From positions 1 to 40,713 of IMG/VR virus record IMGVR_UViG_3300042924_003438: a DNA stretch of 40,713 bases; one strand, 5' to 3'. The position numbers and the translations under genes are program-made. The stretch comes from a virus. Lineage: Duplodnaviria; Caudoviricetes. The notes under the pieces are model-generated. The model was not told the DNA's origin. It ran no database searches and was given only the letters and a program-made list of their open reading frames with translations. Below, piece by piece: positions 1 through 40,713 of this stretch (positions are counted from its first letter, which is position 1; every line of letters starts with the position of its first letter).

Positions 1-127
1 AGGGCAACTGATATCGAAGTTAACTTTGAAATTACCTATCCAAATAAACCAACCGCCCAGTTATGATAAAATTATTTATAGGCGGGCAAGAAGTAGATTT
101 AAATCAAGATGAAGTCAATGTAACGAT
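1..127. repeat. Terminal overlap, copy 1 (identical to 40587..40713)
   Basis: agggcaactg...gtcaatgtaacgat occurs at both ends; ORF 39444..40652 runs through it into the start of ORF 63. Confidence 0.97.
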
Positions 128-2498
128 TGATTATTCCATTGAAAACATTGAACTTGGTAATATATCGGGTGCGCATTCCAAAAGGAACGTCACCCTTCCA
201 GCAACTAAAACAAACGTAAATATATTCCAAAACATTACCGATGCTGGGGCGATTGTAACCAATGCTTACAAGTTATTGTCAGCAAGATTAGAAGCCGATG
301 GCGTGCCAATACTTACAGGAAAAGCAAGGTTGGAGGGTGCAGATTTACAGGCAATCAATTCGGGTTTTGTTGCGTCCAATTTCAAGGTCTCATTGATTGG
401 TAATAATGCAGATTGGTTTGCGGACGTGGGTAACACATTAGTGAGGGATTTAGGCTGGGACGACATAGAAATAAATACGGCAAATGTAAAAACCAATTAC
501 GACCCGTTAACGTCGGAACATTGCTACATCCTGATGAAATGGAAGGCGTGGGAAAATGAAACATTTATTGTAAACAATGAGTTAACGCCTGCCATTTTCA
601 TTTGGCAAATATTGGAAAAGGCTTTTGCAAACAAAGGGTATCAACTTAATAGCATCTTTAAGACCGATCCTTTTAACCGTTTGATTATTCCAATGGGTTT
701 AAACCTTGATGCTGATTACATTAAAGATTTTGTAAACCTCAGGGCTTCCAACCCTTCGCCTTCAAGTTTTGTTTATTCGGCTGGTGATTACGGGACGGTT
801 GACATTACATTCACGGACGAAACAACGTCACCAAACTTTGACACAGGTGGCAACTATACGGGCGGCGTTTACACCGTGCCAATAAATGCCTTGTATGAAA
901 TAGCAGCTGAGTTAAATGTTACCTTAACGGCTTCTATTGGTGATATAAACCAGTTCGCGGAACTCATTTTGTTCTTTGAGGTTAACGGAAACAATGTTTC
1001 AACGTATGATTTAACCAACGAAACAAGCCTAAATGATTCAATTCTCCTTGAATTTCTTGGCGATTTAGTGGCAAATGATACCGTAAAACTTAGATTGAGG
1101 TACGAAAATGTTACATTTAGTTTAAATATCGCTGGTTCTTTGTCCGTTGTGGCAGAAAAAGAGGGCTTAGAAACAGGCGAAACGGTAAACTTGCAATATA
1201 TTATCCCTATTTCATGGTATGTTAGGGACATTATTAGCGACCTTACAACGGTCTTTAACCTTGCATGGGAGACAGACGTATTAAACCGTCAAGTATATGC
1301 GTATCCAAAAGACGATTATACAATTAGGTATCGGGCAAATAGCACAGGAGCGGCAAGCCTTACAAGTTTTGACGGGTTCTTTAAAGGCTCAAACAAATAC
1401 GATTTAAATACCCGTGACGTTGATGGCTCAGACTTTCAAGTTTTGGACGGGTATAAATCAAGTCAGGTTCTTGCGTATGCCACGGATGACGATACGACGA
1501 ATAAGGAAGAAGAAAGAAGAGGGGTAAACATTTACTCAGGCGGTTACAACTTCCCCCAGGATAGATTTGAAAATGGCATTGAATTTATTTATACAAAGTT
1601 CTTTGCAAAAGCTATTCATATAAACGACGTTGCCATTACCACAGGCGGAACATACGGCGCACAAATGCCATTAGTCTTTGGCGATGATTATAATACGGTC
1701 ACCGATGCCGAACCCAATTATAACTTGGCGCCTCGTTTGCTTTATTACGCTGGAAGGCGAAACGGCTTAGATGGGTATATAAGATTATACGATGAAACGT
1801 CGAGCGCCTCAAGTGCTTTTGATTTTCCTGCCGCCTTCATGGTAAATTACAATGACCCTAGCGGCGCAGATTTTAACTTATCTTTTTCGGATGAGGTTAC
1901 GAATTACACAAACGTAATGCAAGGTGTTTTTAAAACTTTTCATTTGCAGACTTACAAGCGAATAGAACTGGGTAAGGTTTACACGACCTTTGCGAAATGG
2001 AAACCAAAAGATATAACACAGCTTTCATTCAGGCGCAAGGGAATCATTGGTTCATCTAACTTTATAATTCAAAGTTTGGAGTACAATCCAAAATCCAATA
2101 GCCCAGCCAAAACGGTTTTATTATACGACGAAAAACCAAACGAAAACGATTTGACAAAAGTTGTCAACACGATAACACTTGCTGGGGCTTCGCCTCAAAG
2201 TGGAACGGTAACAGGATCGGGAAGCGGCTTAGTCGGAGCAAATGGCGCAACGGTGAACATCCAATTATCTTACACGCCATTCCTTAATTCAATGACAAAT
2301 GTATTGGTACTTGCGCCTAATTCTGGTATCACTCAGGTATCAAATACAAATGCCAATGTACTTGTATTTATGAACGGGCAAAAGTTGATACCAACCGTTC
2401 AATATATTATTGGTGGCTCAACCATTGGAATTAATGTGAATACTCATTATGACGGGGCAAATTATGAAGTAGTTGTAAATGGCGTAACAAAAGGATAA
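63..2498 (+). CDS. Minor tail / tail-tip structural protein
   Basis: 811 aa, beta-rich, between another tail-type protein and the tape measure; N-terminus (LFIGGQEVDL...SKRNVTLPATKTN) resembles Bacteroidota siphophage tail proteins; C-terminal domain shared with the fibre at 12111. Confidence 0.7.
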   Translation: MIKLFIGGQEVDLNQDEVNVTIDYSIENIELGNISGAHSKRNVTLPATKTNVNIFQNITDAGAIVTNAYKLLSARLEADGVPILTGKARLEGADLQAINSGFVASNFKVSLIGNNADWFADVGNTLVRDLGWDDIEINTANVKTNYDPLTSEHCYILMKWKAWENETFIVNNELTPAIFIWQILEKAFANKGYQLNSIFKTDPFNRLIIPMGLNLDADYIKDFVNLRASNPSPSSFVYSAGDYGTVDITFTDETTSPNFDTGGNYTGGVYTVPINALYEIAAELNVTLTASIGDINQFAELILFFEVNGNNVSTYDLTNETSLNDSILLEFLGDLVANDTVKLRLRYENVTFSLNIAGSLSVVAEKEGLETGETVNLQYIIPISWYVRDIISDLTTVFNLAWETDVLNRQVYAYPKDDYTIRYRANSTGAASLTSFDGFFKGSNKYDLNTRDVDGSDFQVLDGYKSSQVLAYATDDDTTNKEEERRGVNIYSGGYNFPQDRFENGIEFIYTKFFAKAIHINDVAITTGGTYGAQMPLVFGDDYNTVTDAEPNYNLAPRLLYYAGRRNGLDGYIRLYDETSSASSAFDFPAAFMVNYNDPSGADFNLSFSDEVTNYTNVMQGVFKTFHLQTYKRIELGKVYTTFAKWKPKDITQLSFRRKGIIGSSNFIIQSLEYNPKSNSPAKTVLLYDEKPNENDLTKVVNTITLAGASPQSGTVTGSGSGLVGANGATVNIQLSYTPFLNSMTNVLVLAPNSGITQVSNTNANVLVFMNGQKLIPTVQYIIGGSTIGINVNTHYDGANYEVVVNGVTKG

Positions 2499-2500
2499 TC

Positions 2501-5500
2501 ATGGCAGAAAAGGTAATAGGTTTTAAAATCCAGATAGAAGGTTTAGCTGGAACAATCGAAACGGCAACGCAATTAAAAAGGCAAATCGCCGATATAAATG
2601 CCGAGTTAAAAAAGACGGCGGACGTTGACGAAATTAAGAAACTTGAAAAAAAGTTAGTTGATTTAAAAGCGGCTCAGTCACTTGTCAACGATGTGACACG
2701 GGAGCAAGTTAAATTAAGGAAGGAAGAAATAGCGGGGATTGACAAGTCACAGGGTGCTTACCGAAAGTTAAGCAAGGAATTGAACGACCAGCGCAATCGA
2801 TACAAGGATTTAGCAGCCGCCGAACAGGAATCAAGTCAGGAGGCACGGGACTTATTGGTTTCTATTGGTGCTTTAGACAAAAGATTAAAGGGAATTGACG
2901 CCACGGTTGGACAATTTCAAAGGAACGTCGGCGGTTACACTCAAGCATTAGGTCAATTTTTCCCTAAACTTGGTGGAACTATTGGGAATGTTACAGGATT
3001 AGTTGGAGATTTATCAAGTGGATTTGCAAATCTTAAAGGTATTTCTGGAGGAATACCAAAAGGGTTGGGAGCAATCGGTATCGCATTAACTGCTTTTCAA
3101 GGCATAACATCTATATTTAGCGAATTAACAGCATCAGCAAATGAGTTAAAAAGTGTCAGTAATAATATATCTAATTTTGTTCAAGTAACCGATGAGCAAT
3201 TAACAAGTTTAGCCGTTAAAACTCAAACTATTGCTGAGACATACGGCAAAGATGTAAATGAAATATCAAGAGCAGCAAACACGGTTTCAAAAGAATTAAA
3301 CGTATCTTTTTCTGAAGCATTGGATAATATTGAAATTGGATTTAGAAAGGGAGCAGACGCAAATAATGAATTTTTAGATAACCTTCGTGAATACCCAGCG
3401 CAATTTGCAGCAGCTGGTCTAAGTATAAAAGAATATTTAGCGATTGCTATTGCAGCGACAAATCAAGGCATTTATTCAGACAAAGGATTAGATGTTGTCA
3501 AGGAGTTTGGATTAAGAATAAGGGAACAAACCAAAACAACCAAAGAAGCATTAATTGATGCTTTTGGAGAAGATTTTTCTAATTCTATATTTAATTCTTT
3601 AAATGACGGTTCAATATCAACGGCTGACGCTTTGGCTCGGATTACCGAACAAATGGGCAAAACGGGAATATCAGGTAATAAATTACAAACGGTAATTGCT
3701 GACGTATTTGGGGCAGCTGGTGAAGATGCTGGTTTAAAATTTATATTATCATTAAAAGATGTAATTAAAAACTCAGCAGATGTTGACAAGAATTTAACGA
3801 AGCAACAAGAAAGTTCAGACGAATTGTATAAAACAAACTTGCAATTAGCAGAAAGTCAGGCTAAAGCAAGTTTAGCTATTGCAGATACTTCTAAAAGTTT
3901 AAGTTTAGCAACTAAACAAGTAAGAATATATTTTAATGAAGTTATAGCTTCGGTTTTTGCAGCCAATGATGCAATAGACAAAGCATCGCCAAAACTTGGG
4001 TCGGTTGCAAGTATGAGTTTTGGAAGTACAACTTTAGCAAGTATTGAAAGCAATATTAAACAAAGTGAAAGATTTGTTAAAGGCATAGAAGATGAGAGAA
4101 AAAAGAAAGAAAATGAAGCTGCAATTGCAAAGCAAAAAGAATTAGATAAAAATAAAAAAGCTCAGGAAGATTTTAAAAAGGCACAACTTGAAAGAATTGC
4201 TTTGTTAAAAACAGAGGGAGGCATTGAAGCCGAACTATCAAAATTAAAAGATAAAAGAAAAACTTTAGATTTTGATTCAAAGCAATTTAAACAAATTGAA
4301 ATTGATATTAAAAAACTTGAAAAAGATTTAGAAAAATTTAACCCAAAAATATCAGGAGGCAAAGGAGCAGAAAAGTTTGTTGAAGGTTTTACCGAAGGCT
4401 CAATCGCTGCCTTGGAAAACAAGCGAAGCGAATTACAGAGCGCATTTTCCAACGCCGTGGTTGGTTCTGGAACGCAAAAGGAAATAGCGGTAAAATTAAA
4501 CGAGGTCAACGCCCAGATTAAAACGGCGGTTGAAACTCAAAACATAATACTTGGACTCAATGCGGAAAAGAAAAAGCAAGATGCTATTCAAGAAATTAAC
4601 CAAAATTTTAAAGTTGCCCAGTCTGTCATTGAACTTGAAAGAATTAAACAAGATTCTTCAATAAATGAAATTGAGGATATTAAAGAAAAGCGTTTTATTC
4701 TTAATGATGATTATAACGCAGAAATACAAAGAATTGATGCTTTAATAGCTCTTGAAGAATCAGGTTCAAAACAAATTGAAAACCTTTTAATTGAACGCAG
4801 AGCGGCTGAGGCAAATTACATTAAAGGCAAAGAAGGATTAGAAAAGCAAGAGAAAGGAATCAATGACAAAAGGGTTGCGGCTGAAAAAAGTTTTAACGAT
4901 AGGATTAAAAAGTTACAAATTGATGCAATAAAAGATAATCAAGAAAGGGAAATTGCAGCCGCAAAACAAAAAGGAGAAGATGATTTGGCAAATCTTAATA
5001 AAGAATTAGATGAAATTTTTGCATCGGAAACAGAAAAGGCAAGGTTAAGAAAGTTATTAACTGATAAAACAGAAAAAGAAATAAAAGATATTGAGGATAA
5101 ATATAAAAAGGCAAAAGATGAGGATGACGAGGACAAAAGGCGTAAATTAAGAGAAGCTATTGCAAATGGAATTAGTGAAATAATAAATTTTGTTGGTGTT
5201 TTACAGAAAAATGCAAACGATAAGGCATCTCAAATAATAAGTGAAAATATTGAGAAAACTCAATCAAATATTGAGGAACTTGAAGCCAGAGCAGACAAGG
5301 CATCAGGAATAAGAAAGAAAAGAATTGAAAAGGATATTGCGGCTCAAAAATTATTACTTGAGCAACAACAAGCCGAAGCCGAAGCGCTAAGGATTAAAAA
5401 TGCAAAAGAAGAAAAACGCATTGCAATTATTCAAGCAATTATTCAAGGTGCTTTAGCTGTATCCAGAGCGTTGTCAAGTGCGCCAATACCAATTAACTTT

Positions 5501-5950
5501 ATAAACGCCGCCGCAGTTGGTATTGCAACAGGCGCACAAATAGCAACAATAGCCGCCCAGCCTCTTGCCGAAGGTGGCGTAGTGACTGGTGAAAGAATAA
5601 ACCGTAAACAAAATATTCCCACGCGTTCAAACGGTGACAACGTACTTGCGTATGTTAAACGTGGTGAGGTTGTATTGAACCAACGGCAACAAAGTTTATT
5701 AGGCGGTTCACCAACCTTTAGACGAATTGGTATAAAAGGTTTTGCCGATGGTGGTTTAGTGCCGCCAATTTCTGCACCGATACAAGCCATATCAGGTAAC
5801 AATGATTTAAGCAACTTTTTACAAGTCATTGAGGCAAAGACCGACGCAATTAATAATCGCATTGACAGGCTTCAAGCTTACGTCGTTTCCGATGACATTG
5901 CAAGGGATTTAGCTGAGGGAAATAAGCTAAAAGTAAAAGCAACTTTATAA
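2501..5950 (+). CDS. Tail tape measure protein
   Basis: 1149 aa, largely helical/coiled-coil, Ala/Lys/Glu-rich; RNVGGY motif, central minor-tail-like segment (LREYPAQF...DVFGAAGEDAG), C-terminal LAEGGVV/GEVVLN/FADGG motifs. Confidence 0.9.
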   Translation: MAEKVIGFKIQIEGLAGTIETATQLKRQIADINAELKKTADVDEIKKLEKKLVDLKAAQSLVNDVTREQVKLRKEEIAGIDKSQGAYRKLSKELNDQRNRYKDLAAAEQESSQEARDLLVSIGALDKRLKGIDATVGQFQRNVGGYTQALGQFFPKLGGTIGNVTGLVGDLSSGFANLKGISGGIPKGLGAIGIALTAFQGITSIFSELTASANELKSVSNNISNFVQVTDEQLTSLAVKTQTIAETYGKDVNEISRAANTVSKELNVSFSEALDNIEIGFRKGADANNEFLDNLREYPAQFAAAGLSIKEYLAIAIAATNQGIYSDKGLDVVKEFGLRIREQTKTTKEALIDAFGEDFSNSIFNSLNDGSISTADALARITEQMGKTGISGNKLQTVIADVFGAAGEDAGLKFILSLKDVIKNSADVDKNLTKQQESSDELYKTNLQLAESQAKASLAIADTSKSLSLATKQVRIYFNEVIASVFAANDAIDKASPKLGSVASMSFGSTTLASIESNIKQSERFVKGIEDERKKKENEAAIAKQKELDKNKKAQEDFKKAQLERIALLKTEGGIEAELSKLKDKRKTLDFDSKQFKQIEIDIKKLEKDLEKFNPKISGGKGAEKFVEGFTEGSIAALENKRSELQSAFSNAVVGSGTQKEIAVKLNEVNAQIKTAVETQNIILGLNAEKKKQDAIQEINQNFKVAQSVIELERIKQDSSINEIEDIKEKRFILNDDYNAEIQRIDALIALEESGSKQIENLLIERRAAEANYIKGKEGLEKQEKGINDKRVAAEKSFNDRIKKLQIDAIKDNQEREIAAAKQKGEDDLANLNKELDEIFASETEKARLRKLLTDKTEKEIKDIEDKYKKAKDEDDEDKRRKLREAIANGISEIINFVGVLQKNANDKASQIISENIEKTQSNIEELEARADKASGIRKKRIEKDIAAQKLLLEQQQAEAEALRIKNAKEEKRIAIIQAIIQGALAVSRALSSAPIPINFINAAAVGIATGAQIATIAAQPLAEGGVVTGERINRKQNIPTRSNGDNVLAYVKRGEVVLNQRQQSLLGGSPTFRRIGIKGFADGGLVPPISAPIQAISGNNDLSNFLQVIEAKTDAINNRIDRLQAYVVSDDIARDLAEGNKLKVKATL

Positions 5951-6217
5951 ATGTGTAATTGTATGAAGGTAGATTCAATTTGGGGTGAACTTGCAAGCCG
6001 CATACCCGATGAATATAAGACGCAAGTCATGGCAACGGTTGACAGAACTTACCGTGTTTTATCCATTGACCCGTCGGATATGGATTATTTATTTCAGATT
6101 TATAACAACTTTGTCAACCATTACGAGCCTGAGCGAAGGAATTGCCCAGCGTGTCGGACAAAAGTAGTGGGTAAAATGAGGCAAATAGTACAATTTTGGA
6201 GAGATGGAAACCAATAA
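5951..6217 (+). CDS. Hypothetical protein with Cys motifs (MCNC; CPAC), possibly zinc-binding
   Basis: ORF abuts the tape measure stop; CxC and CxxC motifs. Confidence 0.6.
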   Translation: MCNCMKVDSIWGELASRIPDEYKTQVMATVDRTYRVLSIDPSDMDYLFQIYNNFVNHYEPERRNCPACRTKVVGKMRQIVQFWRDGNQ

Positions 6218-6557
6218 AAGGGAGATAGACAAGCATTTATTAACCGAGTTTACAGATAGTGTTTTGCATCGTTATAAAACATTATGCGAAAAGGAAGGAA
6301 TAACGCCAGACTTTTATACCCTTATTGACTTTTTATTCCAAACCAACATTATAAAAGATTTGACGATAGCAAAGTTCATGGTCATGGAATTATATCCAGC
6401 CGCCTTGTTTGAAAATGAAAGTAAGATGAACGCTATCATGGATATTAGTATACAAACTGGACTTAGTGAAAAAACCGTGTATAACATGATACAACATCCT
6501 GAGTCGTTTGGCTATGGAATCAGCAAAAAAAGGAATAAGAAAAATAATAATAAATAA
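6204..6557 (+). CDS. Hypothetical protein with C-terminal helix-turn-helix-like motif (possible regulator)
   Basis: IMDISIQTGLSEKTVYNMI resembles an HTH. Confidence 0.5.
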   Translation: METNKREIDKHLLTEFTDSVLHRYKTLCEKEGITPDFYTLIDFLFQTNIIKDLTIAKFMVMELYPAALFENESKMNAIMDISIQTGLSEKTVYNMIQHPESFGYGISKKRNKKNNNK

Positions 6558-6562
6558 ATTTA
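6555..6562 (+). promoter_or_regulatory. Putative Bacteroidota-type -7 element (TAAATTTA variant) for the head operon
   Basis: TAAATTTAC at 6555-6563, the same variant as in the - strand cassettes; ATG at 6567. Confidence 0.4.
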
Positions 6563-6566
6563 CCAC

Positions 6567-7952
6567 ATGACATACGCTGATTATCCAGACACGGCAAAAA
6601 ATAACGCAAGGCGCGCACTTGACCATAAGAAAAATGGTTCAAATTGTGGAACGCGTGTCGGCTGGTTAAGGGCTAACCAAATCGCAAACGGCGAGGGCTT
6701 GTCGGAAGATACTGTCCAAAGAACGTATTCTTTTCTTTCCCGTGCGGAAACGTATGACCAAGGAAAATACTTTGATGAAGATGGAAAGGAAATATGCGGT
6801 TCAATAATGTATGATGCCTGGGGCGGAAGTGCGATGAGGGATTGGGCTGAAGCAAAGTTTAAAAAAATTGAAAGAGAAAAGGAAACCAAAGCGATGGCAA
6901 AATATAATATTGATATTTTAGGGGAAATTTCGGAATCTGTTAATTCATACAATTCGGTAAGAAGTAAAATTAACGACGCAAACGGTGAGGAAATTAATTT
7001 AGTTATTTCGTCTGGTGGTGGCTCAGTCACCGAAGGAATGGGAATAGCTGATTTAATTGCCAACTACCCAAACGAAACAACGGCAACAGGAATCGGCTTG
7101 GTAGCAAGCATTGCAACGGTTGTACTGTTGTCGGCGGATAATGTCAAAATGACGGAAAACGCCTTCATGATGATTCACCGACCTTGGAGTTACACGATGG
7201 GTAACGCCGACGAACTTGAGGCAACGGCTGAATTGTTAGACAAGATGGAGGCAAAGCTACTTGACATTTATTCGGCGGCGGTTTATAAGCGTAAAGGATA
7301 CCAGAATAACCTTAATGAAAATATTACTAAGATGATGGCAGCCGAAACATGGTTGACCGCGCAGGAAGCATTAGAGTTTGGTTTCATTGATGAAATTGTA
7401 AAAGTTGGCGAAAAAAATATTGATTTATTACCGTTGCAAAATAGCCTAAACAAATTTCTAAATGTTCCAGCTGCATTATTAACCAACAACAAAAAAAATG
7501 ATGACATGGGTAATTCCATTTTAGAAAAAATCAAATCGCTTTTAAATAATATGGACGATAAAGAAAATATCGAAAATGTTATGCAAGAAGAAGAGGAGAT
7601 GAAAAAAGACGAGCCAAAGAACGACGAGGTTGGCGATGCCATTCAAATGTTAAAAGACAATGGCTACTTTGTAATGAGTCCCGAAGAAATGGAGGCAATT
7701 CATTCAAAGCAAAAAGAGGAAATGGAATCGATGTACAAGAAGACCGATGAACAAAAGAACTCGATTAATGAAATTGAAACGGTTTTGGAAACATTGGGAA
7801 AAGAATTAGTAGCCCTTAGGGCACAAGTAAAAAAAGGCATTGGACTTCCTTCGGGCGGAACAACGGCTGAAAAGATTATTGAAACAAAAGCAAAATCGAG
7901 TCACTTTGATTCTTTTGCTTCATTAGTTAAATCTAAAATTTCACAAAGATAA
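6567..7952 (+). CDS. ClpP-like prohead maturation protease with N-terminal extra domain and C-terminal scaffold-like coiled coil
   Basis: ISSGGGSV, ASIA (Ser), MIHRPW (His), ETWLTAQEALEFGFIDEI motifs; acidic coiled-coil C-terminus; upstream of capsid. Confidence 0.9.
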   Translation: MTYADYPDTAKNNARRALDHKKNGSNCGTRVGWLRANQIANGEGLSEDTVQRTYSFLSRAETYDQGKYFDEDGKEICGSIMYDAWGGSAMRDWAEAKFKKIEREKETKAMAKYNIDILGEISESVNSYNSVRSKINDANGEEINLVISSGGGSVTEGMGIADLIANYPNETTATGIGLVASIATVVLLSADNVKMTENAFMMIHRPWSYTMGNADELEATAELLDKMEAKLLDIYSAAVYKRKGYQNNLNENITKMMAAETWLTAQEALEFGFIDEIVKVGEKNIDLLPLQNSLNKFLNVPAALLTNNKKNDDMGNSILEKIKSLLNNMDDKENIENVMQEEEEMKKDEPKNDEVGDAIQMLKDNGYFVMSPEEMEAIHSKQKEEMESMYKKTDEQKNSINEIETVLETLGKELVALRAQVKKGIGLPSGGTTAEKIIETKAKSSHFDSFASLVKSKISQR

Positions 7953-8425
7953 TGGCATTCAATCCAACCGCCCAGAATGAGAATGGCTTTTTACAATCCA
8001 ATACTTACATTGGAAAAAATAGCCTTAATCGAACAAACCCCTATGCAAATGTTGACGGCTTAAACGCTGAACAACTTTACGGGGTTGATACCTATGAAGA
8101 CCGTATTCCAGTATCGTTTAGTTGGCATATTGCCTCAGCTGGTGACAGAACTACGGTTACACCTATATACGGTGTTACAAGTGCTTCCAATTATTTAAAG
8201 TTCAACTTGATTGACGAAAGTGGTAATGAGGCTTACGGCACTTGGATTTCAAGCGCACCTTCAGCAGCCTTTAACATTACAACAACGGCGTTAAACACGG
8301 CGAACGATTGGAAGGCTTTCTTTGCTACGTCTAAGGCTGATGCAAAGACCGAGTTCTCATTTAAAATTGAATCAGCAGCGGTGTTAACAAACACGACTGC
8401 GACAATTACTTACGCAAACCTTTAA
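7952..8425 (+). CDS. Putative head decoration/structural protein
   Basis: Between protease and capsid; Ala/Thr/Ser-rich beta protein. Confidence 0.5.
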   Translation: MAFNPTAQNENGFLQSNTYIGKNSLNRTNPYANVDGLNAEQLYGVDTYEDRIPVSFSWHIASAGDRTTVTPIYGVTSASNYLKFNLIDESGNEAYGTWISSAPSAAFNITTTALNTANDWKAFFATSKADAKTEFSFKIESAAVLTNTTATITYANL

Positions 8426-8437
8426 AATTAAAAACAA

Positions 8438-9421
8438 ATGGCATTAGTTGAAATAAGCCAACTTGACGTATCCTTTAGAGGTACAGAGGCAAACAATATA
8501 TTTTTAGAGCCTGTCTTTTTTGACGATGATTTACGCGGTCAATTCCGTGTACTTGGCAATGTCGCAAATAAAAAGAAAATGGTATTTGTCCAAGACCTTG
8601 AGAATATTGTAAGAAAATATTCTGGTTGCGGATTTAATCCAGTTGGCTCGGTTGACATTTATCAGCGTACAATCGACGTTGAAAAAATGAAAGTTGACCT
8701 TGAAATGTGCTGGGACGAATTTGAAGACACCGTTTTTGAGGAGTTATTGAAAACAGGCACAAGGCTTCCAGATGTTTCGGGAACATTGATTGAAAATATC
8801 TTATTGACCCGTACACAACAGGCAATAAGAAATGACATTACCCGTCTTTCTTATTTTGGTAATCAGGCTTCTAACAATCCTAACTACGATTCATTGGATG
8901 GATTTTGGACTGTTTATTACCCTCAGTTAGTTGCAGACGATTTGATTCCAAGAACCAATACAGGCTCAGGCTCTGACCTTGTAGCTGGTGATGGCTTCGC
9001 GATTCTTCGTGCAATCTACGACCAAGCACCTTTGCAGTTAAAAGGTTTACCCGCTAACCAAAAGGTGTTTAATGTAACTGGGTCTGTTTATTCGCAGCTT
9101 CGTGAAGATATCGAAGAAGGCGGCGGCGGTGATTACGGTTTATTGCAGTTGATTAATGGGGTTGAGCAATTTACCTTCCGTGGTGTGCCTGTTGTAGCTC
9201 AATGGAGATGGGATGACATCGCAACATCTTTGGGAACAACCAAGCCTCATTATGTCGAATATACAACGCCACAAAATAAGGTTATTGCAACCGACGTGTT
9301 AAGCCCTGAGACGGCTTTGGAACTTTGGTATGACCAGAAGGACGAAAAGGTGTATATTAAGGCTCGTTTCAAGATGGGTGTTAATTACATTCACCATTCA
9401 TTAATCAGCGTAGGCTACTAA
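8438..9421 (+). CDS. Major capsid protein
   Basis: 327 aa downstream of the protease; CGFNPVG...MKVDLEMC and C-terminal VYIKARFKMGVNY resemble HK97-fold capsids of Bacteroidota phages. Confidence 0.85.
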   Translation: MALVEISQLDVSFRGTEANNIFLEPVFFDDDLRGQFRVLGNVANKKKMVFVQDLENIVRKYSGCGFNPVGSVDIYQRTIDVEKMKVDLEMCWDEFEDTVFEELLKTGTRLPDVSGTLIENILLTRTQQAIRNDITRLSYFGNQASNNPNYDSLDGFWTVYYPQLVADDLIPRTNTGSGSDLVAGDGFAILRAIYDQAPLQLKGLPANQKVFNVTGSVYSQLREDIEEGGGGDYGLLQLINGVEQFTFRGVPVVAQWRWDDIATSLGTTKPHYVEYTTPQNKVIATDVLSPETALELWYDQKDEKVYIKARFKMGVNYIHHSLISVGY

Positions 9422-9432
9422 TACAAGAATCA

Positions 9433-9981
9433 ATGAGTAGTATAACAAGCGGATGGCTTAACCAATGTGTCGATGGAACTTGCGCGGGCGGTATTGGTAA
9501 ACTTTATATCGCTAATGCGAATCAAGTTACTGGTTTTACTGCTAATTCAAGTGCAGCGGTTACAGCGATTACAATGTCATCAACTGCCTCAGTATTTTAC
9601 GAGGTAGAATTTAGGGACAATTCGGGAGCATTTACGGAAACGGTAACGCAAGACCCAGATACTTTGTCGGTTGCAGTTGAGCAAAGTTTGGTAGGAATAA
9701 TCAACTGCCGTGACCAAGAGTTAAGAAACTTAATTCAAGACATGGCGGGACAAGCTTGCGGATTGGTTTGTGTTCACGTTGAAAATACGGGTAATTATTG
9801 GATTTGGGGTGCGGAAACGATTGGCGCAAAGAAAAGACCAGCAAGGCTAACAAGCGCTGAAGGTTTATCTGGTGCTTTGTTTACCGATTCAAATCAGGAA
9901 ACATTAACCATAACTTGCCGTACTACAAACAAAGCAAGATTCATAGTTGACGGTGCAACCGTAATGGGAGCGCTTGATTAA
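9433..9981 (+). CDS. Putative major tail tube protein
   Basis: 182 aa; C..GGIGKLYIAN N-terminus and VENTGNYWIWG motif typical of the structural protein following the capsid in Bacteroidota siphophages. Confidence 0.6.
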   Translation: MSSITSGWLNQCVDGTCAGGIGKLYIANANQVTGFTANSSAAVTAITMSSTASVFYEVEFRDNSGAFTETVTQDPDTLSVAVEQSLVGIINCRDQELRNLIQDMAGQACGLVCVHVENTGNYWIWGAETIGAKKRPARLTSAEGLSGALFTDSNQETLTITCRTTNKARFIVDGATVMGALD

Positions 9982-9991
9982 AACATGAAAT

Positions 9992-10216
9992 ATGATAGTC
10001 AGGGAAAAAAGTAAGTTGATGATTTACGTCGGGGCTGACCCAACGGGAAAGGCGGGAATACTAAAGAAGGCTATCGGAAATTTTACACAGGCAGAATTAA
10101 GGGGTTGGTATAATGCCAACCCCACATCTGTTAGCCAACACGTCATTTATACGCCTGAGAAAAAAACCTATGAGCCAAATAAAGAAGACGATTCAAGCAG
10201 TACCGAACAGGGCTAA
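9992..10216 (+). CDS. Hypothetical protein
   Basis: 74 aa ORF with A-rich upstream region in the structural operon. Confidence 0.55.
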   Translation: MIVREKSKLMIYVGADPTGKAGILKKAIGNFTQAELRGWYNANPTSVSQHVIYTPEKKTYEPNKEDDSSSTEQG

Positions 10217-11597
10217 CAGAAATTTAAAAAGAAACAATAGCCCTTTATTGGCTTCCGTTACTTTGGATACTTCAAACACCATGTTGGTGCAAGAAGATAT
10301 TTTTAATGAACCTTCCAGAGAAAGGCTTGATTTCACGGGGGCAAAGTGGGTTAGGTTCTTTACCCAGAAAGATGACTTTTTAAAAAGTCTCATAGCGATT
10401 GTAAACAATTCCCCAACGCTTCGGCGTATTATTGAGGACAAGGTTAACATGGTTGTCGGTGATGGATTTATTCCAATGAAAGGTAAATCCAACACCTTAC
10501 TTACAACATCAATGAAGGGTGAGGTAATTACCGATGATAGCTTAAATGAGATTGAGGAAGTCATTGGGCAAGTTAACTTGCACGCACAAAACTTGCAAGA
10601 AGTGCTTGGCTCATTGGCTTTTGATTACGATGCTTTTGGAAATTGCTTTGCAGAAATTGTAAGGGGAAAGGTTGGTTCTCAGCCTTTCACCTACATTTAC
10701 CATGTCCCAGTTTACAACATTGGAATTAGAAAAGCGGAGGCTGACCAAATTATAAGGTCGGTTGGCATTTACGACAACTGGGAAGAAGTGCCACTTACAA
10801 CCGAGGGCACATATTACGAAAGAGAAGGCTTTAGAGAAATTCCAATTTACCCAGAGTTTAAGAAATTAGAAGACGGAACGGAGCGCTCAATTATCCACGT
10901 TAAACAATATGCGGCTGGATACTTTTACTTTGGCTTGCCTGAGTGGATAGGGGCGAAAATGTGGGCTGAGATTGAATACAGAATCCAGCGTTTTAATACA
11001 AGCAAGTTTGAAAATGGCTTCATGCCTTCTGGAATTTTACAATTCTTTGGTTCAATGACATCGGTTGAGGCTAAGAGCCTTGTTGAAGGCATTGAATCAA
11101 AGTTTACAGGCATGGGGAATAACCACAAGTTATTCGTTCAAGTTTTACGAGATGAAAAATTAAAGGCTAATTTTATACCTACCTCAAAAGAAAGCGAAGG
11201 CGAATTTTTGAACCTTCAAAACCTTGCAGCTTCAGCGATTGTGGTTGCAAATCGTTGGTCAAAGTCCTTAGCGGGTTTTGCAACGTCGGGACAACTTGGA
11301 AGCAATCAACAAATAAGACAAGAGATGGAATACTTGCAAAATACGGTAATTAAGCCACGGCAAAACCTTTTGTTATCGAAGATTATTAACCCGTTCTTAA
11401 AAGAAATTGGGGTTTATAATCCAGCATTCACCGACGTGACGTTTGGTATTTCCAACACTTTACCCGTGTCTTTTATGGGTGATGTTGCAGTTGAACAAAA
11501 TCTTTCATTAAACGAGAAAAGAGAAATATTGGGTTACGCACCCGTAGAAATAGAACAAACAACCCCAACCAATGAGCCAATTAATACAACCGAGTGA
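10170..11597 (+). CDS. Portal protein (likely start ATG 10170)
   Basis: About 475 aa; SPTLRRII, FGNCFAEI, YFGLPEW, FENGFMPS motifs typical of phage portals. Confidence 0.88.
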   Translation: MSQIKKTIQAVPNRANRNLKRNNSPLLASVTLDTSNTMLVQEDIFNEPSRERLDFTGAKWVRFFTQKDDFLKSLIAIVNNSPTLRRIIEDKVNMVVGDGFIPMKGKSNTLLTTSMKGEVITDDSLNEIEEVIGQVNLHAQNLQEVLGSLAFDYDAFGNCFAEIVRGKVGSQPFTYIYHVPVYNIGIRKAEADQIIRSVGIYDNWEEVPLTTEGTYYEREGFREIPIYPEFKKLEDGTERSIIHVKQYAAGYFYFGLPEWIGAKMWAEIEYRIQRFNTSKFENGFMPSGILQFFGSMTSVEAKSLVEGIESKFTGMGNNHKLFVQVLRDEKLKANFIPTSKESEGEFLNLQNLAASAIVVANRWSKSLAGFATSGQLGSNQQIRQEMEYLQNTVIKPRQNLLLSKIINPFLKEIGVYNPAFTDVTFGISNTLPVSFMGDVAVEQNLSLNEKREILGYAPVEIEQTTPTNEPINTTE

Positions 11598-12114
11598 AGT
11601 AATAGCTGGAGGGGTTGCACGTCCAACACCAGCCGATATAAGACTTGATAAGTCGCTTATTAGCCCACATATTCAAGATGCCGAGTTCCGTTGGATTGTT
11701 CCCGCCATTGGATTAACCTTATATGATTCAATGGTGACAGACAAGGGAAGTTCAACCGCGTTTACATCAACTTCTTATCAAGATATCTGGGACAAACAAT
11801 TAAAATCCTTTTGCGCCAATGCGGTCTTATATGAGGCATCGCCTTATATGGTCATGCAACTTGGTTCAAATGGCTTGTACACTTTAGACAATGAGTATGG
11901 GCAAAACGTCGGGGTTGATGGTTTAAAGTTTTATCAAGATACTTTGTTACAAAGGTTGGACGTAAAAAAGAAAAGGATTAAAGATTTGCTTTGCAATTAC
12001 TCAACACCTTTGACCGCCTTTATTCCCAGCGCCATTGGTTGCCCTGAGTCAACTTGCGATGAACACGAGGAAGAAATAACAGATATTTACAATACTTTAG
12101 GCATTGTGTTATGA
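11572..12114 (+). CDS. Putative head-tail adaptor (DUF6712-like)
   Basis: Follows the portal; ISPHIQDAEFRWIVPAIGLTLY pattern. Confidence 0.6.
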   Translation: MSQLIQPSEVIAGGVARPTPADIRLDKSLISPHIQDAEFRWIVPAIGLTLYDSMVTDKGSSTAFTSTSYQDIWDKQLKSFCANAVLYEASPYMVMQLGSNGLYTLDNEYGQNVGVDGLKFYQDTLLQRLDVKKKRIKDLLCNYSTPLTAFIPSAIGCPESTCDEHEEEITDIYNTLGIVL

Positions 12115-15100
12115 TAGAGAAACCAAAAAAAGAAAGGCGATTCCTCAAGGCATTGGGGCGCGTCGGTGAAATATTATTACAAGAGGTTTTAATCAAAGTC
12201 GGGAGTAGTTTAATTAAGAGGATTGGAGGCAAAAAACAAATACCTTCAATTCTTTTTTTATTCCTTTCTATTAGCCTTTACGGTCAATTCCCTATTAATA
12301 TAAATAAACAAAGATTAGGTTTCCAGACCACGGCAGACGGATTGGTTTGGCGGGGTTCAATTTCCGATACGGCAAGCATTCAACCAGTTTCAAATCAAAA
12401 CGCATGGGTTATTCTTGACACCGTTAATCTAAAAATATATTCCTTTGATTTTACTTCCAATGTTTGGAATCAATTACCATCGGGCTCAACAGTTGATACA
12501 ACAACATTAAGTAATAGAATTAATTTAAAATTAAATATAAGCGATACGGCGGCAATGCTTTTGCCTTATGCTAAAAAAAGTTATGTCGATACGGCTGGCA
12601 GATTTTACGCGCGTCAAGACTTTACGAATGTTTCTTCCTCAACCTTGACTTGGACGCAAACGGACACATTAGTCCCAGCTGGTGTAAACGTGGTGCAAGT
12701 TTATAGAAACGGTCAAATACTTTTGCCAACCCAATATACCATACCAACAAACGCATCAGTTGTCATTGGTGCAACTGCTTTTAAGTTAGGGGAAAATTAT
12801 ACAGTTATATTTCCTAAAGGTGGAGGCGGTTCGGGTAGTGGTGGTTCGGGTTCACTAACCTCTATTTCTGGAGGAACAGGAATAACGGTAAGTCCTGACC
12901 CAATAACAACCACGGGCACGGTGTCGGCTGACCTTACCGTATTAATGGAGTTATCTGATACGGTTACGTTATCCAATAGAATAAATAATAAGGTAAATAT
13001 TTCTGATACGGCTTCAATGCTTCTTCCTTATTTCCGTGATGCCGATACCTCTTTATTAAATCTTACTTCCAGATTTGCATTAAAATTAAATGCAGCAGAC
13101 ACGGCTTCATTGTCCTCAAGAATAAATACTAAGGGAACAGTATCAAGCGTTGCAACGGGCTTCGGCTTGCTCGGTGGAACAATCACAACGACAGGAACTT
13201 TACTACTTGATTCGGCGGTTGTATTTACACGGATACGGGATTCGATTGTTGACGTTGCTATTGGGAATGATACGATAAAGATTTTAAAACAAGAATACGC
13301 ACCAGCCTTAACAAGCGTTTTGACTTGGACGATAACGCCTAAGTTTCCAATTCAATTAAAGGCGTATATTTTAGTGTTTAGAAATGGTCAACTATTAAAT
13401 AATGACCAATATAATTTAACAGATACAAATAAAATTACCATTGTTTCTACCTCTTTCAAAGTTGGGGCTAATTATACCGTCGCAACAGTCAGCGGAATTG
13501 GTTCGGTTGGTTCGGCTCAAGGTGACCCTGTTTATCCTGAGGCTGGTATTGCCTTGTCAACTGGTTCAACTTGGGCGTCATCTATTCCTAATAATTCGGT
13601 TAATTGGAACATTGCATACAATGATAAAATAAACAATGCAGTTTTTACGGGAACAGATACAAAAACATTAACCTTAACCCAGTTAGATGGTGGAACATTT
13701 GCGCCAACGTTTAACGATTTGCAAGGGGTGACGGGTGTAACGGCGGGAACAGGGTTAACGGGTGGAACAATAAGTACAACAGGCACGGTGGCGGTTGATT
13801 TTGGTGTGGTTGCGCCTTTGGCAAATCCCACATTTACGGGTACGGTTGGAGGTATTACTAAAAGTATGGTTGGTTTAGGAAATGTAGATAATACGTCGGA
13901 TGCTAATAAACCCGTATCAACCGCAACACAAACAGCGTTGAATTTAAAGTTTAATACCGCAGATACAACATTATTAAACCTTACTTCCAGATTTGCGGCA
14001 AAGCAAAACACATTAACCAACCCAGTTACGGGAACGGGAACAACAAATACTTTGCCATTATTTACAGGCACATCTACATTAGGTAATTCTGTCATTCAAG
14101 AAAGTAGCGGAAATATTGGCATAGGTGTAGCCCCAACGTCAAACTTAGAATTAGCGAAAGGTAAATTTATTACATTAAATAGTAGTGGTTCACCTTTTCA
14201 AGATTCTTCTGGTATAATGCTATACGAAGTAGGTACTAAAACTGCAAATGATATAAATTTTGGTGCAAAAATTATGTATAATGGAGATTCAGATAATTTT
14301 GAAATTAAAATGAAAAATTTTAATGGAACAACTTTATTTAATCCTCCCGTATCAATATCAATTCCTCGTGTAACTGGCAATGTTAATATAGGAACATCTC
14401 TTGCGGTCACAGGCGCAATTACCGAAGGCGGTAACAATGTTTTAACCAACCTTGACACCGTGAGCCTAAGTAATCGTATTGATGCAAAATTAAATAAAAC
14501 AGATACGGCTTCTTTATCAAGTAGGATTGACCTAAAATTAAATAAAACCGACACGGCTTCATTATCAAGTCGTATTGATAGTAAAGTATCTTTAACAGGA
14601 GACCAAACAATTAATGGAATTAAAACATTTGGAAACCAAGTTAATATGTCGGGGCAAATCACGATAAGTGGTTCGGTTTCGGGAGCAAATAGATTACTTG
14701 GTAAAAATACAAGTAATAATGGTGTAGGTGATATTACGCTTGGCACAGGATTGAGCCTTGCAAGTAATATTTTGACTGCAAGCGGAACAGATACGAGCTC
14801 ACTTTCAGATAGAATAAATTTAAAATACAATAGTTCTGGTGGCACAATTTCGGGAGCGGTCACTCTTTCCACAACCTCTGCAACTCCTACAAGTTTACTT
14901 GGCAAAGATGGAAGCAATGTGGTTGGAATGGTTACAACGGTGGCACAAACGGGGTTATTTGGAAGAGGTTCAGTATCAAATGAAGAAACAGATGCAAATG
15001 GAAATATTACCGTTGCGCATGGGTTTAACTTTACTCCTATTATGGCATTTGCAAATCTTCCAGGACAAACAACTAATATTATAAATGTCAAAGAGGTTGA

Positions 15101-15197
15101 TGCAACAAATATTACTTTTGTTGTAAGAGATGGAGCAACAAACAACGTATTAAATACGCAAACGGTAACTAAAATTGAATTTTTCGCAATAAAATAA
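12111..15197 (+). CDS. Tail-fibre-like protein with extended signal peptide and DTxxLSxRI repeats
   Basis: Fibre motifs (TKSMVGLGNVDNTSDANKPVSTATQTAL, APLANPTFTGT, GDQTINGIKTF, GNIGIG); hydrophobic ILFLFLSISLYG followed by Q59. Confidence 0.75.
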   Translation: MIEKPKKERRFLKALGRVGEILLQEVLIKVGSSLIKRIGGKKQIPSILFLFLSISLYGQFPININKQRLGFQTTADGLVWRGSISDTASIQPVSNQNAWVILDTVNLKIYSFDFTSNVWNQLPSGSTVDTTTLSNRINLKLNISDTAAMLLPYAKKSYVDTAGRFYARQDFTNVSSSTLTWTQTDTLVPAGVNVVQVYRNGQILLPTQYTIPTNASVVIGATAFKLGENYTVIFPKGGGGSGSGGSGSLTSISGGTGITVSPDPITTTGTVSADLTVLMELSDTVTLSNRINNKVNISDTASMLLPYFRDADTSLLNLTSRFALKLNAADTASLSSRINTKGTVSSVATGFGLLGGTITTTGTLLLDSAVVFTRIRDSIVDVAIGNDTIKILKQEYAPALTSVLTWTITPKFPIQLKAYILVFRNGQLLNNDQYNLTDTNKITIVSTSFKVGANYTVATVSGIGSVGSAQGDPVYPEAGIALSTGSTWASSIPNNSVNWNIAYNDKINNAVFTGTDTKTLTLTQLDGGTFAPTFNDLQGVTGVTAGTGLTGGTISTTGTVAVDFGVVAPLANPTFTGTVGGITKSMVGLGNVDNTSDANKPVSTATQTALNLKFNTADTTLLNLTSRFAAKQNTLTNPVTGTGTTNTLPLFTGTSTLGNSVIQESSGNIGIGVAPTSNLELAKGKFITLNSSGSPFQDSSGIMLYEVGTKTANDINFGAKIMYNGDSDNFEIKMKNFNGTTLFNPPVSISIPRVTGNVNIGTSLAVTGAITEGGNNVLTNLDTVSLSNRIDAKLNKTDTASLSSRIDLKLNKTDTASLSSRIDSKVSLTGDQTINGIKTFGNQVNMSGQITISGSVSGANRLLGKNTSNNGVGDITLGTGLSLASNILTASGTDTSSLSDRINLKYNSSGGTISGAVTLSTTSATPTSLLGKDGSNVVGMVTTVAQTGLFGRGSVSNEETDANGNITVAHGFNFTPIMAFANLPGQTTNIINVKEVDATNITFVVRDGATNNVLNTQTVTKIEFFAIK
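14454..14586 (+). repeat. Tandem 48-bp coding repeat, about 3 copies (DT[V/A]SLS[N/S]RIDxKLNKT)
   Basis: gacaccgtgagcctaagtaatcgtattgat / gatacggcttctttatcaagtaggattgac / gacacggcttcattatcaagtcgtattgat. Confidence 0.85.
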
Positions 15198-15202
15198 TAA
15201 AC

Positions 15203-16375
15203 ATGAAACAACTCCTTTCCCTTTTCCTCTTCCTTGTCCCTTGCCTTGCATGGGCACAGTATCCGAGCAATGGCAATCAAAAGATAACACTGGGTGAACA
15301 GACGACTGCCGACGGGCTAATTTGGCGTGGGGTAGCTTCTGATACTACCTTGACTGTAAAGAGTGACACGGCTGCTTATTTTGTTCTTGATACGGCAAAC
15401 ATAAATTTATACACTTACAAGGCTTCGGCAACTGGTCGAAAATGGCGGCAACTTGGAGTAGACACGGCAGCTATTGCCTATGTGAACACCTATGGAACGC
15501 AAACGGTAAATGGTGCAAAAACATTTAGCGCCGCAACTACTTTTAGTAATACGGCAACGGCTACTAAATTTATACCAACAGATAGCGTAAGAGCAGGTTA
15601 TGGTATGTATAGAGTAAACTCAAAAACAGTTGGAATAAATGCAAATGGCATTGCTCCTTTCAGGATTACAGATGATGGAAACTGGGGTTTAATTGACGAA
15701 AATCCACAAAATTTACTAACAACTTTCTCATCTAATGCAAGAGGTGGTGTTATTTCTAATAGTTACCCTATATTAATGTTTAATGAAGTCGGTAAATCAA
15801 AGTTCGTTTTTGGTTTAGATGAAAATGAAGGTTATTTATTTGGCTTTACAGATGTAAAATTAATAATAGCAACAAATGGTACCGAAAAAATGCGTGTAGA
15901 AACAAGCGGTAACGTTGGCATTGCAACTCCAAATCCAACCGAAAAACTGCACGTTGTCGGCAATACAAGGATAACGGGCAATGTTGGAATAGGTGTTACT
16001 ACTCCAACAAATGCTATTGACATGGTTGGGCAAATAAGAATGACAGGCGCAACTATTGCATCTGGTTTAACTAAAAATATTAATATTAGTGGTGCTCAAA
16101 ATTTTACTGATGATGAGGTAAAAACTATATCTGCTGGTAATGTTACTTTTATAATGGTATCAGATAATAACACAGGAGGTGGTGCTTTATTTTTTGCGTC
16201 GTATGCTTCTGGTACAGTGGTAAAAATAGCAGACCCAAGTAATTTTGGAGCAGTTACAGATTTAGATGGTTTTGTTTGTGTTTACAAAAGTGCAAGCAGT
16301 GCTACTATAAATGTTAAAAATAGATTAGGTTCAACAAAAAGTATAACTGTAAGTCAAATAACAGTTGGAGATTAA
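15203..16375 (+). CDS. Second fibre-like protein with Sec signal peptide
   Basis: MKQLLSLFLFLVPCLAWA|Q; N-terminal domain paralogous to 12111 (QTTADGL[VI]WRG); GTQTVNGAKTF and EKMRVETSGNVGIATPNPTEKLHVVGN fibre-type motifs. Confidence 0.75.
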   Translation: MKQLLSLFLFLVPCLAWAQYPSNGNQKITLGEQTTADGLIWRGVASDTTLTVKSDTAAYFVLDTANINLYTYKASATGRKWRQLGVDTAAIAYVNTYGTQTVNGAKTFSAATTFSNTATATKFIPTDSVRAGYGMYRVNSKTVGINANGIAPFRITDDGNWGLIDENPQNLLTTFSSNARGGVISNSYPILMFNEVGKSKFVFGLDENEGYLFGFTDVKLIIATNGTEKMRVETSGNVGIATPNPTEKLHVVGNTRITGNVGIGVTTPTNAIDMVGQIRMTGATIASGLTKNINISGAQNFTDDEVKTISAGNVTFIMVSDNNTGGGALFFASYASGTVVKIADPSNFGAVTDLDGFVCVYKSASSATINVKNRLGSTKSITVSQITVGD

Positions 16376-16393
16376 TTTTTAAAAAAAATAAAC

Positions 16394-17017
16394 ATGAAAA
16401 ACTTAAATTTTTTTATCATCTTTTTATTGCCTTTTACAATTTATTGTCAAAATGTAATATCAGACACAAGTTATGTGATTTCTGAAAATGGGTATTTTTA
16501 TTTAAATAATACAATTAATTACGATGACAATAGTTATGTAATTAATAAAACATTTATTGGAGATACTGTTCAATTTTACGCATCAACTCTTAGAAATTTT
16601 CAAAATAAAGCATCTGATTTTAGTATAAAAGTTGTAAGAACAAATATGTTTTCAAAGGAAATTTCCGCTGCTATTCGTGAAAATAAAAACATCGAATTAA
16701 TTACTGGCAAAAATCCTATTGATACTTTAGGTTTACAAACTTTTAAATTTTTATCTGATGATAAATTTAAATGGTCAATAAATACTGGTAGTGGATTTAT
16801 CCCGATTACATTTAATATTACCGTTGCAAAGGTTTTGCGTTATTCTATTGATAATACTGCATCTCGTACAATGTACGGTTTTGGACAAAATGTAATTAGG
16901 TTAACATCCTTTCCAACAACTGGTAATTTTCTCGATTTGTATTGGGACGAAGGAAGGAAATTATATGTTAGTCAAGATGGAAAAAGTATTGTTAAACGCT
17001 TAGTATTAAACCGATGA
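16394..17017 (+). CDS. Hypothetical secreted protein
   Basis: MKNLNFFIIFLLPFTIYC|Q signal-peptide-like N-terminus. Confidence 0.6.
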   Translation: MKNLNFFIIFLLPFTIYCQNVISDTSYVISENGYFYLNNTINYDDNSYVINKTFIGDTVQFYASTLRNFQNKASDFSIKVVRTNMFSKEISAAIRENKNIELITGKNPIDTLGLQTFKFLSDDKFKWSINTGSGFIPITFNITVAKVLRYSIDNTASRTMYGFGQNVIRLTSFPTTGNFLDLYWDEGRKLYVSQDGKSIVKRLVLNR

Positions 17018-17418
17018 AAGCAGTTATCTACAACATTTTTAAACTTGGTTACGATGGCATTGCCTATTCCATTTGTTGCGGAGTGCTATTCTCGTTTTTC
17101 CTACCCATCAAACATTTTTTGATTTTTACAATCTTTGTAGTTTTTGCAGACACGGTCACGGGAATCATGGCGGCAAGGAAAAGGGGAGAGGCGATAACGA
17201 GCAAAGGGCTTTATCGCACATCGCAAAAGGTGGTGACCTATTTCTGCGGTATAATGATTTTTCACGGGGCAAGTATAACTTTTGGACTGCCATCGCAAAT
17301 CACCTATTCTGTAAGCTTCATCATTGCAGCCACGGAATTGTTTAGTATTTCGGAAAATATAAAGTCCATAACTGGAACAAATATTGGTACAATTATTCTT
17401 AGATTTTTCAGACGTTAA
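17014..17418 (+). CDS. Holin (phage holin 4-1-like)
   Basis: Several TM segments; ADTVTG...ITSKGL...K and ELFSISENI motifs; upstream of the amidase. Confidence 0.85.
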   Translation: MKAVIYNIFKLGYDGIAYSICCGVLFSFFLPIKHFLIFTIFVVFADTVTGIMAARKRGEAITSKGLYRTSQKVVTYFCGIMIFHGASITFGLPSQITYSVSFIIAATELFSISENIKSITGTNIGTIILRFFRR

Positions 17419-17429
17419 AACAAAATAAA

Positions 17430-17726
17430 ATGATACAAACTAATTTAAAGGATGCCCTTAAAAATGCAGATGGAATAAAGTCACCAATGGGCGACGTGGC
17501 TTGTTACTCAATGAACTTTGCGGAATTAGCCTCGGAGATAAATGTTCATCTTGAAGGCAACAAGGTAAAATTTACTTGGCGCGAGTACATCCAACTTGCT
17601 CAAATCATTTGGGATAAAATCAAGGAGACAAGCCGCGAATGTGCTGGTAAAGAGATTTCGGTTAGTTTACCGCCAAAATTTTCTATAATTTCAGCTGCAT
17701 TTTCGCTCATCGGGTTTAAGTTATAG
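17430..17726 (+). CDS. Hypothetical protein in lysis cassette
   Basis: Between holin and amidase; hydrophobic C-terminus. Confidence 0.6.
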   Translation: MIQTNLKDALKNADGIKSPMGDVACYSMNFAELASEINVHLEGNKVKFTWREYIQLAQIIWDKIKETSRECAGKEISVSLPPKFSIISAAFSLIGFKL

Positions 17727-17798
17727 GCGCAGAGAATCGCTACCTTATGCGTTTACAGGGCGGTGCATTGATTTGCGTCGCCCTTAAAAATATAAAAT

Positions 17799-18458
17799 AT
17801 GAAAGCAAATAAATTTTGTGTTTTCCTTGATGCTGGACACGGCGGCATCGATGCAAAGAAAAAGTTACCGTTTAATTACACAACCTACCCATCAAAGTGC
17901 TTCCAGCATAACAACTCAATGTTCCACGGTTACGGTTGGTTTTTTGAAGGCGTATTCAACAGGGAAGTCGCTGCAAAGATTGAGCAGTATTTAAAGGACT
18001 GGGGATTGTCGGTTATCAATGTTTACGACCCTGTCATTGATATTAGCCTTACTAAGCGCGTAGCAAAGGCAAACATGAACGCCCAGAACTATGAGGCTTC
18101 CTTGTTCCTCAGTATCCACGGCAACGCAGCAACACCAACCGCAAGGGGCTTTGAAGTGTTTACATCAATCGGGCAAACAAAGGCTGATATTTACGCCACC
18201 TTCCTTTTTGATGAAGTCAAGGAGGCTTTCCCAAAATGGGTTTATAGAATGGACACGATTGACAATGACCCAGACAAGGAGGCTAATTTCTTTGTACTGA
18301 GCCAAACCAGTATGCCAGCCGTCTTATCGGAAAACGGTTTCTTTACCAATTACAAAGATGCCGTCATGATGTTCGACCCAGCCTTCCAAGATACATTGGC
18401 GCTTTGTCATGCACGGGCGGTGGTTGATTACGCAAAGACGCAAGGGGTTACCTTTTAA
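17799..18458 (+). CDS. Endolysin, N-acetylmuramoyl-L-alanine amidase (Amidase_3)
   Basis: LDAGHGG, E (FEGVFN), FLSIHGNA, PAVLSENGF zinc-amidase motifs. Confidence 0.93.
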   Translation: MKANKFCVFLDAGHGGIDAKKKLPFNYTTYPSKCFQHNNSMFHGYGWFFEGVFNREVAAKIEQYLKDWGLSVINVYDPVIDISLTKRVAKANMNAQNYEASLFLSIHGNAATPTARGFEVFTSIGQTKADIYATFLFDEVKEAFPKWVYRMDTIDNDPDKEANFFVLSQTSMPAVLSENGFFTNYKDAVMMFDPAFQDTLALCHARAVVDYAKTQGVTF

Positions 18459-18462
18459 AATG

Positions 18463-18492
18463 AAAAGGGTTGACGCAACTGCCAACCCTCTA
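18463..18492. terminator. Hairpin between the convergent late and early arms
   Basis: agggttg...caaccct stem with an A-run on the left (U-tract on the - strand). Confidence 0.6.
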
Positions 18493-18540
18493 ATTCACCA
18501 CTCCTAAACTAAATAACATAAAACAAACGTAATCAATTTC

Positions 18541-18828
18541 TTAGTTTATAATTTGATTTATAATTTTCAAAGATAAATTTGTGACGGTGTCCCCGTCCGT
18601 GCTTTTATACAACCGATAAGCGATTGTAAGCATTCGCCCTTTGTCCATTGACTCAATAGGCGGCTTCCCGTTTGGAAGTAATGGCTCAAGATAAAATTTT
18701 AATAATGCTATTTTGCTATTTAAACCGTCTGAAAATCTAATCGGTTTCGGGTAAGTTTTAGCAATCCTTTCAATTTCCTTCCAAGTGCTGATTTCGATGC
18801 CGTCTATTAATTCACTATTTCTTTTCAT
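18541..18828 (-). CDS. Hypothetical protein (likely start ATG 18828)
   Basis: ORF overlapping the resolvase stop region. Confidence 0.55.
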   Translation of the reverse strand: MKRNSELIDGIEISTWKEIERIAKTYPKPIRFSDGLNSKIALLKFYLEPLLPNGKPPIESMDKGRMLTIAYRLYKSTDGDTVTNLSLKIINQIIN

Positions 18829-19300
18829 GTTTTTGGTAATTTTTAGCCTGTAAAGCAAGAGTAAAACAATCGATTTCGTCCTGACTTATTTTGGCAGTTT
18901 TAAAATTTGGTTCAAACTTATAACCTTCGCTTTGGAAGATTTTTAAAAATATTTCTTTTTTCCACTTCTTCCCCTTTTGCTCAGGGCTGATGTTGTAACC
19001 CTCGTACCCGTTTTCCTTAATCCATTCATAAGCTATTCTTGATGCACCTTGATTCATGCCGACGTTTCGGGACATACGGGAAAGGATAGCGCGGTTAATG
19101 GAAGAGTTGAAAGTTACATTTTGTAGGCTGGAATCTTCAACCAGTACAACAGGGTTTTCGTATTGTGTCCACTTTGGAACGTCGAGGATAAAATCCACGA
19201 ACCTTTTGTATTTCGTGAATCTTACCTCTTTGCCTTGAATGATACAAGCCGCCATTCCGTTTATTCTTATTGCTGGGTCAACCCCGATGTATGTCCTCAA
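18815..19300 (-). CDS. RuvC-like Holliday junction resolvase
   Basis: YIGVDP, VLVED, SQDEIDC RNase H-fold acidic residues. Confidence 0.7.
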   Translation of the reverse strand: MRTYIGVDPAIRINGMAACIIQGKEVRFTKYKRFVDFILDVPKWTQYENPVVLVEDSSLQNVTFNSSINRAILSRMSRNVGMNQGASRIAYEWIKENGYEGYNISPEQKGKKWKKEIFLKIFQSEGYKFEPNFKTAKISQDEIDCFTLALQAKNYQKHEKK

Positions 19301-19833
19301 AGTGTTATCGTTTGAAACGAAGTTACATAACCCTTACTTTCTTTTGGTGCATCTTCCGTGACTTTTTTTACAACGACCCTTCTTTTCCTTCTTTTAATAA
19401 CTTTTGGTTCTACCAATCCGTATGCCTCAACCCCTTTGTTAACAAAGTTTATTTCTAAAAGGTATCCAAAACATACGATTGTTCCCACAAAAAAGAACAT
19501 GGTTATAAATTCGCTTCCAGAATACTTTTCCATTAACCCGAAGAAAACTTCGATTAAGGCTATTACCGTTGCGCCTAAGGCTATTTTAGGCGGGAAAGGG
19601 CTTCTACCTTTGGTAGGGTTAAGAAAGTCCATGAAAACGACTGCAAATCGTCCAAGTTGTAAAATGGTGGAAGCGGTGATTGCAACCCAAAAGTTAATTG
19701 GCAAAAAGATGGCGGTCAAATAAGCATTAACCCCGTAGGTAAGGACGATTGTCAAAAGCATGATTGTTGGAATGTTGTCGCTAATGCTTTCAAAAGTCCA
19801 TTTGAATTGAGTGTTTGTGAAATTCTTTTCCAT
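19297..19833 (-). CDS. Membrane protein (about 4 TM) with basic tail
   Basis: Four hydrophobic segments; KRRKRR tail. Confidence 0.7.
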   Translation of the reverse strand: MEKNFTNTQFKWTFESISDNIPTIMLLTIVLTYGVNAYLTAIFLPINFWVAITASTILQLGRFAVVFMDFLNPTKGRSPFPPKIALGATVIALIEVFFGLMEKYSGSEFITMFFFVGTIVCFGYLLEINFVNKGVEAYGLVEPKVIKRRKRRVVVKKVTEDAPKESKGYVTSFQTITL

Positions 19834-19854
19834 TTGTTTGTTTGTTAAGTGGTG

Positions 19855-19885
19855 AAAAAAGTAGGGCAGCTGGGGGACTGCCCTG
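19855..19885 (-). terminator. Intrinsic terminator-like hairpin
   Basis: agggcag/ctgccct stem next to an A-run. Confidence 0.55.
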
Positions 19886-19893
19886 TAAGTTGA

Positions 19894-20079
19894 TTATTTT
19901 ACTTTTGTTGTTAATTTAAAGTGGAAAAAACTATCTACTACTTTACTGTTATTTGCCGTACAGGATAGAAGTAAAGAAGGTGTTCCGTTTTTATAAGTTT
20001 CTTGTTCGATATTTTGAACAGTAAACTTAATCCCTTGTCTTTTAAAAGTGTCTCCGATTTTTAATTCTAAAGCTGTCAT
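19894..20079 (-). CDS. Small hypothetical protein (MTALELKIGD...)
   Basis: ATG 20079 preceded by the repeated early leader. Confidence 0.6.
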   Translation of the reverse strand: MTALELKIGDTFKRQGIKFTVQNIEQETYKNGTPSLLLSCTANNSKVVDSFFHFKLTTKVK

Positions 20080-20185
20080 TTTGTTGTTTTTTAAGTGGTG
20101 AAATATCGTTTTGTTTGTTTCGATATGTAAATATATAAATAAATATTTAAACAAAAAAATATTTACACAAATAAATAAAAAAAAG
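20080..20185 (-). promoter_or_regulatory. Repeated early promoter/leader cassette A
   Basis: TATATTTAC (rc of 20127-20135) plus TCACCACTTAAAAAACAACAAAATG leader; similar to 21493-21590 and 24590-24690. Confidence 0.65.
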
Positions 20186-21031
20186 TTAAAAAACATTGTA
20201 TTCTTTTTTCAACGGAAAATTATCCTTTTTGATTTGCCAGTATTCAGCCATTAATGAGGCACGGAACTTGTAATCCCTATCAGTATGATAACCTGATTTG
20301 TACACGCATTTACAAATACTTTCGTATAACTTAATCCCTTTGATTTTGTAATTTGCCTTTTTACAGGCGGCGTATCTTCCAGAGTTAAGAACACCAGCCC
20401 AAAGGTTCATACCTTCTTCCGTGCTGGATGCTTTCATAAACTTTGCCTTAATGTATTTATCTCTTCCTTTTATTACCTCCCGTGTTTTGTAGGTTACAGA
20501 TTGTTTTCCTTTCAAAGCCTTAACCCCTCCAGCGTTGGCGTGTTTGCGCCAAAGTTCAGTTTCAATTCCTTGACTGGTTGCCTCAATAATGAAAAAGGAA
20601 TAAATCATTGACACGGGAAAATCTGTTAAAACGTGTACGTTCATTAACATTGATTCATAACAATAAGCAAGGTATATGCGGCGAAGCTTTGCCCTGTCAA
20701 CCTTTGCAAGGTTTCGAAAACCTCTACCTTCCAGCGTTTGCCTAAGTTGTAATCCTGATAACTTGCGCACCTCGTAACCGTAGGAGCGTGACCCGTAGGC
20801 GGTTTCGTCAATCTCTTTGTCCTCAGCCTTCGCGGGGAAAGTCAGGGTCGTTATTTTGTGGACATACACCGTGTCCCGTTGAATAATAGGAACAAAGGAA
20901 GTATAATTGTAATTTGTGTTTATTGGGGAATAAATCAACCCGATAATAAAGGCAATGCCAACCCCTGCAGCAATCTGGAAGGGAAGGCGTTTGTTTTGCG
21001 GAACGTATGTTTCAATAATTGGCTCTTTCAT
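20186..21031 (-). CDS. Membrane-anchored peptidoglycan hydrolase, GH73/FlgJ-like glucosaminidase
   Basis: FIIEA (catalytic Glu), NAGGVK, TREV, GYHTDRDY (GYATDPxY-like); N-terminal TM IAAGVGIAFIIGLIY. Confidence 0.7.
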   Translation of the reverse strand: MKEPIIETYVPQNKRLPFQIAAGVGIAFIIGLIYSPINTNYNYTSFVPIIQRDTVYVHKITTLTFPAKAEDKEIDETAYGSRSYGYEVRKLSGLQLRQTLEGRGFRNLAKVDRAKLRRIYLAYCYESMLMNVHVLTDFPVSMIYSFFIIEATSQGIETELWRKHANAGGVKALKGKQSVTYKTREVIKGRDKYIKAKFMKASSTEEGMNLWAGVLNSGRYAACKKANYKIKGIKLYESICKCVYKSGYHTDRDYKFRASLMAEYWQIKKDNFPLKKEYNVF

Positions 21032-21055
21032 TTTGGTTTGTTATAAATTTATTAA

Positions 21056-21226
21056 TTATCTAATCCAAGCTTGTTTACCACAAGATGAAATAATATAAGT
21101 TCTTCCAATTAATCCAAATTTTTCATGCAAATTTTGAGCAAGAATAATTCCGTGCTGGAATGAATAAACAGGTTTTACCCACTCAAAATTTTTATGCTGA
21201 ATTGTTATTATAATTTGCTCTTTCAT
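21056..21226 (-). CDS. Small hypothetical protein, 56 aa (not in ORF track)
   Basis: MKEQIIITIQHKNFEWVKPVYSFQHG...QAWIR; start overlaps the upstream stop. Confidence 0.55.
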   Translation of the reverse strand: MKEQIIITIQHKNFEWVKPVYSFQHGIILAQNLHEKFGLIGRTYIISSCGKQAWIR

Positions 21227-21492
21227 TATACGGTTATTAATGGTTCAGCGTAAAAGTGTCCGCCATCGTACTCAATCGTTTCGTCATTGGCATCTGCAAT
21301 AACATTGCCGTCGCAGTCTCGGATAAGTCCACCCCATGAAAACTCATCCTCAGGGAAATAATTTTCATTAAGCATCTTTTCGTAAACCTTTTCAACTGCG
21401 TGGCGCTTTGAGTAAGCCTCAACTTCTTCGCATAAATCTTGATATCTTTTGGCATTGCCAAAGTACATAACTGAATAAATTTGCTTTTCCAT
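21226..21492 (-). CDS. Acidic hypothetical protein
   Basis: 88 aa directly behind promoter cassette B. Confidence 0.65.
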   Translation of the reverse strand: MEKQIYSVMYFGNAKRYQDLCEEVEAYSKRHAVEKVYEKMLNENYFPEDEFSWGGLIRDCDGNVIADANDETIEYDGGHFYAEPLITV

Positions 21493-21590
21493 TTTGGTTG
21501 TTTTTAAAAAGTGATAAAATCTAAATTCCTTTAGGTTCGTAAATTTAATTTAAATTATTTACATAAAAAAATATTTACAACATTATTTAT
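21493..21590 (-). promoter_or_regulatory. Repeated early promoter/leader cassette B
   Basis: TAAATTTAC (rc of 21539-21547); shares taaaaaaatatttacaacattattt with cassette C. Confidence 0.65.
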
Positions 21591-21622
21591 AAAAAAAATC
21601 CCGTACCAATAAGATACGGGAC
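21591..21622 (-). terminator. Intrinsic terminator
   Basis: tcccgta/tacggga stem followed on the - strand by U8. Confidence 0.7.
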
Positions 21623-21627
21623 AAAAT

Positions 21628-21762
21628 TCAACCAAATGATGCAATACTTATTTCTTTATCTTCAACCTCTATACCCAGTTCTTTAAACTTTTTTATCGCA
21701 TCTTCAACATTTTCTGCGTCGGTAATAATTCTCCCGCTTTTCCACTTAATTTCGTATTTCAT
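21628..21762 (-). CDS. Small hypothetical protein, 44 aa (not in ORF track)
   Basis: MKYEIKWKSGRIITDAENVEDAIKKFKELG...; ATGA overlap with the upstream gene. Confidence 0.6.
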   Translation of the reverse strand: MKYEIKWKSGRIITDAENVEDAIKKFKELGIEVEDKEISIASFG

Positions 21763-21890
21763 TCGTACCATTTTTTTACAAGGTCAACAATGAAGTAAAT
21801 GGCAAAAGCCAAAGTTAGGATGCCTCCAGCGGCTACAAAGATTGTTGCGGCGTCCCTGATTAATTTTTCTCTTTCTCGTTCTGTAAGCAT
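21759..21890 (-). CDS. Small single-TM protein, 43 aa (not in ORF track)
   Basis: MLTEREREKLIRDAATIFVAAGGILTLAFAIYFIVDLVKKWYE. Confidence 0.6.
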   Translation of the reverse strand: MLTEREREKLIRDAATIFVAAGGILTLAFAIYFIVDLVKKWYE

Positions 21891-22132
21891 TTTTTTTCTT
21901 TTTGTTTTTGACGGTACGCCTTCGCGTATGCCTTAATTTTATCAATGTTTTTTAAATAATGCTCGCGGTTAGCCTCTTTTCGTTTTGCCTTTTCCTCAGG
22001 CGTCTTATCGTGGTATTTTTGTTTCTTTTGTTCCAGGTTTTTAATTCTTCGTTTTTCCTTTTGGTAGCGGGAAAGGTTCTTGTAATAATTTCTCATGTAT
22101 TCGTTTCGCTTTGCTCTTTGTTCGTCGGTCAT
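21860..22132 (-). CDS. Lys/Arg/Tyr-rich helical protein
   Basis: Highly basic, 90 aa. Confidence 0.6.
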   Translation of the reverse strand: MTDEQRAKRNEYMRNYYKNLSRYQKEKRRIKNLEQKKQKYHDKTPEEKAKRKEANREHYLKNIDKIKAYAKAYRQKQKEKKCLQNEKEKN

Positions 22133-22138
22133 GGCTGG

Positions 22139-22744
22139 TTAATTAAATGAGTGTAAAAAACTTGTATACGTTTCGCTTATCTCTTTGCACGTTTGTTCAA
22201 TCAGGACAATGGCTTTCAAAAGTTCTTCCATTTCAAAAGTGTGGTTCAATTCATGGCTTTCGCCCGTGAAAGATAAGCCGTCTTTTGTTCTTTTTGTCCC
22301 TAACCAGTTGATTTGACTTTCTGGTATTGATTCACCGTTGACAAACATTGCCAGCGCGTACACCTTCATTTGAAGGCTATCTTTTAACGTGTCCATTGTC
22401 CACGGTTTTCCTGAGGTTTTAAAGTCAATAACCCTGTTATTTTCAACGTCCCAAACGTCAATAAAACCTTTGACTTGAATGTCATTAATCGATAGACTAA
22501 TTTCCTTTTCAGCCTCGCAACCTTTGAAGCTTTGTATCTTGTCAATGTAAAAATCGGGGAAGGTTTCCATAATGATTCCATTTTTAATATACGCCTCGGT
22601 ATCCTCGGCAAACTGTTTTCCAAAGTTCATGTAAATGGAAGGTTCTTCGGGAAGGTTTAAAAAATATCGGTTAATGTACTTTTGTCGGTCGGAGTACCAA
22701 AGATTAATTTGGCTGACTGATATATATGGTTTTGGTAAAAGCAT
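22139..22744 (-). CDS. PD-(D/E)XK exonuclease (RecB/Cas4-like fold)
   Basis: ISVSQI, GFID, IDFKT, LQMKVY motifs. Confidence 0.8.
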   Translation of the reverse strand: MLLPKPYISVSQINLWYSDRQKYINRYFLNLPEEPSIYMNFGKQFAEDTEAYIKNGIIMETFPDFYIDKIQSFKGCEAEKEISLSINDIQVKGFIDVWDVENNRVIDFKTSGKPWTMDTLKDSLQMKVYALAMFVNGESIPESQINWLGTKRTKDGLSFTGESHELNHTFEMEELLKAIVLIEQTCKEISETYTSFLHSFN

Positions 22745-22811
22745 CTAAGTTTTTTTGTATTGGTAAATCCCCTGTCATATTTCAGACAGGGGCAAACTAA
22801 CCAATATGAGA

Positions 22812-23270
22812 TTAAAAGAATTTTCCGATTTGAATAAATATCGTGGCGGCTGCTGGTTGCGCTTGCGCTGGTTCAAGTCCTGAGGCTTGCAACTGGTGAA
22901 ATATGTCGGCGTAAATACCCGTCATAAAGGTTGCCTTTTCGCTTATTTCTTCAGCGGTCAATTTACCGTTCGTTTTAGGGGTTACATTTGCCGCTTGCTG
23001 CACGTTATTTCCTTCCGTGGTTGTTTGTACCTTTTCGGGTAAATCATTCGCCGTAACCATGTCAAAAGCAACCTTGTAACTTTTACCGTCGTGGATAATG
23101 GTCACGATGTCATCTTTTTGTAATGCCTTTAATTTTTCATCATCTGGTTTCCCGTACACGCGAATGTCCGTTCCGTTTTCCAATGTAATGGCGGCGTTGA
23201 TGGAAAGTCCGTATTGACCTTCGAAAACTTTGCCCGCCGTGTATTTAACCCTGCCTTTTAGAATATTCAT
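22812..23270 (-). CDS. Hypothetical protein, possibly OB-fold ssDNA-binding/recombination
   Basis: Beta-rich N-terminus (EGQYG), linker, helical C-terminus; adjacent to the exonuclease. Confidence 0.45.
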   Translation of the reverse strand: MNILKGRVKYTAGKVFEGQYGLSINAAITLENGTDIRVYGKPDDEKLKALQKDDIVTIIHDGKSYKVAFDMVTANDLPEKVQTTTEGNNVQQAANVTPKTNGKLTAEEISEKATFMTGIYADIFHQLQASGLEPAQAQPAAATIFIQIGKFF

Positions 23271-23502
23271 GACCCATGTTTATTTGAAAGTTTTGAGAAT
23301 CGTACCATAAACTTTTTTTATGGTCACTTATTTTTTTCCAGTCGATTTCCTCGTTATAATGTATAGCATTTCCAGATACAAAGTATTTTTCAAGTTCACC
23401 AACCCCGCGCTGCCTCCACCATTTTTTAAGGTGAAGGGGTTCAACAATATGGGAAGGGCAAACGGTCGTAGTTACGTTTATTACAAATTCTTGGATATTC
23501 AT
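23245..23502 (-). CDS. Hypothetical protein
   Basis: Packed ORF in the early operon. Confidence 0.55.
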   Translation of the reverse strand: MNIQEFVINVTTTVCPSHIVEPLHLKKWWRQRGVGELEKYFVSGNAIHYNEEIDWKKISDHKKSLWYDSQNFQINMGHEYSKRQG

Positions 23503-23837
23503 GATTTTGTAGGTATTTTTTCCATTTCATTAATAATTTTGCTACATTCTTCAACTAATCCATCGCTAAGTTTTGTTGTCCATGACTTCTTTTTTCCCAT
23601 TGAATGGGCTAAAAATTTGTTGCTCATGTCAACAATTTCGTCTTTGTAAAATTGGTAAGGATTAATTTTATAAAGGTTGTATATACTCGATATATATCTA
23701 AGTGAAAACATATACATATCAAGTGCTATGCGCCAAGAATCTTCTTCTCTTTCCTTTAATAAATCAATTTCTTCTCTAAGGGAATTAGAATAATCTTTGT
23801 AAAGATTGCCATCAATTTTAATTGGTAAATTGTTCAT
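23499..23837 (-). CDS. Hypothetical protein
   Basis: ORF with A-rich leader. Confidence 0.6.
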   Translation of the reverse strand: MNNLPIKIDGNLYKDYSNSLREEIDLLKEREEDSWRIALDMYMFSLRYISSIYNLYKINPYQFYKDEIVDMSNKFLAHSMGKKKSWTTKLSDGLVEECSKIINEMEKIPTKS

Positions 23838-23861
23838 AATTGGTTGTTTTAAAGTTGTTAA

Positions 23862-24122
23862 TTAATTCTTTATGATTACCCAGTCCATTTCGTTCTCATC
23901 CACCAGAGGTATAAGATTATTGGTATTAATAACTGGATATAAGGATAAGTCAATGTCATGCGGCTCAAATGTCCAGCCGTGGATTTCAATATTATCGTCC
24001 TCGTGATGAGGTTTATTTCCTCCGTATAACCCGAAGCCGCTGGAAAAAATAACGTGGACAAAGTGACCCAGCTTTTTATCAAGGCAACATTTGACCGTAT
24101 ATTTTGTAATACTCATATCCAA
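23862..24122 (-). CDS. Hypothetical protein
   Basis: Packed ORF. Confidence 0.55.
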   Translation of the reverse strand: MDMSITKYTVKCCLDKKLGHFVHVIFSSGFGLYGGNKPHHEDDNIEIHGWTFEPHDIDLSLYPVINTNNLIPLVDENEMDWVIIKN

Positions 24123-24325
24123 AAGGTTTTGTCGATTAAAAATTTTGCTTCTTTCCTCATGTGCTTTTTCTTTGCCTCAAGGTATGTGGAAGCAACAACG
24201 ATTAAGCCGTTTGGGGCTTCAATGATTCTGGATTCAAACCTATAACAGGATTTATCTTTCAATATATCCTTTACCGTGTTGGCATCCTTCCAGTTTTTGT
24301 ACTTGCCTACTTCAATGGTTTTCAT
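24113..24325 (-). CDS. Hypothetical protein
   Basis: ORF with AAACAACCAATCATG leader. Confidence 0.55.
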   Translation of the reverse strand: MKTIEVGKYKNWKDANTVKDILKDKSCYRFESRIIEAPNGLIVVASTYLEAKKKHMRKEAKFLIDKTFWI

Positions 24326-24379
24326 GATTGGTTGTTTAAAAATGCAGTTGGCTCGGATGCTGCACCCCGTTAAGGTTAA

Positions 24380-24589
24380 TTATAATGATAATGCTAAAAT
24401 ATACATAACCATTTTTCTAAATTCTTTTTTCGTTACGGTTGGATGTTCAGTAGCTACGCTTACAGGCCAATTATCTTGCATTCTGGATGAATAAACTATA
24501 AAATTCATATATGTTTGACCTTCCAGTTTAGCTTTAATTTTTTCGGCTTGAATTTCGCATCCAATGTTTCCTAATTTAATCTCAATCAT
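24380..24589 (-). CDS. Hypothetical protein
   Basis: First ORF after cassette C. Confidence 0.6.
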   Translation of the reverse strand: MIEIKLGNIGCEIQAEKIKAKLEGQTYMNFIVYSSRMQDNWPVSVATEHPTVTKKEFRKMVMYILALSL

Positions 24590-24690
24590 TTTGTTTGTTT
24601 TTAAGTGGTGATTTAACGTTTGTTTGTTTTGATATGTAAATTTATAAATAAATATTTATATAAAAAAATATTTACAACATTATTTTTAAA
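24590..24690 (-). promoter_or_regulatory. Repeated early promoter/leader cassette C
   Basis: TAAATTTAC (rc of 24636-24644); TCACCACTTAAAAACAAACAAAATG leader. Confidence 0.65.
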
Positions 24691-24718
24691 AAAAAGTGGG
24701 AAATAAAATACTTCCCAC
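24688..24718 (-). terminator. Intrinsic terminator after the replication genes
   Basis: gtgggaa/ttcccac stem followed on the - strand by U8. Confidence 0.65.
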
Positions 24719-24742
24719 CATAAAAACCAGATTGCATGAAAA

Positions 24743-25477
24743 TTATATCCTGTTCAAAACCATTCTCCAGACCGCCAACTTTTGCGCTATGATGATTGCC
24801 CGCTTTTTTCCTTCTTCTTCCACCCGATGCAACTGAGTTTTAAAATCAATGTAACTGTCAGCTTGTATCTTTTGTTTCTTTGCAATGTCCTGAGCCTCTT
24901 CCCAAATGGCTCGTTTTTGCCCTTCGGCGTAACCGATTAACCCAGCCTCCATTGCGGCGTCGTACCAATACACGGGAACGTCTTCGTATGATTCACCCTT
25001 AAAGCCGCTTAACATTTCGGGAAATTCTTCGTAAAACTTGCGCTTTGCCTCGACCTGTCTTTGTTCTTCTTCCATCTTTGCACGTTTCTTTTCGTCTTCC
25101 ATATCTACGGTAAAATAAACCTTTTGCCGCCAGTTGATATAAGCCGTTAAAATCCTTCCAATAGCAGCTAAGTCAACTTTGCCGTAAAGTTTATGGTCAT
25201 CAATATTCAATTCTTGCCGCGCAAACTTTTCAAAGGCAAGTTTAATTTCATCTACGGCAATTAATTTGTAAGTAGTTATAAACTTTGTAACCTCAAGCAA
25301 ATGCTCTGGACTTGCCTCAATGCCGTAAAGGGGAAGGATTTGTTTTACGACTTGGTTAATTTTGGGTAAAGATTCCACAATACCCGTTTTAAAAAGTCTT
25401 TTTTCTCGATTGTCGATAACAAGTTGAATATCCTGTATCTTTTCCTCGATTGTCATTGCAATGGCTGGTAAATTCAT
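24743..25477 (-). CDS. Putative replication accessory protein (helicase-loader position)
   Basis: Directly downstream of the initiator; helical; function inferred from position only. Confidence 0.45.
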   Translation of the reverse strand: MNLPAIAMTIEEKIQDIQLVIDNREKRLFKTGIVESLPKINQVVKQILPLYGIEASPEHLLEVTKFITTYKLIAVDEIKLAFEKFARQELNIDDHKLYGKVDLAAIGRILTAYINWRQKVYFTVDMEDEKKRAKMEEEQRQVEAKRKFYEEFPEMLSGFKGESYEDVPVYWYDAAMEAGLIGYAEGQKRAIWEEAQDIAKKQKIQADSYIDFKTQLHRVEEEGKKRAIIIAQKLAVWRMVLNRI

Positions 25478-25489
25478 ATAAGTTGGTTT

Positions 25490-26518
25490 TTATTGTGTTT
25501 GATATTTCTTCATAGCCTCAGCCAAAAGCCTGTCAACTTCATCGTCATACGCCTTTTTCTTTGCAGCTGGTGAAGACGTTTGGTAAGCCGTGTATATCTT
25601 TCCCGCCTGTCCGTATAAAATGGCTGGAGTAAAATTTGCTTTTAACCATTTGTCATTTAATGACCAAGCGGCTTGTAAAAATACTTTTAATGCCTCATTC
25701 GTATCGTTATTCCTGTCAACTTTTTCAATCCACCGTAACAAATATACCATACCTCCAGCATCTTTTGGGCTCATGATATAATGACCCTTTTGGTCAGTTG
25801 GGTATGCAGCGCCTGATAACTGTTCGAATGTTTGGCAAAACACGGTAAAGGCTTCGTAGGTCGGATTCGGCTTCCGCTCGGCTTTCGGCTCGGCGTCGGC
25901 TTTTCTTTCTTTTTGCGGCGCAACAATTTTTCTTTCTTTTTCTAAATGTGTAATTAAAGTAAAGGGATTAACCTTTTGACTTTTGTCAATTTCATTTTCA
26001 TCAATTACAATTTTTTCAAATGAAGTAAAATCTGAAAGATTTTTAATATCAACTGAGTTAGTAAATGTATTTAGTACTTGGTTAGCAACTGGTATAGGTT
26101 CGCCCTTTCGTGAAATTCCATTTGACTGTTTGGTATTTTCCATTTGCCCGTTTGGTAAAATGGTATTTACCTTTTGGTAATCTCCAATTTCCTCAAGATG
26201 GAAATTATCTGATAGATATAAATCTTCATTCAGAAACGCATACCAAATAGTTCTATCGTAAGCAATTTTATTATAATTGCCTTTTATTAAAATTTCCTTA
26301 CCTACCAATGATTCAATTATCCTTCTAACTTGTTTTTCAGTCCAAAATGGATAATATTCAGTTAGTGACTTATTTGTGTTGTAAGTCCAATACCTTAAAT
26401 CATGATAATTTGTTTTATTTGCTTTATTAAGCCTTATCCAGAATTGAAATGATTTAACCATTATAGCTTCATCAACTCCGTATCTTTTTGCGAATTCAAT
26501 GTTAAAAGAAAAATCCAT
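25490..26518 (-). CDS. Replication initiator / replisome organizer
   Basis: N-terminal winged helix (AKRYGVDEAI...YWTYNT...PFWTEKQVRRIIESL...DRTIWY); internal iteron-like repeats. Confidence 0.75.
   Translation of the reverse strand: MDFSFNIEFAKRYGVDEAIMVKSFQFWIRLNKANKTNYHDLRYWTYNTNKSLTEYYPFWTEKQVRRIIESLVGKEILIKGNYNKIAYDRTIWYAFLNEDLYLSDNFHLEEIGDYQKVNTILPNGQMENTKQSNGISRKGEPIPVANQVLNTFTNSVDIKNLSDFTSFEKIVIDENEIDKSQKVNPFTLITHLEKERKIVAPQKERKADAEPKAERKPNPTYEAFTVFCQTFEQLSGAAYPTDQKGHYIMSPKDAGGMVYLLRWIEKVDRNNDTNEALKVFLQAAWSLNDKWLKANFTPAILYGQAGKIYTAYQTSSPAAKKKAYDDEVDRLLAEAMKKYQTQ
26094..26180. repeat. Iteron-like repeats with 22-bp period (putative replication origin)
   Basis: ttccatttgactgtttggta (26116-26135), ttccatttgcccgtttggta (26138-26157), ggtatttaccttttggta (26162-26179), plus a degenerate copy ending at 26113. 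Confidence 0.65.
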
Positions 26519-26519
26519 T

Positions 26520-27005
26520 TTAGTCTATTTTATTAAGGTGAGCAAATTCCCCGTGGTATTTCAAGGCGGCGGCGTTGTAGGCACGGGCGGCGTCGATAAC
26601 ATCAATGTAGTAGCCAACATGATAACATTTTGAATTAAGCCAAATTTTCGCACGCCATTTCTCATATTTATTACACCAACCGACACCTTTATAACCACTT
26701 GTATTATTTATGTTTTTAGGTCTATTATGTAAATTTTGAGTATGTGTACATATTCTAAGATTAACTTTACGATTATCAAGTGTGCATTGGTTTATATGGT
26801 CGACAACATAACCTTTAGTTGCATTCATTATTTGCCTGTGCATAGAAATACATGATGTTTTGCCTTTTATAGAATAATCAGACCTTGTGGCATAATATAC
26901 ATCTTTTTTATTAATACGTACACACCACTTCCATTGGTTCAAATACTCGTAGTCATCATCGTCAACGATTGCAACTTTTCCCTGCGTTAAAATAATTTCT
27001 TTCAT
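26520..27005 (-). CDS. HNH endonuclease with AP2 DNA-binding domain
   Basis: MHRQIM, VDHIN..TLDNRKVNLRICT...N, NTSGYKGV, AARAYNAAALKYHGEFA. Confidence 0.92.
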   Translation of the reverse strand: MKEIILTQGKVAIVDDDDYEYLNQWKWCVRINKKDVYYATRSDYSIKGKTSCISMHRQIMNATKGYVVDHINQCTLDNRKVNLRICTHTQNLHNRPKNINNTSGYKGVGWCNKYEKWRAKIWLNSKCYHVGYYIDVIDAARAYNAAALKYHGEFAHLNKID

Positions 27006-27010
27006 AAGTT

Positions 27011-27111
27011 ATAAAATAAAAAAAACCCACAAAGGCACTACTCTTTATGGGTTTAATGAGGTAAATGATTTCCTCAAATACCTTTTGCGGGGTAGTGCTT
27101 CCTGCAAAAGG
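27011..27111 (-). promoter_or_regulatory. Structured leader: hairpin plus intrinsic terminator with complementary loops
   Basis: Stems at 27081-27111 and 27023-27054; loops AAGCACUAC and AGUAGUGC; U-tract follows the second stem. Confidence 0.7.
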
Positions 27112-27142
27112 ATATGTAAAATTACAAAATATTATTTACATT

Positions 27143-27562
27143 TTACTCATTCTCATTAAATTTTATCATTAAGGGCAAATCGTTAATTAAAGCAAATGCA
27201 ATAATTTCTCCCTCTGGTGGCGCATACTGATAATCCTTAGTTTCATCACAATATCTAAATTGATAAATAGGCTCTGGAATATTATCTCTTTCCGTATAAA
27301 TACCTTTTGAATACTGTAAAACATTTTCATCTTCCGCTTCATGCTTTATTAATAACATTAAATCAACCATATCATTACAAACCTTAACTTGTTCAGATTT
27401 TGACAGATAAACAGCGTCAGCAACTGTTGTAGTTTTTGCATCATACCAAATAATCTCATGACGAAAAACTTTGTGTTTATCTACAATTTTAAGTTCTTCT
27501 CCATATTTTCCTTGATGAATTAATATTTCATCGTTCCAAATTTCGTTTTTGTTAACTTTCAT
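27143..27562 (-). CDS. Hypothetical protein
   Basis: 139 aa, first ORF of the leftward arm. Confidence 0.65.
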   Translation of the reverse strand: MKVNKNEIWNDEILIHQGKYGEELKIVDKHKVFRHEIIWYDAKTTTVADAVYLSKSEQVKVCNDMVDLMLLIKHEAEDENVLQYSKGIYTERDNIPEPIYQFRYCDETKDYQYAPPEGEIIAFALINDLPLMIKFNENE

Positions 27563-27800
27563 GATTATTTTGTTTTACTTTTTTCATTTGCTTTGCTTTT
27601 TCCTGACATCAGGAACATGGTTAAAAATTGTGCAAGGGCTGGATTTAAAAATTTGCCGTCTTTCCGTGCTGTCACTCGTTTATTTTGCGCTCTTTCGACT
27701 TTATGAGTTAAGCCCTGTTAACCGTAAGCGTTTCGGTTCGTCTGCAATAATATGTAAACCTGTGACGAATTTTCCTTAATGTTTACATCTTGCTAAGCAA

Positions 27801-27808
27801 CAAAGATA
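27801..27808 (-). promoter_or_regulatory. Bacteroidota -7 promoter element (leftward)
   Basis: caaagata = rc TATCTTTG, matching TAnnTTTG. Confidence 0.6.
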
Positions 27809-27856
27809 AAAATAATTTTGTTAAAAATAATATTTAATTTATAAAATAATAAAGTT

Positions 27857-27864
27857 TATATTTG
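27857..27864 (+). promoter_or_regulatory. Bacteroidota -7 promoter element (rightward)
   Basis: TATATTTG, 4 nt before ATG 27869. Confidence 0.65.
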
Positions 27865-27868
27865 CCCT

Positions 27869-28570
27869 ATGAACTATTTGATTATAACCTCAATTACTGG
27901 AAACAAAGACGTACTGGTTGACCCTGATACGACCTTTGATAATTGTACTTACCTTGCTTTTGTCGATGAAGTTAACCATGACCTAAATGTCTGGAATCAA
28001 GTCCAGAACCATCAGTTTAGTATGATTGACCCGTTAAGGCACAGACGAAACGCAAAGGCTGAAAAGATACTTTGCATTCCCCAGGCTTTAAATATTGACT
28101 TTGATTATATCATTTGGCATGATGGAACACACCAACTGGCAATCCACCCCGAAGAAATTATTAAGGAATACGGCGACGCTGATTTATATGTTTTCCGTCA
28201 CGCGCAAAGACGTTGTTTATACCAAGAAATAGCCGCCGTGCTTGAGGCAAAGTTAGACAATGAAGACCTTGTAAAAAGTCAAATCAACTTTTATCAATCA
28301 GTTGGAATGCCGCCTTATTTTGGGCTATATGAAATGGGGTGTTATATCAGGAAGGTGAATCAAATTACGATTGATTTTGGTTTAGCTTGGTTTGAACAAG
28401 TCTGCAAGTTTTCCAGCCGTGACCAGATTTCTTTTCCTTTTGTCCTTTGGAACTACGAGGAAAGAATAAAGGTTGCAATCTTAAAAGGTAACTGTTCAAA
28501 ATATATCGGGACGCCGTTTGAAAACGAGGGAAATAAATATTTTATAAATCATGCAAACCACATTAAATGA
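27869..28570 (+). CDS. Glycosyltransferase-like protein (DUF616/TOD1-MUCI70 family)
   Basis: ITSITGNKD, IWHDG, FRHAQRRCLYQE, SSRDQISFPFVLW motifs. Confidence 0.8.
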   Translation: MNYLIITSITGNKDVLVDPDTTFDNCTYLAFVDEVNHDLNVWNQVQNHQFSMIDPLRHRRNAKAEKILCIPQALNIDFDYIIWHDGTHQLAIHPEEIIKEYGDADLYVFRHAQRRCLYQEIAAVLEAKLDNEDLVKSQINFYQSVGMPPYFGLYEMGCYIRKVNQITIDFGLAWFEQVCKFSSRDQISFPFVLWNYEERIKVAILKGNCSKYIGTPFENEGNKYFINHANHIK

Positions 28571-29676
28571 TACCATTATTTAAAGTTGCCATGAATCCAG
28601 AGGCATCAAAAGCCGTGGACAAAGTTTTATCCTCAGGCTTTATTGGTCAGGGTGAAGTGGTGGAGGAGTTTGAACGCCAATTAAAGCAAAGCTTCAATAA
28701 TCCTTACCTTGTTACGGTCAACTCAGGGACAAGCGCTTTGCAACTTGCTTTAAGAATAATTAAGGACAAACACCCCGAAAAAAAATATATTATATCAACT
28801 CCGTTGACTTGCACGGCGACCAACTGGGCAATACTTGCGGCTGGGTTTGAAATCATTTGGGCAGATATTGACCCTAACACTTTAAATATTTGTCCCTTAT
28901 CGGTCGCTAAATCTGTTACTCCTTTGGTTGCGGCGGTTATGGTTGTTCATTGGGGAGGTGCGGCAGCAGACGTAAAAAAAATAAAGTCATTAACAGGTCT
29001 TGATATTATCGAAGATTGTGCGCACGCCTTCGGTTCATACTATGAACTCCCAGCCACTAAAGATGAAAGTACATTGGTTGGGAACTCAGGAAATTACTGT
29101 TGCTTTTCTTTTCAAGCAATAAAACACCTTACCACGGGTGACGGTGGATTATTGATTTTACCAAATGAAGAAGAATATAAAAAGGCAAAGTTACTTCGTT
29201 GGTATGGCATTGACAGGGAAGGTGACAGAAAGGATTTTAGATGCGAAGCACCGATAAACGATTGGGGATATAAATTCCACATGAACGATATTAACGCAGC
29301 CATCGGGATTGAGAACCTTAAAATATTTGGGGATAACGTCAGAAGACACCAAAATAATGCTGGGTTTTACGACTGGTGGTTAAATGAAAACAGTAGGTTT
29401 ATAACCCCTTTATATTTTGACGAAGGCTCATCGTATTGGATATATTCCATTTTGGTTGAGGATAGGGACAATTTTCAAAGGGCAATGAAAGAACGTGGTG
29501 TAATGACCTCGCAAGTTCATGAGCGGAACGATTTACACCCGTGCGTAAAGCAATTTAAAACAGAACTACCAAACATTGAACAAGTAATTGGCAAGTTGTC
29601 AAGCCTTCCAGTCGGCTGGTGGGTGACGGACGAGGATAGGGAATATATTGTTAAACAGATAAAAAAAGGTTGGTGA
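28567..29676 (+). CDS. DegT/DnrJ/EryC1/StrS PLP-dependent sugar aminotransferase
   Basis: VNSGTSAL, IIEDCAHAFG, FSFQAIKHLTTGDGG (PLP Lys), GYKFHMNDINAAIG. Confidence 0.93.
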   Translation: MIPLFKVAMNPEASKAVDKVLSSGFIGQGEVVEEFERQLKQSFNNPYLVTVNSGTSALQLALRIIKDKHPEKKYIISTPLTCTATNWAILAAGFEIIWADIDPNTLNICPLSVAKSVTPLVAAVMVVHWGGAAADVKKIKSLTGLDIIEDCAHAFGSYYELPATKDESTLVGNSGNYCCFSFQAIKHLTTGDGGLLILPNEEEYKKAKLLRWYGIDREGDRKDFRCEAPINDWGYKFHMNDINAAIGIENLKIFGDNVRRHQNNAGFYDWWLNENSRFITPLYFDEGSSYWIYSILVEDRDNFQRAMKERGVMTSQVHERNDLHPCVKQFKTELPNIEQVIGKLSSLPVGWWVTDEDREYIVKQIKKGW

Positions 29677-30059
29677 TGATTAAGTTAATTGTAAGTGGTC
29701 GCGTCGGTCAAGACGCTGAGGTAAAAAATGTCGGTGATAATACCGTTTGTTCTTTTTCCGTAGCACACACGGAAAAGGTTTACGGGGCAACTCCATCGGA
29801 AAAGACTATTTGGGTGACGTGTTCAATCTGGGGTGAACGTGGTGTCAAACTTGCGCCTCACATTGTCAAAGGTACATACGTGGTCGTGGAAGGAACAGGC
29901 GGGGTAAATGGATACCTAAACAAGAATACTGGAGCAGCCGAAGCTGTCATTAGGTGTATGGTAAATTCTTTGGAATTTGGAGGCAAGTCAACAACTGGGG
30001 AAAATCCAAAGGTAACAGAATCAACGACATTTAAATCAGAATCAGAATTTCCTTTTTAA
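29676..30059 (+). CDS. ssb: Single-stranded DNA-binding protein
   Basis: GRVGQDAE, FSVA, KTIWVTCSIWG, KGTYVVVEG, C-terminal acidic PF tail. Confidence 0.9.
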   Translation: MIKLIVSGRVGQDAEVKNVGDNTVCSFSVAHTEKVYGATPSEKTIWVTCSIWGERGVKLAPHIVKGTYVVVEGTGGVNGYLNKNTGAAEAVIRCMVNSLEFGGKSTTGENPKVTESTTFKSESEFPF

Positions 30060-30060
30060 T

Positions 30061-30243
30061 ATGAATGCTGAAAGAAAAAAAGAATACAGGTTAACCATAA
30101 GCGATTATCAAAGAAAAAAGCATTTGGAATATCTCAGAAATAAATACAATGCTTTATCACCAGAGAAAAAGGCTGAATTGCTTGCTAAAAGAAAAGCAAA
30201 TTATCAAGCAAACAAACAAAAAAAGATTAATGGCATATTTTAA
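30061..30243 (+). CDS. Small basic helical protein
   Basis: 60 aa, Lys/Arg-rich. Confidence 0.55.
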   Translation: MNAERKKEYRLTISDYQRKKHLEYLRNKYNALSPEKKAELLAKRKANYQANKQKKINGIF

Positions 30244-30769
30244 CTACGATATACCCTCAAGTTATTATAAGAATAATATCGGTAAGACCCTTTACAATAC
30301 GGTGCTTACAATGAATCCATCTGTTATCATTGAGTTCGGCACGTTGCACGGTTATTCAGCCGTCGCAATGGCTCAGGCTTTACGAGACTTAGATAGCGAT
30401 ACCGTCATTATGTGTCATGACCTTTGGCAAAAGTACCCGTATAAAAATACGTCGATGGAAAAGACGCAAGATACCATCGACGCGCTGGGGCTAACAAAAT
30501 ATATTGAATTGATTGAATGGGATTTTTATAATTGGAAACCCGAACCTTTTGATTTAATGCACTTTGATATAAGCAACCACGCTGGGCATTTAAAGTATTT
30601 AAAAAGTTTAAAGGAATACCATTTTTTAAACGGCTCAATTTTATTTGAAGGCGGGAGCAAGGAAAGAGACAAAGTAGAATGGATGAAAGATTTTCAGCCT
30701 ATCAATTCATCTGGTTTAAACTTTATTACAATTAACGAGGACTTTCCTTCTTTATCCCTACTCCTATGA
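30230..30769 (+). CDS. Class I SAM-dependent methyltransferase (likely start ATG 30230)
   Basis: IIEFGTLHGYSA motif I; FDLMHFD. Confidence 0.8.
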   Translation: MAYFNYDIPSSYYKNNIGKTLYNTVLTMNPSVIIEFGTLHGYSAVAMAQALRDLDSDTVIMCHDLWQKYPYKNTSMEKTQDTIDALGLTKYIELIEWDFYNWKPEPFDLMHFDISNHAGHLKYLKSLKEYHFLNGSILFEGGSKERDKVEWMKDFQPINSSGLNFITINEDFPSLSLLL

Positions 30770-31470
30770 GGTTAGCCGTTGTTGCCTCAGGTTGGCATTT
30801 CCCCTTAGATTTTTATGAATCAGTCGCAAGGCAAATCGTTGTCAAAGATTGGGCGTATGATTTATTTTGCATCTCACACCGTGACCCAAAGTATTCAAAG
30901 GAGGAAAAAAAGGATTTGGCATTAAAGGAATTGGACACTATTCTTTATAAAGAAATTGCAACCATTGAGCAGATTAAAGACTTAGGCTGGAATTATAAAG
31001 AATACCCGAACACCGTTGGCGATTGGGGATGTTCTAACCAATGGCTGGAAGAACACAATTTTACTGAATACGATTTACTTCTTTTTACGCATGATGACAA
31101 TTTTATTCATAACTACAAATGGTTCGGGAACATCATTCACTTTATGGGAGAAAACTGGGAAATACTTTCTAATTCATGCGGTGACCCTGTTGGTTGGCTT
31201 CGGGGTTCATGTGAGTTCTTTAAGCCTTCTTTGTTGCATAAGATTGGCGGCAAGTTTGATTTGTCATTGGTGACGTTGAACAGGGAAGAAGAAGTTTATT
31301 CACCAGATAAATGGGTTGATATTTTTGATTGGAACAACACGGTACACCCGTTGATGAAGTTTATATCGGAAAACAAAATAGTAGTTGGACATCTGTCAAA
31401 TACTTACAGGCATTCAATGTTTGTGTCCGAGGGTGAACGTGGATTTATTTCCCCAATTTTAAAAAAATAA
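30766..31470 (+). CDS. Putative GT-A fold glycosyltransferase
   Basis: YDLLLFTHDDNF (DxD-like) motif in a sugar-enzyme cluster. Confidence 0.6.
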   Translation: MRLAVVASGWHFPLDFYESVARQIVVKDWAYDLFCISHRDPKYSKEEKKDLALKELDTILYKEIATIEQIKDLGWNYKEYPNTVGDWGCSNQWLEEHNFTEYDLLLFTHDDNFIHNYKWFGNIIHFMGENWEILSNSCGDPVGWLRGSCEFFKPSLLHKIGGKFDLSLVTLNREEEVYSPDKWVDIFDWNNTVHPLMKFISENKIVVGHLSNTYRHSMFVSEGERGFISPILKK

Positions 31471-31473
31471 TAT

Positions 31474-31481
31474 TATATTTG
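31474..31481 (+). promoter_or_regulatory. Bacteroidota -7 promoter element
   Basis: TATATTTG upstream of ATG 31500. Confidence 0.5.
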
Positions 31482-31499
31482 TATAATAATTTAAAAAAA

Positions 31500-31670
31500 A
31501 TGAACACAACAAAACCTCAAGAAATGTACGGGGTAACCTTTAGAAACAAGGTTATAAGGGAAAGGCTGCTGGATATTCAATTTGATTTATGGAAGGCAAC
31601 AGGGAAAAAGCATTCAATGGAAGCAGTCCTTGAAGTTTTATTGAATACCTACAAAAGTATAAATAAATGA
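31500..31670 (+). CDS. Small putative DNA-binding protein (ribbon-helix-helix-like)
   Basis: Beta strand followed by two helices (YGVTF...SMEAVLEVLL). Confidence 0.45.
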   Translation: MNTTKPQEMYGVTFRNKVIRERLLDIQFDLWKATGKKHSMEAVLEVLLNTYKSINK

Positions 31671-32674
31671 GGATTGGCATAGTTTGTAATCTAAGCAGCC
31701 CAACGACTGACTATTATCGCACGGTGAACCCATTTATTAGGCTTCGGGAGGTTTGCCCTCCGAACTTTGTCATAAAGATGATTAACCCTGATACCGTTAA
31801 GTGGTATGATTTTTATGACGTTGATGTTGTTATCTTCCAGCGTGCCAACGGCAATGATTTACTTGGAATGATTAATGAGGTTAAGCGAATGGGTAAGAAG
31901 ATTATCTTAGACCACGACGACCTATTACACGAGGTTAGTGCAGCCAATCCAGCAAGTCAACATTTTAACAAGCCTCAGGTAAAAGAATCAGTCGAAAAGG
32001 CGTTTAAATATGCTGATTGGGTTATGACCTCAACCCCGTACCTAAAAGAATTTTACTCCCAGTTTTACGATACAGACAAAATTACCGTTGTTCCAAATGC
32101 TATTGACTTTACCGTTACACCGATGCAGCCTGTAAAAAGGGATAAGTTAATGGACGCAAAGAAACGAGTTATGTGGCGCGGAAGTCAGACGCACCTTGAA
32201 GACCTTGCAACGGTAAAAAACTTTTGGATTGAGTTACAAAAAAACGATAAGGTTGAATTAGGTATGGTTGGTTTAGCTGATTGGTTGGGCAAAACATTGT
32301 ATCCTAAGGCAATTATTGTACCGTGGAATAATTCCCTTTTCCAATACTTTGAAATGGTTAAACACTCAGCGCCACACTATGGCGTATTCCCTTTGACGAT
32401 TGATAATTTTAATCAAGCGAAGTCAAATAATTTTGCGATGGAAATGTTGGTCGCTGGTTGTATTTCATACGCACCTGAGGAAATCAAGGAATTTAATATT
32501 CCAGGGGTGCGGACATATAAAAACGAATTAGATTTAATCCACAAATTTACTAAGGCTTTAGACAAAGATGATGCGTACTTTGTTGACTTAGAGGCTGGAC
32601 GCAAATGGCTGAAGGAAGAAAGGGACTTGGTTAAGGTAAATGAATTAAGGGTAAATGTATTAAACGCTATATGA
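31667..32674 (+). CDS. GT-B fold glycosyltransferase
   Basis: YYRTVNP, VVIFQR, ILDHDD, VVPNAID, WRGSQTH, PLTIDNFNQAKSN..ME motifs. Confidence 0.8.
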   Translation: MRIGIVCNLSSPTTDYYRTVNPFIRLREVCPPNFVIKMINPDTVKWYDFYDVDVVIFQRANGNDLLGMINEVKRMGKKIILDHDDLLHEVSAANPASQHFNKPQVKESVEKAFKYADWVMTSTPYLKEFYSQFYDTDKITVVPNAIDFTVTPMQPVKRDKLMDAKKRVMWRGSQTHLEDLATVKNFWIELQKNDKVELGMVGLADWLGKTLYPKAIIVPWNNSLFQYFEMVKHSAPHYGVFPLTIDNFNQAKSNNFAMEMLVAGCISYAPEEIKEFNIPGVRTYKNELDLIHKFTKALDKDDAYFVDLEAGRKWLKEERDLVKVNELRVNVLNAI

Positions 32675-33939
32675 AATTAAAGGATATAAAACCAAACCCA
32701 AACAACCCACGGGTTCTTAGAGATGACAAGTTTCAAAAGCTAAAGCAAAGTATCACGGAGTTTCCAAAGATGTTAAGCCTTCGCCCAATGGTCATTGATG
32801 AAAACAACGTGGTTCTTGGTGGCAACATGAGGCTAAGGGCTTTACAAGAACTTGGATTTAATGACATTGATGAGGCATGGGTAAAGCGAAGCAGCGATTT
32901 AACCGAGGAAGAAAAGAAGCGATTTATTATTGCGGACAATGTGGCATTTGGTGAATGGGACTGGGACACGTTGGCGAATGACTGGGATGGTGAAGATTTA
33001 GAATCTTGGGGCTTGGATATACCGCAGTTTGATACGGTTGAAAGCGAAGAGTTAGAAGCAATTGAAGATGATTATGATATGCCAGAGGGAGGAATTGAAA
33101 CAGACATTGTTATTGGTGATTTTTTTCAGATTGGAGAACATCGGTTACTTTGTGGAGATAGCACTCAAACTGACACCTATAAGAAATTAATGAATGGAGA
33201 ATTAGCTGACATGGTTATTACTGACCCTCCTTACAATGTTAATTATGTGGGCAAAACTAAAGATTCATTAAAAATTATAAATGATTCAATGAGTAATGAT
33301 GAATTTTATATATTTTTATATGACTTTTATACTGCATTAGGTAGTTATACAAAATTAGGTGGTGCATGGTATGTTTGGCACGCAGATAGTGAAGGTCATG
33401 TTTTTAGACAGGCGTTTAAAGATTCTGGATTATTGTTAAAGCAATGTTTAATCTGGGTTAAAAATGCATTAGTGATGGGCAGACAGGATTATCACTGGAA
33501 GCATGAGCCATGTTTGTATGGATGGAAAGAAGGTGCGGCGCATTACTTTACAAACGACAGAACCAAAACTACAGTCATAGAAGATGATATAAACTTAAAT
33601 AAATTAACAAAAGAAGAAATGAAAAAAATGCTTAATGAAATATTAAGTGATAAAACAAAATCAACTATACTACATATCAATAAACCACATAGAAATGCAG
33701 AACACCCAACAATGAAACCAATTTTATTATTTGCTCCTCTTATTGAGAATAGTTCAAAAGTAGGGGAAGTAATAGTGGATGGATTTCTTGGCTCAGGAAC
33801 AACAATGGTGGCATCACACCAACTTAAACGCAAATGTTATGGGCTTGAACTTGACCCTAAGTATTGTCAAGTTATTATTGATAGGATGCGCAAACTTGAT
33901 TCAACATTGATTATTAAACGCAACGGTTTAGTTATATAA
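32671..33939 (+). CDS. ParB-like domain fused to beta-class N6A/N4C DNA methyltransferase
   Basis: PNPNNPR...GGNMRLRA...IADN (ParB); LLCGDS, TDPPYN, HPTMKP, DGFLGSGTT, ELDPKY. Confidence 0.92.
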   Translation: MKLKDIKPNPNNPRVLRDDKFQKLKQSITEFPKMLSLRPMVIDENNVVLGGNMRLRALQELGFNDIDEAWVKRSSDLTEEEKKRFIIADNVAFGEWDWDTLANDWDGEDLESWGLDIPQFDTVESEELEAIEDDYDMPEGGIETDIVIGDFFQIGEHRLLCGDSTQTDTYKKLMNGELADMVITDPPYNVNYVGKTKDSLKIINDSMSNDEFYIFLYDFYTALGSYTKLGGAWYVWHADSEGHVFRQAFKDSGLLLKQCLIWVKNALVMGRQDYHWKHEPCLYGWKEGAAHYFTNDRTKTTVIEDDINLNKLTKEEMKKMLNEILSDKTKSTILHINKPHRNAEHPTMKPILLFAPLIENSSKVGEVIVDGFLGSGTTMVASHQLKRKCYGLELDPKYCQVIIDRMRKLDSTLIIKRNGLVI

Positions 33940-33941
33940 TC

Positions 33942-34574
33942 ATGAGGACAAAGACAAGCGATAATTGGAAGTTTAGAAGCGGCACATGGGATGCACTTAA
34001 AACGTCCTATATAGACTTTGAAGATTATCCTTTGATTGGTTCTCCGATTACAATTGAGCAGCAAACAGAAACTATATTATGTATTAATCACAATAAGATT
34101 AATCATAATTCTTTAGTTAATATGTTTGTTGACGATTACCGTCTTGAGCGTTATTGGAATAGAATAGATTACTACGCAAATATTTTCAAACAGGCTAAAT
34201 ATGTAATGACTCCAGACTTCTCAGCTTTGATTGGTATGCCAGAGGAAATGATTAAATGGAATATTTACCGAAGTAGGTTAATAGGACACGTTTACGAAAA
34301 GTATAAAATAAATGTAATTCCTACTATAACATGGACTAATTCAATAAGTTATCCGTATATTTGTAAAGGAATCAAACATAAAAGCACTATTGCCGTGTCA
34401 AACATTGGCGCAAGGAATGATTTAGCAATAGGAATATTCAATGCTGGATTACAGGAAGTTATAAAACAAGTTAACCCGACGCAAGTAATTATTTGTTCAA
34501 ACAATAAATATAAAGATATGTATCAAGACAAATTATTTTATCACATAAAACCTTTTTGGGATGGGAGGGCGTAG
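33942..34574 (+). CDS. DUF4417-like protein
   Basis: FVDDYRLERYW, MTPDFS, WNIYRSR, VIPTITW motifs. Confidence 0.75.
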   Translation: MRTKTSDNWKFRSGTWDALKTSYIDFEDYPLIGSPITIEQQTETILCINHNKINHNSLVNMFVDDYRLERYWNRIDYYANIFKQAKYVMTPDFSALIGMPEEMIKWNIYRSRLIGHVYEKYKINVIPTITWTNSISYPYICKGIKHKSTIAVSNIGARNDLAIGIFNAGLQEVIKQVNPTQVIICSNNKYKDMYQDKLFYHIKPFWDGRA

Positions 34575-35202
34575 TGGACAAGGAACAGGCGGAGGAGGTG
34601 CGCCATTATTTACTCCAGGGAGCTCTGGGGTTGATGAATATTCACCGAGTGATGCTAATAATTCTTTAAGTGAAATGTCAAACAAAGACCTTAACTATAC
34701 AAGTTATACGGCAACTGATAAATTAGATACAAATTGGAAAGAGGTAATTAATTCTTATACTAATAGAGGGTATTATGTAAATGCTAAAATTGTAGATGGA
34801 AATATTAATGAAAACGATATAAAGTATATAAAAACATTAAATGCATCTTTGGATAAAGTAAAATCGGAGAAAGGAACTTTTTACAGGGGGATGGGAATGA
34901 ATTCAGGTTCAAGAACTGAAAAACTTGTAAATTTTTTATTAGAAAACAAAGGCAAAAACATTAAAATGAATACATTTTTAAGTACATCTTCAAGGAGTAA
35001 TATTGAGTTTGGTAATTCTAAACAAAACAAAGTTTTTTTTACAGTTGTTGGAAAAAATGGTAAAAATGTAAAAGGATTATCATCACACCCAGGAGAAGAT
35101 GAATATTTGTTTAAAACAGGGTCTAAATTTAAAGTTAGTAAGACTTCAAAAGAAACTAAAAATGGAAAGGAATTAATAAACATTACATTAACTGAAAAAT
35201 AA
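34561..35202 (+). CDS. ADP-ribosyltransferase, R-S-E (VIP2/C3/Alt-like) class
   Basis: YT..GY..VN, FYRGM (Arg), FLSTS (STS), GEDEYLF (ExE); Gly-rich MGGRSG N-terminus. Confidence 0.85.
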   Translation: MGGRSGQGTGGGGAPLFTPGSSGVDEYSPSDANNSLSEMSNKDLNYTSYTATDKLDTNWKEVINSYTNRGYYVNAKIVDGNINENDIKYIKTLNASLDKVKSEKGTFYRGMGMNSGSRTEKLVNFLLENKGKNIKMNTFLSTSSRSNIEFGNSKQNKVFFTVVGKNGKNVKGLSSHPGEDEYLFKTGSKFKVSKTSKETKNGKELINITLTEK

Positions 35203-35208
35203 ATTTTT

Positions 35209-35346
35209 ATGGAAAAGAAAACAAAAGAAAATGATGCATTTGGGTTTGAATTATTACCAGACGACCCAAAGCCAGGAAGGAGAACTGTAAAACAGGCAAA
35301 TCCTAAAGAAACTAAGCCAGCACCTAAGCCAAAGAAAACTTCGTAA
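35209..35346 (+). CDS. Small Lys/Pro-rich protein, 45 aa (not in ORF track)
   Basis: MEKKTKENDAFGFELLPDDPKPGRRTVKQANPKETKPAPKPKKTS fills the gap between the ART and TerS. Confidence 0.6.
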   Translation: MEKKTKENDAFGFELLPDDPKPGRRTVKQANPKETKPAPKPKKTS

Positions 35347-35354
35347 AACATCGT

Positions 35355-35666
35355 ATGATGAGAGAAGGAAGGAACGGAGGTAAACTTAGAAATGGAGGAA
35401 CAGGAGCAGGAGGCAGACCTAAAAAGCTGCCTTCTATTGATTTGCTTATGGCTAAAGTCATGGGTGATGAAAAAAACGGCATAACTGCTGCCGAAGCCAT
35501 TATCATGAAACTTAGGGACATGGCTACAAAAGGAGATATAAAGGCGGCTCACCTGCTTTTAGACCGTGCCTACGGTAAAGCCAAGCAAGACATTGACATA
35601 ACGACGCAAGGGGAAAAGGTGACCGTGCCAACGATAATATTTACAAAGGACAAGGCGAATGAGTAG
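35355..35666 (+). CDS. Putative terminase small subunit
   Basis: GGRPKK, GDIKAAHLLLDRAYGK, DITTQGEK; upstream of TerL. Confidence 0.75.
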   Translation: MMREGRNGGKLRNGGTGAGGRPKKLPSIDLLMAKVMGDEKNGITAAEAIIMKLRDMATKGDIKAAHLLLDRAYGKAKQDIDITTQGEKVTVPTIIFTKDKANE

Positions 35667-35868
35667 TTTTATAAAGGTTTTAAGATTTTTAAAAATCATG
35701 GAAAGAAGATTGGTAACAAGGGATTATGAACAATTCCCTTTTTACCAACGTCGATTCAATAAATATAATCCTTTGTCCTACATTGCGATACCAATGTTAT
35801 ATTTAATTTCATGGGAAATGCCTAATTGGAATATGGTAAAAAGCGGATATTTTTTTAAATGGAAATAA
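35659..35868 (+). CDS. Hypothetical protein between TerS and TerL
   Basis: 69 aa, overlaps both neighbours. Confidence 0.45.
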   Translation: MSSFIKVLRFLKIMERRLVTRDYEQFPFYQRRFNKYNPLSYIAIPMLYLISWEMPNWNMVKSGYFFKWK

Positions 35869-37088
35869 AGGTTAGTGAAAAGTACGAAGCATTATGGCAA
35901 CCGAGAACCCGTTATTTCCTTATAACTGGTGGGCGTGGTTCGGCGAAGTCATTTACCGTGGGGCTTTGGGCGTGCAATATGCTTTTGGCAAACAAAGGCT
36001 GGAAGATTCTTTTCACACGTTATACCTTATCAAGTGCTAACATTTCCGTTATACCTGAGTTTAGGGAAAAGATAGACTTGTTAGGCGTCGGCGATGAATT
36101 TCAAATGACCAACGCGCAAATAAGTCACAAGGTAACGGGGAGTGAAATAATCTTTTCAGGCATCAAGACAAGTTCTGGAAACCAAACGGCAAAGTTAAAA
36201 TCAATACCAGCGTTAAACGTGTTCATCGTTGATGAGGCTGAAGAATTTTTAAGCGAAAAAGACTTTGATACCATTGACGAATCAATTCGTATGCCTTACA
36301 CGCCTAACATTGTAATACTTGTCATGAACCCACAGGACGTGGAGCATTGGATTTGGAAGCGCTGGTTTGAAAAGTCGCATCGCATGGAAACCATTGACGA
36401 GCAAATGATACCTATTAGCACGCACCCCGATATAACGCACATACATACGACGTACTTTGATAATTTAAATAACCTAAGCATTGATTACATCGCAAAGATT
36501 GAAGCCATTAAAACGAAGTCACCAGAGGCATACGCGCATAGGTTCTTGGGAAAATGGCTGGATAGGAAACAAGGGGTAATATTTGACAACTGGGTTGAGG
36601 GTGAGTTCGATGTTAGTCTGCCTTTTGGTTACGGGCTTGACTTCGGCTTTTACCCTGACCCGTTGGCATTGGTCAAGGTGGCAGTTGACAAAGGGGCAAA
36701 GAAAATATACGTGGAGGAAATTATTTATAAACAATCGCTTTCATACGAGGCAGTCATTGAACAAATGAATCATTATGTTAGTCTTAACGCAATGATAGTG
36801 GCGGATACCAGCGAACCACGTTTGATTGAAGCTTTGCAGCAAAGAGGATTGAATGTACAAAAGGCAGACAAAGGACAAGGGTCAGTCGTGGAAGGGATAA
36901 AGAAAATGTTGGATTATACCATTGTTGTAACACCTGAGTCGTATAATCTAAAACATGAGTTAAGAAATTACATTTGGAACGACCGCAAATCTTCCACGCC
37001 CTTAGACGCCGATAATCACGGCTGCGATTCCCTTAGGTATATATTTTCAAGACTTGCGCAAGGCAGCGATTTACTTGCATTTAATTAA
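35859..37088 (+). CDS. Terminase large subunit (PBSX family)
   Basis: GGRGSAKS Walker A, FIVDEA Walker B, MNP, GLDFGF..DP, DNHGCDSLRY nuclease motifs. Confidence 0.95.
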   Translation: MEIKVSEKYEALWQPRTRYFLITGGRGSAKSFTVGLWACNMLLANKGWKILFTRYTLSSANISVIPEFREKIDLLGVGDEFQMTNAQISHKVTGSEIIFSGIKTSSGNQTAKLKSIPALNVFIVDEAEEFLSEKDFDTIDESIRMPYTPNIVILVMNPQDVEHWIWKRWFEKSHRMETIDEQMIPISTHPDITHIHTTYFDNLNNLSIDYIAKIEAIKTKSPEAYAHRFLGKWLDRKQGVIFDNWVEGEFDVSLPFGYGLDFGFYPDPLALVKVAVDKGAKKIYVEEIIYKQSLSYEAVIEQMNHYVSLNAMIVADTSEPRLIEALQQRGLNVQKADKGQGSVVEGIKKMLDYTIVVTPESYNLKHELRNYIWNDRKSSTPLDADNHGCDSLRYIFSRLAQGSDLLAFN

Positions 37089-37099
37089 AAAAAAGAAAT

Positions 37100-37396
37100 A
37101 TGACAGATAAAGAAAAGGCGTTAATCATTATTGACTTAATCGAAAAGATTACTCAGGAAATCATTGATAAGCCAATGCAAAGAAAGAAATACTTACAAAT
37201 GCGTGGTCACCTTGAAAAAGCCGTTAAGCTAACAGGGAACGGAATCAAAAGGGAATGGTCACGACCGCCCAGCCTTCCGATTGTTAGTCATGCCAAAGCA
37301 GAACCAGTTCCTTTCGTGCCAACAATAAAGGAAACCAATGGCGATTTATTGGCTGATAACATTCCCGTGATAACCAAAAAAGCAAGAAGAAGATAA
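37100..37396 (+). CDS. Hypothetical protein
   Basis: 98 aa ORF after TerL. Confidence 0.6.
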   Translation: MTDKEKALIIIDLIEKITQEIIDKPMQRKKYLQMRGHLEKAVKLTGNGIKREWSRPPSLPIVSHAKAEPVPFVPTIKETNGDLLADNIPVITKKARRR

Positions 37397-38277
37397 TGGT
37401 AATATTTAATATAGGCAACAAAGCCATCAAGTACAATTATCCTGAGACGGCGGCGGATATTACTTTGGAACAATACATCTACTTTTCTAAGTTTCTTTTG
37501 CCCGAACATCCAAAGGTTGAACTTGAAGCGATTCAATACATGAATGAACGGGACGCGGTTTATCAAAAGATTTTACCGTATGCAAAGAAGTTGAAGGTTA
37601 ATACGAAAAATGCTGAACAAATTGACCTTGTTTACGACTTAGGTAAAATACTGCAAGAACAGGAGGTAAAGGACAATGTTAGACGTTTCCTTCCACCTTT
37701 GATTGAAAAATGGAATACCCTTGATAAAGAACTTGAATCACGCCTTGAAATCATGGACGAGGTCTGGGAGGCAAAAGAAAGATACCCGTATATGGCAAAG
37801 GTGGTAAACTATTTTACAGGCATTCCCCTTGATGCTTGCTTTGGTAAGGTAGCGGATAGCTTAGAATTAAAATACCTTGTATTTATTTACAGTAAGATAA
37901 TGAACGCTATCAATACACCAGCCGAAACCAAATATAAGCAACTGTACGATTTTAACGGCAAGGTCTACACCCTTCCAGAAAGGTTGATGGAAAAATCAAC
38001 GCTCCTTGAGTTTACAATGGCGGCTCAGTATGACAAGGCAATGAATCAAGTTAAGAACGGTGACCCTCAGGGGTTGCTAAACATCATGGCGGTATTATTA
38101 AAACCATTGGGCGAAGATTATTCAGACGAACTCTTTGAGCAAAACAAGGTAGACTTTTTACAAATGTCCTTGCAGACATCCTATGAGGTTGCTTTTTTTT
38201 TGACCAAGTTAAGCGAGAGATATACCTTAGATTTGCAGACCTCTATGTTGCAAAGGGCGATGGAAAATCTCAATTAG
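37396..38277 (+). CDS. Putative tail assembly chaperone (G form)
   Basis: DITLEQY, IMAVLLKP, AFFL slippery site near the 3' end. Confidence 0.7.
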   Translation: MVIFNIGNKAIKYNYPETAADITLEQYIYFSKFLLPEHPKVELEAIQYMNERDAVYQKILPYAKKLKVNTKNAEQIDLVYDLGKILQEQEVKDNVRRFLPPLIEKWNTLDKELESRLEIMDEVWEAKERYPYMAKVVNYFTGIPLDACFGKVADSLELKYLVFIYSKIMNAINTPAETKYKQLYDFNGKVYTLPERLMEKSTLLEFTMAAQYDKAMNQVKNGDPQGLLNIMAVLLKPLGEDYSDELFEQNKVDFLQMSLQTSYEVAFFLTKLSERYTLDLQTSMLQRAMENLN

Positions 38278-38474
38278 CAAGTGAAAGGCTCAATGAAAAA
38301 TACGGTTGGTACTTGACAATTAAAAAAGTAGCGGAGTCTGGATTGTTTAATTTAACAGGATTTACACCTATGGAATCAGCAGAAAAAGCAAAATTGTATC
38401 AAGTGTTTCAATACCTTGCAAGCAAAGCGGCAGAAGAAAAGGTAATCGATGATATATCTAAAAGCAAAAAATGA
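38193..38474 (+). CDS. -1 frameshift extension of the tail assembly chaperone (GT form)
   Basis: T9 run at 38193-38201; the -1 frame is open to TGA 38472-38474, encoding DQVKREIYLRFADLY...KYGWYLTI...SKSKK. Confidence 0.8.
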   Translation, partial: FFFDQVKREIYLRFADLYVAKGDGKSQLASERLNEKYGWYLTIKKVAESGLFNLTGFTPMESAEKAKLYQVFQYLASKAAEEKVIDDISKSKK

Positions 38475-38926
38475 GTTTAGTTCAATTAGCAAATATATTC
38501 GAAGCAGCCACCGACGCCGTAAACGGGTTAAACGGCTTTTCTTTTGGCTGGGCATCAGACCGCGTCCGTTCTCAAATATATACGGAAGAAGGCGAAAATA
38601 ATACCAACATATTTCCACGGGTATTCTTTGCCGTGCCAACCTTAACAAACAATCCAGTCACTCGGAGGGACACCTATCAAGTGACTTTGTTTTTTGATGA
38701 CCTTTTAGGCTACGATGAAAACGGGGACGTAGATACAACTTTGCAGATAACAAAGTGGTCAAACTTAATTGCCTTTGCTGAAAGGTTTATTTTGGAACTG
38801 GGAACAACAAAAACAACCAATAGCATTCCAGACCAAGTAAATCTTGTTTTGGATTCCTTTACGTCGATACAAAGGTTAATCACCGTACAGGCTACTTTTA
38901 ATATTTCAATCAAAAGCGAATGTTAG
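38471..38926 (+). CDS. Putative tail terminator/completion protein
   Basis: 151 aa; FPRVF motif; position in the neck/tail block. Confidence 0.55.
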   Translation: MSLVQLANIFEAATDAVNGLNGFSFGWASDRVRSQIYTEEGENNTNIFPRVFFAVPTLTNNPVTRRDTYQVTLFFDDLLGYDENGDVDTTLQITKWSNLIAFAERFILELGTTKTTNSIPDQVNLVLDSFTSIQRLITVQATFNISIKSEC

Positions 38927-39447
38927 AAGAGTTGCAAAAGTTAGCAGACAATATAAGCGCTTTAGCCATTGAGGTCATTGCAATGGAATGGAGGGCGCAA
39001 GGGCATGAGTTGTCAGGCTCAGCGGTTAAACAAATGGAAACGGTTGTAAAGTTTGAAATTAATACGCTTGTCATTGAGGGGCTTGTTCCTGATTACATGG
39101 CGATAAATAACTCAGGGGTAACGGCGGCAAGGATTCCTTACACGCCTAATTCTGGCAGACCGCCAAGTAAATATATAAGCGGCTTAATTGATTACGTCAA
39201 ACGACGAATGGGTAAAAGTGACAAAGAGGCAAAGAGTATCGCTTTTGCCATTGCATCGAAACATAAGAAAGAAGGAATGCCAACAAAAGGCTCAGTAAGA
39301 TTTAGCACAACGGGTAAACGAACAGGGTTCATCGAACAGGCTTTGGATAAGAATAGTCCAAAGTTTATTGAGTTAATTGAGAATGCCATTACCTTTAGCG
39401 TGGAGGCAACGATTGAAAGTTATTACAAATCAATTCTTAACAGATGA
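38920..39447 (+). CDS. Putative neck/tail-completion protein (HK97 gp10-like)
   Basis: GRPP, AFAIA..K..G, FIEQAL pattern. Confidence 0.55.
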   Translation: MLEELQKLADNISALAIEVIAMEWRAQGHELSGSAVKQMETVVKFEINTLVIEGLVPDYMAINNSGVTAARIPYTPNSGRPPSKYISGLIDYVKRRMGKSDKEAKSIAFAIASKHKKEGMPTKGSVRFSTTGKRTGFIEQALDKNSPKFIELIENAITFSVEATIESYYKSILNR

Positions 39448-40652
39448 GTTACACGATAAATCCAGACACATTATCAAGCCTTCTTTATCCTGTATCTTAT
39501 CGCAGCCTTGAGCCTTCGGCGGTTGTTCAGCAACAAATCGACGTTTATGTTGGTGGCAGCCTTGCGGGTTCTTTTTTAGCGGCTCAAACGGGTACAAGTG
39601 GAAGCAGCGCGGTCTTTGATACCAATGTTCAATCTTTCCTTTACTCAGACGTTGCACCCGTAACAGGAACAAAGACAAGTTTCTTTGGAACGCTTGATAC
39701 TTATTCCCTGACAAATAACACGGATGTAATAAAGTCCGTTTACACGGTAGCAAAGAACCAAACGGTATCAAGTGCGGGATTCCTTATAACGTCAACCGCA
39801 AGCCAAACAAGTTCAACCGCCTATGTTATTCCTTCCCAGTTTTACGGGGACGATAATGACTTTAATCTAAGTGACTTTTATCAACCGTCGGCAAATCCTT
39901 TTCGATTCCTTACCACAAACAACCAAGACAGACGATGTAATGAGGATGGCAATATATTTCTTTCATTTGTTGGCAAAGGGGTAAACGCTGGAAGGTTTCA
40001 ATTTTATACGAAGTCAGGTTCAAGCGCGGAGACGATTGTTGACTTTGTTGTTTCCTCAGCTTCAAACGATTTATATTCTTTGTCGGTTGGCGCGGCTAAT
40101 GTCTTTGGAAGTAGTGCTATTTTTCACATGGGTAATTTTCCAGCGTCATCAAGTGCGTACAATTATTATTCGGTATCGGTTGGTTATTACGACGGGAGTT
40201 ATACGCAGCATTCAGAAAGCATTGAGATTTTCCTTGAGCCTAATTGTTCAGATAACATTGATTTGCATTGGTTCGGTAAATATGGCGGTGCAGAAAGTTA
40301 TCAGTTCCGTGGCTTGATTCAAGATTTGCAAAACGCCAATGCTGATATAATCAACATATCGCAGCCGTGGAACGTTGCAGCAAGTCCACGGGCAAACAGT
40401 TTTGATAAAACAATCATCAAGACAAATCAAAGGGTAAACAAAAGGAAACAAGTTAAATGTAATATTCCACATGAAGACGCAGTTTACATTGCCTCAATGT
40501 TTTATAGCCCTGAGGTGTACATCATCGAGAATGGTAAGTATGTTAATGTTACCATTTCCAACGCGGAAACATTGACGGACAACAATAGGGCAACTGATAT
40601 CGAAGTTAACTTTGAAATTACCTATCCAAATAAACCAACCGCCCAGTTATGA
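39444..40652 (+). CDS. Tail structural protein
   Basis: 402 aa, beta-rich; W.GKYGG.ESY.F and SPEVY motifs; stop overlaps the ATG of the 63..2498 gene across the junction. Confidence 0.65.
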   Translation: MSYTINPDTLSSLLYPVSYRSLEPSAVVQQQIDVYVGGSLAGSFLAAQTGTSGSSAVFDTNVQSFLYSDVAPVTGTKTSFFGTLDTYSLTNNTDVIKSVYTVAKNQTVSSAGFLITSTASQTSSTAYVIPSQFYGDDNDFNLSDFYQPSANPFRFLTTNNQDRRCNEDGNIFLSFVGKGVNAGRFQFYTKSGSSAETIVDFVVSSASNDLYSLSVGAANVFGSSAIFHMGNFPASSSAYNYYSVSVGYYDGSYTQHSESIEIFLEPNCSDNIDLHWFGKYGGAESYQFRGLIQDLQNANADIINISQPWNVAASPRANSFDKTIIKTNQRVNKRKQVKCNIPHEDAVYIASMFYSPEVYIIENGKYVNVTISNAETLTDNNRATDIEVNFEITYPNKPTAQL

Positions 40653-40713
40653 TAAAATTATTTATAGGCGGGCAAGAAGTAGATTTAAATCAAGATGAAG
40701 TCAATGTAACGAT
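40587..40713. repeat. Terminal overlap, copy 2 (identical to 1..127)
   Basis: Exact match to the window start. Confidence 0.97.

What the first reader, a model, noticed from the sequence alone, without database searches (positions are those of the whole stretch)
12111..16375. Fibre proteins are dense in Bacteroidota O-glycosylation sequons, built into the repeat unit
By hand count, D-(S/T)-(A/I/L/M/T/V) occurs 16 times in the 1028-aa protein and 5 times in the 390-aa protein. It occurs about 3 times in the 811-aa signal-less tail protein and not at all in the 1149-aa tape measure. The recurring repeat DTxxLSxRI starts with the sequon. Known: this motif is the target of the phylum-wide periplasmic O-glycosylation system acting on secreted proteins. 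Inference: the phage routes its fibres through secretion so that the host glycosylates them (glycan shield, stability, adhesion or host mimicry).
Basis: partly seen in the sequence, partly recalled or inferred. Interest (0 to 1): 0.88.

Follow-up and report, generated by a model that had tools for sequence, protein, structure and literature searches.

The report
Exported, sugar-tagged branched phage fibres
A long-tailed virus, probably infecting Bacteroidota bacteria, puts predicted secretion signals on its fibre genes and packs the base of each fibre with that phylum's sugar-attachment motif, so its host-recognition fibres are likely exported, likely sugar-coated by the host, and would join the particle only when the cell bursts, unlike textbook tailed-phage assembly.

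Summary
Counts confirmed: 16 sequons in the 1028-aa protein (5.5 expected, 0/50,000 shuffles), 5 in the 390-aa protein (1.7). A third signal-peptide gene (16394-17017) belongs to the module. Family-wide observed/expected is 2.6-4.8, against 1.03 in signal-less fibres of unrelated phages and 0.76 in signal-less adhesins of this family. Enrichment is Asp-specific and survives at 15-22% identity with S/T swaps. It is confined to the base (first 120 residues, 5.5-7.6-fold), not the tip. Fibre 1 has two T4-gp10/TSP4-XD-like domains, present exactly when fibre 2 is (26/26 vs 0/21); the signal-less tail tip carries the same domain without sequons. Best reading: an exported, host-O-glycosylated branched receptor-binding complex docking on the tail at lysis (0.55). 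'Secreted in order to be glycosylated' and 'glycan shield' are not supported: phi18:3's signal-bearing virion proteins lack enrichment, and the repeat also occurs in chromosomal secreted fibres. Glycosylation, host and virion location are inferred. The scan reported similar fibres before on other DNA (42 findings); nothing found in print.

The parts
12111..15197 (+). Fibre 1 (1028 aa): primary, signal-bearing fibre and likely branching hub; 16 core sequons
   Evidence: PHROG tail-fibre hit at residues 551-619
12111..12236 (+). 42-residue basic amphipathic extension before the signal h-region (net +8, hydrophobic moment up to 0.87); always in frame with it
   Evidence: 108 in frame, 3 cut by contig ends
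12237..12284 (+). Predicted SPase I h/c-region of fibre 1, Gln at +1 (heuristic; no SignalP on hand)
   Evidence: sequence
12285..12490 (+). Conserved N-terminal base domain shared with fibre 2; sequon-dense; likely docking plug
12495..12590 (+). First DTxxLSxRI repeat region (further copies start at 12957, 13098, 14454, 14502, 14550, 14790)
12600..12821 (+). XD-like beta-sandwich 1 (fold of T7 gp17 N-terminus / CBA120 TSP4 XD2); predicted docking site for fibre 2
13266..13499 (+). XD-like beta-sandwich 2
13761..13967 (+). Widespread phage tail-fibre repeat shared with signal-less fibres of unrelated phages
15203..16375 (+). Fibre 2 (390 aa): 18-aa predicted signal with Gln at +1, shared base domain with 4 of its 5 sequons, distal part similar to Bdellovibrio MAT trimeric fibres; no S74 chaperone here, but 100 of 120 listed homologues carry PF13884
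16394..17017 (+). Third signal-peptide protein (207 aa), fold unknown, overlapping the holin start; family keeps sequons at 15-22% identity; absent in 5 of 47 modules
2241..2495 (+). C-terminal XD-like domain of the signal-less tail-tip protein; candidate virion socket, sequon-free
17014..18458 (+). Holin, 98-aa protein and amidase endolysin directly after the module

Best explanation
The three genes form this siphophage's host-recognition module: each carries a predicted Bacteroidota-type Sec signal and a base packed with the O-glycosylation motif, so the proteins are likely exported to the periplasm, likely glycosylated there by the host, and would dock on the tail tip when lysis mixes the compartments. 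Shown: motif enrichment, its specificity and position, conservation of the signal, XD-like domains, gene order and co-occurrence. Inferred: (1) Sec export and cleavage before Gln; (2) glycan transfer to the D-S/T-x sites; (3) trimerisation, with fibre 2's base domain plugging into fibre 1's XD-like domains and fibre 1's base into the same domain on the tail tip, as in the CBA120 branched complex; (4) capture by virions after holin and endolysin act. The glycans most likely keep the not-yet-docked base and stalk soluble and protease-resistant in the periplasm; they are a consequence of using a host-type secreted fibre, then maintained by selection, rather than the reason for export. Step odds: export 0.9, glycosylation given export 0.85, virion location 0.7.
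For: Family O/E: fibre 1 791/296, fibre 2 276/106, third gene 52/11; signal-less fibres of unrelated phages 283/276; host MAG secreted proteins 102/72, cytoplasmic 53/68. Signal-less adhesin extensions in 14 family members 14/18.5; same-slot signal-less proteins of Bacteroides phage BS-TP3 3/3.3, 4/2.4, 4/2.6. Glu, Asn, reversed and non-permissive motifs not enriched; Asp ranks first of all first residues. Third residue wanders within A/I/L/M/T/V/S (53 of 61 column types), matching the spectrum in PMC12871550; 106 of 106 repeat copies start with a permitted motif. Third gene keeps D-S/T-x with S/T swaps at 15-22% identity. Same domain: 108 of 108 fibre copies vs 1 of 30 tail-tip copies carry a sequon. 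Hydrophobic region before 410 of 410 base domains. Virion link: XD-like fold (role in PMC8825819); XD in fibre 1 present exactly when fibre 2 is, 26/26 vs 0/21, 7 joint changes on the tree; a second, unrelated siphophage lineage has the module right after tape measure, tail tip and a stand-alone signal-less XD adaptor; phi18:3 shows signal-bearing proteins annotated as structural by MS; complete genome, no tyrosine integrase.
Against: No glycan, cleavage or virion data for this phage; host only inferred. Single conserved sites inflate family O/E in cytoplasmic proteins too: ParB/methylase 101/38.9, SSB 21/5.6, terminase 120/76.4 (not dereplicated), holin 7/0.8, second-lineage tape measure 21/12.7 and tail tip 49/35.4. 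Homologues are not independent; the 108 vs 30 contrast rests on about two lineages per side and one site lies at the domain edge. Repeat sequons sit near starts of short predicted helices (pLDDT <50), where Asp/Thr are ordinary cap residues. XD fold scores are middling (Foldseek E 1.5e-3, Z 7.2-7.8). XD and fibre 2 could travel as one cassette without binding. Signal-bearing trimeric fibres are also cell-surface proteins in bacteria (PMC10769870; L270, L274). Fibre 1's signal is atypically long.
Confidence: 0.55

Rival explanations
1. The proteins are exported and glycosylated but work on the infected cell (surface adhesin, receptor mask or superinfection block), not on the virion.
For: Same repeat in chromosomal secreted fibres; distal fibre 2 resembles Bdellovibrio MAT fibres, which are surface-displayed; in this window the module lies after the head-tail adaptor, away from the tail-tip gene; 14 relatives have a separate signal-less adhesin.
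Against: XD-like virion docking fold shared with the tail tip; canonical tail-fibre position in a second lineage; no other receptor-binding candidate recognised in this genome; no tyrosine integrase and the module is coupled to the lysis genes; phi18:3 precedent.
Confidence: 0.22
2. The D-S/T-x triplets are structural (helix caps, Asx turns) or inherited from host genes; glycosylation is absent or incidental and not selected in the phage.
For: Repeat sites lie near predicted helix starts (low confidence); repeat exists in host chromosomes; Thr dominates over Ser in fibres (632 vs 159) while PMC12871550 reports a slight Ser preference; some cytoplasmic families also show O/E above 2.
Against: Sites also occur in strands, loops and the unrelated third protein; conserved D[ST] columns 22-73 per 1000 aa vs 3-12 in controls; homologous signal-less domain lacks them; repeat copies are diverged at synonymous sites yet keep the motif; signal-less fibres of similar composition show none.
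Confidence: 0.13
3. One reading: export exists in order to coat the fibre as a shield, adhesin or host mimic.
For: Density is 10-16 per 1000 aa against 4.4 in host secreted proteins; glycans are suggested to serve self-recognition (PMC12871550); the phage has a core glycosyltransferase in 27 of 27 loci.
Against: Tip nearly bare; phi18:3 exports virion proteins without enrichment; a phage of environmental bacteria has no obvious immune pressure (inference).
Confidence: 0.1

Closest known systems
Bacteroidota general O-glycosylation substrates (PMC12871550; first two of four parts read) and Q-rule Sec substrates (PMC10653852; abstract)
   Same: D-S/T-hydrophobic motif in soluble, signal-bearing proteins; Gln at +1; same third-residue spectrum
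   Different: Here the putative substrates are phage fibres, with 2-4 times the density of host secreted proteins and confined to the base; no occupancy data
Cellulophaga phage phi18:3 gp085-gp087 (GenBank KC821620; note 'experimental MS/MS proteomics')
   Same: Three consecutive signal-plus-Gln proteins before the lysis genes of a tailed Bacteroidota phage, annotated as virion components
   Different: Pachyviridae, not this siphophage group; not sequon-enriched (1 vs 2.9-3.7); no phage isolate matched this module by tblastn
CBA120 TSP4 / T4 gp10 XD domains and T7 gp17 N-terminal domain (PMC8825819; 12 passages read)
   Same: Small beta-sandwich docking domains on a primary fibre whose presence tracks a secondary one
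   Different: Those assemble in the cytoplasm, carry no signal and no glycan; binding not tested here
Bdellovibrio MAT fibres (PMC10769870; abstract and 2 passages) and chromosomal secreted fibres of Bacteroidota (L270, L274)
   Same: Signal peptide, trimeric mosaic fibre, S74 chaperone in many relatives; shared repeat with the Bacteroidota ones
   Different: Cellular surface proteins; base domain not detectably homologous to the chromosomal one (hhalign 1.7%); no XD-like domains seen
Glycosylated virions: mycobacteriophages (search listing only; details recalled) and host-N-glycosylated archaeal virus spikes (recalled)
   Same: Sugars on virion proteins
   Different: Mycobacteriophages use their own cytoplasmic glycosyltransferases; the archaeal cases are membrane-containing viruses, not tailed phages

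Membership tests
Bacteroidota O-glycoprotein | D-(S/T)-(A/I/L/M/T/V/S) motif above chance, Asp-specific | tested here: met
Bacteroidota O-glycoprotein | Non-cytoplasmic location (Sec signal, Gln at +1) | tested here: met
   Heuristic only: hydrophobic region in 410 of 410; Gln in 48 of 60 fibre 1 (others begin with a sequon-bearing variant); for fibre 2 and the third gene the heuristic itself required Gln (65 of 66, 18 of 18)
Bacteroidota O-glycoprotein | Host is a Bacteroidota with the system | tested here: inconclusive
   Endolysin: 64 of 77 phage records bear Bacteroidota genus names; terminase best hits Riemerella phages; capsid best hit Bacteroides phage; 2 of 7 GTDB loci in Bacteroidota MAGs, 5 in other or unnamed bins
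Bacteroidota O-glycoprotein | Glycan present on Ser/Thr | not testable with these tools
   needs MS
Branched phage receptor-binding complex (TSP4/gp10 type) | XD-type docking domains on the primary fibre | tested here: met
   (Z 7.2, rmsd 1.9, 63 aligned to TSP4 187-250); middling scores
Branched phage receptor-binding complex (TSP4/gp10 type) | Secondary fibre depends on the docking domain | tested here: met
   genetic co-occurrence 26/26 vs 0/21
Branched phage receptor-binding complex (TSP4/gp10 type) | Physical attachment to the virion | not testable with these tools
   needs virion proteomics or cryo-EM
S74-chaperoned trimeric fibre | C-terminal Peptidase_S74 | tested here: not met
   no PF13884 in either window fibre; present in 100 of 120 listed homologues of fibre 2
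Bdellovibrio MAT family | Conserved ~130-aa beta-rich domain after the signal | tested here: inconclusive
   base-domain profile found no PDB match; only the distal part matches MAT structures

The most novel reading that the evidence does not exclude
A tailed phage builds its branched host-recognition apparatus in the periplasm, glycosylated by the host's own O-glycosylation system, and snaps it onto cytoplasm-made virions during lysis through an XD socket on the tail tip: a two-compartment assembly route that makes the virion carry its last host's glycan.
Probability: 0.5. Interest if true: 0.9.

Novelty: new variant of a known kind. Interest (0 to 1): 0.78.

Why it matters
Tailed phages are thought to finish assembly in the cytoplasm. 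An exported, host-glycosylated fibre would add a periplasmic, lysis-coupled last step and a host-derived chemical imprint on the virion. The function of Bacteroidota O-glycans is called largely unknown (PMC12871550); this family offers short, sequon-dense substrates with natural paired controls (same domain with and without signal), and a concrete socket-and-plug model that can be tested with purified domains. It also predicts that such fibres are under-detected in virion proteomics that ignores signal cleavage, pyroglutamate and glycans.

Tried and rejected
Complex prediction of the fibre 1 base trimer with the tail-tip domain gave no answer. Single-sequence fold of the 207-aa protein was useless (pLDDT 33); its Atlas hits were below 0.8. 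No RNA holder was listed. No isolated phage matched the fibre N-termini. Base domain: 1 clear and 2 marginal matches in 301 genomes of the Saprospiraceae MAG's family; capsid 1 marginal in 401; SSB search gave no usable host call. Homology of the base domain to the chromosomal secreted-fibre N-terminal domain was suspected by eye and not confirmed. N-glycosylation motifs rejected (N-x-S/T O/E 0.6-1.2). A split form of the 42-residue extension was not found; a twin-arginine reading was dropped because the first Arg position is mostly Glu and the second varies. The sugar cassette (GT-like, DegT, methyltransferase) is accessory (5 of 27 loci), so not required for the module. No wide fold search was obtained. 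Literature searches listed nothing on exported or host-O-glycosylated tail fibres; subscription papers, including the original Cellulophaga proteomics tables, were not seen. PMC13288928 and PMC5335546 (passages) were uninformative.
Full report
Setting. The window is a whole 40.7-kb phage genome with terminal repeats: terminase, portal, Clp protease, tape measure, holin and amidase, no tyrosine integrase. The host is inferred to be Bacteroidota: 64 of 77 endolysin-matching phage records bear Bacteroidota genus names, the best terminase hits are Riemerella phages, and the best capsid hit, Bacteroides phage BS-TP3, has the same protease-capsid-portal-adaptor-fibre slot-holin order. Of 7 GTDB loci with the fibre base domain, 2 lie in Bacteroidota MAGs and 5 in other or unnamed bins, so binning is weak evidence.

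Observation. The counts are exact: 16, 5, 3 and 0. Fibre 1 is far above its composition (0 of 50,000 shuffles); fibre 2 alone is modest (p=0.017). Six of 16 sites are strict DTxxLSxRI repeats; masking eight repeat-type sites leaves 9 vs 4.0 (p=0.012). One cytoplasmic protein, the ParB/methylase, also scores (6 vs 1.35), so a single-protein count is not proof.

Family test. Relatives came from five scans of viral contigs, each capped at 80 loci, and 120 listed homologues. After dereplication at 80%, O/E is 2.67 (60 fibre 1), 2.60 (65 fibre 2) and 4.75 (18 third-gene proteins); 43 signal-less fibres of unrelated phages that share a repeat with fibre 1 give 1.03 (fragments, proteins under 200 aa and one signal-bearing protein were left out); 42 secreted and 91 cytoplasmic proteins from 380 kb of one Saprospiraceae MAG give 1.42 and 0.78. 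Signal-less adhesin extensions in 14 members of the same family give 14 vs 18.5, and BS-TP3's signal-less proteins in the same slot are at chance. Glu, Asn, reversed and non-permissive versions are not enriched, nor N-x-S/T. The third residue follows the published spectrum (PMC12871550). Against: cytoplasmic families with a few conserved sites also reach O/E 1.4-3.8. Column-wise, conserved D[ST] sites number 22-73 per 1000 aa in the signal-bearing regions and 3-12 in ten control sets, and their third residue varies (61 types over 16 columns, 53 permitted). The 207-aa family is the clearest case: subfamilies at 15-22% identity keep little but the motif, with free S/T exchange.

Position. Enrichment is 5.5-7.6-fold in the first 120 mature residues of all three proteins, 0.8 and 0 beyond that in fibre 2 (residues 120-400) and the third protein, and falls along fibre 1 (3.0, then 1.7); the last 100 residues hold 2 per 1000. 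The motif marks base and stalk, not the presumed receptor-binding tip.

Origin of the repeat. In family fibres 106 of 106 copies begin with a permitted motif and copies differ at synonymous sites. The same repeat, in long arrays, is in signal-bearing fibres among housekeeping genes in 2 of 151 genomes of the MAG's order: a host-type secreted module, direction of transfer untested. Several repeat sites lie near starts of low-confidence helices, so a capping role may coexist.

Architecture. A model of fibre 1 residues 59-470 has two confident beta-sandwiches whose best matches are phage fibre-attachment domains: T7 gp17 N-terminus, HRP29, CBA120 TSP4 187-250 (Z 7-7.8, middling). In CBA120 such XD domains bind other spikes (PMC8825819). 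The signal-less tail-tip protein ends in a homologous domain; 108 of 108 distinct fibre copies but 1 of 30 tail-tip copies bear a sequon (few independent lineages). In 47 complete modules the domain is in fibre 1 exactly when fibre 2 follows (26/26, 0/21), with 7 joint changes on the tree, at least 4 forced; en-bloc exchange could give the same pattern. A second siphophage lineage with different head and tail genes carries the same module directly after tape measure, tail tip and a stand-alone 123-aa signal-less copy of the domain (8 loci by motif). The module's core is fibre 1's base domain, preceded by a hydrophobic region in 410 of 410 proteins (the searches were seeded with signal-bearing queries).

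Precedent. Following an earlier scan note, I checked phi18:3: gp085-087 have a signal with Gln at +1 and the GenBank note of MS-based structural annotation, but 1 sequon each. This raises the odds that exported proteins reach virions and lowers the claim that export serves glycosylation.

Mechanism. Late expression, Sec export, cleavage before Gln (Q-rule, PMC10653852 abstract), host glycosylation of base and stalk, trimerisation and branching in the periplasm, docking on the tail-tip socket at lysis. All of these steps are inferred; joint odds about 0.55. The main rival is a role on the infected cell's surface (0.22).

Novelty. Six literature searches listed no paper on exported or host-O-glycosylated fibres of tailed phages; supplements and subscription papers were not seen. 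The scan has 42 similar findings in at least 40 other genomes (the eight shown are mostly crAss-like or short-tailed phages) and one that proposes a docking partner; none looked alike to this locus. New here: a siphophage family, paired with-and-without-signal controls, base-restricted distribution and the XD/fibre 2 rule. Verdict: real, new variant of known kinds, interest 0.78.

Noticed in passing
window 20186-21031 (-): FlgJ-like muramidase with an N-terminal membrane anchor followed by a single sequon; 26 of 30 homologues keep a sequon in the first 100 residues. A fourth likely exported protein, outside the lysis cassette.
   Followed up: partly
window 27869-32674: Sugar-modification genes: a GT4-like gene in 27 of 27 full loci; a GT-like, DegT aminotransferase, methyltransferase and second GT-like gene in 5 of 27. 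Target unknown.
   Followed up: partly
window 38471-38926; L288, L323, L334: The 151-aa putative tail-completion protein is extended by 340-600 residues of repeats and variable adhesin-like domains in 14 of 36 distinct homologues, without a signal.
   Followed up: partly
window 12111-12236: Conserved 42-residue basic amphipathic extension on fibre 1's signal; function unexplained; absent from the distant phage in L228.
   Followed up: partly
window 34561-35202: ADP-ribosyltransferase-domain gene (PF03496) beside DUF4417, found in 1 of 27 full loci.
   Followed up: no
L175, L021, L039, L065: The fibre-plus-lysis module is shared by two siphophage lineages with unrelated head and tail genes.
   Followed up: partly
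L270, L274, L278: Chromosomal secreted fibres with long tandem arrays of the sequon repeat, next to sensor-kinase-like genes.
   Followed up: partly
window 32671-33939: ParB-methylase fusion with 6 sequons though cytoplasmic; fused or split among relatives.
   Followed up: partly

Follow-up and report, generated by a model that had tools for sequence, protein, structure and literature searches.

A predicted leader RNA with covarying hairpin loops ahead of the replication genes in one phage family

The window, which is the whole 40,713-nt stretch of DNA that was analysed, is the IMG/VR record IMGVR_UViG_3300042924_003438, a complete tailed-phage record with direct terminal repeats and 37.5% G+C. 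Terminase, portal, tail, endolysin and initiator genes were identified among the 53 ORFs scanned. Bacteroidota-type TAnnTTTG boxes lie at 27808 (-) and 27857 (+), ahead of two divergent gene blocks, and the closest terminase matches are mostly to Riemerella and Nonlabens phages at about 45% identity, which together suggest that the host is a Bacteroidota bacterium. The cluster at 27869-32674 (+) contains glycosyltransferase-like, DegT aminotransferase, methyltransferase and SSB genes, and is possibly involved in sugar modification of DNA or of the virion. In the block preceding the terminase genes, the ORF at 34561-35202 (+) matches Pfam ADPrib_exo_Tox (E 2.4e-11) and ART domains, and its PHROG matches are head-related proteins; it is likely a phage ADP-ribosyltransferase domain protein.

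A non-coding leader of about 95 nt (27017-27112, minus strand) lies between the ORF at 27143-27562 and the HNH gene, and folds into three hairpins (Table 1). Its minimum free energy is -32.8 kcal/mol, compared with -18.0 +/- 3.3 for shuffled sequences (z -4.54), and none of 200 shuffles was as good. The first two hairpins, the terminator stem and the U-tract are all located where the initial annotation had placed them, and H3 was recovered as a terminator-like site by a terminator scan of the window. That annotation had also reported a 7-nt complementarity between the loops of H1 and H3 (GCACUAC/GUAGUGC), which is confirmed and is kept by paired changes among homologues (see below). Judged on one sequence, the loop match is only moderately unusual. 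Matches of at least 7 bp occurred 0.1 times per resampled 40.7-kb genome with a relaxed descriptor (10 resamples), and homologues were therefore needed.

Table 1. Coordinates of the leader, its parts and the genes that follow it
Feature	Position	Strand	Description
Bacteroidota -7 promoter-like box	27117-27124	-	TAATTTTA; A replaces consensus G; predicted start ~27112, at the foot of H1
Hairpin 1 (H1)	27081-27111	-	10 pairs and one mismatch; 9-nt loop AAGCACUAC at 27100-27092
Loop-1 code	27092-27098	-	GCACUAC; 5' half of the kissing helix
Hairpin 2 (H2)	27057-27076	-	Spacer with variable loop, from the fold; loop 4-10 nt across homologues
Hairpin 3 (H3)	27023-27054	-	Intrinsic-terminator-like; 12 pairs; 8-nt loop AGUAGUGC at 27042-27035
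Loop-3 code	27035-27041	-	GUAGUGC; 3' half of the kissing helix; last 7 of 8 loop bases
U-tract	27018-27025	-	8 U, from the sequence
HNH-AP2 endonuclease gene	26520-27005	-	First gene of the operon here; ATG at 27005; Pfam HNH_3 above cut-off, AP2 below; PHROG 99
Replication initiator gene	25490-26518	-	PHROG 11233, replication initiation protein, E 2.9e-27
Gene after the initiator	24743-25477	-	PHROG 26016 (unknown function); 12-nt gap to the initiator; likely same operon

Loci were gathered through the initiator (33 viral, 71 metagenome and 4 genome), the upstream ORF (3) and a DNA pattern (120 listed). A covariance model made from 29 sequences, with the pseudoknot left out, gave 34 strong matches in 37 sources, 6 in 100 and 45 in 91. 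The 5'-truncated loci L278 and L299, the repeat records L177, L226 and L233, and weak opposite-strand matches over H1 (35 bits or less) were removed before any counts, and 80 matches remained, 61 of them distinct and 19 exact duplicates. A single phage family makes up the sample, which leans towards the initiator owing to the way the loci were collected. Whole records carry the element in 33 of 40 cases, the misses being four fragments cut near the initiator, two distant phages and one MAG; it is absent from two complete records with distant initiator N-termini (36-37%). The degenerate DNA pattern, which covered 12 of 64 parts, found the element in 7 of the 120 loci listed, 3 of these in records already sampled. 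Among cultured phages, blastn returned no homologue, the sole match being weak, unrelated and 42 nt long. The relaxed descriptor found none in Riemerella phage RAP44 or Nonlabens phage P12024L (both whole), and none in the portions covered of Flavobacterium phage elemoF (16 kb) and Bacteroides phage B124-14 (9.5 kb). A covariance-model search of 151 genomes of the phylum of G040, run with a narrow model, strict filters and no positive control, found none.

The compensatory loop changes that the initial annotation had expected in homologous phage leaders are present. In a MAFFT alignment of 29 sequences, all seven loop-loop pairs change on both sides, 97.4% of the cells pair and there are no G-U pairs. 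In the model-fitted alignment of the 61 distinct sequences 94.7% of the loop-loop cells pair, and the unpaired remainder comes mostly from one misaligned 4-member subfamily. The pseudoknot was fitted into neither alignment. The stems covary as well, with changes on both sides in 9 of 11 pair columns of H1, in 5 of 7 pairs of H2 (91.7% paired, 61 sequences) and in all 8 pairs of H3 (98.6% paired, 61 sequences). Pairing over the whole structure is 89.5-94%, versus 39-54% in slid controls, which preserve kinship; the shuffled controls ignore it. This covariation settles that the loop match is real. The homologues carry 17 different 7-nt codes among 61 distinct sequences, a count that is descriptive only, since the codes were read off by complementarity, the test being the alignment counts. 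One record, G018, has a second copy (L377, G018:C1:39946-40041) with a single kiss mismatch and a 6-bp match. It neighbours a perfect copy with the same loop 3, and is a natural mutant of the kiss.

Conservation of single bases is low. No unpaired base outside the U-tract is 97% conserved among the 61 homologues, only one paired U reaches that level, and the loop bases flanking the code stay below 90%. Invariant bases are found solely in the arms of H1, and the H2 stem has near-constant A-U pairs beneath its variable loop.

All 61 distinct homologues have a TAnnTTT(G/A) box immediately before the leader, 16-20 nt ahead of the code. The promoter-like motif of the initial annotation is present, with its coordinates corrected to 27124-27117 and with A for the consensus G. 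The last base of the box is G in 31 homologues and A in 30, the window copy being among the latter. In the available text of PMC6847099, the Bacteroidota consensus has a nearly invariant G in the box and a spacing of 4-5 nt to the start. Since A stands where that G is nearly invariant, the promoter is predicted to be weak in the window copy, though it is backed by the family. The same published spacing would place the transcription start at the foot of H1, and the leader could also be reached by transcripts that begin at the upstream box at 27808. The palindrome TGTAAA-N14-TTTACA, which arises through the A-for-G variant of the box, forms an inverted repeat at 27115-27140 (-) that overlaps the box and was seen in 20 of 67 upstream variants, where it might serve as an operator or extend the promoter. 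The word GTAA stands 15 nt ahead of the box in 39 of the 67 variants.

The 3' part of the leader has a stem containing G+C and then a U-tract, which is the anatomy of an intrinsic (Rho-independent) terminator. The 9 nt after the last G-C pair contain 6-9 U in all 61 homologues, and H3 has a mean energy of -14.9 kcal/mol. Among the leader genes, 60 of 61 have at least 7 U in the 9 nt preceding their start codon, versus 13 of 155 ordinary ORFs of the same phages, so that the U-run is specific to the leader genes and does not serve these phages as a translation signal in general. The stems comprise 9-12 pairs in H3 and 10-14 in H1, and the distance from code to code is 49-54 nt. When the codes are kept unpaired, the loop of H3 measures 8 nt in 59 of 61 homologues, with one free base 5' of its code in 59 and none 3' of it in any. 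Forcing both codes unpaired costs 0.4 kcal/mol on average, so both loops are free when the full length folds. In 57 of 61 homologues the fold of the sense strand is better than that of the opposite strand, and 121 of 1342 H1/H3 pairs on the sense strand are G-U. A nested antiterminator was not found, the best alternative duplexes having a mean of -6.0 or -5.1 kcal/mol versus -14.6 for the native arms (61 homologues). The kiss, which does not extend in 36 of 61, is therefore the only conserved contact touching the terminator. Promoter-like boxes on the opposite strand occur in 18 of 61 homologues, scattered within the downstream gene, versus 25% in control windows.

An Rfam check of the leader found no family. 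There were no matches at the gathering score across the window, and the nine matches at E<=10 in 26800-27900 were all under their gathering scores, none of them of P4 CI, IsrK or C4 type. The best of these weak matches, Listeria rli38 (40.2 of 49 bits), was rejected, as it rests on a generic hairpin and terminator. No published description of the leader was found in the literature searched, which takes in few of the subscription journals, and the available part of PMC5737381 contains no matching motif. Fremin et al. (2023) catalogued 8,495 candidate viral RNAs from IMG/VR (PMC10690425); three of its six supplement files hold no match, and the catalogue as a whole may hold part of the motif. 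Judged from its sequences, the predicted phage leader RNA is a real element that is uncatalogued in Rfam terms and has unusually clean loop-loop covariation.

The initial annotation had tied the leader to the HNH gene, an association that is incidental. The first gene behind the leader varies, and encodes an HNH-AP2 protein, an N6/N4 DNA methylase, a short HTH protein, an unknown protein or an initiator-type protein. Among the first genes scanned (the window and 10 loci), the matches were to HNH-AP2, DNA methylase or HTH families, with three genes having no match and one a weak DUF; Pfam N6_N4_Mtase was present in all three methylase-type genes scanned. The HNH gene is missing at the leader in L285, L287, L289, L346 and others. 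In L346 the initiator follows the leader directly, and its N-terminus is 100% identical to that of the window initiator over residues 1-40. Because the first gene varies, the HNH gene is a passenger and the leader part of the replication module. A methylase cassette with its own leader copy lies upstream of the initiator cassette in L008, L009, L014, L022, L024, L025, L034 and L297, and these separate copies suggest that the leader moves around as a modular unit of expression. The start codon lies 3-21 nt beyond the end of the model in all 61 homologues and an internal TAnnTTTG is found in only one, so the downstream gene likely needs read-through.

Of 52 loci, 23 have a tRNA-like shell preceding the leader (including L002, L007, L010, L011, L015, L016, L018, L020, L023, L024, L283, L290, L302 and L324), often 45-72 nt ahead of it and sometimes in tandem. 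These shells have constant acceptor-stem-like ends, a T-arm-like 3' part and a freely changing interior of 61-171 nt. The window copy (27632-27793, minus strand, 162 nt) follows the box at 27808 in a block that is 93-99% conserved in several phages, and it folds no better than shuffles. ARAGORN called only some of the shells, as tRNA-Tyr or undetermined, and none in the window. They are possibly degenerate tRNAs, tRNA-like decoys or processing signals.

The position and anatomy of the leader fit the pseudoknot or attenuator that the initial annotation had proposed. It is somewhat more probable than an even chance that the leader acts as a cis attenuator without a small-molecule pocket, its kiss hindering the terminator so that some transcripts enter the replication operon. 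After a start at its foot, H1 would fold first together with H2, and loop 1 would be displayed. The loop-3 bases would exit the polymerase about when the U-tract is reached, so that the kiss and the terminator stem would compete in a short window. Once the kiss had formed, H1, the 7-bp helix and the upper part of H3 would be stacked as a rod whose length is near the reach of the linker with H2 folded. Since this rod is about as long as the linker can span, the bottom of the terminator stem would be held open, and read-through would follow. Should the stem close first and the terminator fire, an RNA of about 95 nt would be released. In a rough estimate from helix dimensions, the kissed rod measures 62-81 A and the linker reaches 65-74 A with H2 folded. 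The estimate is borderline; it is compatible with a taut structure, and larger bends would permit the kiss and the full terminator together. A ruler test did not point to extra constraint on the linker: its path without H2 had an SD of 1.95, no smaller than the 1.48 of the distance between the codes, and the lengths of its two parts did not offset each other (rho 0.005).

The direction of the effect, with the kiss as the ON state, is presumed by analogy with the guanidine-IV riboswitch. There, as described in the available text of PMC11611296, a long-range kissing loop prevents terminator assembly within a narrow transcription window, with single-molecule support, and its discoverers proposed that two kissing hairpins sterically exclude the terminator stem (PMC7736828, in the sections available). 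The missing consensus G of the window promoter box counts against an attenuator, and so does the kiss of the second G018 copy, which matches over just 6 bp. No regulatory input that would shift the balance between kiss and terminator was found, and a fixed leak or a shape-reading protein is more likely to set it than a small molecule. The ColE1 RNAI/RNAII pair also forms a 7-bp kissing complex, which is bound by Rop; it involves two RNAs and controls primer formation. The 7-bp kiss of the leader is similar in that a protein could read it through its shape.

The terminated RNA of about 95 nt may itself be the product, a compact RNA that the kiss closes, singly or in head-to-tail dimers, and that acts as a protein-binding RNA or a decoy, with read-through as a leak. 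This is unlikely. A promoter-like box before and a strong terminator after the leader would release such an RNA, and its loops are free at a cost of only about 0.4 kcal/mol. However, all 61 copies stand right before a start codon, and some records have a separate copy for each gene cassette. The leader also lacks 97%-conserved unpaired bases other than in the U-tract, and no target carrying the code was found: within 3 kb, exact third copies of a locus's own code occur 0.16 times per locus versus 0.26 for foreign codes (73 loci). In 11 long records the values are 0.75 and 1.86, and all nine extra matches lie inside ORFs. Nor did exact 7-mers of the terminator loop match the start codons of neighbouring genes.

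It is also conceivable, while quite unlikely, that the codes serve as barcodes for self-repression, loop 3 of the released RNA kissing a nascent loop 1 in trans, blocking the cis kiss and raising termination. If true, this would provide replication feedback and a code-specific exclusion of related phages, comparable to that of P4 CI RNA and to plasmid incompatibility. The occurrence of 17 codes within one phage family is consistent with it, as are the zero G-U pairs in the kiss on the MAFFT alignment and the different codes in seven of the eight two-copy records. Yet four of those seven share one related second copy, and the single record with a shared loop-3 code (G018, 1 of 8) is about the chance rate of 0.07. 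Nor do the codes evolve faster, code columns having 5.6-5.9 changes per column versus 5.3-5.7 in the H1 stem and more in unpaired columns. No integrase or repressor family was matched among the 53 ORFs of the window, and a cis kiss should outrun a trans kiss.

In keeping with such self-repression, the genes under control serve replication, as with P4 CI, and RNA-RNA pairing in a leader controls termination before replication genes in P4 CI RNA with seqA/seqC and in Gifsy-1 IsrK, according to the available text of PMC4825925. P4 CI differs in that a processed antisense RNA with two targets causes termination there, whereas the phage leader has two complementary sites that are both hairpin loops; the leader has no Rfam match to this type and no exact third site. 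The pT181-type attenuators, in the parts of PMC4878617 available, share a 5' sensing hairpin and an intrinsic terminator, with loop-loop kissing setting specificity. They differ in requiring an antisense RNA made separately, and an antiterminator by which the terminator's 5' arm is sequestered; at the phage leader no such antiterminator was found, and opposite-strand promoter-like boxes are not in excess. The chances also seem slim for a ligand-free attenuator with both actions, in which the kiss would open the terminator in cis and the released 95-nt RNAs would shut matching nascent copies in trans. If that were true, a 7-letter RNA code in each phage would set replication feedback and exclude superinfecting phages with the same code, and the family would constitute a naturally occurring collection of orthogonal transcription switches for Bacteroidota.

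The kiss may instead have the opposite polarity and stabilise a pause or the terminator (OFF), with polymerase passing when a protein of the phage or the host disrupts the kiss or binds H2; this appears rather improbable. Lambda N, which acts at tR1 ahead of O and P, is the model for this. Lambda tR1/nutR resembles the leader as a partial terminator ahead of phage replication genes; it gates O and P, is Rho-dependent and has no loop-loop contact. With its one free base on the 5' side only, loop 3 has the form of a kissing loop that could stack while the stem is closed. At 8 nt it is long for the loop of a terminator, which might therefore require a helper, and H2 has near-constant A-U pairs under a variable loop. 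Against this, the ORFs scanned gave no match to an antiterminator-like protein family, and in the published text available the sole tested RNA of the same architecture, guanidine-IV, works the other way.

A small-molecule riboswitch related to guanidine-IV or Gd4v is very improbable, even though the topology is shared. In guanidine-IV (GGAM-1) and Gd4v a 5' hairpin loop forms a pseudoknot with the loop of an intrinsic terminator followed by a U-tract (PMC7736828, PMC11611296 and PMC9788692, as far as available). These RNAs are also about 90-100 nt long, without a strand-exchange antiterminator, and lie directly upstream of a gene. In contrast to the many highly conserved bases in their pseudoknot region (PMC9788692, available sections), the phage leader has 17 interchangeable codes in which every position varies, flanked by bases below 90% conservation, and it has an extra middle hairpin. 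The gene context differs too, with sugE, MATE, GNAT and transaminase genes (exporters and acetyltransferases) behind the riboswitches in the text available, and replication, nuclease and methylase genes behind the phage leader. A DNA-level structure, such as a single-stranded origin or operator palindromes, is hardly tenable, for all the nearness of the initiator gene and the restriction of invariant bases to the H1 arms, given the promoter-like box before the leader, the U-tract after it, the strand-specific G-U pairs and the better fold of the sense strand.

Antitermination by a kissing loop has one demonstrated case among riboswitch architectures, guanidine-IV, which includes a ligand pocket (PMC7736828 and PMC11611296, in their available sections). 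By analogy, the cis attenuator favoured here suggests that phages may use the guanidine-IV geometry without the pocket to meter their replication genes. The 17 natural code variants on a fixed scaffold would make a test set for the action of a loop-loop contact on an intrinsic terminator. The control of the passage from early to replication genes in Bacteroidota phages is, to our knowledge, little described, and the leader would provide a handle on it, as well as possible orthogonal parts for engineering Bacteroidota.
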